Source of the DNA: Flavobacteriales bacterium
GTDB taxonomy: Bacteria > Bacteroidota > Bacteroidia > Flavobacteriales > ECT2AJA-044
Length of the DNA: 64,000 nucleotides
Direction of reading: 5' to 3'
Assembly: GCA_965660515.1 (NCBI GenBank)
Contig: CBFIAJ010000003.1
Span: forward strand, 27,805 to 91,804
Shown one piece after another: positions 1-64,000 of this stretch. Every line of letters begins with the position of its first letter. The stretch's first letter is position 1. A program made the position numbers and the translations under genes. The notes below the pieces were generated by a model. It had not been told where the DNA came from, searched no databases, and saw only the letters and a program-made list of their open reading frames with translations.

Positions 1-213
1 ATAATGCAGTTCATGCCGTAAAACATCCGAATCAAGTCGAACGAATAGCGTACGATCTTTCATGAACACCTCGGTAACGTGCTCTTTAAATACGGGTGGG
101 GCTTCTTGATACCACTGATCAATAGCTTGGGCTTGAAGCAGTTTCAGTTCCATACCGTACTCCTTCGTCATCAGTTTTATGATATCGCCCAAACTTTTTT
201 CTTGGTTTCTCAT
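1..213 (-). CDS. DUF721-like small protein downstream of recF (3' end runs off the window)
   Basis: My own minus-strand translation from the ATG at 213-211 gives MRNQEKSLGDIIKLMTKEYGMELKLLQAQAIDQWYQEAPPVFKEHVTEVFMKDRTLFVRLDSDVLRHELHY with no stop before position 1. The start overlaps the recF stop (ATGA). A DUF721 gene after recF is a common arrangement; this is from recall. Confidence 0.55.
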   Translation of the reverse strand, partial: MRNQEKSLGDIIKLMTKEYGMELKLLQAQAIDQWYQEAPPVFKEHVTEVFMKDRTLFVRLDSDVLRHELHY

Positions 214-1316
214 CGGGCTGAATTCTCTTGAATACGAAACATTTGGTACGACTCATTGAACTGACGCACAATATCCTCGGTGCGATCATAATGTGTATCA
301 GAAATAAAAATTTGTCCAAAGCGGTGTTCTTCGACCATGCGAATAAGCGCTCCTACCCTGTCGTCATCTAGTTTATCGAATATATCGTCGAGCAAAAGAA
401 TGGGCGTGATGCCTGTCAACTCTTTTAAAAAGCTAAACTGCGCTAACTTTAAAGCAATCAAAAAAGTCTTTTGTTGCCCTTGAGATCCTGTTTTCTTCAC
501 AGGGTAATCGCGCAGAGTGAATTTCAAATCGTCCTTGTGAACTCCCTGAGAAGTGTATTGCAGTGCCCGATCGCGATCTCTACATTCGAATAAAACCAAT
601 TGCAGACTCTTTCCTTCGAGTTTGGTTTCATATTCAATGCTCACCTCTTCTGCGCCCCCACTTATATCCTGGTAATACGTTTGAAAAATAGGGATGAACT
701 TGTCCAAAAATTCTTTTCGATCAGAATGTATACGCTCTGCGAGCGGATTCAATTGCTCATCATAAATTTCTAGCGACGCCGCATCGAACTTCCGGTTGGC
801 TGCGAAATACTTCAGTAAGCTATTGCGCTGTTGAAGAATTCGGTTGTATTGCATCAGGTCATCTAGATATCGCCTGTTGCTCTGGGAAATGACCCCATCC
901 ATGAATTTACGACGAACGTCGCTTCCTTCTAAAATTAAATCTCGATCGGCGGGACTGATCATTACGAGGGGGAAATGGCCGATGTGCTCCGATATTTTGG
1001 CGTACTCCTTTTTATTTCTGCGAACCGATTTTTTCTGCCCCTTTTTAACGCCGAGGTACACGTGCTCGGGTCGTTCTTTTCGATCGTACCAACCTTCAAT
1101 TACAAAAAACTCATCACCGTGACGGACATTCTGACTGTCGACCGGATTGAAGTAGCTCTTGCAAAACGAGAGGTAGTATAGTGCATCGAGAAGATTCGTT
1201 TTTCCCGCTCCGTTTGCCCCAACGAAACAGTTAATCTGAGCATCAAAATCAAGTTTGATCTCCGAGTAATTCTTAAACTGAACGAGGGAAAGTTGCTTTA
1301 AATACATTGCCTTCAA
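210..1316 (-). CDS. recF: DNA replication/repair protein RecF
   Basis: 368-aa ORF with N-terminal Walker A GANGAGKTNLLDA and typical RecF length and signature regions (LLLDDIFDKLD Walker B-like). Confidence 0.9.
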   Translation of the reverse strand: MKAMYLKQLSLVQFKNYSEIKLDFDAQINCFVGANGAGKTNLLDALYYLSFCKSYFNPVDSQNVRHGDEFFVIEGWYDRKERPEHVYLGVKKGQKKSVRRNKKEYAKISEHIGHFPLVMISPADRDLILEGSDVRRKFMDGVISQSNRRYLDDLMQYNRILQQRNSLLKYFAANRKFDAASLEIYDEQLNPLAERIHSDRKEFLDKFIPIFQTYYQDISGGAEEVSIEYETKLEGKSLQLVLFECRDRDRALQYTSQGVHKDDLKFTLRDYPVKKTGSQGQQKTFLIALKLAQFSFLKELTGITPILLLDDIFDKLDDDRVGALIRMVEEHRFGQIFISDTHYDRTEDIVRQFNESYQMFRIQENSAR

Positions 1317-1392
1317 AGATAGAATAATGACCTTGTTTATTCGAGAGAAAATAGCACCTTGAAGCCATGGCTGTAATTTTGTGAAAAAGAAT

Positions 1393-1400
1393 TACTTTTG
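1393..1400 (+). promoter_or_regulatory. Bacteroidota-type -7 box TACTTTTG (TAnnTTTG) upstream of the TPR gene
   Basis: Exact TAnnTTTG match 22 nt before the ATG at 1423. A second match, TAATTTTG, lies at 1374-1381. This argues against the GTG start at 1381 in the ORF track. Confidence 0.4.
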
Positions 1401-1422
1401 TGCCTCAAATTTAGAAGGATTC

Positions 1423-2109
1423 ATGGCCAAGCAGAATAAAAGTCAAGGAGATCAACAATTAGAAGCTGTTGAGCAGGCGCTGTCGAAAACAGAGCAGTAC
1501 ATCGAAGAAAATCAGAATACCCTCCTCATCGTAGTTGCTGCGATTGTCGTTATTATTGGAGGTTATCAGGGTTATAAATACTTAGTTCAAGCGCCTCTTG
1601 AAAAAGAAGCGGCGGTTGAAATGGCTTGGGCGGAGCGTCAGTTCGAGAAGAACGACGTTAACGGAGCACTAAATGGCAATGGAATAAATTTAGGTTTTAT
1701 CGATGTCGCTAGTGATTTCTCGGGTACAAAAGCGGGTAACCTCGCAAATTACTATGCGGGATTGGCGTACATGCAGCAAGGAGATTATGTATCTGCCATT
1801 GATTTCTTAGAGGATTTTGACGGTGATGACGAAATTTTAAGCGCAGTTCATTTCGGAGCCATTGGCGATTGCTTTGCGCAAATCAGTCAACCTGAAGAAG
1901 CTTTGGAATACTATACGAAAGCAGCAAATGCTCGGGATAATTCATTTACCACTCCTCTTTATTTAATGAAGGCGGCTATGACTGCTGAATCTTTAGATCA
2001 AACGGGAGCAGCGTTAAAAATGTACAAGCGCATAGAATCTGAATTCCCTGATTCTAGAGAAGCGCAAAACATTGATAAGTACATCGCGCGCGCAGAAGCC
2101 AAAGGTTAA
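1423..2109 (+). CDS. Membrane-anchored tetratricopeptide-repeat protein (YfgM-like)
   Basis: The ORF is trimmed to the first ATG (MAKQNKSQGD...). It has one hydrophobic helix (LLIVVAAIVVIIGG) followed by TPR-like helical repeats (YYAGLAYMQQGDYVSAI, EALEYYTKAA). Confidence 0.7.
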   Translation: MAKQNKSQGDQQLEAVEQALSKTEQYIEENQNTLLIVVAAIVVIIGGYQGYKYLVQAPLEKEAAVEMAWAERQFEKNDVNGALNGNGINLGFIDVASDFSGTKAGNLANYYAGLAYMQQGDYVSAIDFLEDFDGDDEILSAVHFGAIGDCFAQISQPEEALEYYTKAANARDNSFTTPLYLMKAAMTAESLDQTGAALKMYKRIESEFPDSREAQNIDKYIARAEAKG

Positions 2110-2110
2110 A

Positions 2111-2599
2111 ATGGCCACTATCCACAAGAACTTATCGGATATCAATTACAGCAAAATTCCGAACGCCAATGGTTGGCGCTTCGGAATTGTTGTTTCTGAA
2201 TGGAACGAAGAAATAACCGAAGGGCTTTATAAAGGAGCTTTTCAGGCTTTAAAGGACTGCGGAGTATCAGAATCCGATATAGAACGCTTTAATGTGCCAG
2301 GGAGCTACGAATTGATTTTTGGAGCTAAGCTTATTGCTAATTCGCGCAATGTAGACGCAGTTATATGTTTAGGATCGGTAATTCGCGGAGAAACGGCGCA
2401 TTTCGATTATGTGTGTTCCGCTGTAGCTCATGGAATAAAAGACCTTAACATTGAATTGAATACACCCATTATATTTGGGGTATTAACGGATGACAATATT
2501 GAGCAGAGTCGGGCTCGTTCAGGTGGTAAGCATGGAAATAAAGGTGCAGAAGCCGCTGTTACCGCCGTCAAAATGGTAGCGCTGCAGCGTGAACTATAA
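2111..2599 (+). CDS. ribH: 6,7-dimethyl-8-ribityllumazine synthase
   Basis: Trimmed to the ATG at 2111 (MATIHKNL...). Lumazine synthase-like core: RFGIVVSEWNEEIT, VPGSYELIF, VICLGSVIRGETAHFDYV, FGVLT. Confidence 0.85.
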   Translation: MATIHKNLSDINYSKIPNANGWRFGIVVSEWNEEITEGLYKGAFQALKDCGVSESDIERFNVPGSYELIFGAKLIANSRNVDAVICLGSVIRGETAHFDYVCSAVAHGIKDLNIELNTPIIFGVLTDDNIEQSRARSGGKHGNKGAEAAVTAVKMVALQREL

Positions 2600-2688
2600 A
2601 TGTACCTAGACGCTTTTGTATCCTGTTGGGTGAGGCGTTCGTTACGCACTTTGTATTATCTTTAACACCCAAATCAAAAAAAGACATT

Positions 2689-3540
2689 ATGAAAAAAGCA
2701 TTATTAATACTTTCTATGCTGGGCCTAATGGCTGCGCCCTCAATAGCTCAAGACCTGCCACAACCTAGTCCGGCCGCTACAAATATGCAGCGTATTGGAC
2801 TTACAGATTTTAAAATGGAGTACAGCCGTCCAGGTGTTAAAGGGCGTACTATTTTCGGAGATCTTGTTCCATATAACGAAATGTGGAGAACTGGAGCAAA
2901 CAAAGCAAACCAATTTACTTCTTCAACAGAATTCAATTTTGGCTCAACTGCAGTTCCTGCAGGAACATATAGCTTGTTTTCTATTCCAGGAGAAAAAGAA
3001 TGTGTTTTATTGCTGAACTCTGAAACTGAACTTTGGGGAACTGGAGACTACGATGAGTCGAAAGAGGTTGCTCGTTTTACCGCTCAAGTAGAAATAGAAG
3101 ATGAATCTGGCGAACGTCTTGAATTCTGGTTCAGTGACATCACTGAAAATGCCGGAATCTTAAACTTGATGTGGGATACTTATCATGTAAAAGTTCCATT
3201 ATCTGTTGAAGTTCAAGAGCGTGCAATAGCAAATATTAACAGTGCCATTGAAATTGACCCATCGTGGCAGAAATACCGCAATGCGGCAAGTTACTGCCTG
3301 AAAAGCAATACAAACTTGGACTTAGGAAAAGATTGGATCAATGAATCATTGGCCCGTGGTGGTGATAAAAGCTGGTATACCTTTTGGATAAAAGCGCAAA
3401 TTCTCAATGCATCCGGTGATGTTAAGAGTGCGAAGATTGTAGGGAAAAAAGCAATTTCAGTAGGTGAAGAAGTAGCCAAAGCTGAAGGAGAAGAGTTTCA
3501 ATACGCAGAAGGATTGAAAGAAGATATGGCCGGTTGGTAA
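2689..3540 (+). CDS. Secreted DUF2911-like protein with C-terminal helical domain
   Basis: Trimmed to the ATG at 2689, which gives a signal peptide MKKALLILSMLGLMAAPSIAQ. The N-terminal region (YSRPGVKGRTIFGDLVPYNEMWRTGANKA) resembles DUF2911 from recall. Confidence 0.6.
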   Translation: MKKALLILSMLGLMAAPSIAQDLPQPSPAATNMQRIGLTDFKMEYSRPGVKGRTIFGDLVPYNEMWRTGANKANQFTSSTEFNFGSTAVPAGTYSLFSIPGEKECVLLLNSETELWGTGDYDESKEVARFTAQVEIEDESGERLEFWFSDITENAGILNLMWDTYHVKVPLSVEVQERAIANINSAIEIDPSWQKYRNAASYCLKSNTNLDLGKDWINESLARGGDKSWYTFWIKAQILNASGDVKSAKIVGKKAISVGEEVAKAEGEEFQYAEGLKEDMAGW

Positions 3541-3563
3541 TTCAACCCTGCCTCTGGTAATAA

Positions 3564-3597
3564 GGCCGCTATCCGACTTGGGTAGCGGCTTTTTTAT
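3564..3597 (+). terminator. Rho-independent terminator
   Basis: GCCGCTATCC-gactt-GGGTAGCGGC followed by TTTTTT, 24 nt after the stop at 3540. Confidence 0.7.
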
Positions 3598-3628
3598 TTA
3601 CACCTTTGCACCTTAATTCAGATACAAG

Positions 3629-4273
3629 ATGTCGCAGCAATTTGAATTTTTTTTGGTCGTGTTTACAAGCTTCTTCACGATCATTAATCCTCTCGGAGTA
3701 CTCCCAATTTTCTTGACCATGACTGATGGGCTTGAGGATCAGGAGCGAAAAGCTACAGCTCAGAAGGCCATGCTCGTTTCCTTCATCACCATTGTATTAT
3801 TCTCCTTTAGTGGCCAACTTATGTTCAACTTCTTTGGCATTTCGGTTCATTCGTTCCGAATAGTTGGTGGGATCATCTTTTTTATGGTGGGTCAGGATAT
3901 GCTTCAAGCGCGCCTTCAGCGTACTAAAACGCAAGGGCAGTCTGTTAAAGAATACGTGGGTGATATTTCAATTACCCCCTTGGCTATACCCATGATCACG
4001 GGGCCTGGTGCAATTACAAACGCTATCGTTCTCAAAGAAAGGGCACAAACTTTGCCGGAAATCATTTCTTTTTACGGCGGTGTTATCGCCGTTTGCCTCA
4101 TCACCTTGCTTTTGCTATTGAGCGCGAGTAGGATCATGAAAATACTCGGTGAAACGGGCAGTAAAATCTTGATGCGCTTGATGGGATTGATTGTAATGGT
4201 AATTGCCGTAGAGTTCTTCTTAAGCGGTCTGCGACCGATTATCAAAGACTTAATTCTCTATTTGAACACTTAA
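3629..4273 (+). CDS. MarC-family (UPF0056) integral membrane protein
   Basis: 214 aa with multiple TM helices. The N-terminal motif FTIINPLGVLPIF is typical of the MarC family. Confidence 0.75.
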   Translation: MSQQFEFFLVVFTSFFTIINPLGVLPIFLTMTDGLEDQERKATAQKAMLVSFITIVLFSFSGQLMFNFFGISVHSFRIVGGIIFFMVGQDMLQARLQRTKTQGQSVKEYVGDISITPLAIPMITGPGAITNAIVLKERAQTLPEIISFYGGVIAVCLITLLLLLSASRIMKILGETGSKILMRLMGLIVMVIAVEFFLSGLRPIIKDLILYLNT

Positions 4274-5979
4274 ACAGCCTCCCCGGCTGGATGGTTACGA
4301 ATGACCCCATTCAGAATGAGGGCAAGTACTGTTACCGCTCCACAACCGATAAAGTTGTACCACAAAAATCCGATATCGTTTCCGAAGTAGAAATACAAAA
4401 AGAGAACGCTGAGCTCGCCAATAATGGCCGCAATGAAGACAGGAGTGGCCCGAACGAATTTGATGAAAAAACCTACTAAGAAAACGCCGAGGACCGTACC
4501 GTAGAATAAAGAACCAAGAATATTTACCGCCTCAATTAAGTTTTCAAAAAGGTTGGCATAAACAGCAAATAGAATAGCGAATATCCCCCACCCTACAGTG
4601 GCCAATTTAGACGCCAACAGGTAATGCCTATCGCTCCCGTTTGGTTTCCCTTTCCGTTTGTAAAAGTCGATGATGGTAGTGCTGGCAAGGGCATTCAATT
4701 CGCTAGAGGTGGAACTCATTGCGGCAGAAAATATAACGGCGAATAAGAGTCCCACCAACCCAGTGGGTAAATAGGTCATTACCCAAGTAATGAATACATA
4801 GTCGTAGTCTTTCGTTTCTAAATTGGGATCGGCCTTTTTAACTACTTCTTTATATTCTGTTCGAATAATCTCTAATTCTTGTTGGTAGGCATTCACTTGA
4901 ATGGATGCCTCTTCAATTTGCTTTTCATCCCCTTCTTCAAGCGCGTTAATCAGTGTTTCTTGAGCTTGTTTCTTTTCGTCCCAAATAAGGTCATGGATCA
5001 TGGATAGCGCGGCCAAATCGGGAGCGGCAATGGAGTTTTCAACTTGTGCCTGTGCGGCACGATTAAAAAATACGGGGGGCTTTTCAAATTGATAGAATAC
5101 AAACACCATGACACCCACAAACAGAATGAAAAACTGCATGGGTACTTTTAAAAGGCCGTTAAACATAAGTCCCATTCGACTTTCTGTTAAATCTCTACCC
5201 CCTAGATAGCGTTGCACTTGAGATTGATCGGTTCCGAAATAACTCAAGAATAAGAATACTCCGCCGAACAAACCGGACCAAATAGTATATCGATTATCAA
5301 GGTTGAATTCGGTATTGATAATGTTCATTCGGCCCATGTATCCGGCAATATCCGTCGCTTGGGAAAGCCCTACACCTTCCGGTAAATAATGGATTATTAA
5401 GCCAAAGGCAATAAACATCCCGAGCATAATAATGGCCATTTGCCACTTTTGGGTGAGACTCACTGCTCGAGTTCCTCCCGAAACGGTATATATGATCACC
5501 AAAATCCCCACGAACAAGTTGGTAAACGTAAGGTCCCAACCGAGCATGGTCGATAAAATGATCGCGGGTGCATAAATGGTTATTCCGGCCGCTAGGCCGC
5601 GTTGGACAAGGAACAGGAAAGCCGTGAACATTCTTGTTTTAAGGTCGAATCGGGACTCTAGATACTCATAAGCGGTATAGACTTTAAGCTTGTAATACAA
5701 GGGCAATACAAAAGCCGATAACAGCACCATGGCAATGGGCAAACCAATGTAGAATTGAACGAATTCCATACCCGATTCGTAAGCTTTTCCAGGAGTGCTT
5801 AAAAAGGTGATGGCACTGGCCTGTGTGGCCATAATGGATAGGCCGATGGTCGCCCAGCGCATTTGGTTATCGCCTTTTAAGTAAGATTCTAACCCGCTTT
5901 GCCGGCGCGTTTTATAGGTACCATAAGCGACTATGGTGAAAAGCGTACCAAAAAGAACGATCCAATCGAGCGTTTCCAT
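4270..5979 (-). CDS. Sodium:solute symporter (SSF) family transporter
   Basis: Polytopic membrane protein of about 569 aa with SSF-like segments (GGTRAVSLTQKWQ, GTDQSQVQRYL). I prefer the ATG at 5979 over the TTG at 5982. Confidence 0.8.
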   Translation of the reverse strand: METLDWIVLFGTLFTIVAYGTYKTRRQSGLESYLKGDNQMRWATIGLSIMATQASAITFLSTPGKAYESGMEFVQFYIGLPIAMVLLSAFVLPLYYKLKVYTAYEYLESRFDLKTRMFTAFLFLVQRGLAAGITIYAPAIILSTMLGWDLTFTNLFVGILVIIYTVSGGTRAVSLTQKWQMAIIMLGMFIAFGLIIHYLPEGVGLSQATDIAGYMGRMNIINTEFNLDNRYTIWSGLFGGVFLFLSYFGTDQSQVQRYLGGRDLTESRMGLMFNGLLKVPMQFFILFVGVMVFVFYQFEKPPVFFNRAAQAQVENSIAAPDLAALSMIHDLIWDEKKQAQETLINALEEGDEKQIEEASIQVNAYQQELEIIRTEYKEVVKKADPNLETKDYDYVFITWVMTYLPTGLVGLLFAVIFSAAMSSTSSELNALASTTIIDFYKRKGKPNGSDRHYLLASKLATVGWGIFAILFAVYANLFENLIEAVNILGSLFYGTVLGVFLVGFFIKFVRATPVFIAAIIGELSVLFLYFYFGNDIGFLWYNFIGCGAVTVLALILNGVIRNHPAGEAV

Positions 5980-6101
5980 CAATTATAGCTTTGAGTAATC
6001 CACAAAAACAAAAGAATTAAGAACGCCATAAACCCCAATAGGAATGCGTACATCCTTGGCCATGATTTAAAGAATGGCGGTGGTAAATTGGGTTCTTCCA
6101 T
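5979..6101 (-). CDS. Small hydrophobic protein (40 aa) coupled to the symporter
   Basis: Not in the ORF track because it is under 60 aa. My translation is MEEPNLPPPFFKSWPRMYAFLLGFMAFLILLFLWITQSYN. It has one TM helix, and its TGA overlaps the symporter ATG (TGATG). Confidence 0.4.
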   Translation of the reverse strand: MEEPNLPPPFFKSWPRMYAFLLGFMAFLILLFLWITQSYN

Positions 6102-6102
6102 A

Positions 6103-8592
6103 TTACTTGGGATCGTAACTTATGATATTTGCGAGTAAACGAAAGGCTCCCGGAACACCGGCCGGGATTTCTCTGAAAAAAGAAATACCTGTGTAAACAA
6201 AAGCTCCTTCACCGTACTGCGCGACAATTAACGATCCTTCTGCGGGCTCCTCTCCCGGATCGGACCAACTAATTAGCGCCTCGTACTCTTCGCTCCAATT
6301 ATCTGGAAAGTACAGCCCACGTTCTTGGACCCAGCCTTCGAAATCAGCTTCATTCAATTTATTCGGTTTGTTAAAAATAGGATGCTTTGGGAGCAACATA
6401 GTTGCCACAGCATTTTCGTCTGTTACACGGGTTCTGCTTAGTTCGAAGGAATAAGGGCCTATATTGGCTGGGTCCACTCCCCTATTGGTATTGTACTGCA
6501 CAACGTAGTTCCCACCGTTTTCGACGTACTCCATTAGCTGATCTTTTTGATATTTCAACCAATCAAGTGTGTTATACGCGCGAACTCCTGCAACAATGGC
6601 CTGAAACTCGCTCAAATCGAGCGCGGAAATATTTTCTTCATTAATCAATACTACATCGTAGCCTAATTGCGCTAGTCCGGCCGGAACATCATCACCTGCG
6701 CCCATAATGTACCCAACGCGTGATCCAACGCTTTCAACTTCAATGCGAACGGCTCGTGCTGCATTATCGGGTAAAATAGTTTGGATTTCAATGTGTTCGT
6801 GATCAATTTCTGAAAACCCAACGGTTAAGGTGTCTGTTTCCATCATGATAAGGGCGCTCAGGAAATTATCCGTTGCTCCTTTACTCGGTGTAATTTCAAA
6901 CTTTAGTCTTTTTTCACTTCCACCCCCAAGAAGGGTAATTTCCGACCGAGGAGGTCGGGATGACCACTCATTGTGAAAGCAAGGTTCAATAGTTACCGTT
7001 TGTTCCGAATTCGAGTGATTTTTAACAACTACTTCGACCATTCTGGGATCGGAAGTAGTGAAAATATAATTGGCTTCCGTAAAAGTGGCTGTAACTGCTG
7101 GCAATACATTCATAGGCCTGTATAACTCTCCGCGTACGCGATCGGTCCACTTGTATTCGACTGGAGTTGTGTACTCAATACTTTGATCTTCTAAAGAGAA
7201 TTCGAATGCAACAGATAATGCTGGCAATGACTCGGGCCGGCCAATCATATTCGTATTTTCCACGTCGAACATACCCTTATATCTCTTCCGCAGCCAGTAG
7301 GGATCGGAATAATTCATTGGCGCCTGTACAAATAGCGTGTCGATGGATTGGATATTGTTTTTTAACGGAATGCCATCGGATGCGTTTTCATTTGATTGGA
7401 TTCGATACGAAATTTCAATGTCGCTTCGCTTTACGACTGTAGATCGAATTTGAATTTCTTCACCCGGAGCACTAGAATGAACATTGGATACCGCTTCGGC
7501 ATAGATACCTGAACAAGCCAGAATGATGCGATCGAGTTCTTTTAACTTGAAATTGAAGTCTTCGTATTCGACCCCACTACTGGTAAGTGTTTTTCTCAAT
7601 TCAATTAATGAAGGCACGATGCTCTGCGGGTTAGCAGGATCGAAATCTACGCACACTTGCTCCCATTGATCGTGAATGAGATTTCCTTTTTTCAATTCGG
7701 ACCAAGAACGAGGAACGCCCTGCATTAAATCTCCGTTCGTAACCAAATCCCCTTTCATATATTCGAGGTATTCCAGTTGCTCTCCTCGCCCTTTCCCGGA
7801 ACCAAATCCTTGGCTTTTATGCATCGACCTACTTTCCGCTGCGGTTTCTGTAAAGCTTTGTCCTAACATCGGATTGTAGGCACCAACATCGACACTAATT
7901 ATTTTCTCATCTCCTGCAGCAATGCGATCTGGCAGATCTCGGAACCACCATGGGCTCGTATTCCAGTATAATCTTCGCACCTCGTGAATAGGTGTATCGC
8001 CTAAATCTTCTGGCATAAAGGATTTGTCTGCTGCTGCATCAATGGCTAATTCGGCAATCATCGCCGAGGCGGTGTGATGTCCATGTCCAGCTCGAGAGTT
8101 TGGTGGAAAACGGGTGACAATTACATCGGGCTTGAACTGTCGGATAACACGAACTGCATCGGCCAATACTTCCTCTTTATTCCAAATGGAAAATGTTTCT
8201 TCAGGGTTTTTGGAATAGCCGAAATCAACGGCGCGAGTAAAATACTGTTCCCCGCGATCAATTTTTCGAGCTTCTAATAGTTCTTGTGTTCGAATGAGTC
8301 CTAATTCAGCCCCTTTCTCGGTTCCGATTAGGTTTTGCCCTCCGTCACCGCGAGTGAGTGACAGGTAGGCTGTTCTCATATAAGCACCATTATCGAGGTA
8401 GGCAATGAGTCTCGTATTCTCATCATCTGGATGAGCGGCCAAATAAAGTACTCGTCCTAAATGACCAAATTTTTCAAGAGCCAAACGAATTTCACTTGAA
8501 TTTAAATCGGTCCGATATTCCTGAGCGACAATACTGTCGTTTACCAGACCAAAAGCTATTAAAAAACAAAGGAGCTTTATACGCATGTTCAA
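6103..8592 (-). CDS. PIG-L/LmbE-family deacetylase, long multidomain form
   Basis: Signal peptide, then an AHPDDENTRLIAYL (HPDDE) zinc-deacetylase motif. The C-terminal region (VGYIMGAGDDVPAGL...GGNYVVQYNT) resembles a class-I glutamine-amidotransferase-like/ThuA fold. Confidence 0.75.
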   Translation of the reverse strand: MNMRIKLLCFLIAFGLVNDSIVAQEYRTDLNSSEIRLALEKFGHLGRVLYLAAHPDDENTRLIAYLDNGAYMRTAYLSLTRGDGGQNLIGTEKGAELGLIRTQELLEARKIDRGEQYFTRAVDFGYSKNPEETFSIWNKEEVLADAVRVIRQFKPDVIVTRFPPNSRAGHGHHTASAMIAELAIDAAADKSFMPEDLGDTPIHEVRRLYWNTSPWWFRDLPDRIAAGDEKIISVDVGAYNPMLGQSFTETAAESRSMHKSQGFGSGKGRGEQLEYLEYMKGDLVTNGDLMQGVPRSWSELKKGNLIHDQWEQVCVDFDPANPQSIVPSLIELRKTLTSSGVEYEDFNFKLKELDRIILACSGIYAEAVSNVHSSAPGEEIQIRSTVVKRSDIEISYRIQSNENASDGIPLKNNIQSIDTLFVQAPMNYSDPYWLRKRYKGMFDVENTNMIGRPESLPALSVAFEFSLEDQSIEYTTPVEYKWTDRVRGELYRPMNVLPAVTATFTEANYIFTTSDPRMVEVVVKNHSNSEQTVTIEPCFHNEWSSRPPRSEITLLGGGSEKRLKFEITPSKGATDNFLSALIMMETDTLTVGFSEIDHEHIEIQTILPDNAARAVRIEVESVGSRVGYIMGAGDDVPAGLAQLGYDVVLINEENISALDLSEFQAIVAGVRAYNTLDWLKYQKDQLMEYVENGGNYVVQYNTNRGVDPANIGPYSFELSRTRVTDENAVATMLLPKHPIFNKPNKLNEADFEGWVQERGLYFPDNWSEEYEALISWSDPGEEPAEGSLIVAQYGEGAFVYTGISFFREIPAGVPGAFRLLANIISYDPK

Positions 8593-8638
8593 AAGGGGTT
8601 TCTTTTTGGATAGCCTAAATTAGATAAATTGTTTTTGG

Positions 8639-9166
8639 ATGAAGCATTCGATTTTTATCGTCCTTCTAATTAGTATGTTCTCGTGCTCCTTGAGCGCAGT
8701 AGCTCAGGAAGAATTGTTACCGAGCAACTCGTACACCGAGCCCTGCGAAACGGTCGGACACGGGCAATTTCGTTTTTGGGTTGGTAATTGGAATGTATAC
8801 GACACCTTTGGAAATCAAGTTGGCACCAATAAAGTTCAGCTTATTCTGAGGGGTTGTGTTTTATCGGAAAATTGGACGTCCAGTTCCTTTGGGAATGGGA
8901 AGAGTTACAATTCTTATGATCCTGAATTGAACAGTTGGTTCCAAACGTGGGTAGATCAATGGGGATCAACGATTCATTTTAAAGTACATTGGGTTGAAAC
9001 GAAGATGATCTTCAAAGCGGAAAAAGAGGATTCCACGGGAACCCTGCATTACTTGATGACATTCACCCCATTACCGAATGGTGAAGTGGTCCAAAACTGG
9101 TGTGCAACCAGGGATTTTGAAACATGGACTTCTATGTTTTACGGAATTTATAGAAGAAAAGAATGA
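8639..9166 (+). CDS. Secreted hypothetical protein
   Basis: 175 aa with signal peptide MKHSIFIVLLISMFSCSLSAVAQ, Trp-rich. Its stop overlaps the next start (ATGA). Confidence 0.6.
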   Translation: MKHSIFIVLLISMFSCSLSAVAQEELLPSNSYTEPCETVGHGQFRFWVGNWNVYDTFGNQVGTNKVQLILRGCVLSENWTSSSFGNGKSYNSYDPELNSWFQTWVDQWGSTIHFKVHWVETKMIFKAEKEDSTGTLHYLMTFTPLPNGEVVQNWCATRDFETWTSMFYGIYRRKE

Positions 9167-10164
9167 GGCTTTTTCTATTCGCTTTTTTGATACCCTCCCT
9201 AATTCAGGGTCAAGTTGAACCGAATGCCAAAAAGATTCACGGTGTAGCTTGGGTTTCGAACCGTGAGGTTCCAGAAAAAGAAACCTTGAAATCTGTTGAT
9301 CAAATTCGAGCCAATTGGATTTGCTTAATCCCTTTTGGCTTCGCCAAAGAAAAAGAGCCCACAGTGTATTTTAATAGCGATCGACAATGGGAAGGAGAAA
9401 CTCCGGAAGGTATTAGGGCGCTGGCAAAAAACGCAAAGGATTTGGGTTACATGATAGCGATAAAGCCTCAACTGTGGATTATGAACGGGGTATATACAGG
9501 TCGTTGGGTTTTCAAGAAAGAAGAAGATTGGGAGATTCTGGAAAATACTTACCGAACGTATATACTCGCCTTTGCAAAAGTAGCGCGCGAGGAAAATGCG
9601 GATCTTTTTATTATCGGCACCGAATTGGATGCGTTTGCCGCGGCTCGACCAGAGTACTGGAATGGGTTAATCGACTCCATCCGGACCATTTATAAGGGTC
9701 CCATCACCTATGCATCCAATTGGGATTCATATTACTTAATCCCTTTCTGGGCACAACTCGATTATTTTGGAGTAGATGCCTACTTCCCTATTTCGCTTAG
9801 GAAAAAACCAAAACAAGCCGATGTTGAGCGCGCGTGGGACGAGATAATATTTGATTTAGAGCGATACGTTGAACCATTTGACCTACCTATACTGTTTACA
9901 GAGTATGGCTATCGGTCTGTGACGGGCGGATTAAGCGAGCCGTGGGATTCGGGAAATAAAGGTGAATACAATCCCGAAATTCAGTCCCTGGGTATCATGG
10001 GACTATACGAATCGGTTTGGAATAGACCCACCTTTGCAGGTGGATTTTTATGGAAGTGGTTCGATCGGCCGGAAAATGCCGGTGGAGAGGGTCATACAGG
10101 CTTTACACCTCAAAACAAACCTTCTTCCGAGCAAGTCCGTTCTTTTTTCAAAGACCGTTATTAA
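9163..10164 (+). CDS. Putative clan GH-A (TIM-barrel) glycoside hydrolase
   Basis: 333 aa with a signal peptide. IGTELD and FTEYGYRS look like the acid/base and nucleophile Glu strands of (beta/alpha)8 glycosidases. The family assignment is uncertain. Confidence 0.55.
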   Translation: MRLFLFAFLIPSLIQGQVEPNAKKIHGVAWVSNREVPEKETLKSVDQIRANWICLIPFGFAKEKEPTVYFNSDRQWEGETPEGIRALAKNAKDLGYMIAIKPQLWIMNGVYTGRWVFKKEEDWEILENTYRTYILAFAKVAREENADLFIIGTELDAFAAARPEYWNGLIDSIRTIYKGPITYASNWDSYYLIPFWAQLDYFGVDAYFPISLRKKPKQADVERAWDEIIFDLERYVEPFDLPILFTEYGYRSVTGGLSEPWDSGNKGEYNPEIQSLGIMGLYESVWNRPTFAGGFLWKWFDRPENAGGEGHTGFTPQNKPSSEQVRSFFKDRY

Positions 10165-10224
10165 CAACCTTGTATATACTTAAAGATTAAATTAGCCATC
10201 CCCAAACAAAAACTACGATTGACT

Positions 10225-13200
10225 ATGAAGAAGGTTTGTACACTTTTAGCATTGGTATTCTTTTTTACTACTGGGTCATTAAAGGCTCAAAATCAGGCAA
10301 TAGCGAACCAGATCCATTTAAAATCGGGAACTTTTGTCGTACAAGAGAACTTGAATGAATTCTTGCTAAATCCATATGATGCTGGTGAGCTGAGAAATGG
10401 CCATTACGTTCGTATTGTTCACTTTAAAACGCTTCCGACCGCACAAATGCGGAAGGAAATGCTAGAGGCCGGACTTGACCTGAAATCGTATGTTCCAGAC
10501 AATTCTTATTTGGCTCTTTTCGATTCGAATCTGGATTTGTCCTTATTGGAAAGTTGGAATATTGACGGGGTAATGATCCACAAAAGTAGGTACAAGTTGT
10601 CTCAAGAGCTTGCGAATAAAGATTACCCTGCTCACGCTATCGAAAATCAACAGATTACATTAGACGTGCTCATGTATCCTGAAATGAGCTCTTCCTTTTT
10701 GAATTCCGCCGTAGCTTCAATACGCGGAGTTATTATAAACCAGAATACAGATCGTGGAGAACTGATTGTTCGCCTGCCTATTAAGCAGATTGACGATCTA
10801 GCTGCGTTGCCAGAATTCATTTTTTTAAGTCCGATAAATACGGAACCAGAATCTGATAATTTCAGAGCCAGAACGAACCACAGAACAAACTTTTATCAGA
10901 ATGGAGGCGAACAGTTAGGAGGCTATGATGGCTCTGGGGTAGTTGTAGGAGTTGGTGATGGTGGACAGTTAGGTGGACATTTAGATTATCAAAATCGTTT
11001 TGATAATCAGTACAATACCTTTGCCGTATCAACGCACTCGTCTCATGTATCAGGGACTATTTTAGGCGCTGGAAACCTTGATCCAAATGCGCGAGGAGCA
11101 GCCGCGGGTGCCTTTGCGTATAGTTATCGTTACAGCCAGGTTATCGACAGTGCCGATGCCCACTATGTAAAACATGCCATGAGAATAACGAACAATTCTT
11201 GGGGTCAGGGAAATACGACTACATCGTGTCAAGGGTATAACACTGGAGCGCGCTTTACGGATATTACCATTTACAATAATCCATCACTAATGCACGTCTT
11301 TAGCTCCGGCAATAATGGGACAAACTCATGTGGTTATGGAGTAACCGGATGGGGAAATATCACAGGAGGCCACAAACAAGCCAAAAATGGAATCGTCGTA
11401 GGTAACGTTTCCTACACAGATGGTTTAGCGGGGAGCAGTAGTCGCGGTCCGGCTCGCGATGGTCGATTAAAGCCAGATGTGGTTGGAACTGGAACCTCGG
11501 TATACTCCACTTATCCAGACAATACATACAGTACGATTACGGGGACTTCCATGTCTGCTCCAGGCGTCTCCGGCGTATTAGCTACGATGTATCAAGCTTA
11601 TAGGGACAACCATAATCAACAAGATCCCATATCCGCGTTAATTAAGGCATGTGTTCTCAACGGAGCTGATGATCTAGGAAATGCTGGCCCGGACTTTAGA
11701 TTTGGGTATGGACGGGTAAATGCGAAAAAGGCGATGGACCAGTTATTGGGCCAGCAATATTATCAAGATACTCTTTCAACCGGTAACAGCGAGTCCTATA
11801 CACTTCAAGTTCCTATTGGTGTGGGGCGTTTAAAAGTCCTTTTGTATTGGAACGATAAAGAAGGAGCCTCTTTTGCCTTGAACCCATTAGTAAATGACTT
11901 ACAATTAGAATTATCAGACCCGTCCGGTGCGATTTTCGATCCTTGGGTATTAGACAACACCCCTAATGTCACCAATTTAAATTTGCCTGCTACCCGAGGT
12001 GTAGACGCTATCAATAATACAGAGCAAGTGACTGTTGACAACCCAACTCCCGGGACTTATACTATTGATATAACAGGAGTTTCTGTTCCATTTGGGCCGC
12101 AGGAATACGTGGTCGTTTATTACTTCGAGACAAACGATGAAATAACAGTGACTTACCCGAATAATGGAGAAGCTTTAAGACCAGGATCGACGGAAACAAT
12201 TCGTTGGGATGCGTTGACTACTTCAAATTCATTTACCATTGATTACACTGATGACAATGGGGCTACATGGAATAACATTGGCACGGCAAGCGCAAATCAG
12301 CGTTATGTAAATTGGAACCCCTCTTCGACCATAGGATCGGACCAGGTAAAAATTAGAGTTTCACGAGGAGGCGCTTCAGACGAAAGCGATAGCACGAATT
12401 CCGTTTTCAATGTGCCCACAGGATTTCAAGTGAGCTCTATTTGCCCTGATTCGATCTATTTTACTTGGGATGCGGTAGTTGGTGCGGCGGCTTATGAAAT
12501 ATTGAGGTTGGGTACTACACATATGGAATCGATGGGGACTTTTTCCACTAATAGTGGAGCAGTTTTATCACATGATCCGTCAAAGGATTATTATTATACC
12601 ATCAGGACTGTTGGGCCTAATGGCGGAAAAGGAGAAAGAAGAAACGCCTTTTTTGTTCCTGCTGGAGACATCAATTGCGATATTGATCGAGACTTATCCA
12701 TTGAAATACGAGCCCCTTACGATGGCCCTATTCCTCTATGTGGGAGTTCTTCAAATTTCGATTTGGAAGTGAGTCTTACGAATAATGGAAATCAAGAGGT
12801 CTTTGGTTTTAATCTGAGCTACAAAGTCGATGCAAATCCAGCAGTCACAGAGCTCGTTAATGATACCATTCCTGCTGGCGCAACATGGAATTATACATTT
12901 GCTCAAAGTAGTATAGCTATCTCTACTAGCCCTATTGAAATTACAGCATATCATGAATATTTAGATGATCAAGATAAATACAACGATACTGTTGTAGCAC
13001 ACCCGATAGGTTACAATTCTACAATTCAATTAATTCCGTGGTCAGACAATCTTAGTTCGTTTAACACTTGTGGAACATCCAGTAATTGTGGAGCGGAAGT
13101 TTGTTCATTAGCTGGTGGTTGGTATAATCCGGAAAATGGAGTACTAGATGATATAGATTGGAGAACCAATACAGGATCAACGCCGTCAAGCAATACAGGG

Positions 13201-15165
13201 CCTGCACAGGACATTAACCCCGGAACAGCTTCTGGGCGATACCTATATCTCGAGGCGTCTAGTTGTTTTGAAAGTTCAGGAGTGCTTATGACTCCTTGTT
13301 TCGATGTTCCTGCCTCGGGAAGTTTTGAGTTTTCTTTTGCTTACCACATGTCAGGAGTTAATATGGGAACCCTCCACGTTGATATTATTAGCGACGGAAA
13401 GCTATATGAGGATGTGATTAGTCCGATCTTTGGCGATCAGGGCTCACAGTGGAACTATGCTGATTTTACTCTAGTACCTTATGCAGGACAAACGATTTCA
13501 ATTCGTTTTCGAGGGCAAACGGGATCAAGTTTCGAATCGGATATTTCGCTTGATGACTTCAGCATCCAAGCGCCTACTTCGGCTCCGGTTGCTGGGATTT
13601 CGACAAATGCTAATTTGGTATGCCCTGGGTCAATCATTGATTTCATAAACACATCTTCCGGAGCACCAAGCACATTTAACTGGGGAGTGAGTCCTGCTAC
13701 TGGCTGGAGTTATGTCAATGGAACGAATGCAAACTCGTTCAACATAAGCGTTCAATTCGATTCGGCAGGTGTCTATAGCGTAGGATTATCAGTAGACAAC
13801 GGCATTGGTAGCGACTCCACATTCATTTCATCTATTACCATTGGCGGTGAATCTCTTCCTTTTTATGAAGACTTTGAATCGGCGAACGCCTTAGATAAGT
13901 TTACGATTACAAACCCCGACAACGACTATACATGGCAACGCAGAGCCGCTTCGGGGAATACGGGTTCATTTGCGGCCGGTGTAAATAATTATGACTACAG
14001 TACCGCTGCAAATATTGAAGTAGAAGATTGGCTAACAACGCCTTTGTTTGCCTATGATGGAACTTCGCCGATTCACGTATCCTTTCAACATGCTTATGCT
14101 CGGTACAACCCGAACAGCACGGATTCAATGGCCTTGTTCATCTCTACTGATTGCGGTGAATCTTGGCAGCGCATTGCATCTTTTGAAGAAGACGGATCTG
14201 GTAATTTTGCGACGGTCCCTTCATTCTTAACCTCGGGTTTCACCCCTTCTTCATCAGACGAGTGGTGTGGAACGACGCCTATTTGCTCTGATTTTGATTT
14301 GAGCTCATTCTTTTCTGGACCCTCCGATTTTCAAATCCGATTTGTTGCTAAAAGCGGGTATGGAAATAATTTATACGTAGACAATATTAATATAGGCCCT
14401 CCTCTACCCGCTTTGGATATAGCCGTTTCCACAAATATTGTTTGCGAAGGGGATACAGTAACGTTTACAGAAAATTCTGGTGGTTTTTTCCAAAGTTACG
14501 AGTGGGATTTCGGACCCGGCGCCACCCCTGCAACGGCTCTAGGTTCTGGTCCGCATGAGGTAGTTTATAACTCAATAAATCAAAAAGATGTTTTCCTTAC
14601 AGCTAATAATGGCGTTCCAACGGCAATAGAGTCATTGGTGATCGATGTGAATGCAGCTGCAGACGCTTCGTTTACAACCTCTGTCTTTAACACAGGAGTT
14701 ATATCATTTCAGCCTCAATTGACGCCGAGTAACATCGACTCCCTATTTTGGGACTTCGATGATGGAACGACTTCTGATCAATACAATCCTGTGCATACAT
14801 TTGCAACGAATAACTCCTATTTAGTAGAATTAACGGTATTCAATTCATGCGGATCGGCCGTGCAAACGGAGAATGTAATCATTCAGGGTATTGATATAAA
14901 CGAGCTTAGCCAGAGTACAATCAAACTATACCCACAACCAGCTTCGAATCAGGTTACCTTGCAGTATGTTGGTGAAGATTTAAATTGTGATATGACTTTG
15001 TATTTGTTCGATGCTACTGGGAAACAAATTCAAAGTATTGAAGTTTCTTCAGCAGAATTGAAAAATGGTTTTGGACTAGCGCTCAGCGGCCTCGCGGCCG
15101 GATGGTATCAAGTGCAGATGATCAACGATTCCTATTTCTGGCAATCGCCTTTGATAAAGCAATAA
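10225..15165 (+). CDS. S8 (subtilisin-like) serine peptidase with MAM-like and PKD domains and a T9SS C-terminal sorting domain
   Basis: Catalytic triad contexts VGVGDGG, HSSHVSGTILG and GTSMSAPGVSG. One MAM-like segment (WRTNTGSTPSSNTGPAQD...GRYLYLEAS). PKD signature WDFDDGTTSDQYNPVHTF. C-terminus KLYPQPASNQVTLQY...SPLIKQ. Start trimmed to the ATG at 10225 (MKKVCTLLALVFFF). Confidence 0.85.
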   Translation: MKKVCTLLALVFFFTTGSLKAQNQAIANQIHLKSGTFVVQENLNEFLLNPYDAGELRNGHYVRIVHFKTLPTAQMRKEMLEAGLDLKSYVPDNSYLALFDSNLDLSLLESWNIDGVMIHKSRYKLSQELANKDYPAHAIENQQITLDVLMYPEMSSSFLNSAVASIRGVIINQNTDRGELIVRLPIKQIDDLAALPEFIFLSPINTEPESDNFRARTNHRTNFYQNGGEQLGGYDGSGVVVGVGDGGQLGGHLDYQNRFDNQYNTFAVSTHSSHVSGTILGAGNLDPNARGAAAGAFAYSYRYSQVIDSADAHYVKHAMRITNNSWGQGNTTTSCQGYNTGARFTDITIYNNPSLMHVFSSGNNGTNSCGYGVTGWGNITGGHKQAKNGIVVGNVSYTDGLAGSSSRGPARDGRLKPDVVGTGTSVYSTYPDNTYSTITGTSMSAPGVSGVLATMYQAYRDNHNQQDPISALIKACVLNGADDLGNAGPDFRFGYGRVNAKKAMDQLLGQQYYQDTLSTGNSESYTLQVPIGVGRLKVLLYWNDKEGASFALNPLVNDLQLELSDPSGAIFDPWVLDNTPNVTNLNLPATRGVDAINNTEQVTVDNPTPGTYTIDITGVSVPFGPQEYVVVYYFETNDEITVTYPNNGEALRPGSTETIRWDALTTSNSFTIDYTDDNGATWNNIGTASANQRYVNWNPSSTIGSDQVKIRVSRGGASDESDSTNSVFNVPTGFQVSSICPDSIYFTWDAVVGAAAYEILRLGTTHMESMGTFSTNSGAVLSHDPSKDYYYTIRTVGPNGGKGERRNAFFVPAGDINCDIDRDLSIEIRAPYDGPIPLCGSSSNFDLEVSLTNNGNQEVFGFNLSYKVDANPAVTELVNDTIPAGATWNYTFAQSSIAISTSPIEITAYHEYLDDQDKYNDTVVAHPIGYNSTIQLIPWSDNLSSFNTCGTSSNCGAEVCSLAGGWYNPENGVLDDIDWRTNTGSTPSSNTGPAQDINPGTASGRYLYLEASSCFESSGVLMTPCFDVPASGSFEFSFAYHMSGVNMGTLHVDIISDGKLYEDVISPIFGDQGSQWNYADFTLVPYAGQTISIRFRGQTGSSFESDISLDDFSIQAPTSAPVAGISTNANLVCPGSIIDFINTSSGAPSTFNWGVSPATGWSYVNGTNANSFNISVQFDSAGVYSVGLSVDNGIGSDSTFISSITIGGESLPFYEDFESANALDKFTITNPDNDYTWQRRAASGNTGSFAAGVNNYDYSTAANIEVEDWLTTPLFAYDGTSPIHVSFQHAYARYNPNSTDSMALFISTDCGESWQRIASFEEDGSGNFATVPSFLTSGFTPSSSDEWCGTTPICSDFDLSSFFSGPSDFQIRFVAKSGYGNNLYVDNINIGPPLPALDIAVSTNIVCEGDTVTFTENSGGFFQSYEWDFGPGATPATALGSGPHEVVYNSINQKDVFLTANNGVPTAIESLVIDVNAAADASFTTSVFNTGVISFQPQLTPSNIDSLFWDFDDGTTSDQYNPVHTFATNNSYLVELTVFNSCGSAVQTENVIIQGIDINELSQSTIKLYPQPASNQVTLQYVGEDLNCDMTLYLFDATGKQIQSIEVSSAELKNGFGLALSGLAAGWYQVQMINDSYFWQSPLIKQ

Positions 15166-15187
15166 TTAGATTTGACACTACAGAAAG

Positions 15188-15217
15188 AAGCCTCTCGATT
15201 TTTCGGGAGGCTTTTTA
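15188..15217. terminator. Bidirectional hairpin terminator between the S8 peptidase gene and cdaA
   Basis: GCCTCTCG-attttt-CGGGAGGC (one G-U pair) with a TTTTT tail on the + strand and an A-rich 5' flank. Confidence 0.6.
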
Positions 15218-15991
15218 CCTTAGGTCTTTTTCGAGTTGCTTCTGAAGTTCCATAGGCTCTAAATTCACCCTAAGGTCACCTCCAACTGCATAGCTGATTT
15301 TACCCGTTTCTTCCGAAACAATTACTACTAGGGCATCGCTTTGCTCACTGACACCCAGAGCCGCTCTATGACGCATTCCAAAATGTGCCGGGACGTTATT
15401 CCTCTCCGTTGGCGGTAATACGGCTCGCGCCGCAATAATTCGATCTTCGCGTATGATGACAGCGCCATCGTGAAGCGGGCTCGATTTAGCAAAAATGCTC
15501 TCTAGTAGTCTTTTACTCAACTCCGCATTCAGCACATCACCCGTATCCGCCATTTGTGCTAATTCTGAATTCCGGGTAATTACCATGAGCGCACCGGTTT
15601 TTTCCGCAGCCATATCTTTTGCTGCTTCTACGATAGAGTCGACGTCGGTGCGGTGTTCAGAGGTCTCTTTCTTGAAATTGGCAATTTGGCGCAATAAATT
15701 TCTTCGGCTGCTAAAGCTCGTTGTACCGATCATCAATAAAAACTTCCGCAATTCTTGCTGAAATACAATGATTAAGGCGATCACTCCCACTCCGATAAAC
15801 TGACCTAAAATTTCGCTCAGGAGCTCCATTTTAAGGGCTTCGACAATTTTCCAGAGCAAGTAAATGGCGGTTACACCAATCAATATGTTGATGGCAACCG
15901 TACCTTTCACCAATTGATACAATTGGTAAAGAAGTATCGCTACTAAAACGATATCAATTACGTCGAGAATTCCGAAGTCAATAAAACTCAA
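15215..15991 (-). CDS. cdaA: Diadenylate cyclase CdaA (DisA_N domain, membrane-anchored)
   Basis: Three N-terminal TM helices, then DGAVII, RHRAALG and ETGKIS motifs. Confidence 0.85.
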   Translation of the reverse strand: MSFIDFGILDVIDIVLVAILLYQLYQLVKGTVAINILIGVTAIYLLWKIVEALKMELLSEILGQFIGVGVIALIIVFQQELRKFLLMIGTTSFSSRRNLLRQIANFKKETSEHRTDVDSIVEAAKDMAAEKTGALMVITRNSELAQMADTGDVLNAELSKRLLESIFAKSSPLHDGAVIIREDRIIAARAVLPPTERNNVPAHFGMRHRAALGVSEQSDALVVIVSEETGKISYAVGGDLRVNLEPMELQKQLEKDLR

Positions 15992-16018
15992 AAGTTGATG
16001 GCTTTGCGGCTAAGATAA

Positions 16019-16879
16019 TCAATCGGCCCGAAGGGCCTTAAATAATTGTACGGCTTCAGCGGCCTCTTTTACATCGTGTACTCGGAGAATTTTCGCCCCT
16101 CGCTCAAGCGCCATGGTATTGAGTACCGTGGTGCCGTTCAAAGCATCTTTGGAGGAAATTTCCAGCACTTTATTAATCATCGATTTACGACTAATCCCAA
16201 CAAGCATCGGATACCGTAAGAAATCGAAGTGTTTTAATTCATTGAGCAAGGTGTAGTTGTGCTCCAAGGTTTTGCCGAAACCGAAACCAACATCAAGGAG
16301 CACATCGGATACGCCCAATCTTCTAAGTTCAACTATCTTTTCAGAGAAAAAGATGGCTACCTCTCGAACGACATCTTCATAAACTGGATTCGATTGCATG
16401 GTCTGAGGAGTCCCTTGCATATGCATGAGTACATAAGGGCATTGATGCTCGGCAATAAGAGAGAACATTTTGGGATCTGCTCCCCCGGAAATATCGTTAA
16501 TAAGGTCAGCTCCTTCGTTTAACGCTCGCTCTGCAACTACCGCGCGGAAGGTGTCGATACTTATGAACGAGGATCCAAATTCAGCCCGCAAGGGCCCGAG
16601 AATTTTCTCCAGTCGACTCCACTCCTCTTCTATCGTTATATCCTGAGCACCCGGCCTAGATGAATAAGCACCAATATCTACAAAGTCAGCTCCGTCATCG
16701 AGCATTTTTTCTGCCCCTTTCAAAACATCCAAAACACGGGTATGGCGGCTACTTTCGACAAAAGAGTCGGGTGTAATATTTAATATACCCATTACTTTTG
16801 GCGTAGATAATTCGATCACTTCACCGCGTATACGAAGCGATTCTTTGTGAGCAAAAAGTGTACCTTTGGTCGTCGACAT
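16019..16879 (-). CDS. folP: Dihydropteroate synthase
   Basis: VMGILNITPDSF, DIGAYSSRPGA, GFGFGKT motifs. The start is ambiguous (16879 or 16885). Confidence 0.85.
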   Translation of the reverse strand: MSTTKGTLFAHKESLRIRGEVIELSTPKVMGILNITPDSFVESSRHTRVLDVLKGAEKMLDDGADFVDIGAYSSRPGAQDITIEEEWSRLEKILGPLRAEFGSSFISIDTFRAVVAERALNEGADLINDISGGADPKMFSLIAEHQCPYVLMHMQGTPQTMQSNPVYEDVVREVAIFFSEKIVELRRLGVSDVLLDVGFGFGKTLEHNYTLLNELKHFDFLRYPMLVGISRKSMINKVLEISSKDALNGTTVLNTMALERGAKILRVHDVKEAAEAVQLFKALRAD

Positions 16880-16889
16880 GAGCACGAAT

Positions 16890-17429
16890 ATGAGTAAAAC
16901 TGAAGGGCAATACGATACCGTAGTATCGGAATGCCGCGAATTATTTGCAAAGAAACTAAAAGACTACGGATCTGCTTGGCGCATTTTGCGATTGCCCTCT
17001 CTTACCGACCAAATTTATATCAAGGCGCAGCGTATTCGCAGCATTGAAGATAAAGGAACGCAAAAAGTTTCGGACGGCATTCACGGCGAGTTTATTGGAA
17101 TCCTTAATTACAGCGTAATGGCACTCTTTCAAATTGAAATGGGTGTAGCGGAACAACCCGATTTGAATGTGGAGGAAGCGTTAACGGCTTTTGATCGTCA
17201 AATGGAAGTAGTCAAAAACCTAATGATGGCTAAAAACCATGATTATGGTGAAGCTTGGCGCGAAATGCGCATCAGCTCGCTCACTGATCTCATCTTGCAA
17301 AAACTGTTGCGCATTAAACAAATAGAAGATAATGCCGGTTTGACATTGGTATCGGAAGGTATCGATGCAAACTATCACGATATGATCAATTATTCGGCCT
17401 TCGCCCTGATCAAATTAAAAGAGAATTAA
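16890..17429 (+). CDS. DUF1599-like protein
   Basis: Internal duplication (DYGSAWRILRLPSLTDQIYIKAQRIRSIE and DYGEAWREMRISSLTDLILQKLLRIKQIE), as recalled for DUF1599. The start is ambiguous among 16866 (TTG), 16878 and 16890. Confidence 0.65.
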   Translation: MSKTEGQYDTVVSECRELFAKKLKDYGSAWRILRLPSLTDQIYIKAQRIRSIEDKGTQKVSDGIHGEFIGILNYSVMALFQIEMGVAEQPDLNVEEALTAFDRQMEVVKNLMMAKNHDYGEAWREMRISSLTDLILQKLLRIKQIEDNAGLTLVSEGIDANYHDMINYSAFALIKLKEN

Positions 17430-17430
17430 T

Positions 17431-18552
17431 ATGAATGCCTTGACTCAGCTAGCCCGTTTTTTAGTGGGTGGATTGTTTATTTTTTCTGGTGCCATTAAAC
17501 TGAACGATCCCCTTGGGTTCTCGTTTAAACTGGAAGAGTATTTCACCGTTTTTGGCACGGAGTTTATGGTACCATTAGCGCTGTTTTTGGCGGTGTTTCT
17601 CTGTATTTTTGAAATAGTCGTCGGAATAACCTTGATCATAGGGATCTACCGGAAATGGACCCTTTGGGGCTTGTTGCTCATGATCATCTTTTTTACGTTC
17701 CTAACCTTCTATTCCGCATACTTCAATAAAGTAACGGATTGTGGCTGTTTTGGAGATGCGATACCGCTCACTCCCTGGGAGTCTTTTACCAAGGACGTTA
17801 TTCTTTCAATCCTAATCATATTCCTGTTCATTCGTCAAAAAGCCATCGAGCCTATCGTTGACTTAAAGAAAGGGCGTGTAATTCTAACAGGATCTATTGT
17901 TCTGCAGCTCGTTGTCGCTTACTGGGTGCTGAATCACTTGCCTTTGAAAGATTTCCGGGCCTATAAAGTGGGAACCGACATCGTAGCAGATATGAGTCAC
18001 CCCGAGGATGCACCAGTCGATGAATTTGAAATCACATGGGTCTATAAAGTGAATGGCGTGGACACCGAATTCACTACGGAGGAGGAACCTTGGAATATTG
18101 AAGGAGCTGAATATGTTTCTCGAGAGCAAAAGCTAATTAAAAAAGGATACGAAGCCCCTATTCACGATTTCACTATTGAGCTCGAAGGGAACGATTTTAC
18201 AGAGTCGTTAATGCAAGAAAACGAGCTCTTTTTGCTGGTGATGTATCGAATTGGCGATACTCCTGTAAACCCAAAGCTGCACAAAAAAATGAATGATTTT
18301 GTGAAGTCCTGTGATGAAAACGGCGTTATTTTCTTAGGTATGTCCGCTTCTGGTTACGATCAAATTGAAGAATATCGACACGAAGTCCAAGCCCAATATC
18401 AAGTTGCTTTTTGCGATGAAACAACGCTCAAAACAATTGTTCGATCGAACCCTGGTTTGGTGTACATTAAGAATGGCGTGATCAAAGCTAAATGGCACTT
18501 CAATGACCTTCCTGACGACATTGAAGCTGTACGTAAAGCTGTTCAAAACTAA
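17431..18552 (+). CDS. DoxX-like membrane protein with C-terminal soluble domain (BT_3928-like)
   Basis: N-terminal DoxX-like TM helices (FLVGGLFIFSGAIKLNDP, DCGCFGD), then a soluble domain of about 200 aa. Confidence 0.6.
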   Translation: MNALTQLARFLVGGLFIFSGAIKLNDPLGFSFKLEEYFTVFGTEFMVPLALFLAVFLCIFEIVVGITLIIGIYRKWTLWGLLLMIIFFTFLTFYSAYFNKVTDCGCFGDAIPLTPWESFTKDVILSILIIFLFIRQKAIEPIVDLKKGRVILTGSIVLQLVVAYWVLNHLPLKDFRAYKVGTDIVADMSHPEDAPVDEFEITWVYKVNGVDTEFTTEEEPWNIEGAEYVSREQKLIKKGYEAPIHDFTIELEGNDFTESLMQENELFLLVMYRIGDTPVNPKLHKKMNDFVKSCDENGVIFLGMSASGYDQIEEYRHEVQAQYQVAFCDETTLKTIVRSNPGLVYIKNGVIKAKWHFNDLPDDIEAVRKAVQN

Positions 18553-18599
18553 GTCTAAAGCCTATTTCAAAACTCTGATTGGCCTCTTATCTTAGCCTT

Positions 18600-19667
18600 A
18601 TGGGTAAGAAATTGGGTTATAGTTTAGCCGTTCTATGGGGGGTAGCCACCGTTCTCTTCTTTCTATTCGCGATTTTGCCGGGTGATCCTGCACGAATGAT
18701 GCTTGATCAGCGCGAAGATGCCGAGCAATTGGCCCGTATTCGGGCGAAATACGGTTTTGATCGATCACTTCCCGTACAGTACGCATACTACCTAAACGAC
18801 CTCTCTCCCATTGGGATTTTAAACAATCAAGACGAAACTGCCCTCAATTTTATCGACAAGCCGGGCTATTCAATTGCGTTCTCTATTCCATTTGGAGGTC
18901 AAAGCATCGCTTTAAAAGCGCCGTACTTGCGCGAAAGTTTTCAACGAAACGGTACGCCGGTGAGCTCTATCATCGCCAATACGCTACCCAATACAATCGT
19001 GCTGGCTATTGCGAGCATTACCTTAGCCTTTCTTTTAGGGATCCTTTTTGGAATATTTTCGGCCTTGCGGCCCGATGGGTTCCTCGATCGTTTTCTCTCC
19101 GTACTCAGCACCCTTGGAATGGCGCTCCCCTCCTTTTTTAGCGCCATTTTAATTGCTTGGCTTTTTGGTTTTGTTTGGTCTTCCTATACCGGACTTAATA
19201 TGACCGGGAGTCTATACAGCGTTGATGACTTCGGCGACTTTGAGTTCATCAACTTAAAAAACCTAATCCTTCCCGCATTAACTCTGGGAATACGACCGCT
19301 GGCGGTCATCACTCAGTTAACTCGTAGTTCCCTACTCGACGTTTTAGATCAGGATTATATCCGAACAGCGCGCTCAAAAGGAATTCCACCCGTTAGGGTA
19401 ATCGCTAAACACGCCATTCGAAATGCATTAACTCCAGTAGTTACTGCTACGAGCGGCTGGTTTGCTTCTATGCTTGCTGGGGCTGTTTTTGTGGAGTATA
19501 TTTTTGGTTGGAACGGCCTGGGAAAAGAAATTGTAGAATCGCTCAATCAACTAGACCTGCCTGTAGTAATGGGAGCTGTTTTAGTGATTGGTGGAATGTT
19601 TGTACTTATTAATTTAATCGTTGATTGGGTATACCAATTGCTCGATCCTCGATTACAAAAATCTTAA
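18600..19667 (+). CDS. ABC transporter permease (DppB/OppB-like)
   Basis: Polytopic protein with the EAA-loop region YIRTARSKGIPPVRVIAKHAIRNAL. Trimmed to the ATG at 18600. Confidence 0.75.
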   Translation: MGKKLGYSLAVLWGVATVLFFLFAILPGDPARMMLDQREDAEQLARIRAKYGFDRSLPVQYAYYLNDLSPIGILNNQDETALNFIDKPGYSIAFSIPFGGQSIALKAPYLRESFQRNGTPVSSIIANTLPNTIVLAIASITLAFLLGILFGIFSALRPDGFLDRFLSVLSTLGMALPSFFSAILIAWLFGFVWSSYTGLNMTGSLYSVDDFGDFEFINLKNLILPALTLGIRPLAVITQLTRSSLLDVLDQDYIRTARSKGIPPVRVIAKHAIRNALTPVVTATSGWFASMLAGAVFVEYIFGWNGLGKEIVESLNQLDLPVVMGAVLVIGGMFVLINLIVDWVYQLLDPRLQKS

Positions 19668-19672
19668 GTCTT

Positions 19673-20443
19673 ATGAGAACAAAAATGGTTGCTGGAAACT
19701 GGAAAATGAATCACGATTTCCCCACAGCGGTGGATACGGTTTCAGAAATAGTAGACCGTATGGAAGCGATGGACACTCCCGAAGTATCCGTCGTCATTGC
19801 GCCCCCCTATCTTCACTTGGAGGCGATTCAACAAATGACGGAGGATTTTCCCGCATTGCATACGTCTGCCCAAGATTGCTCGGAACACGAATCGGGGGCG
19901 TTTACAGGGGAGGTTTCAGCCCCGATGATTCATAGTGTCGGTTGCGAATACGTCATTCTAGGACACTCTGAAAGGAGAGCGTACCACGGAGAAACCAGTG
20001 AACAATTACTTAAAAAAATGAGCCGGGCGTTTTCGGCCGGACTCCGCCCTATTTATTGCGTAGGAGAACAATTACAAGATCGATATGATCAAAAGCAAGA
20101 AGCCATTGTTCGTGAGCAATTGAACGATGTGCTGGGCGACCTTACAGAGGAGGAAATGAACCGAGTAGTGATTGCTTATGAACCCGTTTGGGCTATTGGG
20201 ACAGGTGAAACAGCTTCTGCAGAGCAAGCGCAAGAAATGCACGCCTTTATACGCGGTTGGATTAATGAGACGTTTGGAGCAGATTTGGCAGATTCAACAA
20301 CCGTATTGTACGGAGGTAGTTGTAAGCCCGCTAATGCCGCCGAATTATTTTCTCAGCCCGATGTAGATGGCGGACTTATAGGAGGTGCGTCGTTAAAAGC
20401 CGAAGATTTCATGAAGCTCGTAGAAATTCGAAATGCGCTATGA
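19673..20443 (+). CDS. tpiA: Triose-phosphate isomerase
   Basis: VAGNWKMN, ILGHSERR, AYEPVWAIGTG motifs. Trimmed to the ATG at 19673. Confidence 0.9.
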   Translation: MRTKMVAGNWKMNHDFPTAVDTVSEIVDRMEAMDTPEVSVVIAPPYLHLEAIQQMTEDFPALHTSAQDCSEHESGAFTGEVSAPMIHSVGCEYVILGHSERRAYHGETSEQLLKKMSRAFSAGLRPIYCVGEQLQDRYDQKQEAIVREQLNDVLGDLTEEEMNRVVIAYEPVWAIGTGETASAEQAQEMHAFIRGWINETFGADLADSTTVLYGGSCKPANAAELFSQPDVDGGLIGGASLKAEDFMKLVEIRNAL

Positions 20444-21273
20444 ATTATATCGAAGTAGCATGGAATCTGAATGAGGAAGATATCCAACGAGTTTATCTTA
20501 TTGATATGCTCGATTCGGCAGGAGCGGATTCTGTAATCGAAGAAGCGGAGCAATTGATGGCCTATTTTCCGGAAGATACATTCAATAAAGAGCTACTCAT
20601 CGAGCATTACGCTTTTGGAGATCTACCCGAATTTGAAAGTCGAACCGTACAACAGCAAAACTGGAATGAAACTTGGGAAAAGAGTTTTGACCCCATTGAA
20701 ATAGAGAACAAGTTGTATTTACGAGCCTCTTTTCATGCGAGTCGCGCCGAGGAGTTCGATCGTGAAATAGTGATTACTCCGAAAATGAGCTTTGGAACGG
20801 GTCATCACAGCACCACGTATTTAATGTTGTCGTACCTATTAGAATATCCGGCCGTGGGCAAGCGTTTTCTTGATATGGGTGCAGGAACGGGTGTTTTGGC
20901 GATTTTAGCCGCACAACAAGGAGCATCTGAGGTGTGGGCTGTAGACATTGACGAATGGGCGTTTGAAAACGCGAAAGAAAACGCTGAAATGAACGGGGTT
21001 GATGGCTCGGTAGATTTACGCATTGGAAGTTCAGAGCAAATAGAAGATATCGAGTGCGATATTATTTATGCGAATATAAACCGCAACATTCTACTTGATC
21101 AGATTGACGAATATGGCGCTTGCTTGAAAGAGGGCGGTGCTCTATTTATGAGCGGATTTTACACGGAGGATTTGCCTCTAATTGCCGAAGCAGCCCGTAA
21201 ATATGGATTTGAATTAGAAGATAGTCGGGAACAAAAGAATTGGGTTGCAGCCCGCTGGCAGAAACAGATATGA
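20440..21273 (+). CDS. prmA: Ribosomal protein L11 methyltransferase
   Basis: PrmA-like layout with FGTGHHSTT and the SAM motif DMGAGTGVLAI. Overlaps the tpiA stop by 4 nt. Confidence 0.8.
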   Translation: MNYIEVAWNLNEEDIQRVYLIDMLDSAGADSVIEEAEQLMAYFPEDTFNKELLIEHYAFGDLPEFESRTVQQQNWNETWEKSFDPIEIENKLYLRASFHASRAEEFDREIVITPKMSFGTGHHSTTYLMLSYLLEYPAVGKRFLDMGAGTGVLAILAAQQGASEVWAVDIDEWAFENAKENAEMNGVDGSVDLRIGSSEQIEDIECDIIYANINRNILLDQIDEYGACLKEGGALFMSGFYTEDLPLIAEAARKYGFELEDSREQKNWVAARWQKQI

Positions 21274-24200
21274 AGTATTTCCTTTCCGTAGTGCTTTTAA
21301 TTTCCATGAGCTTAGTCAATATGGCCGAGGGGCAAAGAATACGCTCTTTTAGTGACGATGGCGCTACTTTTTTAAACGAATTAAGCACAATCCTACTCGA
21401 AGGCCAAAACGGGGAAGCTTCGGTAGCGTCTATGGATATTTTCAAATCCTATTGGATTTCAGGCGTATATACGGCAGATGAAGAAGTTCAAATCATTTCT
21501 ATGTCTAACCAAATGCTCAAAAAAAGGGTCCGCCCTTTCCCGGGTTTTATGGATTACGTAGAAGCCTTGATTGCGGTAGCCGATTCAGCAGATGATTTAG
21601 TTACATCGAGTTGGTTTCAAAGTACAGCGCAAATCATTGATTCAAAATCGGGCCGAAGTATTGATCAGTACATGCTTCGATCGAAAGAATTGTTTCGCAA
21701 TCGAATCCTGTTTAAGTCGGCAGCACTGGAATGGCGTTGGATTGGTGGTTTAGCGGCCTTCCGGCCGGATGAGGCCGGAATTGTAGATACAGATGAAGGT
21801 GCGCTCATTTGCTATTCAAAGAAGGACTCGAGTGCGGTGTATAACACGCGCATTGCCTTTAATCTAATGGCCGATGAACTAACGGGTCAAGGCGGTGAGC
21901 TGTATTGGACCCGTGCCGGGATCAGTGAAGACTCTCTTCGTGCAGAGTTAGAAACGTATTCCATTAGAACGGATCGTACAGAATGGAAAGCGGATTCTGT
22001 TACGCTTTATAGCAAGTTTTATATTACAGAGCCTATGCTGGGATCGCTCGAAGAGAATATCTTGGCCAGTGCTCGCGAAGGGAACTATCGCTTCCCTGTA
22101 TTTACCAGTTACAATAAGGAATTTCAAATTCCAGATTTCGTTGAAGGCGTGTACTATGAGGGTGGATTCAGTGCCCAAGGGGATCGATTCATCGGCTACG
22201 GTACAGAAGAAAGAAAGGCGAAAATGCTTTTTGAATTTGAGGATGCGCCCCGTTTAAAGGCACTCAGTAATCGTTTCGTTTTAGGTGAAAAGGAAATCAT
22301 TGGCGGAGATTGCCGAATCATGGTAACCATAGAAGAAGATTCGCTTTATCATCCGAAGACACAATTGCGTTTTTTCATTGATGAGCGTCTGCTTTCGCTT
22401 TATAGAGAAGATGAAGGCCTAGCGCAACGCCCCTATTCCAATAGCTATCATAAAGTTGAGATGTATTTTGATCGGCTCGAGTGGGATATGGATGAACCCG
22501 TCATGAAACTGAGCAATTTACAGGCCGGTGATGTAAACCCCGTAGTACTCGAGAGCTTCAACTTTTATCGCGATGAGCGTTTCGACCAACTCCAGGGAAT
22601 GGACGATTCGAATGTGCTTTATGTTTTAAAGAAAATGTGGGAGCGCTCGGATCATCAGGAAGAGTTCTGGATCGAAGAAGTAGCTCAATACCTCCGCATG
22701 GAGCTACATCAGTGCAAACTCCTGATGATGGAAATGACCATTATGGGCTTTGTAAACTACGATTTGGAAGAAGGGCGCGTAAAGTTTGAGAAGCGCATGT
22801 TTGATTATATCAATGCCCGTGGTGGTTTTATTGATTACGACATTATTCGATTTGTCTCGGTAGCCGAAGAAGAGAATGCACGACTTAATTTGCTGAATCA
22901 AGATCTTGAGCTCTACGGCGTACGCCCTATTCTACTGAGCGACAGTCAGAAAGTGGTGTTGTTTCCAGCAGGAGGATTCATGGTTTTGAAGGAGGATCGA
23001 GACTTTAATTTTGGTGGTACCATTCAGGCCGGACGCTTTGATTTTATGGGGCGCGACTTCTTTTTTGAGTACAAGAATTTTCGAATCAATATGAATACCA
23101 TTGATTCCATGAAATTCTTGGTTCCTTCGTTTGAAGCCGATGAATACGGTCGAAGGGAATTGGTTCCTATCAAGAACAAGCTCCAGGATATGACGGGTGA
23201 ATTGTTTATTGACAAGCCCAATAACAAATCGAGCCGGGCTGTATTCCCCGAATATCCCATTTTCAGGTCTGGGAACGACTCGTACGTATACTGGGATGAT
23301 CGCCGCATATTCAACGGGGTTTATGATCGCTCGAGGGTATATTTTCATGTAGAACCCTTTGAAATTGATAGTCTTGACTCTTTTGAAACAGAAGGTCTTG
23401 CCTTCAACGGTCAGTTTTATTCAGGTGATATCTTCCCTATGTTCGAGGAAGATTTAAAAGTGATGCGCGATTATTCGCTCGGCTTTATCACGACCACACC
23501 GAGCACGGGGTATGCCGCCTACGGCGGGAAGGGGCAATATGTGGATACTATAAAAGTCAGTAACGATGGAATTGAAGGCAAAGGTCGATTGGATTATCTC
23601 ACGAGTTCGGTTCACACGACCAATTCGCTCTTCTTTTTAGATTCCATGAATGCAATAGCAGACACTTTTTTACTTCGTGCTCAGTTGGCGGGAACGGAGT
23701 ATCCGCCCGCTAGGGCGGAAAATGCTCGGGTGCATTGGGAACCCTATAATGATGTTATGTTCATCAAGAATGGGAAAGGGCAGCCCTTTAGAATATTCGA
23801 TATTAATGCCGAGCACAAAGGCTTCCTTGCCTTGCGCCCTAGTGGGCTACAAGGAGGTGGAAGAACTGATTTTGAGAATGCGCAAACGGATGCGGCGCTT
23901 TATACGTTCGACCACCATCGCCTTTACAGTGACGCTTTAAATTTTAGGGTGCATTTGGTCTTGGATACAAAATGGTCTTTCTCTTTAAACAATGCACGAG
24001 GCGATATTGATTTCAGTCAACGACGTGGAGAATTCACTTTGAATGACCCGGGTTATCCTATTGAATTACAAGATAATAGATATTCTGTTTACATGGATCA
24101 CGCTGTGTGGGACATGGATGCAAAAACGTTTGATTTGGATCAGTTAGCCACGGCGCGACCTGCATATATGGTGAGTAACCATCCGGACCAGGACAGTCTT

Positions 24201-25688
24201 AATTATGAAGCTAAAACGGCAAAATACTATATGGCCGATACGCTTTTAGAGGGGTTTGGCGTGGATCAAATGGCGGTTGCCGATGCGTGGATTTATCCGG
24301 ATAGCGCTTTTGTTTCTATTGGTAGAAATGCCAACATGGCTCGTTTGAGGAATGCAAACGTATCCGTGTTGTGGAAGGATCCTTATCATGAATTTTACGA
24401 AGCAACGTTGAAAGTTAAAGGGAGAAATGATTATTGGGGTAATTCGAAGATCGATTATTATGATCGATATGAAGAGGCCTTCCCAATAATCATGGATACG
24501 ATGTACGTCGATGCGGCCTATCAGACGCTCGCCCACGGAGTGGTGCCGAGTGAACAAGAGTTTTACCTCTCACCTTTCTTTAGTTTCGAAGGGGAAGTTT
24601 TTGTTTACGGGAACGATCCAGATTTTGTATTTGATGGCTTCACGGAAATTCAACATGCTTGCGATGCCGTGGTTACCGATAAAATTCCTTTTCGATCAAA
24701 GATCGACCCAGGGCGAATTGCCGTGGACTTAAGTCGTTTAGAGGCTGAAAGAGAAAGAAATCAATTGTATTCGGGATTGTTCTACACACCTGATCCCATG
24801 GATATGACGAGTAATTTCCTATCGAAAAAAGCGAATGCTTACTCAGAGCCTAATTTTACAAGTACGGGTTGGTTGATTTACGATGAAAGTTCCAACGAAT
24901 ACCAGATATCGACCGAAGCTCGTTTGGCGAATGAGGATATCCCCGATCAATTCATGGCCTTTAACAATAAAACATGTGAAGTTCGCGGATCGGGAGCATT
25001 TGAATTAGATAAGGATTTACAGGGAGTGTATTTGAATACACGGGGTGAGTATGTGCATGATTTAGGTCGAGATACCATTGAGATGGATCTTTTCATGGGC
25101 TTAGGTTTCTTTTTTAACAATGAGGCGCTCGGGCTGATGGCGAATAACATAAATGACGACAACAGCTTAAAAGGTGTTGATTTAGACCGCCCCGCGTATA
25201 GAGACGCGCTTATTTCGATTTTAGGCAAAGAAAAAGCCCTTCTGTACATGGAGGAAGTAAGAACCTATGGTAGCGTTGAAAAACTCCCGAAAGAATTGAG
25301 GCAAATGACTCTGGTGTTAACGGATGTTCAATGGGCCTGGAACGATTATACGAGCAGTTACCTTACTGTGGGCGATATCGGTATTGGAAGTATTGGCGAA
25401 TACCAGGTGAATAAAAAAGTACAAGGTAAAATGGAACTTGTGCGAAAGAGACGCCAGGATGAGTTCACTCTTTACTTGCAGTTAGACCGGAGGAACTGGT
25501 ACTACTTTGCACTTCGCAGAAACATCATGCAGATTCTATCTTCCGATGAGTTGTTCAATGATGAAATCAAAGATTTAGACTTAAAGAAACGACAGGTTAA
25601 ATTAGACAATGGACAATACTTCCAATATACAATTAGTACAAAGCGAAGAGTTGATCAATGGTTGTCGCGATTTGACGAATTCTATTAA
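21270..25688 (+). CDS. Large secreted protein of unknown function (1472 aa)
   Basis: Long uninterrupted ORF. Trimming to the ATG at 21270 gives signal peptide MKYFLSVVLLISMSLVNMAEG. The start overlaps the prmA stop (ATGA). I recognise no motif. Confidence 0.75.
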   Translation: MKYFLSVVLLISMSLVNMAEGQRIRSFSDDGATFLNELSTILLEGQNGEASVASMDIFKSYWISGVYTADEEVQIISMSNQMLKKRVRPFPGFMDYVEALIAVADSADDLVTSSWFQSTAQIIDSKSGRSIDQYMLRSKELFRNRILFKSAALEWRWIGGLAAFRPDEAGIVDTDEGALICYSKKDSSAVYNTRIAFNLMADELTGQGGELYWTRAGISEDSLRAELETYSIRTDRTEWKADSVTLYSKFYITEPMLGSLEENILASAREGNYRFPVFTSYNKEFQIPDFVEGVYYEGGFSAQGDRFIGYGTEERKAKMLFEFEDAPRLKALSNRFVLGEKEIIGGDCRIMVTIEEDSLYHPKTQLRFFIDERLLSLYREDEGLAQRPYSNSYHKVEMYFDRLEWDMDEPVMKLSNLQAGDVNPVVLESFNFYRDERFDQLQGMDDSNVLYVLKKMWERSDHQEEFWIEEVAQYLRMELHQCKLLMMEMTIMGFVNYDLEEGRVKFEKRMFDYINARGGFIDYDIIRFVSVAEEENARLNLLNQDLELYGVRPILLSDSQKVVLFPAGGFMVLKEDRDFNFGGTIQAGRFDFMGRDFFFEYKNFRINMNTIDSMKFLVPSFEADEYGRRELVPIKNKLQDMTGELFIDKPNNKSSRAVFPEYPIFRSGNDSYVYWDDRRIFNGVYDRSRVYFHVEPFEIDSLDSFETEGLAFNGQFYSGDIFPMFEEDLKVMRDYSLGFITTTPSTGYAAYGGKGQYVDTIKVSNDGIEGKGRLDYLTSSVHTTNSLFFLDSMNAIADTFLLRAQLAGTEYPPARAENARVHWEPYNDVMFIKNGKGQPFRIFDINAEHKGFLALRPSGLQGGGRTDFENAQTDAALYTFDHHRLYSDALNFRVHLVLDTKWSFSLNNARGDIDFSQRRGEFTLNDPGYPIELQDNRYSVYMDHAVWDMDAKTFDLDQLATARPAYMVSNHPDQDSLNYEAKTAKYYMADTLLEGFGVDQMAVADAWIYPDSAFVSIGRNANMARLRNANVSVLWKDPYHEFYEATLKVKGRNDYWGNSKIDYYDRYEEAFPIIMDTMYVDAAYQTLAHGVVPSEQEFYLSPFFSFEGEVFVYGNDPDFVFDGFTEIQHACDAVVTDKIPFRSKIDPGRIAVDLSRLEAERERNQLYSGLFYTPDPMDMTSNFLSKKANAYSEPNFTSTGWLIYDESSNEYQISTEARLANEDIPDQFMAFNNKTCEVRGSGAFELDKDLQGVYLNTRGEYVHDLGRDTIEMDLFMGLGFFFNNEALGLMANNINDDNSLKGVDLDRPAYRDALISILGKEKALLYMEEVRTYGSVEKLPKELRQMTLVLTDVQWAWNDYTSSYLTVGDIGIGSIGEYQVNKKVQGKMELVRKRRQDEFTLYLQLDRRNWYYFALRRNIMQILSSDELFNDEIKDLDLKKRQVKLDNGQYFQYTISTKRRVDQWLSRFDEFY

Positions 25689-25724
25689 TAGCCTTTTGTA
25701 TCTTTGCCACTTCAATTGAGAGAC

Positions 25725-25994
25725 ATGCAAGAAGAAGTACTTGAAGTAGTTAAAAGAAAAGAATCAAAGGTTCGCGATCGCCAGTTAATTATTCATAACG
25801 ACGATGTGAATACCTTTGATTTCGTTATTGAGTGTTTGATTTCCATTTGCGAGCACGACTTAATTCAGGCGGAACAGTGTACCTTGATTATACATCACAA
25901 TGGAAAATGTACGGTGAAGACCGGCGCGATTGAAAAGCTAAAGCCGATGTGCCTATCCCTTTTGAATAAAGGTTTGTCGGCTGAGATATATTAA
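25725..25994 (+). CDS. clpS: ATP-dependent Clp protease adaptor ClpS
   Basis: LIIHNDDVNTFDFVIECLISICEHDLIQAEQCTLIIHHNGKCTV is ClpS-like. Trimmed to the ATG at 25725. Confidence 0.85.
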   Translation: MQEEVLEVVKRKESKVRDRQLIIHNDDVNTFDFVIECLISICEHDLIQAEQCTLIIHHNGKCTVKTGAIEKLKPMCLSLLNKGLSAEIY

Positions 25995-26013
25995 AGACAG
26001 GTATTCAATAAAT

Positions 26014-26048
26014 AAAAAAGCCTTCCCAAAATATGGGAAGGCTTTTTT
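26014..26048. terminator. Bidirectional terminator between clpS and tRNA-Arg
   Basis: A6-GCCTTCCC-aaaatat-GGGAAGGC-T6, so there is a U-tract on both strands. Confidence 0.75.
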
Positions 26049-26051
26049 GTG

Positions 26052-26125
26052 TGACTCTGCAGGGATTCGAACCCCGAACCTCCTGATCCGTAGTCAAGTG
26101 CTCTATCCAGTTAAGCTACAGAGCC
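26052..26125 (-). tRNA. tRNA-Arg (anticodon ACG)
   Basis: The reverse complement folds by hand into a cloverleaf. Acceptor GGCTCTG/CAGAGTC, D arm GCTT..GAGC, anticodon arm CTTGA-CTACGGA-TCAGG, 5-nt variable loop, T arm CGGGG-TTCGAAT-CCCTG, discriminator A. CCA is not encoded. Confidence 0.9.
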
Positions 26126-26294
26126 ATTACTGAGGTGCAAAGATATAATTTTATTAAAGTAAAATCATACTGTATGGCACTTAAAATGGTGCTTACTTGC
26201 GGTTTTTTGGGTTAAAAAAGGAGTAATGTGTTTGTTTTGAGGCATCTACGTCGAGCGATGCGAAATATTTAGTAATTTGCACGTTGATCAATGC

Positions 26295-26326
26295 AAAAAA
26301 GGTAGGCATCCTTTTGGACACCTACC
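26295..26326 (-). terminator. Orphan minus-strand hairpin plus U-tract inside the long intergenic region
   Basis: On the minus strand: GGTAGG-(14-nt loop with inner TCC/GGA pairs)-CCTACC followed by TTTTTT. No annotated minus-strand gene lies upstream of it. Confidence 0.4.
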
Positions 26327-26368
26327 CTTGTTTGCGGGTTTAATCAAAACTTTCTATTTCTTCTACGT

Positions 26369-26470
26369 GGTGTGTAGAATTAGGAAGTCATGAACACAAT
26401 GGGTGAGCGTTTTACCTACGCGACGCTCAAAGGTGTGTAGCATAATTAGGAAAAAAGCTACGGTCATGAA
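26369..26470 (+). repeat. Imperfect direct repeat module GGTGTGTAG..AATTAGGAA..GTCATGAA (two copies)
   Basis: Copy 1 is 26369-26394 (GGTGTGTAGAATTAGGAAGTCATGAA). Copy 2 is 26432-26470, the same blocks with 3-nt and 10-nt insertions. The hairpin GAGCGT-12 nt-ACGCTC (26405-26428) lies between them. Confidence 0.6.
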
Positions 26471-26479
26471 ACGTTGTTT

Positions 26480-26509
26480 ACGGCGTTCCGAGCCGTGGTT
26501 TTTTGTTTT
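26480..26509 (+). terminator. Plus-strand hairpin plus U-tract inside the intergenic region
   Basis: ACGGC-gttccga-GCCGT, then GG TTTTTT G TTTT. No annotated + strand gene lies upstream, which suggests a short transcript or an attenuator. Confidence 0.45.
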
Positions 26510-26701
26510 ATGTCAGAATACGAAACCCTCCACAATTAAAAGTTATCTGGTTGTACAAATCCGAAATCTTGGATTTCTTCTATTGAATAACCGAAAGCGA
26601 GGAAGAGGTTGATTAAGAATTGCATGATATTTGTTTTTGTGATTAAACCTGAGACAAATATCCAAGAAGTACATGGCATCACACAGGAGATTTCTCTCCA
26701 A

Positions 26702-26712
26702 TTTGGACAACG
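26702..26712 (+). repeat. 11-mer TTTGGACAACG, copy 1
   Basis: Exact repeat of 26851-26861. The core TTTGGACA also occurs at 26313-26320 inside the orphan hairpin. Confidence 0.6.
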
Positions 26713-26850
26713 CTATAACACTCGACTTGCTTTACAACAGTCTTTTAATATATTTCCGCTGTATTAAAATACGAACCCTTCCATTATCTTTTTCTTTTGA
26801 CTACAAACATCGTATAGTTTCATAGGCTACGAAACGAAAGTTTTTTCTAT

Positions 26851-26861
26851 TTTGGACAACG
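26851..26861 (+). repeat. 11-mer TTTGGACAACG, copy 2, abutting the start codon of the first islet gene
   Basis: Exact repeat ending 1 nt before the ATG at 26862. Confidence 0.6.
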
Positions 26862-28274
26862 ATGAAGAATTTAGATAGATACAATCGTATAACCTCTCTC
26901 CAACAATCTTTGAATCAAGCCGAGAGCAATGTCTTGTCTCTGTATCTCAATTCTTTTTATGCGCCTTTTAGTTCCGATGGGAGCGTTTATGAAAGTGTAT
27001 TTAAAGAAATGGATGGTAATACTGACTATGACCAGTTTCTGATTAATTTAAATTGGGGTAATAAAAATGATGATTCAGTTAGGAAGAATTTAGAGCGATA
27101 TGAAGAGAAACTTTTCGAGAGCTTAGTCATTCCCATTAATGTTAACAGAAAGGAATCTCTAGAATCCCTTGATAGAGATTACATAAGAATTCTTTGGTAT
27201 TTGCAGGTCGCTAAAAGACTATTGATACTAGGTAGTATTGATAATGGTCTCCGGATTTTAAGGAAAATTCTCAAGATTGGTAAAAGGATTGAAAGCTTTG
27301 ATTTTGTTTTGGCATCATTGTATCAAATTTCTAGCCTTTCCACTTTTCGGCAAATACCAATTAAATCTTTGAAAATAAGAGATGAAATAGCCTATTACGA
27401 AAAGGCACGAAACGAATACAATAGGTCTCATTTGCTTCGAGAGGATGTCTTCCGCTATAATCTAATTAGTAACCTGAGCGAATCGGAAGGGCTCGAACTC
27501 AGCAGACTATTTCAGCAGTCAGAAGAATTGGTAAACACAAAACACCCTTCAGTCAAGCGCAATGTCCTTTACGCTCAATTACTATATTTTGATAAACAAA
27601 AAGAATATTCAAATTGCCAAGAAATTTGTAAGACTTTGGATTCTTTGATAGAATCAAATTATTCTATTCGAAAAAAAAGAGAGCGAGATACATTAAAGGT
27701 TAACCTAGTGCTGTTCAGTATTTTAGAATTGGATTTCTCGAAATCAAAAGAGCTGGTTTCTGGCTTGCTAAATGACGATTCTATTTCTGGACCGACAAAA
27801 AACTTTCTCGATGTCTTGTACGCCCGGATTTTGCTTAATAACGGAGAGGTTAAAGAATCGATTAGGTACACAGATCAACGTTTATCGGAAAAATCTTTTT
27901 CGATGCTATATAAATCGCAAATGGAATTAGTTAAAGGAGTGGCAAGCTTTCTGTCAGGAGACTATAAATATTCAATCGGAATATTTTCCGATATAGAGGA
28001 TCTCAAGAAAGACAAAACCGGCTGGAATTTTTTTGCAAGAGGATATCTAATATTGGCCTATTTCAAAGCTAACATGTATGATGTCGCGTTAAACGAGCTT
28101 GAAAATTTCAAACGCTATTTACACGGAAAGAAGTTAGATGAACGCCAGTCTTCTATTTTCTTGAGAATCAAATCTATAGTGCTGAACTCTCAACCTTCAA
28201 AATTAAAAGGACATTGGGATCCAACTTCACCGGAAATATTCGATATGGAGAAACTCTTCGCCGATCATATTTAA
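26862..28274 (+). CDS. Hypothetical helical-repeat protein, islet paralog A (470 aa)
   Basis: Long ORF in the AT-rich islet with an ATG start. No signal peptide, TM helix or nucleotide-binding motif. Clearly paralogous to the next ORF. Confidence 0.75.
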   Translation: MKNLDRYNRITSLQQSLNQAESNVLSLYLNSFYAPFSSDGSVYESVFKEMDGNTDYDQFLINLNWGNKNDDSVRKNLERYEEKLFESLVIPINVNRKESLESLDRDYIRILWYLQVAKRLLILGSIDNGLRILRKILKIGKRIESFDFVLASLYQISSLSTFRQIPIKSLKIRDEIAYYEKARNEYNRSHLLREDVFRYNLISNLSESEGLELSRLFQQSEELVNTKHPSVKRNVLYAQLLYFDKQKEYSNCQEICKTLDSLIESNYSIRKKRERDTLKVNLVLFSILELDFSKSKELVSGLLNDDSISGPTKNFLDVLYARILLNNGEVKESIRYTDQRLSEKSFSMLYKSQMELVKGVASFLSGDYKYSIGIFSDIEDLKKDKTGWNFFARGYLILAYFKANMYDVALNELENFKRYLHGKKLDERQSSIFLRIKSIVLNSQPSKLKGHWDPTSPEIFDMEKLFADHI

Positions 28275-28275
28275 A

Positions 28276-29775
28276 ATGAATAATCGATACAAGGTACTGG
28301 ATCGATTGGGAGTTGTTCTTGAGAAGACGTCTGAAGAGGAATTTGAAACTTTGTTACGAACTTTACGGGCACATAATTCGAAATTTGGAAACTCGAATAA
28401 ATATATTGAACAACTGATTCAATTAAGGGAATCATTTTTTGATATTAATGAAATTTCAGATGCTCAAAGGAAGTCTCTTGAAAGACTAGAAATTAAAATA
28501 TTTGAAAACTCGTCGTTTGAGTTTAATCTGCAACGCGAAAGCTATTCCTCTTTTGGTCTTAGTAGGATTCGGATTTCAAAATACTTCCTTTTTGCTGAAA
28601 TAAGTATCGAGAAAGGAAGTAATCAATTATGCATATACTTTTTACGCAAGGCATTGAAGACAGGGCGTAGAATTGAACAGTATGATTCAATAGTATATGC
28701 ACTGGAAAAATTGTCAAAACGCTTCAGCTCTTCCGTTGATTTGAAATCGATGCTTAAAACTTCCCAAGAGCTGGAACTAGCGCGTAAAGAACTTATATTT
28801 TATAATAATGCGAATGACCTATTGGAAAGAATACGGTTTAATTCACATAGAGAATCAGATTTTTTTAACATCTCCGATTCTGATAAAATGCGGGTATACT
28901 CGGATTATAAAGAGACTAATTCCATTAGGACGAAAAGGCTGTTATTGTATTGCAAAATTGGCTTATTGGAATTGAAAGATCCGAGTTTGAGTAAGGCTTA
29001 TACCAAACGCAATTTATTGGCAATGTTCAATCTGCTTTCTGACCTATCCAAAGAAAGCCCTCACTTGTTCCCTAAAAGAGAAGGTTTAATTATTGACTTA
29101 AATAAAAATATATTGAGACTTTATTTTGGTGAAGTCGAAGAAACCCACCATTATCTGCAAACGGTAAAGAATGAGTTTAAAAAATATCCACACTACCATG
29201 CCATCCTTATAAAGCACTTCGACAGGATTAATTTATTTAGGGACAGCAGTGACTTAAATATCTTAGGAGATAATGTATCCGCCAAAGAAGAGCGTGTCAA
29301 TTCCTTTAATTTGGCTATAGGAATGCTCATTTCAGGAAAACCCGCCTTAAAGATTTTACATGAAGAATTTCAGAATATCGATGGGGTAGATAAATCCTTT
29401 TATGTGAAGAGTTACATGATTCTTTCATCTCTGATTAAATCAGATTTTGACCTAGCAACATATTACTTTGATAGTCTGCGATATTTATATAGAATCCACC
29501 CTACTTTACACATTAGTTTATATAAAAACAAAATTAAGATGTTTGAATCCTGGGCCAAAAAGGGATTTCAGGGGCAAATCCAAGACCTCCCGAAGGAAAT
29601 CATCAATCCGTTAAAGGAACATTACGAAAACACTTGGAATCCCTTATCTGCGGATATGATCCCATTACACCTTTGGCACAACCCCAGAGGGCTCCCGAAC
29701 CACAAAGAGGTGTATGCGCACCTGTTTGAGTGCAAAAGAAAAAAGACCCTGGAACAGGGCCTTTTCATAGATTAA
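28276..29775 (+). CDS. Hypothetical helical-repeat protein, islet paralog B (499 aa)
   Basis: Starts 1 nt after the stop of paralog A (TAA A ATG). It shares RK.LER.E.K.FE..., LRK.LK.G.RIE..D and a C-terminal W(D/N)P.S block with A. Confidence 0.75.
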   Translation: MNNRYKVLDRLGVVLEKTSEEEFETLLRTLRAHNSKFGNSNKYIEQLIQLRESFFDINEISDAQRKSLERLEIKIFENSSFEFNLQRESYSSFGLSRIRISKYFLFAEISIEKGSNQLCIYFLRKALKTGRRIEQYDSIVYALEKLSKRFSSSVDLKSMLKTSQELELARKELIFYNNANDLLERIRFNSHRESDFFNISDSDKMRVYSDYKETNSIRTKRLLLYCKIGLLELKDPSLSKAYTKRNLLAMFNLLSDLSKESPHLFPKREGLIIDLNKNILRLYFGEVEETHHYLQTVKNEFKKYPHYHAILIKHFDRINLFRDSSDLNILGDNVSAKEERVNSFNLAIGMLISGKPALKILHEEFQNIDGVDKSFYVKSYMILSSLIKSDFDLATYYFDSLRYLYRIHPTLHISLYKNKIKMFESWAKKGFQGQIQDLPKEIINPLKEHYENTWNPLSADMIPLHLWHNPRGLPNHKEVYAHLFECKRKKTLEQGLFID

Positions 29776-29809
29776 AAAAAAGCCTCTCGAAAATAACGAG
29801 AGGCCTTTA
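29774..29809. terminator. Strong hairpin between convergent islet gene B and the T9SS cargo gene
   Basis: A8-GCCTCTCG-aaaataa-CGAGAGGC-CTTTAAG. The U-tract is perfect on the minus strand and weaker on the plus strand. Confidence 0.7.
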
Positions 29810-29811
29810 AG

Positions 29812-32181
29812 CTATTGCTTCATCCATTTTATATTGGATCCATCGCTCAGACGGAAGAAGTATACTCCCGAGTCGTACTCCTTGATATCAAGGGTAATAC
29901 TCGCATCTGAACTCTTTAGTGCAAATTGATTTAACACGCGACCCGTTACGTCAATTAAGTCGATTTGAAGATCCGATCCGTCCACATTGCGCTCAAGGGT
30001 TATGATCGTCGAAGCGGGATTTGGATAAGCAATCAACTGAAGTGCATCGCGTTCAATAATTCCAATACCACTACCACTATCCGCTACTTCGAACTGATCG
30101 ATACCGGCTTCAACGATGTTTCCACCACCGGAAGTTAAGTCGCTAATTTCAGCACGAAACTGTACGGCACTTAAATCATTCGTATAGTCGAGAATTCGGA
30201 AATTAGATTGAACCCACTGACTCTGTGGATTGGCATCTGCAATACGTTCTATTTCATAAATGTTCGATCCGTCAGATAAGGTAAGGACCAGGGTATCATC
30301 GTACGGAGCACCCGATCCGCCCGCTAGGGCGATCCAAGTGTATACGCTCATGTACGGATCCGCATAAGCCGATAAATCCATGATAGGAGAGCGCAACAAA
30401 GTAAAACCATCGTCCACATCATCGGTACCAAAGGTTCCTCCGCCATTACCGGTTACAAAAGCTTTATCTGAGCAGTCTCCCTGAACATCTGTTTCTGGAT
30501 TTATTTCAACACCTCCGCTGTACGTTCCAACAGGCTCGCCTCGCTCCCAAGCGCCAGTAGTGGCATTCCCGATTTCTGTCCACCCATAGTCAAAAGCGAA
30601 ATCGTCGTAATACCCTTCCGTTAAATTGATTGTTAAACTGGATGTACTTCCATCAATTACTTCAGTTGCACAATACGTACGGTAACCCCAAGCTCCAGCA
30701 GTAACTTCGTACGTGCCTTGGAAAATAGAATTAAATACGACTTGACCATTGGCATCGGTAGTTCCCGAATACTCATTAAAGCCATCACTTAAAAATACTT
30801 CGATACCGCTGATGGCAGAACCGCTTTCGTCGAGAACGCTACCGTCGATACTGGTTGATCCAACAGAACTTAGAGCAGCATCTTGAGTTACCAAAACGCC
30901 GTTGGAAAGCACCACTTGAAAAGTATCCGCTATGTATCCTGGAGCTGAATAAACGGCGTCGTACGTTCCGGCCGTTGCAAGGCCGGTAGCATAGAAACCA
31001 GATAAATCAGAAGGCTTGGAAACACCTGTGTTTAATAATTCGATGGTCGCCGTAGCAATGGGCATTGTTGTTCCCGCATCGGTAACCGTACCTTCTAAAT
31101 AGCAAGCTTGCGTTTCTGTATAACCGAGAATGAATAAACCGCCCTCGATATCACTTGCATATAAATTCCCGCTCGGGGCAAAAGGGTATAGTCCCCAGCA
31201 GCCATTGAAACCACCACCCGAAAGCGGCGATGTATCATATTGCCCCACACGAATAATGTTGTACGGGTAGGTTACATCATGCACAATGGCTCCGCTGGTA
31301 TACCAACTCGTGTAAATTGCCTCACCTTTAACATGCGTGTTGTGTGGAATCACGCCGTTATTCGGTTCGGGTTGGATACGATCTACTTCGGTGATGTTCG
31401 CTAGGTTCGTGACATCATAGGCAGCAACATAAGCACCCTGAACTTCGTCTGTAGTGAATACGTGCGTTCCGTCCTGACTAATCCATCCGTTGTGACAAAA
31501 AGCATCTGGAGTTGCTGCAGCTCCAATATTATTGGAAATCATTGCCGGATTAGAAACGTCGATGACTACAATTTCCCCTTGGTAAATAGCGCCTCCCCAT
31601 AAGGTGTCGCCACGCGCCATTCCATCGTGCAGGTAGTATTCGTTATAGGTTCCTATTACTGGCGGGGCCGTAGCATTCGCGTCTACATCTAGAAGAATTG
31701 CTCCCCCTACTCCATTATTGGCACCAAATAAGTAGCAAATCCCATTTTCATCAATGTATAAATTGTGTGCTCTATCAAGCGTTGAACCCAATGCTTGCGG
31801 GAAGTACGTGAAAAAGGTCGGACTGGGATTCGTGGCGATGTCGCTTAAGTCGATGATCAACAGTCCTTGCGAAGTCCCAGAATACGAATCATGCGTTACA
31901 TATGCGTAATGCCCCCAGGTTTTAATATCGCGCCAGGTAGATGAAGGCCCCGGAATAAAGGCTTTTTCGATAGGAGTGGCCGGATTCGAAACATCCACAA
32001 TACTCGTTCCTGTTCGCGTACCCACAATGGCGTATTCATTCCCAACAGAGTCAACATAGCCCCAAATATCGTTCAAGTCTTGAGTATAAGGTAGTTGACC
32101 CAACAAGGTCATGTTCAAATTGCCCTGACCTAGAGCGCCTAAAAAGGCGAAGGTCATCAGCGTAAAAAAGATTCTTTTCAT
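29812..32181 (-). CDS. LVIVD-repeat / choice-of-anchor-B-like beta-propeller protein with carboxypeptidase-regulatory-like domains and a T9SS sorting domain
   Basis: Trimming to the ATG at 32181 gives signal peptide MKRIFFTLMTFAFLGALGQG. The N-terminus (DIWGYVDSVGNEYAIVGTRTGTSIVDVSNPATP...WRDIKTWGHYAYV) is LVIVD-like. The C-terminus is LIAYPNPASTIITLE...YFFRLSDGSNIKWMKQ. The longer ORF-track start would overlap parC. Confidence 0.75.
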   Translation of the reverse strand: MKRIFFTLMTFAFLGALGQGNLNMTLLGQLPYTQDLNDIWGYVDSVGNEYAIVGTRTGTSIVDVSNPATPIEKAFIPGPSSTWRDIKTWGHYAYVTHDSYSGTSQGLLIIDLSDIATNPSPTFFTYFPQALGSTLDRAHNLYIDENGICYLFGANNGVGGAILLDVDANATAPPVIGTYNEYYLHDGMARGDTLWGGAIYQGEIVVIDVSNPAMISNNIGAAATPDAFCHNGWISQDGTHVFTTDEVQGAYVAAYDVTNLANITEVDRIQPEPNNGVIPHNTHVKGEAIYTSWYTSGAIVHDVTYPYNIIRVGQYDTSPLSGGGFNGCWGLYPFAPSGNLYASDIEGGLFILGYTETQACYLEGTVTDAGTTMPIATATIELLNTGVSKPSDLSGFYATGLATAGTYDAVYSAPGYIADTFQVVLSNGVLVTQDAALSSVGSTSIDGSVLDESGSAISGIEVFLSDGFNEYSGTTDANGQVVFNSIFQGTYEVTAGAWGYRTYCATEVIDGSTSSLTINLTEGYYDDFAFDYGWTEIGNATTGAWERGEPVGTYSGGVEINPETDVQGDCSDKAFVTGNGGGTFGTDDVDDGFTLLRSPIMDLSAYADPYMSVYTWIALAGGSGAPYDDTLVLTLSDGSNIYEIERIADANPQSQWVQSNFRILDYTNDLSAVQFRAEISDLTSGGGNIVEAGIDQFEVADSGSGIGIIERDALQLIAYPNPASTIITLERNVDGSDLQIDLIDVTGRVLNQFALKSSDASITLDIKEYDSGVYFFRLSDGSNIKWMKQ

Positions 32182-32224
32182 ATTGAGTAGATATATAAGA
32201 TTGCGAAGGTACTTAAATAGTCGC

Positions 32225-34903
32225 TTAATCGAGTTCAAGACTAATTTGACCGGCGTCCGCGTCATCATCTTCGTCCTTACTAGTAATAGACGCAGGAGAA
32301 GCTTCTTCGGTGGGGTCCGAAGCTTTTGGTGGTACAATAGGTTCCTTTTCCGTATTGTTTCCAGGAGCCTCACGGCTTGATGTGATCTCCGGCTCTGGAG
32401 GGTCTTTTTCAATGGGTTCTAAAGCGCTTATGGCACGGACTTTATACTTCGTCAATTGGTTCCCCATAGCCTTCACACCTTTCGTAGAAATGAACTCGGC
32501 TATATTCACTTCTTCATTTGGTCGGCGATCTTTATTTGCCTGCTTGGTAAATTCAATATCAATCAAAGGAATAAAGTCGCTGGTAACTAACTCTAAGTAA
32601 GTGCCTTCACTCTCCGTTAAGAAATCTACTTTCTTCAGCTTGTCGACCAATTCAGGGATAAAACGCTTTACATAGTGCATTTCCTTTTCCCCTTCAAAAT
32701 AGACTATGCTAAGTGGTTTTTCCGGATTGAATTTTTCAAGAAGAACCACATCTTCTTCAAAATGAGTTGCCAAGTCAAAGCCCAATAAACGGTACGAACC
32801 CGCTTGGGAAACTTCGAGAATTCGATCATCTCCGCTAAAAGCCCCCAAAAGCTCTCCGCGGCCTTCTGTGTTCAGTTTGCGCACGGTATCGTCGAACCAT
32901 ATTTTTTGAGGGTTCAATGTGCTCACCCCCTCTTCTCGAAGATCGATTCGTTTGATTGGATTTTTCGTGAGAATATTTCCTTTCGCGCCTCTTCCTTTGA
33001 TTAAAACTTCGGAAAAATCGAGTTCGAAATTTGTTTTCTTTAGACGTTTGAGTTGACGCAAGTAAATCATTACTCTTTCCGCTTCGCCATTGGGGTTGGC
33101 GGTAAAGTACATCACTTCCGATTTGGCATTTCCGGCCGTTAGGTCGTATTCGCGATCCCGAGTAATGCTCGTGACTGAAAACCTTTTGACGTAATTTGAT
33201 CCATTGGCACCATCGCGGTAAATCAGGTTGTAAACCGTCCGTTTATCCTGCTTTTTCCAAACGGCAACATGTATAATATCCTTTCCAACAAAAGTCTTTT
33301 TATCGACTTTGGTGACCATCATTTTACCGTCTTTTCTGAAGACGATAATATTATCAATGTCGCTGCACTCGGTAACGAATTCATCCTTCCGCAAGGAAGT
33401 TCCAATAAAGCCCTCGGCGCGATCCATATACAAGCGCTCATTGGCAATAGCCACTTTGGTAGCGATAATTTCATCAAACGCCCGAATCTCTGTTTTGCGT
33501 TCCCTTCCCTCCTTGTATTTGTTTTTTAGGTTTTTGAAATAGTCAATGGCAAACTCCACAAGATTAGCCAGGTGATGTTTTACCTGTTCAATTTTCTCTT
33601 CAAGACCTTCAATCAGTGCTTGGGCCTTATCTAAATCGAATTTCGATATTCTCTTAATCCGAATCTCTGTCAAACGCACAATATCGTCGCGTGTAACCTC
33701 ACGCAGAAGATGCTTCGTATGAGGCTTAAGACCTTTATCTATGGCATCTATAACACCCTCCCAGGTCTCTTCCTCTTCTATGTCACGATAAATGCGCTCT
33801 TCAATGAAAATTCGCTCGAGATTCGCGAAGTGCCAATGCTCTTCATGTTCATCGAGTTCAATTTCCAATTCCCTTTTAAGGATTGCGAGCGTGTTTTCCG
33901 TACTCAGGCGAATTAAGTCACTAATTCCTGCGAAAAAAGGCTGATCATTCTGAATTACGCAGCATAAAGGGCTGATACTTACTTCACAGTCTGTGAAAGC
34001 GTACAGCGCATCAATAGTCTTGTCTGGAGACAACTGTGAAGGAATATGAACCAGTATTTCTACGTGTTCCGCGGTGTTGTCTTCAATTTTCTTAACCTTG
34101 ATTTTTCCGCGATCATTTGCTTTGAGAATACTATCAATAAGCGAAACGGTAGTCGTTCCAAACGGAATTTCGCTGATCCTTAATAGGTTCTTATCCTCAA
34201 TATTGATTTTGGCGCGCACCTTAATGCGGGAACCTCGTTTTCCGTCATTATACTGCGAGAAATCGGCTATACCGGCAGTAGGAAAGTCCGGGAACAGTTT
34301 GGGTTTCTTTCCTCGCAACGTATCGATGCTCGCATCAATAAGCTCTACAAAGTTATGAGGCATGATTTTAGTCGATAACCCGACCGCAATACCTTCAACT
34401 CCTTGAGCCAGAAGAATTGGAAACTTAGCCGGAAGAAAAACCGGCTCTTTACCCCTACCGTCATAACTCGCTTGCCATTGAGTCACTTTCGGACTAAAAA
34501 CGACGTCTAAGGCGAATTTAGAGAGGCGAGCCTCAATATAACGCGGAGCTGCAGCGCGATCGCCCGTGTATATATTCCCCCAGTTTCCCTGACAGTCAAT
34601 GAGTAAATCTTTTTGACCTAGCTGAACAAGCGCATCTCCAATAGAGGCATCACCATGAGGGTGGTATTTCATGGTATGGCCTATGAGGTTCGCTACCTTG
34701 TGGTAGCGCCCATCATCCATTTCCTTTAAACTGTGAAGTAATCTTCTTTGAACCGGTTTAAATCCATCTTCAAGAGAAGGTACTGCGCGCTCAAGAATTA
34801 CATATGAGGCATAGTCCAAGAACCAGTCTTTATACATTCCTGATACCTTGGTACTCGTTGCCGCTCCGTCCATTTCACCCATTGGCTCCAACTCTTCTTC
34901 CAT
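32225..34903 (-). CDS. parC: DNA topoisomerase IV subunit A (type IIA topoisomerase A subunit)
   Basis: KPVQRRLLHS and the active-site context AAPRYIEARL. It lies in an operon with the B subunit. The ParC (not GyrA) call rests on operon context and size. The ATG at 34903 is preferred. Confidence 0.8.
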   Translation of the reverse strand: MEEELEPMGEMDGAATSTKVSGMYKDWFLDYASYVILERAVPSLEDGFKPVQRRLLHSLKEMDDGRYHKVANLIGHTMKYHPHGDASIGDALVQLGQKDLLIDCQGNWGNIYTGDRAAAPRYIEARLSKFALDVVFSPKVTQWQASYDGRGKEPVFLPAKFPILLAQGVEGIAVGLSTKIMPHNFVELIDASIDTLRGKKPKLFPDFPTAGIADFSQYNDGKRGSRIKVRAKINIEDKNLLRISEIPFGTTTVSLIDSILKANDRGKIKVKKIEDNTAEHVEILVHIPSQLSPDKTIDALYAFTDCEVSISPLCCVIQNDQPFFAGISDLIRLSTENTLAILKRELEIELDEHEEHWHFANLERIFIEERIYRDIEEEETWEGVIDAIDKGLKPHTKHLLREVTRDDIVRLTEIRIKRISKFDLDKAQALIEGLEEKIEQVKHHLANLVEFAIDYFKNLKNKYKEGRERKTEIRAFDEIIATKVAIANERLYMDRAEGFIGTSLRKDEFVTECSDIDNIIVFRKDGKMMVTKVDKKTFVGKDIIHVAVWKKQDKRTVYNLIYRDGANGSNYVKRFSVTSITRDREYDLTAGNAKSEVMYFTANPNGEAERVMIYLRQLKRLKKTNFELDFSEVLIKGRGAKGNILTKNPIKRIDLREEGVSTLNPQKIWFDDTVRKLNTEGRGELLGAFSGDDRILEVSQAGSYRLLGFDLATHFEEDVVLLEKFNPEKPLSIVYFEGEKEMHYVKRFIPELVDKLKKVDFLTESEGTYLELVTSDFIPLIDIEFTKQANKDRRPNEEVNIAEFISTKGVKAMGNQLTKYKVRAISALEPIEKDPPEPEITSSREAPGNNTEKEPIVPPKASDPTEEASPASITSKDEDDDADAGQISLELD

Positions 34904-35376
34904 CAATCTTTGGTTTTCGCCGCTTTATTCATTCGCTTAATCTTGTCTAATGACTTTCTTAGGTGCCTTCTTTTTGCTTTTGATAAAAAAGTGATGTTGA
35001 GTCTACGCACTGTGACTCCCTTTTTACTCTTTATGCGAATAGTCACTGTTCTTCTTAAAAAGCGCGATATTTTATAGTCTACTCGTTTTGGGAACTCGGC
35101 CGTTTTTGTCAGTTGAGGGAAGACTTTTTCTAAAACAAAATACCTCGACTTAAAAATGAGCACTTCGCCATCGCTATCGTATTCAAAGTAAGGTTTACCT
35201 AAAAGTAAGAGAACGACGGAAGTCAAAATGGCTCCAAAACTGAGCCATCGATTCTCGAAATAGTCTGTCAGGGTTCCATCTACTCCAGAAACAAGTGAAT
35301 CGATAATTATGGCTAAAACCAAAATCGCGTAAAGAAGCACGAAGCGTTCCTTAAGATGTTCATTCGTTAATCTCAT
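34903..35376 (-). CDS. Small membrane protein with a highly basic C-terminal tail, embedded in the topo IV operon
   Basis: 157 aa with two hydrophobic helices, then [42 protein letters not shown]. Its start overlaps the parE stop (ATGA) and its stop overlaps the parC start (TGATG). Confidence 0.65.
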
Positions 35377-37229
35377 GAAGCTTCCTCTTCAACAAGGTCT
35401 TTTTCAACCCGTAAGTTTTCAATAATAAATTCTTGTCGTTCCGGTGTGTTTTTACCCATGTAAAACCGCAGTAAGTCTTGAATAGTCGCGTCTTTTCCGA
35501 TAATCACAGGGTCTAATCTTATTTCTTTGCCAATAAAGTGCTTGAATTCGTCGGGTGAAATTTCCCCAAGCCCTTTAAACCGTGTGATCTCCACTTTTCC
35601 TTTCAACTCATTCATCGCTGCCTGCTTCTCGCTCATGTCGTAGCAGTAAATTGTTTTCTGCTTGTTGCGAACACGAAACAAAGGCGTTTGCAGAATATAT
35701 AAATGGTTTTCTCGAATCAATTCTGGAAAGAATTGTAAAAAGAAGGTGATCAGAAGTAGGCGAATGTGCATTCCATCAACATCGGCATCTGTTGCAATCA
35801 CTACATTATTATAACGCAGCCCCTCGAGACCGTCCTCTATATTCAGAGCCGCCTGTAAAAGGTTGAACTCTTCGTTTTCGTATACTACCTTTTTGGTGAG
35901 ACCAAAACTGTTCAACGGCTTTCCCTTCAAGCTAAAAACTGCCTGAGTCCGAACATTTCGAGCTTTGGTAATCGAGCCCGAGGCTGAATCTCCCTCTGTA
36001 ATGAAGAGCGTAGTGTCTAATCTATCTTCGCTTTTTTGGTTGTCGTAATGAGAGCGACAATCACGAAGTTTTCTATTGTGCAGACTGGCTTTCTTTTGAC
36101 GATCACGCGCCAGCTTTTTTATTCCCTGCAGCTCCTTTCTTTCCCGTTCAGCGGAAAGAATTTGCTTTAGCCAGATTTCAGCAACACCTTCGTTCTTGTG
36201 AAGGTAGTTGTCTAATTCCGTTTTCACGAAGTCATTGATAAAGGTTCGAACGGTCGGGCCTTCAGGTCCCATTTCCGCCGAACCGAGTTTTGTTTTCGTC
36301 TGACTTTCAAAAACCGGTTCAATCACTTTAATGCTTACCGCGGCTACAATACCTTGTCGAATATCGGCCGCCTCAAAGCTCTTGTTGTAAAATTCACGAG
36401 CCGTCTTCACCACGGCTTCTCTAAACGCGGCTTGATGGGTTCCTCCTTGCGTGGTGTGCTGGCCATTTACAAAGCTGTAATATTGTTCTGAGTATTGCTT
36501 TCCACTCACAGTAATCGCTACTTCAATATCGTCTCCGCGCAAATGGATAATGGGGAATAGCACATCACCATCCAAATTGTCTTGAAGCAAATCTTTTAAC
36601 CCGTTCTCGGAGTAAAATTTTTCTCCGTTGTATAGAATCGTTAAACCCGGATTCAGATATACGTAGTTCCAGAGCATTTTCTCTACGTACTCCGTGCGAT
36701 ATTGATAATTTCCAAAAATGTCTGAATCAGGAACAAAAGAAACCTTCGTTCCTTTTCTCTGTGTGGTTTCCCCTACCGGATCGTCCGACGTTAGTGCGCC
36801 ACGTTCAAACTCAGCTATTTTAGCCTGGTTCTCGCGAACCGATTGGATCTTGAAGTATTCAGAAAGGGCATTTACGGCCTTGGTTCCTACCCCGTTCAAT
36901 CCGACTGATTTCTTAAATACTTTAGAATCGTATTTCGCTCCGGTATTAATTTTACTAACTACATCAACCACCTTACCCAACGGAACACCGCGACCATAAT
37001 CACGAATGGTCACCGTACTTCCTTTTATTGATACTTCAATAGTTTTCCCGTTCCCCATGACGTATTCGTCCACGGAGTTGTCCAATACTTCCTTTAAAAG
37101 GATATAAATTCCATCGTCGTGTGCGGAACCGTCGCCTAGCTTACCAATATACATACCCGGCCTAAGGCGGATATGCTCTTTCCAGTCGAGTGACCGAATA
37201 CTGTCTTCGTTATATTGGTTTTCTGCCAT
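35373..37229 (-). CDS. parE: DNA topoisomerase IV subunit B (type IIA topoisomerase B subunit)
   Basis: GHKL ATPase motif [12 protein letters not shown], Toprim [10 protein letters not shown] and DADVDGMHI. Confidence 0.85.
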
Positions 37230-37373
37230 GATTAACCCTTCGCGCTTTCACTGGCCTCCTAAAATGAGTGGCCTTTATTAAGGGTTCTAAAATAACTAAT
37301 TGGAAGGGCCTTCACGGCCCGATGGGCTGTGAGTTTTTAACAGTTTTTTCAATACTTCCGCGACGCGCTATTC

Positions 37374-37397
37374 CTATTCAAATCTGGCTATTCAAAT
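37374..37397. repeat. Decamer CTATTCAAAT twice, 4 nt apart (plus a partial CTATTC at 37368-37373)
   Basis: Read directly from the sequence. It lies about 145-170 nt upstream of the parE start on the minus strand. Confidence 0.5.
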
Positions 37398-37443
37398 GTG
37401 AAATGTCTTTAAGTCAAAATGCAATAAAAGCAAGCAGCGGTCT

Positions 37444-38538
37444 TTAAACATTAAAGCGGAAGTGCATTACGTCACCGTCTTGAACAACGTATTCTTTTCC
37501 TTCCACGTTTATTTTACCTGCCTCACGGCACGATGCTTCCGACCCGTACTTTATGTAGTCCTCGTAGTGAATGACCTCTGCTCGGATGAAGCCTTTTTCA
37601 AAATCCGTATGAATAACCCCCGCCGATTGTGGAGCGGTAGCACCTATAGGAATTGTCCATGCACGCACTTCTTTAACTCCGGCCGTAAAATAGGTCTGAA
37701 GGTCGAGTAAGCGATAGGCGGCTACAATAAGTTTATTAACACCGGGCTCATGGAGTCCGAGGTCTTCTAAAAACATACTTCGCTCTTCGAAGGTCTCTAG
37801 TTCGGCAATATCAGCTTCTGTACCGGCAGCGATAATCAGAATTTCTGCATTTTCATCTTTTACTGCCTCTCGTACTTGTTCGACGTATTCATTTCCATCT
37901 TTAACTGCTGCTTCATCCACGTTACAAACGTACATGATGGGCTTTTCGGTCAACAAATACATATCGTCAATGAATTCCGCCCGCTCTTCCTCAGTACATT
38001 CGACCGCTCTGGCACTGATTCCTTTTAATAACGATTCTCTAAACTTTTGAAGAAGCTCCATTCCTTTGGCAGCTCTTTTATCTCCGATTTTGACCAGTTT
38101 TTGAACCTTATCTATTTTCTTTTCAACGGTTTCTAGATCCTTCAGTTGAAGCTCTATATCGATCGTTTCTTTGTCGCGAACCGGATTAATGGAACCGTCA
38201 ACATGCACAATGTTTTCATTGTCAAAACAGCGGAGCACGTGCAATATGGCATTCGTTTCACGTATGTTTCCCAAAAACTGATTGCCAAGTCCTTCACCTT
38301 GACTCGCCCCTTTTACTAATCCTGCGATATCCACAATTTCCACCGTAGCAGGAACGACGCGTTCTGGATTCACCAAGGATTCCAATTTCGCCATACGATC
38401 ATCGGGAACGTTGATTACTCCTATGTTTGGTTCAATAGTGCAAAATGGATAATTGGCCGACTGAGCTTTTGCATTACTCAAGCAATTGAACAAGGTCGAT
38501 TTACCAACATTTGGAAGTCCTACGATCCCGCATTTCAT
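37444..38538 (-). CDS. ychF: Redox-regulated ATPase YchF
   Basis: MKCGIVGLPNVGKSTLFN P-loop and the C-terminal TGS-like region (VRAWTIPIGATAPQSAGVIHTDFEKGFIRAEV). Trimmed to the ATG at 38538. Confidence 0.9.
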   Translation of the reverse strand: MKCGIVGLPNVGKSTLFNCLSNAKAQSANYPFCTIEPNIGVINVPDDRMAKLESLVNPERVVPATVEIVDIAGLVKGASQGEGLGNQFLGNIRETNAILHVLRCFDNENIVHVDGSINPVRDKETIDIELQLKDLETVEKKIDKVQKLVKIGDKRAAKGMELLQKFRESLLKGISARAVECTEEERAEFIDDMYLLTEKPIMYVCNVDEAAVKDGNEYVEQVREAVKDENAEILIIAAGTEADIAELETFEERSMFLEDLGLHEPGVNKLIVAAYRLLDLQTYFTAGVKEVRAWTIPIGATAPQSAGVIHTDFEKGFIRAEVIHYEDYIKYGSEASCREAGKINVEGKEYVVQDGDVMHFRFNV

Positions 38539-38630
38539 AATTCTGTGATTTAGGCGGCAAAAATAGCAATTGAGAACCACCTATTTATCAAAAGAAGTGA
38601 ACAACCCTTCCTTATGGCGTAACAAAAGAA

Positions 38631-38638
38631 TAATTTTG
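38631..38638 (+). promoter_or_regulatory. -7 box TAATTTTG upstream of the transketolase N-terminal subunit gene
   Basis: Exact TAnnTTTG match 17 nt before the ATG at 38656. Confidence 0.4.
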
Positions 38639-38655
38639 GCAAAAATTTTTGATTC

Positions 38656-39504
38656 ATGGCCGATATAGAACTCCTTCAAGAACACGTTTCACAAACACGT
38701 CGCGATATTGTGCGGATGGTGCACGCCGTAAATTCTGGTCACCCCGGTGGATCTTTGGGATGTGTTGAATTCTTCACTGCCCTTTTTCACACTCAAATGA
38801 ACCTGAATGCCGGTGACTTTCAGATGGACGGTTACGGAGAAGACTTATTCTTTTTGTCGAATGGTCATATTTCGCCTGTATATTATTCAGTGCTTGCACG
38901 TACGGGTTATTTCCCAGTAGACGAGTTAAATACCTTCCGTAAAATAAACACCAGACTTCAAGGACACCCCACCACTCATGAGGGTTTGCCCGGGGTGCGT
39001 ATTGCTTCCGGATCTTTAGGGCAAGGTTTATCTGTTGCCATTGGCTCCGCTATCGCTAAAAAGCTCAATGGCGACAAAAGCCTCGTTTACACCCTTCATG
39101 GAGATGGAGAATTACAAGAAGGGCAAATTTGGGAAGCGGCGATGTTTGCCGCAGGTAAAGGAGTAGATAATTTGATCGCTACCGTAGATTGGAATTCCAA
39201 GCAAATAGATGGGGATACGGATGAAGTTCTCCCTATGGGTGATTTGGCCGAGAAGTTCGCAGCCTTCGGCTGGACGGTCATTATCGAAGAAAAAGGGAAC
39301 GATCTCACCTCCGTAATCGAAGTGCTTGAAAGAGCCAAGGGCATGACGGAAAATGGCAAACCCATCGTTATTCTGCTTAAAACAGAAATGGGGAACGGAG
39401 TCGATTTTATGATGGGTACCCACAAATGGCACGGAGTAGCGCCAAATGACGAGCAATTGGAATCAGCCCTCGCCCAGAACCCTGAAACATTGGGTGACTA
39501 CTGA
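38656..39504 (+). CDS. Transketolase, N-terminal (TPP-binding) subunit
   Basis: SGHPGGSLG and the TPP motif GDGELQEGQIWEA. The 282-aa length is typical of split transketolase. Confidence 0.85.
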   Translation: MADIELLQEHVSQTRRDIVRMVHAVNSGHPGGSLGCVEFFTALFHTQMNLNAGDFQMDGYGEDLFFLSNGHISPVYYSVLARTGYFPVDELNTFRKINTRLQGHPTTHEGLPGVRIASGSLGQGLSVAIGSAIAKKLNGDKSLVYTLHGDGELQEGQIWEAAMFAAGKGVDNLIATVDWNSKQIDGDTDEVLPMGDLAEKFAAFGWTVIIEEKGNDLTSVIEVLERAKGMTENGKPIVILLKTEMGNGVDFMMGTHKWHGVAPNDEQLESALAQNPETLGDY

Positions 39505-40886
39505 TGAATTGGAAGAGCTACATACTTTTAATTGTTTTTCTCGCCGTAGGCGGAACGACCTATGCTCAAGAAAAACCGAAACCGCCTAAAACGCGAATTC
39601 TATTTGTTTTTGATGCTTCTCAAAGTATGTATGCTCAATGGGAAAGCGGAACTAAAATTGACATTGCAGAGCGCCTCATGAATCGAATGCTCGACAGTTT
39701 GGCTCAAGTACCTGATCCAAATTTCGAGTTGGCCTTGCGTGTTTACGGGCACCAAAAGCCAGTTCCACCGCAAGACTGTAGCGATACTCGACTCGAGGTT
39801 CCGTTTGCTCCCAACAATTTGAAGCGAATCAAATTGAAATTGAGTCAGCTTCGACCAAAAGGAACGACGCCCATTGCTCGATCATTGGAAAAGGCGGCGT
39901 ATGATTTCCCTAACAATTGCGATAATTGCCGAAACGTCATCATTCTTATTACCGACGGTGTAGAGGCTTGTGATGGCGATCCATGTGCGGTAAGTCGAGC
40001 GCTTCAAAAACAAGGAATTATTTTAAAACCCTTCGTAATTGGAATTGGCTTAGACGACCAGTTTAAAGAGAGTTTTGAATGCGTTGGTCAGTACTATGAC
40101 GCCACCAATGAACAGACCTTCGAAAATATTTTGGGCTTGGTGATTTCTCAGGCCTTAAACAATACGACGGCCCAAGTTAATTTACTCGACGAACGCGGTC
40201 TCCCCACAGAAACCGACGTGAACATGAGCTTTTATGATATTCAATCGGGTCAGTTAAAGTATAATTACATTCATACGATTAACCATCGTGGAAATCCGGA
40301 TACACTTATTCTAGACCCCTTAATTGAATACCGAATGGTGGTTCATACCATTCCACCGGTCACCAAAGACAGTATTCGAATAATCCCTGGAACTCATAAC
40401 GTAATCGCGCTTGATGCACCTCAAGGATGGCTTCAACTCAAAGTGGGAGGTATTGGGGGAAATAGGAATTTCCAATGCATCGTACGGAGGAAAAATTCAC
40501 TTCGAACGCTTCATGTGCAACAGTTCAACGAAAGTGAAAAGTACTTGACGGGCACTTATGATCTCGAGATCTTAACGGTTCCTCGATACATAGAATACAA
40601 CGTGCAAATCAATCAAAGCACGACAACAAAAATCGAAATCCCTGCACCTGGCCTCGTGAGCTTGAACGCTCCTACTCAGGGTTTCGGAAGTATTTATGTT
40701 CAAAAGGGGAACGAATATGAATGGGTTTTAAACCTGCCGAGCAATAAGCGTCAAAACACCTATTACTTGCAACCGGGCTTCTACAGCGTGGTGTACCGAC
40801 CTCAAAACGCCAAAGAATCTATTTATACCATCACTAAGAAATTCAGAATTGAGTCGGGAGGCTCAGTAGTAGTAAATCTTCAATAA
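39504..40886 (+). CDS. Secreted von Willebrand factor type A (VWA) domain protein
   Basis: Signal peptide MNWKSYILLIVFLAVGGTTYAQ, MIDAS DxSxS (FDASQSM) and ILITDGVEACDG. The C-terminal half is beta-rich and uncharacterised. Its ATG overlaps the tktN stop. Confidence 0.75.
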   Translation: MNWKSYILLIVFLAVGGTTYAQEKPKPPKTRILFVFDASQSMYAQWESGTKIDIAERLMNRMLDSLAQVPDPNFELALRVYGHQKPVPPQDCSDTRLEVPFAPNNLKRIKLKLSQLRPKGTTPIARSLEKAAYDFPNNCDNCRNVIILITDGVEACDGDPCAVSRALQKQGIILKPFVIGIGLDDQFKESFECVGQYYDATNEQTFENILGLVISQALNNTTAQVNLLDERGLPTETDVNMSFYDIQSGQLKYNYIHTINHRGNPDTLILDPLIEYRMVVHTIPPVTKDSIRIIPGTHNVIALDAPQGWLQLKVGGIGGNRNFQCIVRRKNSLRTLHVQQFNESEKYLTGTYDLEILTVPRYIEYNVQINQSTTTKIEIPAPGLVSLNAPTQGFGSIYVQKGNEYEWVLNLPSNKRQNTYYLQPGFYSVVYRPQNAKESIYTITKKFRIESGGSVVVNLQ

Positions 40887-40892
40887 GCACTT

Positions 40893-41843
40893 ATGAAAGA
40901 ATACGAAAACCAAGGAAATAAAGACACTCGATCCGGATTTGGAGCCGGATTAAGCGAGCTCGGAGATACCAATGAAAACGTAGTCGCTCTATGTGCGGAC
41001 TTAACCGGTTCATTGAAGATGAACGACTTTGCCGATCGATTCCCAGAGCGCTTCGTTCAAGTGGGAATTGCGGAAGCGAATATGATGGGTATTGCAGCTG
41101 GACTTACCATAGGAGGTAAAATTCCCTTCACCGGAACCTTCGCAAATTTTTCGACTGGACGTGTATATGATCAAATTCGCCAATCTATTGCCTACAGTGG
41201 CAAGAACGTGAAAATATGTGCCTCTCATGCAGGTTTGACACTCGGTGAAGACGGTGCCACACATCAAATCCTTGAAGATGTTGGAATGATGAAAATGCTT
41301 CCCGGCATGACCGTCATTGTTCCTTGTGATTACAACCAAACGAAAGCGGCTACCTTGGCTATTGCCGAACATGAAGGTCCAGTCTACTTGCGTTTCGGAC
41401 GCCCAAAAGTGCCGAACTTTACGAGTGAAACAGAGGCTTTCGAGATAGGTAAAGCACAACACCTTCAATCCGGAACAGATGTAACTATTATTGCAAACGG
41501 TCATCTTGTATGGAAAGCCTTAGAAGCGGCCAAAGAGCTGAGCAATTTGGGCATATCGGCAGAAGTGCTTAATGTGCATACAGTTAAACCTATTGATCGA
41601 GATGCCATTTTAAATAGTGCTAGAAAAACGAACCGCGTGGTTACGGCCGAAGAACATCAGAAAAATGGCGGCCTGGGCGATTCCGTTGCACAGATTCTCG
41701 CGGAAGAGCATCCTTGCCCTATGGCGTTTATTGCGGTGGATGATTCCTTTGGCGAAAGCGGAACGCCCGAGCAGCTGCTCGAGAAATACGGCCTATCTAC
41801 ACAAAACATAGTTAAAGCTGCGCAAGCATTGATGACGAAGTAA
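40893..41843 (+). CDS. Transketolase, C-terminal (pyrimidine-binding) subunit
   Basis: [33 protein letters not shown] and a C-terminal transketolase domain. Confidence 0.85.
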
Positions 41844-41869
41844 TTTATAGCGAGTAACCCAGTAGAAGA

Positions 41870-41897
41870 AAGCGAATCGTACCGGTTCGCTTTTTTC
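41870..41897 (+). terminator. Rho-independent terminator
   Basis: AGCGAATCG-tac-CGGTTCGCT followed by TTTTTT. Confidence 0.7.
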
Positions 41898-41980
41898 ATT
41901 TTGACTCCTTTACTTTCAGGGAATGAAGAACTCTTAAACTTTCGTTCAATTAATGCATCTTTAAATCCAAATAGTACTCG

Positions 41981-42523
41981 TTGGATACGCGCATCTTTTT
42001 AGAAATAAAATCTACTCAGGGTTCCGAAAAGGCATATACTGCTTTGGTTCGTGCGTTCTCTCAATCTATTTACTATCATGTTCGCCATCAGCTTTTCGAT
42101 CATTCGTTAACTGACGATTTGGTTCAGGAGACTTTTCTGAAAGCATGGAAAAGCTTGGATTCATTTAAAGGACCCGGTTCTATTGAAGGCTGGTTGAAAA
42201 TGATTGCAACGAATGAAGTGCGGCAATACATTCGAAAGAAACAATCGCGCATTCAGCTTCTTTCTACAGAATCTGATCATCCGGATTTCCAGAAATCAGA
42301 CCCTGAAGCTCCTGGATTTTGGGATAGCGAGCAAGAAGAACAGAGATTTTTGAAGGCTGTAGAAGGATTACCCGAAAAACAGCGTCTTGTTTTTAGCCTA
42401 AAATATTTTGAAGACCTACCCTACGCACAAATTATAGAGCAGCTTGGAGGCACAATTGGCAGTTTGAAAGCGAGCTACCACCACGCCACTCAAAAAATAA
42501 AAGATGAACTCAGTTCTGATTAA
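41981..42523 (+). CDS. ECF-type RNA polymerase sigma-70 family factor
   Basis: Region 2 (DDLVQETFLKAWKSLDSF) and region 4 (LPEKQRLVFSLKYFEDLPYAQIIEQLGGTIGSLKASYHHATQKI). A non-ATG (TTG) start is needed because there is no in-frame ATG upstream of region 2. Confidence 0.8.
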   Translation: MDTRIFLEIKSTQGSEKAYTALVRAFSQSIYYHVRHQLFDHSLTDDLVQETFLKAWKSLDSFKGPGSIEGWLKMIATNEVRQYIRKKQSRIQLLSTESDHPDFQKSDPEAPGFWDSEQEEQRFLKAVEGLPEKQRLVFSLKYFEDLPYAQIIEQLGGTIGSLKASYHHATQKIKDELSSD

Positions 42524-42555
42524 ACCTAAAGATCAATTTAGCATCTAACCATACG

Positions 42556-42948
42556 ATGAAAGCAAACGAATCATTTCCGAAACCAGAATTTAAAGTCCCA
42601 CCGGGGTATTTTAAAAGCCTTGAGGCGGAGTTATTAAAAATACCAGAGGATCACCCGAGAAAGGTGGTTAAGCCGCAGGTTTTTTGGATAAGAACAATGG
42701 CTGCTGCAGCTGCAGTGATCTTATTAGCGCTTTTTATCCCATGGGGAACGGAGCAAAATTCAACGCTTACGGATCAAGAAATTGCAGCTTATATAGAGTC
42801 AGATGGCGCTTGGTTGTTAGAAGAGCTAGCCTTTGACGAGGCCTTGTCGAATGTAACATTCGAGGGTGAAGTAGAGCTCGATGAATGGAATGATCTCCTT
42901 TTTATAGAAGGTGTCGAAGACGACTTTTGGTACGATGAATCAATGTAA
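42556..42948 (+). CDS. Putative anti-sigma factor (single-pass membrane protein)
   Basis: 130 aa with one TM helix (TMAAAAAVILLALFIPW) and an acidic C-terminus. It lies directly after the ECF sigma gene. The role is inferred from context. Confidence 0.5.
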   Translation: MKANESFPKPEFKVPPGYFKSLEAELLKIPEDHPRKVVKPQVFWIRTMAAAAAVILLALFIPWGTEQNSTLTDQEIAAYIESDGAWLLEELAFDEALSNVTFEGEVELDEWNDLLFIEGVEDDFWYDESM

Positions 42949-42977
42949 GGAAACACAAACTCTAAATACTTTTTAAA

Positions 42978-43472
42978 ATGAAAAAAGCAGCGCTTATTTT
43001 ACTCCTAGCGGTAAGCACCTACTCTTTTGCTCAAAAGCCTCGCGGCTTGATGGACAAACCCGAGGAGCTTGAGAAAATCGAGGCCATGAGAATTGGCTTC
43101 ATTACAGAGAAACTTCAGCTTTCTCCAGATCAGGCAAAGGTTTTCTGGCCTGTTTATGAGGAATTCAAAACAAAGCATGATGCCATTCGCTCCGAAATGC
43201 TTCACGATCTAAAAATGAAGCGAGGAGGCGGTGACTTAATGACAGAAAATGTTTCTGAAGGTGATTTGGATAAAATTATGACTCAGCGTTTTGCCAATGA
43301 ACAGAAAGAACTCGATCTGAAAATTGAATACCATGAGAAATTCAAAGATGTGCTGGACATTGAACAAGTGGCAGCACTGTACAAGGCAGAACACGACTTC
43401 AGGCGTCAACTTTTTGAAAGAATGCGAAGAGGACAAAAAGAAGGGGCCAAAGGGGAACACCTGATGAAATAA
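42978..43472 (+). CDS. Periplasmic Spy/CpxP-like (LTxxQ-type) protein
   Basis: Signal peptide, LQLSPDQAKVFWPVYEEF and further helical repeats. Confidence 0.55.
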   Translation: MKKAALILLLAVSTYSFAQKPRGLMDKPEELEKIEAMRIGFITEKLQLSPDQAKVFWPVYEEFKTKHDAIRSEMLHDLKMKRGGGDLMTENVSEGDLDKIMTQRFANEQKELDLKIEYHEKFKDVLDIEQVAALYKAEHDFRRQLFERMRRGQKEGAKGEHLMK

Positions 43473-43488
43473 TCCAAGAATTCGAATT

Positions 43489-43520
43489 GAAGAGCGCTAC
43501 TCCAGCGCTCTTCTTTCGTT
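43489..43520 (+). terminator. Rho-independent terminator
   Basis: GAAGAGCGCT-actcc-AGCGCTCTTC followed by TTTCGTTT. Confidence 0.65.
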
Positions 43521-43528
43521 TATATTTG
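43521..43528 (+). promoter_or_regulatory. -7 box TATATTTG just upstream of the aminotransferase gene
   Basis: Exact TAnnTTTG match only 4 nt before the ATG at 43533. This implies a leaderless or near-leaderless mRNA if it is functional. Confidence 0.3.
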
Positions 43529-43532
43529 GGCC

Positions 43533-44720
43533 ATGGATTTAAAACAAATCTTCTTCGAACACCAAGCGCAAACTACAGACTTCGCTTCAGCATTTGAAGT
43601 GGAAAGGGCTGAACGGTGCTATGTATATGGCAAAGACGGTAAGAGATATCTCGACTTAGTCGCTGGAGTTAGCGCGAACAACCTCGGCCACGGGCACCCT
43701 CAAGTAACTGCAGCTGTAAAGGAACAGCTCGATCGCTACAGCCACGTAATGGTTTATGGAGAATACGTTCAAGAGCAACCCGCTCTGTTATCAAAACGAT
43801 TAGCAGAAGTACTCCCCGCTTCTCTTTCCAATGTTTACCTGGTAAATTCGGGAACGGAAGCGATAGAAGGAGCCTTGAAAATAGCAAAGAGATATACCCG
43901 GCGAAACGAAATAGTTGCTGCTAACGGAGCCTACCACGGAGCTACGCATGGCGCTTTAAGTGTAACGGGGAATTTGGAATGGACCCGATCTATGCGCCCG
44001 CTTCTGCCAGGAATCAAATTTATTGACTTTAACGATTTCGACCATTTAAAAACAATCAACCACAAAACAGCGGCTGTAATTCTTGAGACGATTCAGGGTG
44101 CGAATGGCTTTGTAACGCCCGAAAACAACTATTTAAAGGCGGTGCGTGAGCGCTGTGATGAAGTAGGTGCCTTGCTGATATTGGATGAGATACAGCCAGG
44201 ATTCGGAAGAACAGGTTCTCTTTTTGGATTTGAACATTACGACATTGTACCGGATATTCTCGTCGTCGGGAAAGCAATGGGCGGCGGATTACCTATTGGT
44301 GGTTTTATTTCTTCTCAAGAAATTATGGATGTCATCCGGCGCAATCCAATGCTGGGTCACATCACCACCTTCGGAGGTCACCCTGTACCCGCAGCAGCTT
44401 CCCTGGCACATTTGAATGCGCTGCTCGACGAAGGCTGGATCGATCTTATTGAGACTAAGGAAAATATTTTTCGACAGCGCCTCATTCATCCGGCCGTGAA
44501 GGCCGTTACCGGAAAAGGATTAATGCTGGCCGTTCATTTAGATACCCCAGAACGCGTGCAAGAAGTTGCGCGACGAGCGATGGAAAAAGGGCTGATTCTG
44601 TTTTGGCTGTTGTTTAAAGGAAATGCGCTGCGTGTGACTCCTCCTTTGATTATTACCGACGAACAAATACACTGGGCGTGCGATGTGATTATCGAATGCT
44701 TAGACGAGGTGACGTCTTAA
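43533..44720 (+). CDS. Class-III pyridoxal-phosphate aminotransferase (acetylornithine/ornithine aminotransferase-like)
   Basis: NSGTEAIEGALK, DEIQPGFGRTG and the PLP-Lys context VVGKAMGGGLP. Confidence 0.8.
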   Translation: MDLKQIFFEHQAQTTDFASAFEVERAERCYVYGKDGKRYLDLVAGVSANNLGHGHPQVTAAVKEQLDRYSHVMVYGEYVQEQPALLSKRLAEVLPASLSNVYLVNSGTEAIEGALKIAKRYTRRNEIVAANGAYHGATHGALSVTGNLEWTRSMRPLLPGIKFIDFNDFDHLKTINHKTAAVILETIQGANGFVTPENNYLKAVRERCDEVGALLILDEIQPGFGRTGSLFGFEHYDIVPDILVVGKAMGGGLPIGGFISSQEIMDVIRRNPMLGHITTFGGHPVPAAASLAHLNALLDEGWIDLIETKENIFRQRLIHPAVKAVTGKGLMLAVHLDTPERVQEVARRAMEKGLILFWLLFKGNALRVTPPLIITDEQIHWACDVIIECLDEVTS

Positions 44721-45020
44721 TTTCTCGAGTTTGGCTTGCAGGTCCGGCATTTGCATATACGCCCCTTCGCGTTCCTGCTCTACCCCATTCAATAGGACAA
44801 TGAGCGTAGGAACCCCCATAATAAGCATGGGTCCGGCCAATGAAGAGAGCTCCATCAGGTTGACCTTCGCAATGGGGATACCGACCTCTTCAAATACCTC
44901 CGCTACTTTAGGTTTAAGTACGTGACAGATACCGCAGGTAGTCGTGTAGAAATATACCCCACACAAATCGTTTGTTTCAACAAAGGATGAATATTCTTCA
45001 GGGGACGTTATTTCTCGCAT
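44700..45020 (-). CDS. Thioredoxin-fold protein (CxxC = CGIC)
   Basis: 106 aa with FYTTTCGICHVLKP and a cis-Pro context GVPTLIV. Its 3' end overlaps the convergent aminotransferase gene by 21 nt. Confidence 0.7.
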   Translation of the reverse strand: MREITSPEEYSSFVETNDLCGVYFYTTTCGICHVLKPKVAEVFEEVGIPIAKVNLMELSSLAGPMLIMGVPTLIVLLNGVEQEREGAYMQMPDLQAKLEKLRRHLV

Positions 45021-45394
45021 TAGTATTGACCTGTATTTAAAAGCACGAGCGTGCAGGCTATTTCTGTTTCTATTCCGGCCTTTTCCGCTAAATGAATGAG
45101 CTCTGGATTTTCAGTTCCTGGATTGAATATAATTCTTCGCGGATTCAATCCAATGAGATAATCGTAATACTCGGGCTGCCTTGAAGGGCCCACATAGAGC
45201 GTAATGGTATCAATGTCTGTAACATCGGGTTTGCCCACGATAATATCTTGATGGTCAATAGCTCCCTTCCGTATACCCACGGGCACCACCGGAATTTGAT
45301 GCCGATGAAGGGTTTCTGTAGCCATATGCGAGTATCTGTTTGGGTTGGGCGAGGCGCCGAGTACGAGCGTTTTATTTTTCTGAGTTTCCGACAT
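45020..45394 (-). CDS. CoA-binding domain protein
   Basis: 124 aa. VLGASPNPNRYSHMA...VVPVG... resembles the CoA_binding_2 family from recall. Confidence 0.6.
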   Translation of the reverse strand: MSETQKNKTLVLGASPNPNRYSHMATETLHRHQIPVVPVGIRKGAIDHQDIIVGKPDVTDIDTITLYVGPSRQPEYYDYLIGLNPRRIIFNPGTENPELIHLAEKAGIETEIACTLVLLNTGQY

Positions 45395-45404
45395 ATTGAA
45401 TGGG

Positions 45405-47858
45405 CTATTGCGGGTCGATATCGATAACTACGCGCACCCCCTTAAAATCGTTATGATCCTTCAATTGTTCAATATACTGACGAATCATTTCTTTCGCTCG
45501 GTTCAAGCTGTCTGCTGCACCGAGTTTGAGCATTATGTTTTTGTGGTATTGATTGCGCACTCTGGGTATTGCCGGGAATTCTGGCCCAAGAACCTCCTGG
45601 GGGAATTGCTTTCTGAGGGGTCGCGCCAATGCCTCTGCAGCTCTTGAAACACGATCTCGATCACGATGCCTTATGTTTAATCGAATCAGACGGTAAAATG
45701 GCGGGTAATGAAACTCTTTCCGCTTTTTAATTTCTAAGTCAGCCCGGCGTTCGTAATCCGATTTCTGAACATCAAGTAACAACGGGTGATCTGGCTTGTA
45801 CGATTGAATATAAACCTTCCCTCTCTGCTCTTTTCGGCCTGCCCGGCCGGATACTTGAACCATCAGTTGGAAGGCTCGCTCAAAGGCTCTAAAATCAGGG
45901 TATTGCATCATCGTATCCGCCGCTAGTATCCCCACCATGCGCACACCGTCAAAATCAAGACCTTTCGTTAGCATTTGTGTACCCACAAGGATATCCATTT
46001 CGCCCCGTGCGAATTGATCAATTATTTCCTGATAGGCGTGCTTTCTGCGCGTGGTGTCCCAGTCCATTCGCCCTATTCGGGCGGATGGGAAACGAATCTT
46101 AAGCTCTTCCTCTATCCTTTCTGTCCCAAAACTTTTTGTCCGCAAATCATCGTGTCCGCACGATTCACATTTGGTAGGAAACTGTCTGCTGAAGCCGCAA
46201 TAATGGCATTTCAACGTGTGAATCTGCTTGTGGTAGGTAAGACTCACATCACAATTTTGACACTCGGGCGCCCAACTACAACGCTGGCACTCTAAGATTG
46301 GAGCGAAACCCCTACGATTCTGAAATAGAATAACTTGACCTTTATCATCTAAAGTGCTTTGTATTCTATTTCTCATCTCCTTTGAAAGAATAACGGGTTG
46401 CCCGGGTGTCTTTTCTTCTTTCGATAAATCGATGAAATGAACTTCGGGTAACAGTAACTCACCGAATCGATCTATTAGCGACACGTAATCGTATTTCCCG
46501 ATTTTGGCGTTGTAATAGCTTTCCAAACTAGGCGTGGCAGAACCGAGAATACACATCGCGCCGTGAAGGCGCGCTAAAACAATAGCTGCATCGCGACCGT
46601 GGTATCTGGGAGCCGGGTCGAATTGCTTAAACGACGATTCGTGTTCTTCATCGACAATGACCAAACCCAAATTTTCAAAAGGCAGAAATACGGCGGATCG
46701 AGCGCCAAGCACAATGGAATAGCTGTTTTCTTCGGGGAATCGGGCAACGGCTTGCCATACTTCTGCCCGTTCATTTTGACTGTAATGGCTGTGGAAAACG
46801 CCAATAGCATCTCCGAAGTACTTTTTCAAGCGCTGTATAATCTGGGTAGTTAGCGCAATCTCGGGAAGTAAATAAAGAACTTGCTCGCCGCGAGCTAGGG
46901 CTTCCTCAATTAAGTGAATATAGATTTCTGTTTTACCGCTTCCCGTTACTCCATGCAGCAATTGCACTTTGCGCGTATTTACAGCCGTTTTAAGCTCATC
47001 AAGTGCGCTATGCTGCGCAGGTGATAGGGGCTTTGCTTTTTCTTCCGGATCGGAGTTGAAAGAAAGGCGCGAATGTTCGAATGAATAAGACTCAACAATA
47101 CCCTTGTCTCGCATAGCGGTAAGCGCCGCTCGGCCGATTCCAAATTTCTTGTGCCATTCCGACGCTGATCGACCTGGGTGGTTTAACCGAGCATCATCGA
47201 TGAATTGAAAGAGAGCCGTTCGCTGCTTAGGCGCATTCGCTACATTTTGAAAAGAGAGCTCCAGTAAATCTTCATTTTCAGCTAAAAATGCCAGTCTCCA
47301 AAGTATTTCGGTCTTGGGCTTGTATTTTTCTTCAACGCGTTCTACCACTTCCACCCATTCCTTTTTGATCATGGATTGTATGATCGGGTGAATGGTTGTT
47401 TTTCCGATTATTTCTGAGATTTCAGACAGCTTTAACTCGTTTTGCTGCTCTAGAGCCTGCGCAATTAAGAACTGATTGTCATTAAGCTCTTCTGGATCTA
47501 TTTCTTCTTGGGCAATCCAACGAACACGCGTTTCACTCTCGAGTTTTAATCCGGCCGGTAAGGCCGCAGTCATTACTTCTCCCGGAGAGCATACGTAATA
47601 GCGCGCCATCCAATCCCAGAATTTCAACTGAGTTTCGCCAATTAACGGCGCTGAATCTAGAACTTCTATAATCTCTTTGGGCTTATACATACTGGGCGGC
47701 TCTTCATGGATCCGCCGAACAATGCCCGTATAAATTTTCCTTCGACCCAAGGGTACCAAAACCCTGTGTCCAATTCTTATATCCTGGTCTTTAGCAATTG
47801 AATAAGTAAAAAGACGAGGTAATGGAATCGGTACTAGGATATCGGCGTAGACGCTCAT
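45405..47858 (-). CDS. priA: Primosomal protein N' (replication restart helicase PriA)
   Basis: Walker A GVTGSGKTE, DEEH box VIVDEEHE and the Cys-rich zinc region CQRCSWAPECQNCDVSLTYH...CHYCG...CESCG. Confidence 0.9.
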   Translation of the reverse strand: MSVYADILVPIPLPRLFTYSIAKDQDIRIGHRVLVPLGRRKIYTGIVRRIHEEPPSMYKPKEIIEVLDSAPLIGETQLKFWDWMARYYVCSPGEVMTAALPAGLKLESETRVRWIAQEEIDPEELNDNQFLIAQALEQQNELKLSEISEIIGKTTIHPIIQSMIKKEWVEVVERVEEKYKPKTEILWRLAFLAENEDLLELSFQNVANAPKQRTALFQFIDDARLNHPGRSASEWHKKFGIGRAALTAMRDKGIVESYSFEHSRLSFNSDPEEKAKPLSPAQHSALDELKTAVNTRKVQLLHGVTGSGKTEIYIHLIEEALARGEQVLYLLPEIALTTQIIQRLKKYFGDAIGVFHSHYSQNERAEVWQAVARFPEENSYSIVLGARSAVFLPFENLGLVIVDEEHESSFKQFDPAPRYHGRDAAIVLARLHGAMCILGSATPSLESYYNAKIGKYDYVSLIDRFGELLLPEVHFIDLSKEEKTPGQPVILSKEMRNRIQSTLDDKGQVILFQNRRGFAPILECQRCSWAPECQNCDVSLTYHKQIHTLKCHYCGFSRQFPTKCESCGHDDLRTKSFGTERIEEELKIRFPSARIGRMDWDTTRRKHAYQEIIDQFARGEMDILVGTQMLTKGLDFDGVRMVGILAADTMMQYPDFRAFERAFQLMVQVSGRAGRKEQRGKVYIQSYKPDHPLLLDVQKSDYERRADLEIKKRKEFHYPPFYRLIRLNIRHRDRDRVSRAAEALARPLRKQFPQEVLGPEFPAIPRVRNQYHKNIMLKLGAADSLNRAKEMIRQYIEQLKDHNDFKGVRVVIDIDPQ

Positions 47859-49018
47859 TGGTCCTTCTTTTTCCCGCTAAAAAGTTTGTACTCCAGAATT
47901 CTACAATTAATGGGGCCGTTCATTACTCGAACTTTCCGGCTAGGACGTAAGCCGACGTATTTATAAGTCTCTTCCTCTTCGTCTGGCGCCAAGATATAGG
48001 CATTCCAGCCACTAAATTCGTGTTTTAGCCAGGTACCGATTTCCCCGTAAACAGATTCCAGAGAGACGGCCATACGAACGTCATAAGGCGGATTCGTAAC
48101 GACAAAACCAAATGGCGAAGGTTTTCTAACGTCCCTAAAATCGCTCTCCGTTATTTCAATATAATCGTCGAGTAAGGCGCTTTCTGCGTTTTCTTGTGCT
48201 TCCCGAACCACTTTTAAACTTCGATCGGAGCCATAAATTTTATAGTCAAAATCACGAACACGGTTTAATAGACCATCCCAAATTTTATCTTGAAGATCCT
48301 TGTCAAAACCAGGCCAACTTTGGTAGGCAAACTTAGAGCGATGAATGTTTGCCGGAATATTTTTGGCGATCATCGCTGCTTCGGTAAGAATCGTTCCCGA
48401 TCCGCAGAATGGATCTATGAGGTCTCCTTTTCCATCCCAATGCGTCATAAGCAGCATTCCTGCGGCCAATACTTCGCTAACGGGGGCTTTTCCGAAATTG
48501 ACCTTGTACCCTCTTCTGTGCAAAGAGTCGCCCGAACTGTCCAATGAAACTTGAACCCGATCTCCGCTCCACAATATGTGAATGCTCCAATCGGGGCTTC
48601 GCGTATCTACATCGGGCCTACTTCCTTTATCCTCGGAAATACGATCGGCAATGGCATCTTTCACTTTCAAAGCCGCAAAATGCGAATGGGTAATGGGTGC
48701 ATTGACGAGCACGGCATGTACGGCGAATGTTTGATCGAGACCAATCCACTCAGACCAAGGGAGTGATTTAACCCCTTGGTAGAGTCCGGCCTCTCGACTT
48801 GCCTGAAACTTGTGTATGGGAACCAGAATGCGCAATGCGGTTCGCAAAGTTCTATTCGCCTTGTAAATGAAGCCGAGATCACCGTGAAATTTCACTGCGC
48901 GATTTACGGGTTCAATATTTTGTGCTCCTAATTGGAGTAATTCTAAGGCCAAAGTCTCTTCGAGTCCTTGCACGGTGGTGGCCACCATTTCCCTTAATTC
49001 ATCATTTTGTGGTAACAT
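47855..49018 (-). CDS. THUMP-domain class I SAM-dependent RNA methyltransferase (RlmL/UPF0020-like)
   Basis: N-terminal THUMP-like region, DPFCGSGTIL and the NPPY motif (VTNPPYD). Confidence 0.75.
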   Translation of the reverse strand: MLPQNDELREMVATTVQGLEETLALELLQLGAQNIEPVNRAVKFHGDLGFIYKANRTLRTALRILVPIHKFQASREAGLYQGVKSLPWSEWIGLDQTFAVHAVLVNAPITHSHFAALKVKDAIADRISEDKGSRPDVDTRSPDWSIHILWSGDRVQVSLDSSGDSLHRRGYKVNFGKAPVSEVLAAGMLLMTHWDGKGDLIDPFCGSGTILTEAAMIAKNIPANIHRSKFAYQSWPGFDKDLQDKIWDGLLNRVRDFDYKIYGSDRSLKVVREAQENAESALLDDYIEITESDFRDVRKPSPFGFVVTNPPYDVRMAVSLESVYGEIGTWLKHEFSGWNAYILAPDEEEETYKYVGLRPSRKVRVMNGPINCRILEYKLFSGKKKDQ

Positions 49019-49040
49019 GTGTCAAATGTAGCTAAATGTA

Positions 49041-49048
49041 TAGTTTTG
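49041..49048 (+). promoter_or_regulatory. -7 box TAGTTTTG inside the ORF-track start of the second symporter
   Basis: Exact TAnnTTTG match 5 nt before the ATG at 49054. It favours that start over 49036. Confidence 0.3.
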
Positions 49049-49053
49049 CCTTC

Positions 49054-50787
49054 ATGGTATTAAGCACGCTCGACTGGGTCCTTTTAATTACATTTTTCGC
49101 GCTGTCAACGGCTATTGGCCTGTATTTCAGAAAAAGAGCGGGTAAAAACATTACCGAGTTTTTTCTCGGCGGACGAAACTTTCCGTGGTATTTAGCAGGG
49201 ATTTCTATGGTTGCAACCACATTTGCTGCCGATACACCTCTTGCGGTTACCGAATTAGTCGGTCAACACGGAATCAGCGGAAATTGGTTGTGGTGGTCCT
49301 ATTTAATGGGCGGAATGCTCACTACCTTTTTCTTTGCTCGTTTATGGCGCCGGGCGCAAATTCTTACCGAAGTGGAGTTTATAGAACTGCGGTATTCGGG
49401 TAAGCAAGCGGCATTCTTACGCGGTTTTAAAGCCGTTTACTTAGGGCTTTTCATGAATGTCTTAGTCATCGGATGGGTGAATTTAGCCCTTATGTCGCTC
49501 CTTCAAGTATTTTTTGGATTATCAGAATCCTCTGCCTTACTGTATACCGCTGGCGCGATGGCCTTGGCGGCCACGTATAGTTCGCTCGGTGGGTTGTGGG
49601 GTGTGGCTGTTACGGACGCGCTGCAGTTCTTTGTTGCCATGACAGGAACCATAGTCTTGGCTGTTTTAGTCATTCGGTCACCTGAAATTGGCGGTCTTGA
49701 GGGTCTTACGAATAAAGTGCCTGACTGGAGTCTTGATTTTTTTCCTCGCCTGAATGGCCAAACCGACATAGCCGGAGCTCTGAGTATTTCCTTCGGAGCA
49801 TTCTTGGCATTTGTGGGTGTACAATGGTGGGCGAGTTGGTATCCCGGTATGGAACCGGGTGGCGGCGGATATGCTGCCCAGCGGATGATGAGTGTAAAAA
49901 AGGAAGAGGACGCGCTCTACGCGACGCTGTTTTTTCAAATAGCTCATTATTGTTTGAGACCTTGGCCTTGGATTTTGGTTGGACTCGCAGCCATGGTTTT
50001 ATATCCGGAGTTGAGCGATGGAGATTTAAAACTGGGATATGTAATGGCCATGCGCGATTACCTGCCAAGTGGATGGCGCGGATTAATGCTAGTGGCTTTT
50101 TTTGCTGCCTACATGAGTACGATCAGTACTCAATTAAATTGGGGTGCGGGCTATTTAGTTAATGATGGCTATAAGCGCTTTATCCGGCCGCAGGCCGACG
50201 ACAAAGAGCAGGTACAGGTATCGCGATTAACAACGGTTGCTCTGATGCTCATAGCGCTGTATGCGACGACGCAAATGGAATCAATAAGTGGCGTTTGGAC
50301 CTTTTTAATTGAATGTGGAGCGGGATTAGGAGGCGTATTGATCCTTCGATGGTACTGGTGGAGAATCAACGCATGGAGCGAAATTAGCGCTACAGTAACT
50401 CCCATTATCGCCTATGCACTGGCACATTTTGTTTTTGATTGGGCCTTCCCAAATTCCTTCTTTTTTACTGTCGGCACCACAACGGTTGTTTGGTTACTCG
50501 TCACCTTTTTAACCAAGCCGGAAAATGAAGAACATTTAAAGGCCTTTGTTCTTCGCGTGAACCCCGGCGGCTGGTGGCCTTATTCGGGAGATGAAAACAA
50601 TAAGCCCAAGTTGGGTTATTTAGCTTTAGCCTGGACGGGCGCCACAGTTTTAACCTATTCCGTACTTTTCGCCACTGGAAAGTGGCTGCTCTTTTCTTTT
50701 TACGATGCCCTACCCTATTTTATTTCAGCCATTTTAGGTCTTATTGCTTTGAAATTCGCAATGAATAAAACGAAAATACTCTCTTGA
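49054..50787 (+). CDS. Sodium:solute symporter (SSF) family transporter
   Basis: Polytopic protein with SSF-like segments (GGRNFPWYLAGISMVATTFAADTPL, AAQRMMS). The start is ambiguous between 49036 and 49054. Confidence 0.8.
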   Translation: MVLSTLDWVLLITFFALSTAIGLYFRKRAGKNITEFFLGGRNFPWYLAGISMVATTFAADTPLAVTELVGQHGISGNWLWWSYLMGGMLTTFFFARLWRRAQILTEVEFIELRYSGKQAAFLRGFKAVYLGLFMNVLVIGWVNLALMSLLQVFFGLSESSALLYTAGAMALAATYSSLGGLWGVAVTDALQFFVAMTGTIVLAVLVIRSPEIGGLEGLTNKVPDWSLDFFPRLNGQTDIAGALSISFGAFLAFVGVQWWASWYPGMEPGGGGYAAQRMMSVKKEEDALYATLFFQIAHYCLRPWPWILVGLAAMVLYPELSDGDLKLGYVMAMRDYLPSGWRGLMLVAFFAAYMSTISTQLNWGAGYLVNDGYKRFIRPQADDKEQVQVSRLTTVALMLIALYATTQMESISGVWTFLIECGAGLGGVLILRWYWWRINAWSEISATVTPIIAYALAHFVFDWAFPNSFFFTVGTTTVVWLLVTFLTKPENEEHLKAFVLRVNPGGWWPYSGDENNKPKLGYLALAWTGATVLTYSVLFATGKWLLFSFYDALPYFISAILGLIALKFAMNKTKILS

Positions 50788-51512
50788 TGGAATGGTTTGA
50801 AAGTTGGTTCGATACCCCGTTCTATCACATGTTGTACAGTGATCGAAACGATTCTGAAGCTCAGCGATTCATGGATCGCTTGGCTAATTACCTGGAAGTT
50901 TCGGATAACATGTCCGTGCTCGACGTTGCGTGTGGAAGAGGTCGGCACGCTATCTACTTAAATGAAAAGGGCTACAATGTCACGGGAATCGATTTGTCTG
51001 AAGAAAGTATATCGGTAGCCAATAAATCGGCGAATGAACGGCTTCGATTTTTCGTTCGCGACATGCGCAATCCTTTGAAGTACAAGTACGACCTCGTTTT
51101 AAATTTGTTTACCAGCTTCGGTTATTTCGAAACAGAAGAGGAAAACAAGCTTTCTCTACTTAACTTGGCGAACGCGCTCAACCCAGGTGGGCGACTCGTG
51201 ATTGATTTTCTAAACAGCAAAAAAGCGGCCAACGCTTTGATTAACCAAGAGACGAAAACAGTAGAGGGTATTGACTTCCGCATTCATAGAAGCTTTGAAA
51301 ATGGTTTTTTCTTAAAGCGAATCGAATTTGAACATGAAGGTGAAGAGCACGCCTATTCTGAAAAAGTGAAAGCCTTAACGCTAATCGATTTTCACGAAGG
51401 ATTGGAAGCGGCCGGACTCAAAATTTTGAATACGTTTGGGGATTATGATTTAAACGATTTTGACGCTCAACATTCTGAACGACTTATTTTAATCGCGCAC
51501 AAAGTAAATTAA
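50784..51512 (+). CDS. Class I SAM-dependent methyltransferase
   Basis: Motif I VLDVACGRGRH. 242 aa. Overlaps the upstream stop by 4 nt. Confidence 0.75.
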   Translation: MMEWFESWFDTPFYHMLYSDRNDSEAQRFMDRLANYLEVSDNMSVLDVACGRGRHAIYLNEKGYNVTGIDLSEESISVANKSANERLRFFVRDMRNPLKYKYDLVLNLFTSFGYFETEEENKLSLLNLANALNPGGRLVIDFLNSKKAANALINQETKTVEGIDFRIHRSFENGFFLKRIEFEHEGEEHAYSEKVKALTLIDFHEGLEAAGLKILNTFGDYDLNDFDAQHSERLILIAHKVN

Positions 51513-52207
51513 TGAATCTGCTGCTTCTCATATTGGCTGTGGCTCTAGGAGTTTTAGGAGCTTTTGCTTTTCCTGCACAGGGTAAGGGTATTAAGTATTT
51601 TACCGCTTTCAGTGGTGGATTTTTATTGAGTATTTGTTTTTTGGAGTTAATCCCGCAGAGTTATGAAGCATTGGGGTATTCTTTAGGTGCTTGGTTATTG
51701 GCGGGCTTCTTTTTCCAAATCGTGCTCGATTACTTCAGTCAAGGTGCCGAGCACGGTCACATTCATTATCATGAAAAAGACGAGGGACGCACGCCCTATT
51801 TACTTCTCTTCAGTCTTTGCCTTCATGCCTTTTTGGAAGGGATGCCGGTACTCAATGGGCATGATCACGATCATGGTAATGGCTTACTCTTCGGAATCGT
51901 TGTTCACAAAGTCCCCGTCGCATTAATTCTATTTCAGTTTTTAAGAATCCACAAACTGCCGAAGGCAAGAACGGCTTTGATCATGATCGTTTTCGCGTTT
52001 ATGAGTCCGGCCGGAGCGCTCTTTAGTAATTGGGTTCCAGAAATAGCTCCTTACTTGCCACAAATCCGCGCGGTAGTTCTGGGTGTGTTTTTACATATCG
52101 CCACGACCATTTTGTATGAGTCGTCGGAGAGCCACCGATTTAACGGATTAAAGTTATTAGCCGTTTTGGTCGGCCTCACGGCCGGATGGCTCTCTATTCT
52201 TTTTTAA
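51512..52207 (+). CDS. ZIP-family metal transporter (putative)
   Basis: Polytopic protein with a His-rich loop (HGHIHYHEKDEG, GHDHDHG) and HAFLEGMP / HKVPVAL helices. Confidence 0.6.
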   Translation: MNLLLLILAVALGVLGAFAFPAQGKGIKYFTAFSGGFLLSICFLELIPQSYEALGYSLGAWLLAGFFFQIVLDYFSQGAEHGHIHYHEKDEGRTPYLLLFSLCLHAFLEGMPVLNGHDHDHGNGLLFGIVVHKVPVALILFQFLRIHKLPKARTALIMIVFAFMSPAGALFSNWVPEIAPYLPQIRAVVLGVFLHIATTILYESSESHRFNGLKLLAVLVGLTAGWLSILF

Positions 52208-52278
52208 CTCTTTATACCTTATAAAGACTATTTATCAAACTTTCCCACTGGATATTCGTTGACGCCCTAGATGTTTTC

Positions 52279-52286
52279 TAATTTTG
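52279..52286 (+). promoter_or_regulatory. -7 box TAATTTTG upstream of the peroxiredoxin gene
   Basis: Exact TAnnTTTG match 37 nt before the ATG at 52324. A TTG lies about 17 nt upstream, and the palindrome CTTATAAG lies further upstream in the same intergenic region. Confidence 0.4.
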
Positions 52287-52323
52287 AAAACAGAAACATG
52301 TATAATCTTAAAATCTATAAAAA

Positions 52324-52956
52324 ATGGGTGTTTTAGTAGGAAAAAAAGCTCCGTCTTTTACTGCTGCTGCAGTAATCAATGGCGAGGAGATCGTTGAAGA
52401 CTTTTCATTAGATCAGTTCATTGGCAAGAGCCATGTTATTCTTTTCTTCTATCCAAAGGATTTCACCTTTGTTTGTCCGACCGAGCTCCACGCTTTTCAG
52501 GCGAGTTTGGCTGACTTTAAAGCAAAAGGCGTAGAAATTGTTGCCGTTTCAACGGACACGGAGCAATCGCATTGGGGCTGGTTACAAATGAGTAAAGATC
52601 ATGGTGGAATTCAAGGCGTTACCTACCCGGTAGTTGCGGATACGAATAAAACCATTTCGAGCAATTTTGACGTGTTAGCCGGAGAATACTTCTACAACGA
52701 GAAGAATGAGCTCGAAGCGGAAGGTGAGTTAGTAGCTTACCGCGGACTTTTCCTTATCGATAAAGAAGGTGTTGTTCAGCACCAAGTTGTAAACAACATG
52801 CCTTTAGGACGTAACGTTGAAGAAGCAATGCGTATGGTTGATGCTTTGCAATTCTTTGAAGAGAAAGGTGAAGTTTGTCCGGCAAACTGGAGCGAAGGAA
52901 AAGAAGGAATGAAAGATACGCACGACGGCGTAGCTGATTACCTTGCTGCTCACTAA
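52324..52956 (+). CDS. Typical 2-Cys peroxiredoxin (AhpC/Prx1 type)
   Basis: Peroxidatic Cys context DFTFVCPTE and resolving Cys context EVCPANW. Confidence 0.85.
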   Translation: MGVLVGKKAPSFTAAAVINGEEIVEDFSLDQFIGKSHVILFFYPKDFTFVCPTELHAFQASLADFKAKGVEIVAVSTDTEQSHWGWLQMSKDHGGIQGVTYPVVADTNKTISSNFDVLAGEYFYNEKNELEAEGELVAYRGLFLIDKEGVVQHQVVNNMPLGRNVEEAMRMVDALQFFEEKGEVCPANWSEGKEGMKDTHDGVADYLAAH

Positions 52957-52973
52957 ATAGAAAATCAATTTAG

Positions 52974-53002
52974 GGACTCGCGTTCGCCGCGGGTCCTTTT
53001 TT
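52974..53002 (+). terminator. Hairpin plus U-tract between the peroxiredoxin gene and tpx
   Basis: GGACTCGCG-ttcgc-CGCGGGTCC (one G-U pair) followed by TTTTTT. It ends 12 nt before the tpx ATG. Confidence 0.6.
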
Positions 53003-53014
53003 AAAACACAAAAA

Positions 53015-53515
53015 ATGGCTGAAGTAAAACTCGGTGAAAATACTGTTCACACCTCGGGTTCGTTACCATCGGTTGGTGGAGATGCGCCTGACGCGCGCTT
53101 GGTTAGAAATGACCTAAGTGAAATGCAGTTAAGTTCGTACGCGGGAAAACGCGTAGTGCTCAACATATTCCCTTCAATTGATACGGGTATATGCGCAGCT
53201 TCTGTTCGTAAATTCAATGAGCTTGCCAGTTCTTTGGATAATACGGTGGTTCTTAATATATCTCTTGATTTGCCCTTTGCGCAAAAGCGTTTTTGTGGCG
53301 CTGAAGGTATTGAGAATGTTGAAACCCTTTCTGCTTTTAAAAACAACACATTTGAAGAAGCTTACCAAGTCACTATGATTGATGGTGGCATGCAGGGATT
53401 CTTCTCGCGGGCAATTGTTGTCGTAAACGAGAATGGCGACATTGTTCACTCAGAACAAGTACCCTCTATTGGTCAAGAGCCGAACTACGAGGCTGCTATT
53501 GCAGTTCTTAGTTAA
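53015..53515 (+). CDS. tpx: Thiol peroxidase (atypical 2-Cys, Tpx type)
   Basis: FPSIDTGICAASVRKFN and LPFAQKRFCGAEG contexts. Confidence 0.85.
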   Translation: MAEVKLGENTVHTSGSLPSVGGDAPDARLVRNDLSEMQLSSYAGKRVVLNIFPSIDTGICAASVRKFNELASSLDNTVVLNISLDLPFAQKRFCGAEGIENVETLSAFKNNTFEEAYQVTMIDGGMQGFFSRAIVVVNENGDIVHSEQVPSIGQEPNYEAAIAVLS

Positions 53516-53744
53516 TAGAATTTCTCACTTTAGAAGTAAAGGCGCGGAGGGCAATTTTTTCTTCCGTGCCTTTTTCTATTTCCTTTTTTATCCAAATAGC
53601 ACCAAATACATTGGTCAGCTGATCCCCTTCATCCACGCCACCTACGGGAATTTCCGGTGTTTCTCCTTCTTCAATGGCCGCTTCGGCCTGCTCAAGAGTT
53701 TCGAGGTCGTATTCTAAAAGAGCTTTAATGGCTGGGATCTTCAT
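53508..53744 (-). CDS. Small acidic protein coupled to thioredoxin (unknown function)
   Basis: 78 aa. Its start overlaps the thioredoxin stop (ATGA), and its 3' end overlaps the convergent tpx by 8 nt. Confidence 0.55.
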   Translation of the reverse strand: MKIPAIKALLEYDLETLEQAEAAIEEGETPEIPVGGVDEGDQLTNVFGAIWIKKEIEKGTEEKIALRAFTSKVRNSIN

Positions 53745-54064
53745 GATTCAACGTTTTCAGTGATTATTGAACGAAGGTATTCTTCCTTGCTGCTTGCGCT
53801 TCCAGCCGCGAGGCTGCCATTCTTGAAAAAGGCCAAATAGGGTAAATTGTCTACACCCGCCAATTTCCGAGTTTCCGGATTCTCCTCGGCATTTACATCG
53901 AGAAAAAGCACATTACTCATTTCATCCTCGTTGCTTACACGCTTAAATTTCGGACTAAAAAGTCGGCAGTTACCGCACCAATCGGCGTAGAACTTTACGA
54001 CTACATTTTCATTATCGTTGATAAGACTTTTAAAATCTTGGTCCGTTGCAATTTGTACTGCCAT
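53741..54064 (-). CDS. Thioredoxin-family protein (WCGNC)
   Basis: VVKFYADWCGNCRLFSP active site. 107 aa. Confidence 0.8.
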   Translation of the reverse strand: MAVQIATDQDFKSLINDNENVVVKFYADWCGNCRLFSPKFKRVSNEDEMSNVLFLDVNAEENPETRKLAGVDNLPYLAFFKNGSLAAGSASSKEEYLRSIITENVES

Positions 54065-54165
54065 GGCTTTGTTTTATTATTGATACTACAAATGTACATC
54101 GGAGCTTGAAAACCCCAACGTTTGTCGTTTTGAATCTTTCAATCCTATATAAACCCTCTCTATAC

Positions 54166-55416
54166 GTGAAGACTCATCGCGCTTATTCCACTATTTCAAC
54201 GCTACTTTGCGGCGTTGGTATCCTCCTATTGGGAGCTTGTCAGAGTAAAACTACATCAATTCATAAAGCTCCTCTGAATGGATACTGGCGTGGAGAGTTG
54301 TCGTTGAGCGACACTATAAATCGACCTTTGCCTTTTCAATTCATTGTTGAAGGCGCCATTGGTCAGCAGCAAATGACCGTTCAAAATGGACGCGAGGCTA
54401 TTGTGTTAAATCCTTTTTACGAAAAGAATGACAGCATAGAGGTCGTTTGGCCCGTTTTCGAAAGTGGATTCGTTTTCCAATCAAGTGATTCTCTAATGAG
54501 CGGCTATTGGTATGATCGTAGCCGAGGTGACAACTACAGAATTCCTTTTGAAGCGCGCTATGGCGTGGAATATCGCTTTAAGCAAACCGATCGTCCGTCT
54601 GAGCGTTTGGCGGGAACATGGCGAACTCATTTTGGCGAAAAAGCTCCGAATGCCTTGGGCCTATTTAAGGAACAAGGCGGCTTATTATCCGGGAGTTTCG
54701 CCACAGAAACAGGCGATTATCGATTCTTAGAGGGGGTCATTCAAGGCAACCAATTCAAGTTAAGTACCATCGATGGGGCACACGCGTTCCTTTTTGAAGG
54801 AACTATCAATGGAGATAGCCTATGGGGAACCTTTTATAGTGGCGACCATTATTCAGAACATTTTTATGCTCTTCGCGATGATGAATTTGAATTGAAAAAA
54901 GCAAACGAACTCACCTACTTGAAAGAGGGATATTCAACGGTAGATTTTGCTTTCCCCGATCTTAACGGCGACACTATTCGCTTAAGTGACGATCGGTTTA
55001 ACAATAAAGCCATGGTCATTCAATTATTCGGATCATGGTGTCCCAATTGTATGGATGAATCTATTTATCTGACTGAACTGTATGAGAAAGAATCGGCCCG
55101 CGGATTAGAAATTGTGGGCTTAGGTTTTGAACGACACAAAGAATTTGACAAGGCATCCAATGCGATTATCAAAATGCGCCAAGACTTACTTATTCCTTAT
55201 ACCCTATTGGTAGCCGGACCAGCAAACAAAAAAACCGCAGCCGAAAAGCTGCCTATGTTGAACCACGTTTTGAGTTTCCCAACAGCGATAGTGCTCAATA
55301 GGAAGCATGAGGTCATTGGAATACACACAGGGTTCTATGGCCCGGGAACCGGAAACTACTACGAAGAATTTAAGGAGGAATTTGAAGAATGGATTGCCCT
55401 TGCGTTAAGAGAATAG
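54166..55416 (+). CDS. TlpA-like thiol:disulfide oxidoreductase lipoprotein with an N-terminal extra domain
   Basis: C-terminal thioredoxin fold with FGSWCPNC. I prefer the GTG at 54166, which gives a lipoprotein-like signal ...LLLGAC. The longer ORF-track start would overlap the divergent trx gene. Confidence 0.7.
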   Translation: MKTHRAYSTISTLLCGVGILLLGACQSKTTSIHKAPLNGYWRGELSLSDTINRPLPFQFIVEGAIGQQQMTVQNGREAIVLNPFYEKNDSIEVVWPVFESGFVFQSSDSLMSGYWYDRSRGDNYRIPFEARYGVEYRFKQTDRPSERLAGTWRTHFGEKAPNALGLFKEQGGLLSGSFATETGDYRFLEGVIQGNQFKLSTIDGAHAFLFEGTINGDSLWGTFYSGDHYSEHFYALRDDEFELKKANELTYLKEGYSTVDFAFPDLNGDTIRLSDDRFNNKAMVIQLFGSWCPNCMDESIYLTELYEKESARGLEIVGLGFERHKEFDKASNAIIKMRQDLLIPYTLLVAGPANKKTAAEKLPMLNHVLSFPTAIVLNRKHEVIGIHTGFYGPGTGNYYEEFKEEFEEWIALALRE

Positions 55417-55429
55417 GGCTATTAAAAGC

Positions 55430-55454
55430 GAAACCACAGTAAGACTGTGGTTTC
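55430..55454 (+). terminator. Perfect 10-bp hairpin after the TlpA-like gene
   Basis: GAAACCACAG-taaga-CTGTGGTTTC. The downstream U-tract is weak. Confidence 0.45.
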
Positions 55455-55639
55455 TATCGCGATCGATTTCTAATAGACAAAACAACAACGAGTAACCTTC
55501 ATTCGCGGAGTTCTGAGGACATCGATTTCGTTTCAAAACGAATTGAGATATAAGTCGAAACACCATACGACTTTCTCAAGCTGACCAAAGATACAATTTT
55601 TTAGGACTCATGAAAGTGTTTTCTAGAAAAAAATATGGT

Positions 55640-55647
55640 TACTTTTG
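55640..55647 (+). promoter_or_regulatory. -7 box TACTTTTG upstream of prfC
   Basis: Exact TAnnTTTG match 23 nt before the ATG at 55671. It lies inside the over-extended ORF-track start at 55635. Confidence 0.4.
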
Positions 55648-55670
55648 CGCCCTTCCAAAAGCTTGCATTC

Positions 55671-57254
55671 ATGGGATTTCTAGATGAAATAAAGAGACGT
55701 AGAACCTTCGCTGTTATTAGTCACCCCGATGCCGGTAAAACCACATTAACGGAAAAGCTTCTTCTTTTTGGAGGCGCCATCCAAACGGCCGGTGCTGTAA
55801 AGTCCAATAAAATTAAAAAAGGGGCCACTTCTGATTTCATGGAAATTGAGCGTCAAAGAGGTATTTCCGTCGCCACTTCCGTAATGGGCTTCGAATACAG
55901 GGGTAAGAAGATAAATATTCTGGATACCCCTGGTCACCAAGATTTTGCGGAAGACACGTATCGAACTCTTACGGCGGTTGACTCGGTTATTGTGGTAATT
56001 GACGTTGCCAAAGGAGTTGAGGCGCAAACAGAGAAATTGGTAAAAGTCTGTCGCATGCGAAATACGCCGGTCATTGTTTTCATAAACAAACTCGACCGGA
56101 TGGGAAAGGACGCCTTTGATTTATTGGATGAGATTGAAGAGAAGCTCGGCCTGAGCGTTACACCCTTGAGCTGGCCTATTGGCATGGGAAAAGAGCTCAA
56201 GGGCGTATACAGCCTATTTGAAAAGCAACTCGTTTTATTTGACGCGCATGGAAAGCAAGAATTAGACGACTCCATAGTTATCGATGAACTTTCTGATTCG
56301 CGACTCGATTCATTGGTTGACGAGCATTTTGCAACGACCTTGCGGTCGGATGTTGAACTCCTTGAAGGGGTATATCCACCCTTCGAAATAGACACTTATC
56401 GAAAAGGACAGATTTCACCTGTGTTCTTCGGCTCTGCAGTCAACAACTTTGGAGTTCGAGAATTGCTCGATTGTTTTATTCAAGTAGCTCCCCCACCCCA
56501 ACCCACTAAAACAGAAGAGCGTTTCGTAGCTCCGGATGAAAATACGTTTGCCGGATTCGTTTTTAAGATCCACGCAAATATGGATCCGAAACACAGAGAT
56601 CGAATCGCTTTTGTTAAAGTGTGCAGTGGGAATTTCAAAAGAAATACGCCCTACTTGCACGTACGCAACAACAAGCAATTAAAATTTTCTAATCCGACCT
56701 CTTTCATGGCGGAAAAAAAGGAAATTATTGATGTGTCTTATCCGGGCGATATTGTTGGTTTGCACGATACCGGTAACTTTAAAATTGGGGATACGCTTAC
56801 AGAAGGGGAACTACTTCATTTTAAAGGGATCCCGAGCTTTTCCCCCGAGATGTTTAAGGTTATTGAAAACGCAGATCCAATGCGCTACAAGCAATTGGCC
56901 AAAGGAATCGAACAACTCATGGACGAGGGTGTGGCGCAGTTATTTACAATGACACAAAACAACCGAAAAGTTATCGGAACCGTCGGTCAGCTTCAGTTTG
57001 AGGTGATTCAATATCGACTCGAACACGAGTACACCGCGAAATGCCGGTACGAGGGTATTAATGTTCATAAGGCAGTATGGCTCTCAGGGTCGAAGAAGGA
57101 TCTCGATGAATTCGCAAAGCAGAAATATCGAAACATGGCAATGGACAAAGAAGGGCGCCCGGTGTTCATGGCCGATACAGCGTTTGCATTGCAAATGGCT
57201 CAAGATAAATTTCCAGACATAAAATTTCATTTTACCTCTGAGTTCGATTCGTAA
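55671..57254 (+). CDS. prfC: Peptide chain release factor 3
   Basis: GTPase motifs [17 protein letters not shown] and NKLD, with RF3-like length and C-terminal domains. Confidence 0.9.
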
Positions 57255-57272
57255 GAATTGAGCTCCTTTTTT
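57240..57272 (+). terminator. Hairpin plus U-tract overlapping the prfC stop codon
   Basis: GAGTTCGATTC-gtaa-GAATTGAGCTC (two G-U pairs) followed by CTTTTTTCC. The TAA stop sits in the loop. Confidence 0.5.
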
Positions 57273-57301
57273 CCTATTTTGTTACCTCATAGCGATGTAA
57301 C

Positions 57302-59215
57302 ATGGGAGAAAGTAAGGTCCGATCAGGAAGTAGTTCTGAAGAACTAAAGGAATTCATGAAGCATCTGATTAAAGATATCAGAGCTTTAGAAATCATGATC
57401 GATCGAGGGATGATCGAGGAAAACGTTCACCGCATAGGCGCGGAACAAGAACTGTGTTTGATTGACAAAACCTATCGGCCCGCGCCGAGGGCCTTAGAAA
57501 TATTAGGTGAACTCAATCATGACAAGTTCACGCATGAACTCAGTCGGTTTAATCTCGAAATTAATTTAGACCCACAAGAATTCAAAGGGCCAGCGCTCCG
57601 ACTCATGGAAGAGCAGCTTAAAAAATGCCTTTCGTGTTTGAAAGAAAAGCTTGAGCCAGCAGAGTTAGATTATATTTTAGTAGGCATACTGCCGAGTATT
57701 CGGCTCTCGGACATGACCCTTGAAAATTTAACACCACTACCCCGGTACTTTGCCCTGAATGAGCGACTATCCAAAATGCGTGGTGAAGCCTATGAATTTC
57801 GTATTGAAGGAACCGATGAGTTAATCACGAAGCACGATTCATTAATGTTTGAGAGTTGCAACACGAGCTTTCAAGTACATTTCCAAGTAGGAGCAAGTAA
57901 TTTCACCTCCTTCTACAATTGGGCTCAGGCGATTACGGGACCTGTTTTAAGTGCCTGTACGAATTCACCATTGCTTTTTGGCAAAAGACTCTGGAGAGAA
58001 ACAAGAATCGCCCTTTTTCAGCAAAGCACCGACACTAGAAGTAACCATCAATACGCCCGTGAAGAGGCTCCCCGCGTTCTTCTGGGGAACTCCTGGCTCA
58101 ATGATAGCATTGTAGATCTCTTTAAAGAAGATGTTGCCCGTTACCGCGTTTTGATCAGTTCCGATATAAGCACTGACTCTTTAGATCAGTTAAAGAATGG
58201 AGAGGTCCCCAGTTTGTCCGCCTTGAAAATGCATAACGGAACCATTTACAAATGGAACCGGGCATGCTTTGGTGAAACGAATGGAATTCCCCATTTGCGT
58301 ATTGAAAACAGATATATCCCGTCAGGGCCCACTGTATTGGATGAAATGGCTAATACGGCATTTTGGCTCGGGCTAATGCACGGGATGCCAGAAGAGTACA
58401 GTCAGCTGCATAAAACTCACGATTTTGACATCACAAAGGCCAACTTTAACAGAGCTTGCCGCATGGGCATGGGCTCTATGTTTCGCTGGCTCGACGGCAA
58501 AGTATACAGTGCACAAGATCTAATTTTGGAAGTTCTTATTCCTTTTGCGGAAGAGGGCTTGAGGAAAGCGAAGATTCACGAAAAAGACATAAAAAAATAC
58601 CTTCAAGTAATTAAAGATCGAGTATCTACTGGAAATACAGGAAGTCAATGGATCTTAAATACATATGATCAATTAAAAAACGAGGGCACAAAAGACGAAA
58701 TGATGCTCGCGATTACCGCGGGGATTGCCAAAAGACAGAAAAGAAACGTACCCGTTCACAAATGGTCGCTGGCGAAAATTGGCGAAGCGGGTAGTTGGAT
58801 CAATAGGTATTGGCGAATCGATCAAATTATGTCGGTGAATTTAATTACTGTAAATCAGAATGATCTTCTCGACATGGTTCCTAACATTATGGACTGGCGA
58901 GAAATCCGTCATGTGCTTGTCGAAAATGACAAGAATGAGCTGGTCGGACTTCTAACCTCAGGAACCTTAATTCGCTATTACTCTACCCGTTTAACAGATG
59001 AAACGCAAGAGGCATTAGTAAAAGACGTAATGATCAAGAGCCTTATTACGGTAACGCCCGATACATTGACCAAGGATGCCATATCTTTGATGAGGAAGAA
59101 TAAAATCGGCTGCCTACCGGTGGTTCGTCAGAAAAAAGAACTCATCGGAATCGTCACAGAACATGATTTTGTCAATGTAGCCGATCATTTTCTTCAAGAA
59201 TTTTTGAAGGACTAG
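57302..59215 (+). CDS. Glutamate-cysteine-ligase family 2 (GCS2)-like carboxylate-amine ligase fused to a C-terminal CBS pair
   Basis: The N-terminus (HRIGAEQELCLID...FTHELSRFNLEINLDP) resembles GCS2/YbdK-type ligases. The last 130 aa or so carry two CBS-like modules (IMSVNLITVNQND..., VMIKSLITVTPDT...IGCLPVV...LIGIVTEHDF). Confidence 0.65.
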   Translation: MGESKVRSGSSSEELKEFMKHLIKDIRALEIMIDRGMIEENVHRIGAEQELCLIDKTYRPAPRALEILGELNHDKFTHELSRFNLEINLDPQEFKGPALRLMEEQLKKCLSCLKEKLEPAELDYILVGILPSIRLSDMTLENLTPLPRYFALNERLSKMRGEAYEFRIEGTDELITKHDSLMFESCNTSFQVHFQVGASNFTSFYNWAQAITGPVLSACTNSPLLFGKRLWRETRIALFQQSTDTRSNHQYAREEAPRVLLGNSWLNDSIVDLFKEDVARYRVLISSDISTDSLDQLKNGEVPSLSALKMHNGTIYKWNRACFGETNGIPHLRIENRYIPSGPTVLDEMANTAFWLGLMHGMPEEYSQLHKTHDFDITKANFNRACRMGMGSMFRWLDGKVYSAQDLILEVLIPFAEEGLRKAKIHEKDIKKYLQVIKDRVSTGNTGSQWILNTYDQLKNEGTKDEMMLAITAGIAKRQKRNVPVHKWSLAKIGEAGSWINRYWRIDQIMSVNLITVNQNDLLDMVPNIMDWREIRHVLVENDKNELVGLLTSGTLIRYYSTRLTDETQEALVKDVMIKSLITVTPDTLTKDAISLMRKNKIGCLPVVRQKKELIGIVTEHDFVNVADHFLQEFLKD

Positions 59216-59218
59216 TGA

Positions 59219-60403
59219 ATGGAGATTTTGGAAGAAAGGGAAGCTGTAGTTGATCGGGTTATTATGGACCTGCGGTCCGATAAACCGGGGCCTACTCTTT
59301 TGGTGATTGGCGGGATCCATGGAAATGAACCTTCCGGAGTATTCGCTTTAGAACAAATAGCCGAACATTTCAAAGAACACAATCTTTCACTCGATCGAGG
59401 AAGACTTATTGCGTTTCGCGGTAATCGCCGAGCACTTTCTGAAAAAACGCGTTTCATTAAGCGCGATTTGAACCGAATGTGGCTGTGGGATTTTAAGCAC
59501 CAGTGCCCAATTGACCCCACCACACCAGAGCCCGATGATGAATACGATGAATACTGTGATTTGCAATTCCGCATTCATCAAGCAATTAAAGAACGTACCG
59601 GGCCTATTTGCTTCTTGGACCTCCATACTACTTCGGCCGAAAGCGCTCCCTTCATTATGATCGGCGATACACTCAGAAATAGAGACCTCGTTCAGGGGAT
59701 CCCCGTTCCTATTGTTTTCGGTGTAGAAGAAGAATTAGATGGGCCGTTGTTGAGTTATATAAATGAATTGGGCCACCTATCGGTGGGATTTGAGGCGGGT
59801 AAGCACGACGCGCCAGAAGCTATAGATGCTCATGCCGCCTTAACTTGGGTGATCGCGCACAGATTAGGTCTTATAAATGATGAAACCCAGACGCCTATTG
59901 ATCAAAGCCTTATAAAACTGGCCGAACTCGGGGCGCATTTGAAAAACTTCTACGAAGTTCGTTACCGGCATGGTATTGATTCAAGCGACGATTTCTCGAT
60001 GCGGCTTGGATTTAAAAATTTCCAAGTCGTGCGCAAAAAAGAAGTCATTGCGGACGATAAAAAAGGACCCATTCAAATGCCCGAAAATGGAAGGATTTTT
60101 ATGCCTTTATATCAGAAGAAGGGCAATGACGGTTTCTTTCAAATAAGACGAATAGCACCGTTTTGGCTTGCGTTCTCTAGAAAGCTACGGATGTGGAAAG
60201 CCTATAAGTTAATTGGCTTGTTACCGGGCGTTCGTAAGGAAGGGAACCCACTTTTGCTCAAAGTAAATACTTCTGTTGCTCGTTGGTATCCAAGGCAAAT
60301 TTTTCACCTTCTCGGCTATCGAAAAATCAGAATGTCTGGAGCGTTTTTATACATGGAAAAAAGGCCCTTCGATTTCGAAGAGCCCCCTTTACAATCCTTT
60401 TAA
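59219..60403 (+). CDS. Succinylglutamate desuccinylase/aspartoacylase (AstE/AspA, M14-like) family protein
   Basis: Zinc motif context VIGGIHGNEPSG and DLHTTSA. It starts 3 nt after the upstream stop. Confidence 0.65.
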   Translation: MEILEEREAVVDRVIMDLRSDKPGPTLLVIGGIHGNEPSGVFALEQIAEHFKEHNLSLDRGRLIAFRGNRRALSEKTRFIKRDLNRMWLWDFKHQCPIDPTTPEPDDEYDEYCDLQFRIHQAIKERTGPICFLDLHTTSAESAPFIMIGDTLRNRDLVQGIPVPIVFGVEEELDGPLLSYINELGHLSVGFEAGKHDAPEAIDAHAALTWVIAHRLGLINDETQTPIDQSLIKLAELGAHLKNFYEVRYRHGIDSSDDFSMRLGFKNFQVVRKKEVIADDKKGPIQMPENGRIFMPLYQKKGNDGFFQIRRIAPFWLAFSRKLRMWKAYKLIGLLPGVRKEGNPLLLKVNTSVARWYPRQIFHLLGYRKIRMSGAFLYMEKRPFDFEEPPLQSF

Positions 60404-60412
60404 CACTGACCT

Positions 60413-61057
60413 TTAAGGGCAAACAACATCAAATCGCGACTGGACGTTTAGAGTCACGTTTGGCCACAAAAGTGAAACGCCATCCGCTCCTTTGTGCAAA
60501 TCGTAACAAGCATCATTCAACTTTTCAATTCCCGCCGAGCCATTCCAATTTTTAACATCGATCTCAGCGCTCATTTCGAACAGTCCATTCTCAAAAGTAT
60601 AGTCCATGGGGACTATCTTCTCCAAAGCATTCATTCGGAGGAGCACTTTGGCAATTCCAGCATCCCCTTCTCCGGAAAGCTCTTGAATTTGGCCGTAAAT
60701 AACGTCCGTATTCATTGAACCGAAGAAAAAGGAAATGATCTTATTATTTCGATCTTCATTCTTCGATTCTATGCTCGAAACTGGAATTTTGAAATCCACC
60801 CCGCTTACAACATCGATTATGTTTTCATTTTCTGAGAACCCTTCCGTATAAATTTCCTCAAACGTTCCACTCACTCCAACACGCTCTGTAAATTTATAAC
60901 CCGTCCAAGTGAATTGTGTAGAATCGGCATTATACCGATAAACGCAATTCTCTTCCATTTGGGCATTCGACTCGCTTGCTTCTGCATTTTTCTCTTCTGG
61001 CGAAGCGCATGACGACATGATTACCAAGCTCAATAATACTGGTGCAACTAATTTCAT
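60413..61057 (-). CDS. Lipoprotein, possibly YceI-like
   Basis: Lipoprotein signal LSLVIMSSCAS. FTWTGYKFTERVGVSGTFEEI and SIESKNEDRNNKI are reminiscent of YceI-type beta-barrels. This assignment is weak. Confidence 0.45.
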   Translation of the reverse strand: MKLVAPVLLSLVIMSSCASPEEKNAEASESNAQMEENCVYRYNADSTQFTWTGYKFTERVGVSGTFEEIYTEGFSENENIIDVVSGVDFKIPVSSIESKNEDRNNKIISFFFGSMNTDVIYGQIQELSGEGDAGIAKVLLRMNALEKIVPMDYTFENGLFEMSAEIDVKNWNGSAGIEKLNDACYDLHKGADGVSLLWPNVTLNVQSRFDVVCP

Positions 61058-61059
61058 AT

Positions 61060-61938
61060 TTAAGATTTTATTCTTTTTACCGCTTTAAGCGTATTTAATA
61101 ACAGCGCCGCACGAGTCATAGGCCCGACACCTCCTGGAACGGGAGTCATTGCGCTAGCTTTACTTTTTACATCGTCAAAATCGACGTCTCCCTTTAATCG
61201 GAAACCCGATTTAGTTTCCGTTGAAGGAACTCGGGTTGTACCCACATCAATTACTACAACGCCCTCTTTCAGCATAGAAGACTTAATGAAACCCGGCTTC
61301 CCGATGCCCACAATTAAAATATCGGCAGTGGAAAGAAGGCTCTCTAAATTTTGGGTCCTGCTATGTGCTATGGTTACCGTTGCGTTCCCAGGAGTATTAT
61401 TCTGACTCATTAATATGCCCATCGGTGCACCTACAATATGGCTGCGTCCAACCACCACACATTGTTTGCCCGATGTTTCAACATCATATCTTTTTAATAG
61501 CTCCATCACACCCATTGGAGTGGCCGGCAAAAAAGCGTCCATTCCCAGAGCCATTCTCCCATAATTGGTCGGGTGAAATCCGTCCACATCTTTATTAGGA
61601 TCAATAGCTTCTAATACCCTTTGACCATCAATATGCTTTGGTAGAGGTAATTGAACGATGAAACCATCTACATCGGAATCGCTGTTTAACGCCTCAACTT
61701 CATTTAAAAGCTGTTCTTCAGATACCGAATCATCCAAGGTTATTAAGGTTGAATTGAAACCGACCTCTTTACAGTCGTTAATTTTACCATTTACGTAGCT
61801 GTGACTAGCGCCATCATTACCTACTAAAATAACGGCCAAATGAGGCGTCTTCACCCCTCTCTCTTTCAACCTGGCAACTTCTTCAGCTACCTCTGTTTTA
61901 ATTTGCTTAGCCGTTTCACGACCATCTATACGAATCAT
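61060..61938 (-). CDS. folD: Bifunctional methylenetetrahydrofolate dehydrogenase/cyclohydrolase
   Basis: IDGRETAKQIK, LAVILVGNDGASHSYV, VQLPLP, VVVGRSHIVGAPM and PVPGGVGPMT motifs. The ATG at 61938 is preferred over the TTG at 61947. Confidence 0.9.
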   Translation of the reverse strand: MIRIDGRETAKQIKTEVAEEVARLKERGVKTPHLAVILVGNDGASHSYVNGKINDCKEVGFNSTLITLDDSVSEEQLLNEVEALNSDSDVDGFIVQLPLPKHIDGQRVLEAIDPNKDVDGFHPTNYGRMALGMDAFLPATPMGVMELLKRYDVETSGKQCVVVGRSHIVGAPMGILMSQNNTPGNATVTIAHSRTQNLESLLSTADILIVGIGKPGFIKSSMLKEGVVVIDVGTTRVPSTETKSGFRLKGDVDFDDVKSKASAMTPVPGGVGPMTRAALLLNTLKAVKRIKS

Positions 61939-61947
61939 AATATTCAA

Positions 61948-63294
61948 TTACATGCCCGGTGCCTTACCGCGCATAGCATTCATCATGCTCATCATTTTGC
62001 GGTTTCCTCCACCCTGCATCATTTTCATCATTTTGCTCATTTCGCTGAACTGCTTCAGGAGCCTGTTTACCTCTTGGACGCTCGTTCCACTTCCAATGGC
62101 AATCCTTTTCTTGCGCGATCCATTAATTATTTTGGGATCGACGCGTTCTTTTGGTGTCATCGATTTAATCATGGCCTCTATATGCTTGAAGGCATCATCG
62201 TCGATTTCAACGCCTTTCATGGCCTTGCTCATGCCGGGGATCATACCGAGGAGATCTTTGGTCGACCCCATCTTTTTAATCTGTTCTATTTGCTTTAAGA
62301 AGTCATCAAATCCAAATTGGTTTTTTGCGATTTTCTTTTGAATGCGTCTCGCTTCCTCTTCATCGTATTGTTCTTGGGCTCTTTCTACAAGGGAAACAAC
62401 ATCCCCCATGCCGAGAATTCGATCCGCCATACGCTCTGGATAAAACACATCCAACGCGTCCATTTTTTCTCCAGTACCGACGAATTTAATTGGTTTGTTG
62501 ACGACCGTTCTGATTGAAAGGGCTGCCCCACCACGAGTGTCACCATCGAGTTTCGTCAATACAACCCCATCAAAATCGAGCAAATCATTAAAGGCCTTGG
62601 CTGTATTCACAGCATCCTGACCCGTCATGGAATCAACAACAAATAAAATCTCATTTGGGTTAACCGCGTCCTTGATGTTCGAAATCTCGTTCATCATTTC
62701 TTGATCGACGGCTAATCGACCTGCGGTATCCACAATCACTAAATTCTTTCCGTTGTTCTTGGCGAACTCTATTCCTTTGCGAGCCAAATCAACAGGATCA
62801 TTGTTTCCTTCTTCCGTAAATACGGAAACGCCAATCTGCTCGCCCAACACCTTCAGCTGATCAATTGCAGCAGGGCGATAAACATCTCCTGCGACCAATA
62901 AAGGATGTAAGGCCCGCTTGCTCTTTAAGTACTTTGCAAACTTGGCACTAAAGGTTGTTTTACCCGATCCTTGCAAACCTGCAATGAGAACCACGGAGGG
63001 TTTCCCAGTTAAATCTATATCAACCTGCTCACCTCCCATCAGCTCGGTGAGTTCGTCCTTAACGACTTTCACCATTAACTGACTAGGCTTCAGGCTCGTG
63101 AGCACTTTCTGGCCAATGGCTTTCTCCTTTACGCGAACGGTGAATTCCTTCGCGATCTTGAAATTAACATCGGCATCCAATAATGCTCTTCGCACTTCCT
63201 TTAGCGTGTCGGCAACGTTTACCTCCGTAATCTGGCCGTGCCCTTTTAGGACTTGGAACGCTTTATCTAACTTATCATTTAAACTCTCAAACAT
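61948..63294 (-). CDS. ffh: Signal recognition particle protein Ffh
   Basis: GLQGSGKTT, DTAGR, TKLDGD and a Met-rich M domain at the C-terminus. Trimmed to the ATG at 63294 (MFESLNDKL). Confidence 0.9.
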   Translation of the reverse strand: MFESLNDKLDKAFQVLKGHGQITEVNVADTLKEVRRALLDADVNFKIAKEFTVRVKEKAIGQKVLTSLKPSQLMVKVVKDELTELMGGEQVDIDLTGKPSVVLIAGLQGSGKTTFSAKFAKYLKSKRALHPLLVAGDVYRPAAIDQLKVLGEQIGVSVFTEEGNNDPVDLARKGIEFAKNNGKNLVIVDTAGRLAVDQEMMNEISNIKDAVNPNEILFVVDSMTGQDAVNTAKAFNDLLDFDGVVLTKLDGDTRGGAALSIRTVVNKPIKFVGTGEKMDALDVFYPERMADRILGMGDVVSLVERAQEQYDEEEARRIQKKIAKNQFGFDDFLKQIEQIKKMGSTKDLLGMIPGMSKAMKGVEIDDDAFKHIEAMIKSMTPKERVDPKIINGSRKKRIAIGSGTSVQEVNRLLKQFSEMSKMMKMMQGGGNRKMMSMMNAMRGKAPGM

Positions 63295-63304
63295 GGTGTT
63301 TCTC

Positions 63305-64000
63305 TTACATCTGGTTAGGAACTTCAATGCCTAAAGTGCGCATTGAACTCTTGACTACGTGCCCTACAAATTTACTTAATTGAACACGAAATCCGACTTG
63401 ATTCTCAGTAGGTGCATTGAAAATAGATTCTTTTTGATAGAAACTGTTAAATGCCTTTACAAGTTCATAGGTGTAATTCGCGATTACGGCCGGACTCAAT
63501 TCATCTGCGGCTTGCTGAATCACACCGGGGTATTCCGCCAGCAACTTCAGAATATCATGCTCTGAAGGGGTGAGGTTTTCAATTTCCACTTTTTCGAAAT
63601 GGGCCTTCTCGGCCCGACGAACAAGACTTTGGATACGCGCATGCGCATATTGTATAAATGGCCCCGTATGTCCATTAAAGTCAATAGACTCTTCAGGATC
63701 AAACATCATTCGCTTTTTGGGATCGACCTTGAGAATAAAGTATTTCAATGCACCCATTCCAATCTCGTGATACAGCCTTGTTTTGTCCTCTTGAGACATC
63801 TCTTCAAGTTTGCCGAGCTCTTCGGAGATTTCTTTGGCCGATTGGTCCATTCCAGCCATCAAATCATCTGCGTCAACCACGGTGCCTTCACGCGATTTCA
63901 TCTTGCCGTGAGGCAAATCAACCATCCCATAAGACAGGTGGTGTAAGTTCTTCGCCCAATCGTAACCCAACTTTTCAAGAATTAAAAACAAGACTTTGAA
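63305..64000 (-). CDS. argS: Arginine--tRNA ligase, C-terminal part (5' end beyond the window)
   Basis: The frame stays open to position 64000. It has a KMKSREG (KMSKS-type) loop and a DALR anticodon-binding-like C-terminus ending ...LGIEVPNQM. Confidence 0.8.
   Translation of the reverse strand, partial: FKVLFLILEKLGYDWAKNLHHLSYGMVDLPHGKMKSREGTVVDADDLMAGMDQSAKEISEELGKLEEMSQEDKTRLYHEIGMGALKYFILKVDPKKRMMFDPEESIDFNGHTGPFIQYAHARIQSLVRRAEKAHFEKVEIENLTPSEHDILKLLAEYPGVIQQAADELSPAVIANYTYELVKAFNSFYQKESIFNAPTENQVGFRVQLSKFVGHVVKSSMRTLGIEVPNQM

Follow-up and report, generated by a model that had tools for sequence, protein, structure and literature searches.

Pherotype loci such as Bacillus comQXP and Staphylococcus agrBDC contain a hypervariable block with sharp borders in otherwise conserved DNA, where one of the borders falls within the gene for the receptor, whose output end stays conserved, and several ancient classes coexist in one species while being common to several species. 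The polymorphism of comQXP in Bacillus is documented (PMC4408185). The RRNPP systems of Firmicutes and phages (Rap, Rgg, NprR, PlcR, PrgX and AimR) comprise a cytoplasmic TPR-type protein beside an ORF that is very short, encodes a hydrophobic N-terminus and is divergently transcribed in shp/rgg and prgQ/prgX, and polymorphic specificity classes occur as the PlcR-PapR pherotypes. These systems have been described so far only in Firmicutes (PMC10075063).

In the phylum Bacteroidota, BT2802/RusR (NCBIfam NF058569) is the candidate activator of the ribose utilisation PUL of Bacteroides thetaiotaomicron and is needed for ribose-induced rus transcription (bioRxiv 10.1101/574913; PMC8121099). This protein of about 500 aa is all-helical and has no classical DNA-binding domain, and its DNA binding is putative.

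The window, which is the whole stretch of 64 kb analysed here, carries a tandem pair of paralogous genes, ORF A and ORF B, which belong to a family of TPR solenoids of about 500 aa with distant but colinear homology to BT2802/RusR. The genes and the block containing them are as follows.

26862..28274, plus strand: ORF A, 470 aa, TPR solenoid of the RusR-like superfamily (ORF call, AF2, Foldseek, profile)
28276..29542, plus strand: variable segment of ORF B, covering residues 1-425 and paralogous to A
29543..29775, plus strand: conserved tail at the C-terminus of ORF B, 74 aa long and starting at W426, including the family motif WNPLSADMIPLHLW
26520..29542, no strand: hypervariable cassette of 3.0 kb with sharp borders, containing the micro-ORFs, the control region, A and B residues 1-425

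ORF B as a whole (28276..29775, plus strand; 499 aa) follows A at the junction TAA-A-ATG. BLASTP of A against B gives a single significant segment (A67-157/B58-147, 38% identity, one gap, E=3e-10), which agrees with the shared blocks on which the earlier note had based their homology, and hhalign detects full-length, colinear homology (probability 99.1%, E=7.7e-19, 422 columns). The W(D/N)PxS block that had been placed at the end of both proteins is present (A 452-456, B 454-458) and forms part of the family-wide motif W..SPELI.F..WF, but in B about 40 residues lie beyond it. The proposed translational coupling is not constant, as the spacing, 1 nt in the window, varies among alleles, with a 0-nt gap in L002 and overlaps of 4-17 nt or gaps of 155-162 nt in others. 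Searches of Pfam, NCBIfam, PADLOC, PHROGs and PDB sequences give no significant match for A or B alone, as expected from the claim that neither has a recognisable domain, with A reaching only TPR_14 in Pfam (E 0.045); as the earlier note stated, the pair is less well explained than anything else in the window.

The all-alpha, TPR-like architecture guessed earlier from the sequence is confirmed by three approaches. AlphaFold2 yields all-helical solenoids (pLDDT 94.3 for A and 88.1 for B, with residues 473-499, the last 27 of B, at low confidence, pLDDT <50), TPR proteins top the Foldseek lists of both, and the family profile matches a consensus TPR in the PDB (E 1.9e-10); family members also match Pfam TPR models. 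A and B are thereby confidently predicted to belong to the TPR-repeat superfamily. The N-terminal region of A (about 100 residues) is modelled as short helices without a match to an HTH model, and no HTH or other DNA-binding domain is detected in A or B by Pfam, NCBIfam or family searches. The best structural matches of A are the peptide-binding TPR solenoids LGN/Pins, KLC, CTPR and Hop (Foldseek E ~1e-4), where LGN/Pins, kinesin light chain and Hop possess a superhelical groove for extended peptides. The resemblance is generic, however (TM 0.38-0.44, ~13% identity), and these eukaryotic scaffold proteins have no functional relation to A/B.

A search with the A profile recovers 450 clusters of ~500-aa proteins forming an unannotated family, of which the two genomes with an organism name in the record are from Flavobacteriales/Flavobacteriaceae. 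Nearly invariant polar residues across this superfamily are R79, E144, D384, G387, W388, R393, R428, W452 and E458. Relatives found in this way match the BT_2802_fam profile NF058569 colinearly (E 1.3e-11 and 3.8e-5): residues 226-499 of P0028 correspond to positions 219-499 (E 1.3e-11) and residues 8-157 of P0056 to positions 5-145, such that both the N- and the C-terminal half of the 502-position profile align, through intermediates only. A and B themselves have no match to NF058569 at E up to 10, and the best relative, P0028, scores 44 bits against a curated cutoff of 550 bits. A/B are, by remote and transitive sequence similarity, a distant sister group of the BT2802/RusR family rather than members of it. 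Both RusR and A/B come from the same phylum, share the size, the helical fold and the lack of a classical DNA-binding domain, and are encoded beside genes for exported or outer-membrane proteins. Unlike rus, the A/B locus has no ribokinase, SusC/D or permease genes nearby, and a tandem pair, micro-peptide genes and allelic hypervariability have not been reported for RusR.

This family link favours an alternative that we consider rather unlikely, in which A and B are RusR-like, small-molecule-responsive local regulators. They would respond to a metabolite, in the way that a phosphorylated ribose derivative is the putative signal of RusR, and would regulate neighbours, the convergent LVIVD/T9SS cargo gene being one example. 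The near-invariant polar residues could form a conserved pocket, and family members adjoin T9SS cargo genes in three unrelated contexts. Against this alternative, the LVIVD gene itself is not variable (97-98% identical).

The cassette, made up of A, of B up to residue 425 and of 340 nt upstream, shows allele identities of only 25-45% between genomes with flanks 96-100% identical. As compared with L003 from the same species, sliding identity of the window is 98-100% until about 26500 and then 44-86%; blastn finds no match across 26885-29542 and 96.7% identity from 29543, while L007 is 97-98% identical from 29546. In the comparison with L003, flank dS is 0.037-0.058 and flank dN <=0.004, as against a dN of 0.64 for A and 0.76 for B(1-425), and the same pattern of conserved flanks and diverged A/B is found in a second species (L002 versus L001). 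The GC content of the cassette (0.342) is 10 points lower than that of the rest of the window (0.437). Many contigs end at the cassette borders.

Between conspecific alleles dN amounts to 0.60-0.64 for A and 0.76-0.97 for the variable part of B, whereas within a class across species it is 0.111 for A. The window-type allele present in another species has diverged (A dN 0.111, B dN 0.181) like ordinary genes (flanks 0.044-0.149), which dates the allele classes to before the species split. Classes are common to species ~75% identical in DNA and reassort, and each class is under purifying selection, with a within-class dN/dS of 0.06-0.13 for A/B. Two alleles on contigs sharing flank ends were recovered from one sample in two cases, L013 and L020 (ERZ23491561) and L016 and L027 (ERZ27264830). 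The module, except for the last 74 residues of B, occurs as very old, mosaic allele classes that coexist within species and are trans-species. The tail of B contrasts with this variation, as its protein sequence is 100% identical among alleles that are ~30% identical elsewhere (dN 0, dS 0.216; flank dS 0.04-0.06).

That this polymorphism is not real, being produced by assembly chimeras or by decaying, fast-evolving genes without function, appears highly improbable. The basis for suspecting it is that every sequence used for comparison comes from a metagenome contig or a MAG, often a short one; the same junctions were nevertheless obtained repeatedly, from independent samples and with different assemblers (L003-L006 and L009, with separate sample records in ENA, JGI and Logan), the locus lies on long contigs of 129, 236 and 153 kb, all alleles encode intact ORFs of 458-499 aa, and neither the confident AF2 models nor the low within-class dN/dS would be expected of decay. 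Under metabolite sensing, the hypervariability would reflect niche-specific ligand diversification or relaxed constraint, but ancient coexisting alleles with sharp borders are unexpected under simple niche adaptation.

Upstream of A, on the opposite strand, the cassette contains three small ORFs.

26536..26625, minus strand: micro-peptide gene, 29 aa, MQFLINLFLAFGYSIEEIQDFGFVQPDNF
26513..26533, minus strand: mini-ORF copy 1, GTG GAG GGT TTC GVA type, (M)EGFVF plus stop, immediately after the peptide gene
26764..26784, minus strand: mini-ORF copy 2, ATG GAA GGG TTC GTA TTT TAA, encoding MEGFVF

The micro-peptide ORF is present at 10 of the 10 loci examined, outgroup included, and encodes 20-46 aa with a hydrophobic N-terminus, an acidic C-terminus and the C-terminal motif (G/S)FVxPDxx, while the middle part is hypervariable; its within-class dN/dS is 0.05-0.24. 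The hydrophobic stretch is just 12-17 residues long, no canonical signal peptide is found as the basic n-region is absent, and no exporter, processing or import genes are adjacent to the locus. The mini-ORFs are conserved with period 3 in 17 copies, varying at third codon positions only in surroundings that are fully variable, and six-frame translation of the window reveals no further copies of EGFVF-stop. Their outgroup counterparts, MEGFIF and MNGFIF, lie at equivalent positions. The earlier note had likened the pair to peptide sensors of the RNPP/AimR type, and the divergent, conserved micro-peptide gene with two hexapeptide mini-ORFs directly upstream lends this analogy unexpected support, as does the distant relationship of the family to the candidate regulator RusR/BT2802; the RNPP similarity itself is not found, with no RNPP receptor among the top 50 Foldseek PDB hits of A or B and no Pfam or PDB sequence match to the RRNPP families (Rap/Rgg/PlcR/PrgX/AimR).

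Identity of the upstream region tracks allele class rather than species (84% vs 74.5%), and the more similar two peptides are, the more similar A tends to be (Spearman 0.53), although clear reassortants occur, such as L003 versus L013, where the peptides are 79% identical, A 38% and B 27%. As peptide, A and B classes reassort, the divergence of A/B is not explained by the peptide alone. Metabolite-responsive regulators would agree with this reassortment, the small ORFs then being cis-acting leader or attenuator peptides instead of ligands, and with the invariance of the hexapeptide ORFs, as expected of arrest or leader peptides. The small ORFs lie on the strand opposite to A/B, however, and so cannot be leaders of A/B, and both the hypervariable middle of the peptide and the tracking of allele class by the entire upstream region speak against this alternative.

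The small ORFs are accompanied by a repeated DNA box and candidate promoter elements.

26702..26712, no strand: box 1, TTTGGACAACG (CGTTGTCCAAA on the minus strand), candidate operator/promoter element of the peptide gene
26851..26861, no strand: box 2, TTTGGACAACG, abutting the ATG of A and, on the minus strand, preceding the -7-like box of mini-ORF 2 by 50 nt
26655..26662, minus strand: GATATTTG, candidate -7 element of Bacteroidota, 37 nt ahead of the ATG of the peptide gene, an invariant alignment block
26804..26811, minus strand: GATGTTTG, candidate -7 element, 27 nt before mini-ORF 2

The box motif occurs twice in the 64 kb versus 0.05 expected, and the invariant CGTTGTCCAAA box precedes two of the three micro-ORFs, namely the 29-aa peptide and one hexapeptide, with exactly 50 nt between box and -7-like box in all 10 loci, outgroup included. 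The Bacteroidota -7 element has the consensus TAnnTTTG, resemblance to which is the only basis on which the candidate promoters of the small ORFs are assigned. The earlier note mentions neither the box, the small ORFs, the allelic hypervariability nor the conserved B tail.

The locus is bordered on its left and right by the following elements.

26051..26125, minus strand: tRNA-Arg(ACG), conserved left neighbour, outside the variable block
26330..26512, no strand: highly conserved non-coding element of ~180 nt at the left cassette border
29776..29808, no strand: hairpin between B and the convergent LVIVD/T9SS gene (terminator scan)

The 180-nt element is 87-100% identical across species with other DNA 68-75% identical, has a well-folded predicted structure on either strand (z -3.3 and -4.4) but no Rfam match and ends in a plus-strand terminator (26478-26510), while a minus-strand terminator (26298-26329) precedes it. 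The hairpin at 29776..29808 is called a terminator on the minus strand only, for the LVIVD gene; with an A-run before and a T-run after, it may be bidirectional and also end B. The structured 180-nt element, which converges on the peptide gene with opposite-strand terminators on both sides, could be an antisense or antitoxin partner if the locus were a toxin-type or kin-discrimination module, where the peptide would be type-I-toxin-like or bacteriocin-like and the TPR proteins allele-specific neutralisers or immunity factors. Such a module is quite improbable. Its peptide architecture (hydrophobic N-terminus, acidic C-terminus, 20-46 aa) and a polymorphism typical of toxin/immunity pairs are consistent with it; the element, however, does not overlap the peptide ORF and is absent from the outgroup L030, which keeps the peptide and a TPR gene, the hydrophobic stretch is short, and one peptide class is common to very different A/B classes. 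We know of no type I toxin-antitoxin system using 500-aa TPR proteins.

In every related genome seen, the syntenic order is ClpS, tRNA-Arg, A, B, LVIVD/T9SS protein, ParC, ParE and YchF, and a 1482-aa protein is also among the window neighbours of A/B. The suggestion of an accessory islet is contradicted by this constant position. The outgroup module (L030) comprises one TPR gene, a 46-aa peptide ending GFVQPDDF, the MEGFIF and MNGFIF mini-ORFs and two boxes. A/B together with the divergent micro-peptide gene and the two hexapeptide mini-ORFs are thus an ancestral module at one chromosomal site, whose TPR gene was duplicated in the lineage of the window. Occurrence of homologs mostly as singletons in housekeeping contexts, which the earlier note held to count against a novel two-gene system, is found in part, as a lone homolog occupies this housekeeping context in the nearest outgroup and the genes of more distant family members stand singly.

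The compact defence module proposed previously fares poorly, as the locus is always present, PADLOC gives no match for A, B or 60 relatives, and phage or plasmid relatives of A/B were not found. A broader form of this idea, which is unlikely, regards the TPR pair as an anti-phage or anti-mobile-element sensor that recognises invader proteins, as do the TPR sensor domains of Avs/NLR-like systems, and diversifies in an arms race, with the hydrophobic peptide as a membrane-active effector and the conserved B tail coupling sensing to the peptide. The extreme diversifying or balancing pattern with trans-species alleles, the low GC of the cassette, the hydrophobic N-terminus of the peptide and the adjoining tRNA gene, which is an integration site in the outgroup, are in its favour. 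In addition to the database results, the lack of NTPase, nuclease or other effector domains, the ancestral module syntenic with housekeeping genes, and variation that is allelic instead of presence/absence, the locus never being replaced in the genomes seen, argue against it.

The 3-kb block, which differs drastically among marine Flavobacteriales genomes that are nearly identical elsewhere, points to a module for strain-specific recognition or signalling without a described precedent in this phylum. Our preferred reading, tentative and held at somewhat less than even confidence, is that A and B are peptide-linked TPR regulators under balancing selection of a pherotype-like type. That they form, more specifically, a peptide-based pherotype-like system of Bacteroidota, with RusR-like TPR receptors not homologous to those of the RRNPP systems, micro-ORF ligands including the directly translated hexapeptide MEGFVF and an ancient trans-species balanced polymorphism among marine Flavobacteriales, is doubtful as a complete account. 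In the mechanism of the preferred reading, A and B, probably as a heteromer, would act as ligand-gated regulators through the invariant CGTTGTCCAAA boxes, each of which precedes one of the two candidate minus-strand promoters of small ORFs by a constant spacing, and the box abutting the start of A would make autoregulation possible. The TPR grooves would bind the small-ORF products, i.e. the GFVxPDxx-ending peptide and/or MEGFVF, while the unvarying tail of B and the conserved blocks of sequence may contact conserved partners such as DNA, RNA polymerase or another host factor. Specificity would be set by variable surfaces and the variable peptide, and the alleles could be maintained by negative frequency-dependent selection on specificity, as in comQXP, agr and PlcR-PapR.

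The A/B locus shares with RRNPP systems the TPR-type protein beside a very short, divergently transcribed ORF and the polymorphic classes, but its proteins have no detectable sequence or specific structural similarity to those receptors and no HTH was found, its host belongs to a different, diderm phylum, neither a secretion signal nor a connection with an exporter or oligopeptide permease could be detected at the locus, and it has two receptor paralogs and two extra hexapeptide ORFs. With comQXP and agrBDC it shares the intraspecific hypervariable block, sharp borders, conserved flanks and the coexisting, trans-species classes that characterise pherotypes, as well as a border within the putative receptor gene that spares its conserved end; the proteins, however, are unrelated, a histidine kinase, isoprenyl transferase and AgrB peptidase are lacking, and the components reassort. 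Established pherotype loci are not known to reach between-class identities as low as the 25-45% at this locus, and this extreme divergence weighs against the preferred reading, as do the lack of a detected DNA-binding domain or RNPP similarity, the remoteness of the RusR link, the missing secretion route and the imperfect co-variation of peptide, A and B.

Conserved genes of 6 codons are detectable through period-3 conservation across alleles, which is of use for gene calling. The operator-like box and the candidate ligands make the mechanism of the RusR-like superfamily (450 clusters) directly testable. To our knowledge, signalling through cytoplasmic peptide receptors that fall into specificity classes has no known example outside Firmicutes and the mobile elements of Firmicutes. 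If the preferred reading is true, the locus would be a non-homologous analogue in Bacteroidota, which dominate marine particle degradation and the gut, and would open the study of cell-cell communication or self/non-self recognition in this phylum. Whatever its function, it offers a clean example, in bacteria, of a balanced polymorphism of great age, with sharp recombination borders, classes older than a split of ~25% DNA divergence, a GC deficit and raised neighbouring synonymous diversity, and is well suited to testing how theories of frequency-dependent selection apply to marine bacteria that live freely.

ORF A and ORF B, two plus-strand genes with a single base between them (junction TAA-A-ATG), have the sizes first noted:

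26862..28274, plus strand: ORF A, 470 aa
28276..29775, plus strand: ORF B, 499 aa

The segment that they share according to the earlier note is recovered by BLASTP (A67-157 against B58-147, 38% identity, E 3e-10), and the paralogy is full-length and colinear when profiles made from the homologs of each are aligned (hhalign 99.1%, E 7.7e-19, 422 columns). Neither protein alone has a significant match in Pfam, NCBIfam, PADLOC, PHROGs or the PDB sequences, in agreement with the first impression that no domain is recognisable. AlphaFold2, given an alignment of 60-67 sequences, confidently models both as all-helical solenoids (pLDDT 94.3 for A and 88.1 for B), with the last 27 residues of B below 50. 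Foldseek and the family profile against the PDB retrieve only generic TPR solenoids (LGN/Pins, consensus TPR, KLC and APC subunits; Foldseek TM 0.38-0.44 for A, lower for B), and Foldseek finds nothing beyond these in the PDB for A and B or in BFVD for A. The models and matches thus bear out the initial guess of all-alpha, TPR-like proteins. In one window-type allele (L020, about 379-384), CTG replaces the ATG of A (GACAACGCTGAAT), and the gene caller accordingly gives a protein cut to 425 aa; the allele may use a non-canonical start codon or may have been inactivated recently.

Close homologs are very scarce: 5.8 billion proteins contain 8 clusters of A type and 5 of B type. An exhaustive profile search (E at most 1e-3) yields 450 clusters, nearly all of 490-540 aa and matched end to end, and a word-indexed profile search with a 60-member alignment adds almost no further members. 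The family shares the C-terminal motif W..SPELI.F..WF and the nearly invariant polar residues R79, E144, D384, G387, W388, R393, R428, W452 and E458, and its members are annotated at source as 'TPR repeat protein' or 'hypothetical'. Five of 60 members match NCBIfam NF058569 ('BT2802 family ribose utilization protein'), colinearly in both halves yet far under the cutoff (44 bits vs 550), which points to A and B as distant sisters of RusR rather than members of its family. BT2802, or RusR, is a candidate positive regulator of the ribose PUL of B. thetaiotaomicron; a deletion mutant does not grow on ribose and retains about 10% of the induction (bioRxiv 10.1101/574913; PMC8121099; PMC12596196). 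A and B are new proteins, remotely related to a regulator family that is barely characterised. Distant members are singletons in other genomic contexts. Genes for T9SS-secreted proteins (Por_Secre_tail) adjoin them at five loci (L021, L022, L024-L026), and one likewise lies beside the A/B module (29812-32184); this may be coincidental in Flavobacteriales, or it may hint at what the TPR family regulates. A mobile-element origin is rejected, as tblastn finds no relatives of A in phage and plasmid collections.

Every related locus has the order PrmA, a protein of about 1470 aa, ClpS, tRNA-Arg (ACG, minus), A, B, an LVIVD/T9SS cargo protein (minus), ParC, a 160-aa protein, ParE and YchF. Given this constant synteny, the pair is not present in some genomes and absent from others, as the accessory islet proposed at first would be. 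An anti-phage sensor is unlikely, since the locus is constantly present and comes without an effector and without a PADLOC match, a search that was negative for A, B and 60 relatives. The lineage is rare in the contig collections searched: the conserved B tail, used as a probe, hits a single locus in genome_contigs and a single one in metagenome_contigs, and it occurs in only one GTDB species representative, a Flavobacteriales MAG, the remaining contigs with the locus coming from metagenome samples, one of them a marine metagenome. In Rfam, nothing but the tRNA-Arg is matched, whether by the locus, by the intergenic region or by the whole window. The very large ORF upstream of ClpS (21240-25688, plus; 1482 aa by the longest-ORF call) has no Pfam domain, is kept at this place in all related genomes and is 88% identical between the two species. 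For the LVIVD/T9SS gene, the longest-ORF call (29812-32412, minus; 866 aa, TTG start) runs about 190 nt into the ParC ORF (32225-34906, minus); since the annotated length in relatives is 790 aa, the true start probably lies near 32184.

The pair belongs to a hypervariable cassette within this constant frame. In five loci conspecific with the window (L003-L006 and L007), the flanks are 96-100% identical to it in DNA, and nucleotide similarity is absent from about 26520 to 29542. Between the window and L003, the flanking genes have dS of 0.037-0.058 and dN of at most 0.004, compared with a dN of 0.64 for A (40% identity) and 0.76 for B residues 1-425 (31% identity); between L001 and L002, from a second species, flank dS is about 0.03 and dN is 0.60 for A and 0.97 for B. 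Because dS is saturated between species, the comparison relies solely on dN and on values from within species, and dN/dS between species is set aside. The left border lies just past a plus-strand terminator (about 26510) and the right border inside B, at W426, after which the final 74 residues are identical between alleles; this tail exists in two versions that track species, not allele. The 380 nt upstream of A track allele class (window-L002 83.8%, window-L020 83.9%) and not species (window-L003 74.5%). At every pair-bearing locus, the GC content is 0.33-0.38 in the cassette and 0.43-0.49 in the flanks. The dS of the B tail (29543-29775) is raised to 0.216 (window vs L003) and 0.073 (L002 vs L001), 2-5 times that of genes further off (0.03-0.06) in a sample of only 74 codons, a rise of the kind that linkage to a balanced polymorphism should produce at neutral sites. 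Site-specific recombination has left no signature, as the cassette is bounded by terminators only, with no direct or inverted repeats and no att-like sites. Silent donor copies are not present in the 64-kb window, where A and B are the sole matches to the family profile.

A window-type allele also occurs in the second species (L002), with a dN of 0.111 for A and 0.181 for B against 0.044-0.149 in the flanks, a divergence close to that of ordinary genes; the allele classes are therefore older than the species split, and each is under purifying selection. A falls into at least four classes and B into more, and the peptide (encoded by a small ORF upstream of A), A and B classes reassort. Contigs that stop at shared flank positions are the usual assembly signature of coexisting alleles. 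Many contigs stop at the cassette borders, some of them 135-153 kb long, and two alleles can come from the same sample, on contigs that start and stop at the same flank positions. At L013, L014, L020, L015-L019 and L027-L029, the ends of contigs 3-153 kb in length fall within a few tens of bases inside the cassette's conserved flanks; the assembly graph thus branches at the locus in many samples. An artefact is extremely improbable in view of the intact ORFs, the purifying selection within classes and the recurrence across independent samples, and that the polymorphic pair is a toxin or kin-discrimination module is very unlikely.

A conserved non-coding element occupies the left border:

26330-26512: conserved non-coding element, about 180 nt
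26298-26329, minus strand: terminator, by the element
26478-26510, plus strand: terminator, at the end of the element

Across species that are only 68-75% identical in the rest of their DNA, it keeps 87-100% identity; it contains an internal imperfect duplication (GTGTGTAG..ATTAGGA..GTCATGAA.AC, twice) and folds well on both strands. It has no match in Rfam and is absent from the outgroup locus L030, and RNAalifold finds no covariation, the element being too conserved. A protein-coding role is rejected on an alignment read by eye, as the indels are not multiples of three and the best candidate, a 16-aa ORF, has mostly non-synonymous substitutions. The element may represent a new small RNA or serve as an anchor for recombination.

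Three small minus-strand ORFs and two copies of an 11-nt box are found between the left border and A:

26625 to 26536, minus strand: 29-aa peptide ORF, encoding MQFLINLFLAFGYSIEEIQDFGFVQPDNF
26784 to 26764, minus strand: mini-ORF 2, MEGFVF, 6 codons
26533 to 26513, minus strand: other mini-ORF copy, MEGFVF, 6 codons
26702-26712: box TTTGGACAACG, first copy, upstream of the peptide ORF on the minus strand
26851-26861: box TTTGGACAACG, second copy, abutting the ATG of A

An equivalent peptide ORF (20-46 aa) is found in 10/10 loci examined, with a hydrophobic N-terminus, a variable middle and the C-terminal motif (G/S)FVxPDxx, and its within-class dN/dS is 0.05-0.24. The mini-ORFs were matched at 17/18 expected sites with a pattern admitting wobble variation only; in the 17 copies, codon positions 1 and 2 never change except in the start (ATG/GTG/ATT) and stop (TAA/TGA) codons, 6/7 codons vary at the third position, and all flanking positions are variable. 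EGFVF-stop does not recur in the window, and the EGFVF and FVxPD motifs are absent from the distant singletons L021, L022, L024 and L026. The TTTGGACAACG box occurs twice in 64 kb (0.05 expected), and in all ten loci each box is exactly 50 nt upstream (minus strand) of a GATrTTTG box, followed after 26-28 nt by mini-ORF 2 or after 37-38 nt by the peptide ORF. The GATrTTTG box resembles the Bacteroidota -7 element, of consensus TAnnTTTG. A sigma-70 promoter scan is uninformative (16 found, 12.5 expected), since the promoter signals of Bacteroidota differ from the sigma-70 type. That A and B are metabolite-sensing local regulators, with the small ORFs as cis-acting leader peptides, is conceivable though somewhat unlikely.

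At the same syntenic site, the outgroup has a single TPR gene (P0167, 503 aa), with a divergent 46-aa ORF ending in EDGFVQPDDF, two mini-ORFs (MEGFIF and MNGFIF) and a pair of TTTGGACAACGCT boxes that keep the 50-nt spacing. A full module with one TPR gene shows that the TPR gene, peptide, mini-ORFs and boxes are ancestral and that the A/B duplication and GC-poor hypervariability are derived. Homologs occur as tandem pairs at the related loci, and singly in the outgroup and among the distant family members. On the ClpS side of the tRNA-Arg (9146-9220), L030 (1-9220) carries a tyrosine integrase and an island with an N6/N4 methyltransferase-like gene, HATPase_c_3 proteins and a T2SSE/STAND-like ATPase, so the tRNA-Arg(ACG) beside the module is an integration hotspot.

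We tentatively favour, as a real possibility short of a probable one, that A and B are ligand-gated regulators with a RusR-like function. They would act at the invariant boxes (CGTTGTCCAAA), with the small-ORF products as ligands or partners, and contacts with conserved machinery would fall to the invariant B tail and the conserved blocks. The alleles may be maintained by frequency-dependent selection on specificity, as in comQXP, agr and PlcR-PapR; polymorphism at comQXP is documented (PMC4408185). Counting against the regulator reading, no DNA-binding domain was found in A or B, no secretion signal in the peptide and no transporter, and the peptide, A and B classes reassort. No account was found in the literature of a system that combines a tandem TPR pair, micro-peptide and hexapeptide genes, boxes in a fixed geometry and an allelic cassette of ancient origin. 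By analogy, the locus may be akin in kind to TPR-receptor/peptide and pherotype-type loci. RRNPP systems have so far been reported in Firmicutes only (PMC10075063). If peptide signalling is confirmed, the system would be categorically new for the phylum.
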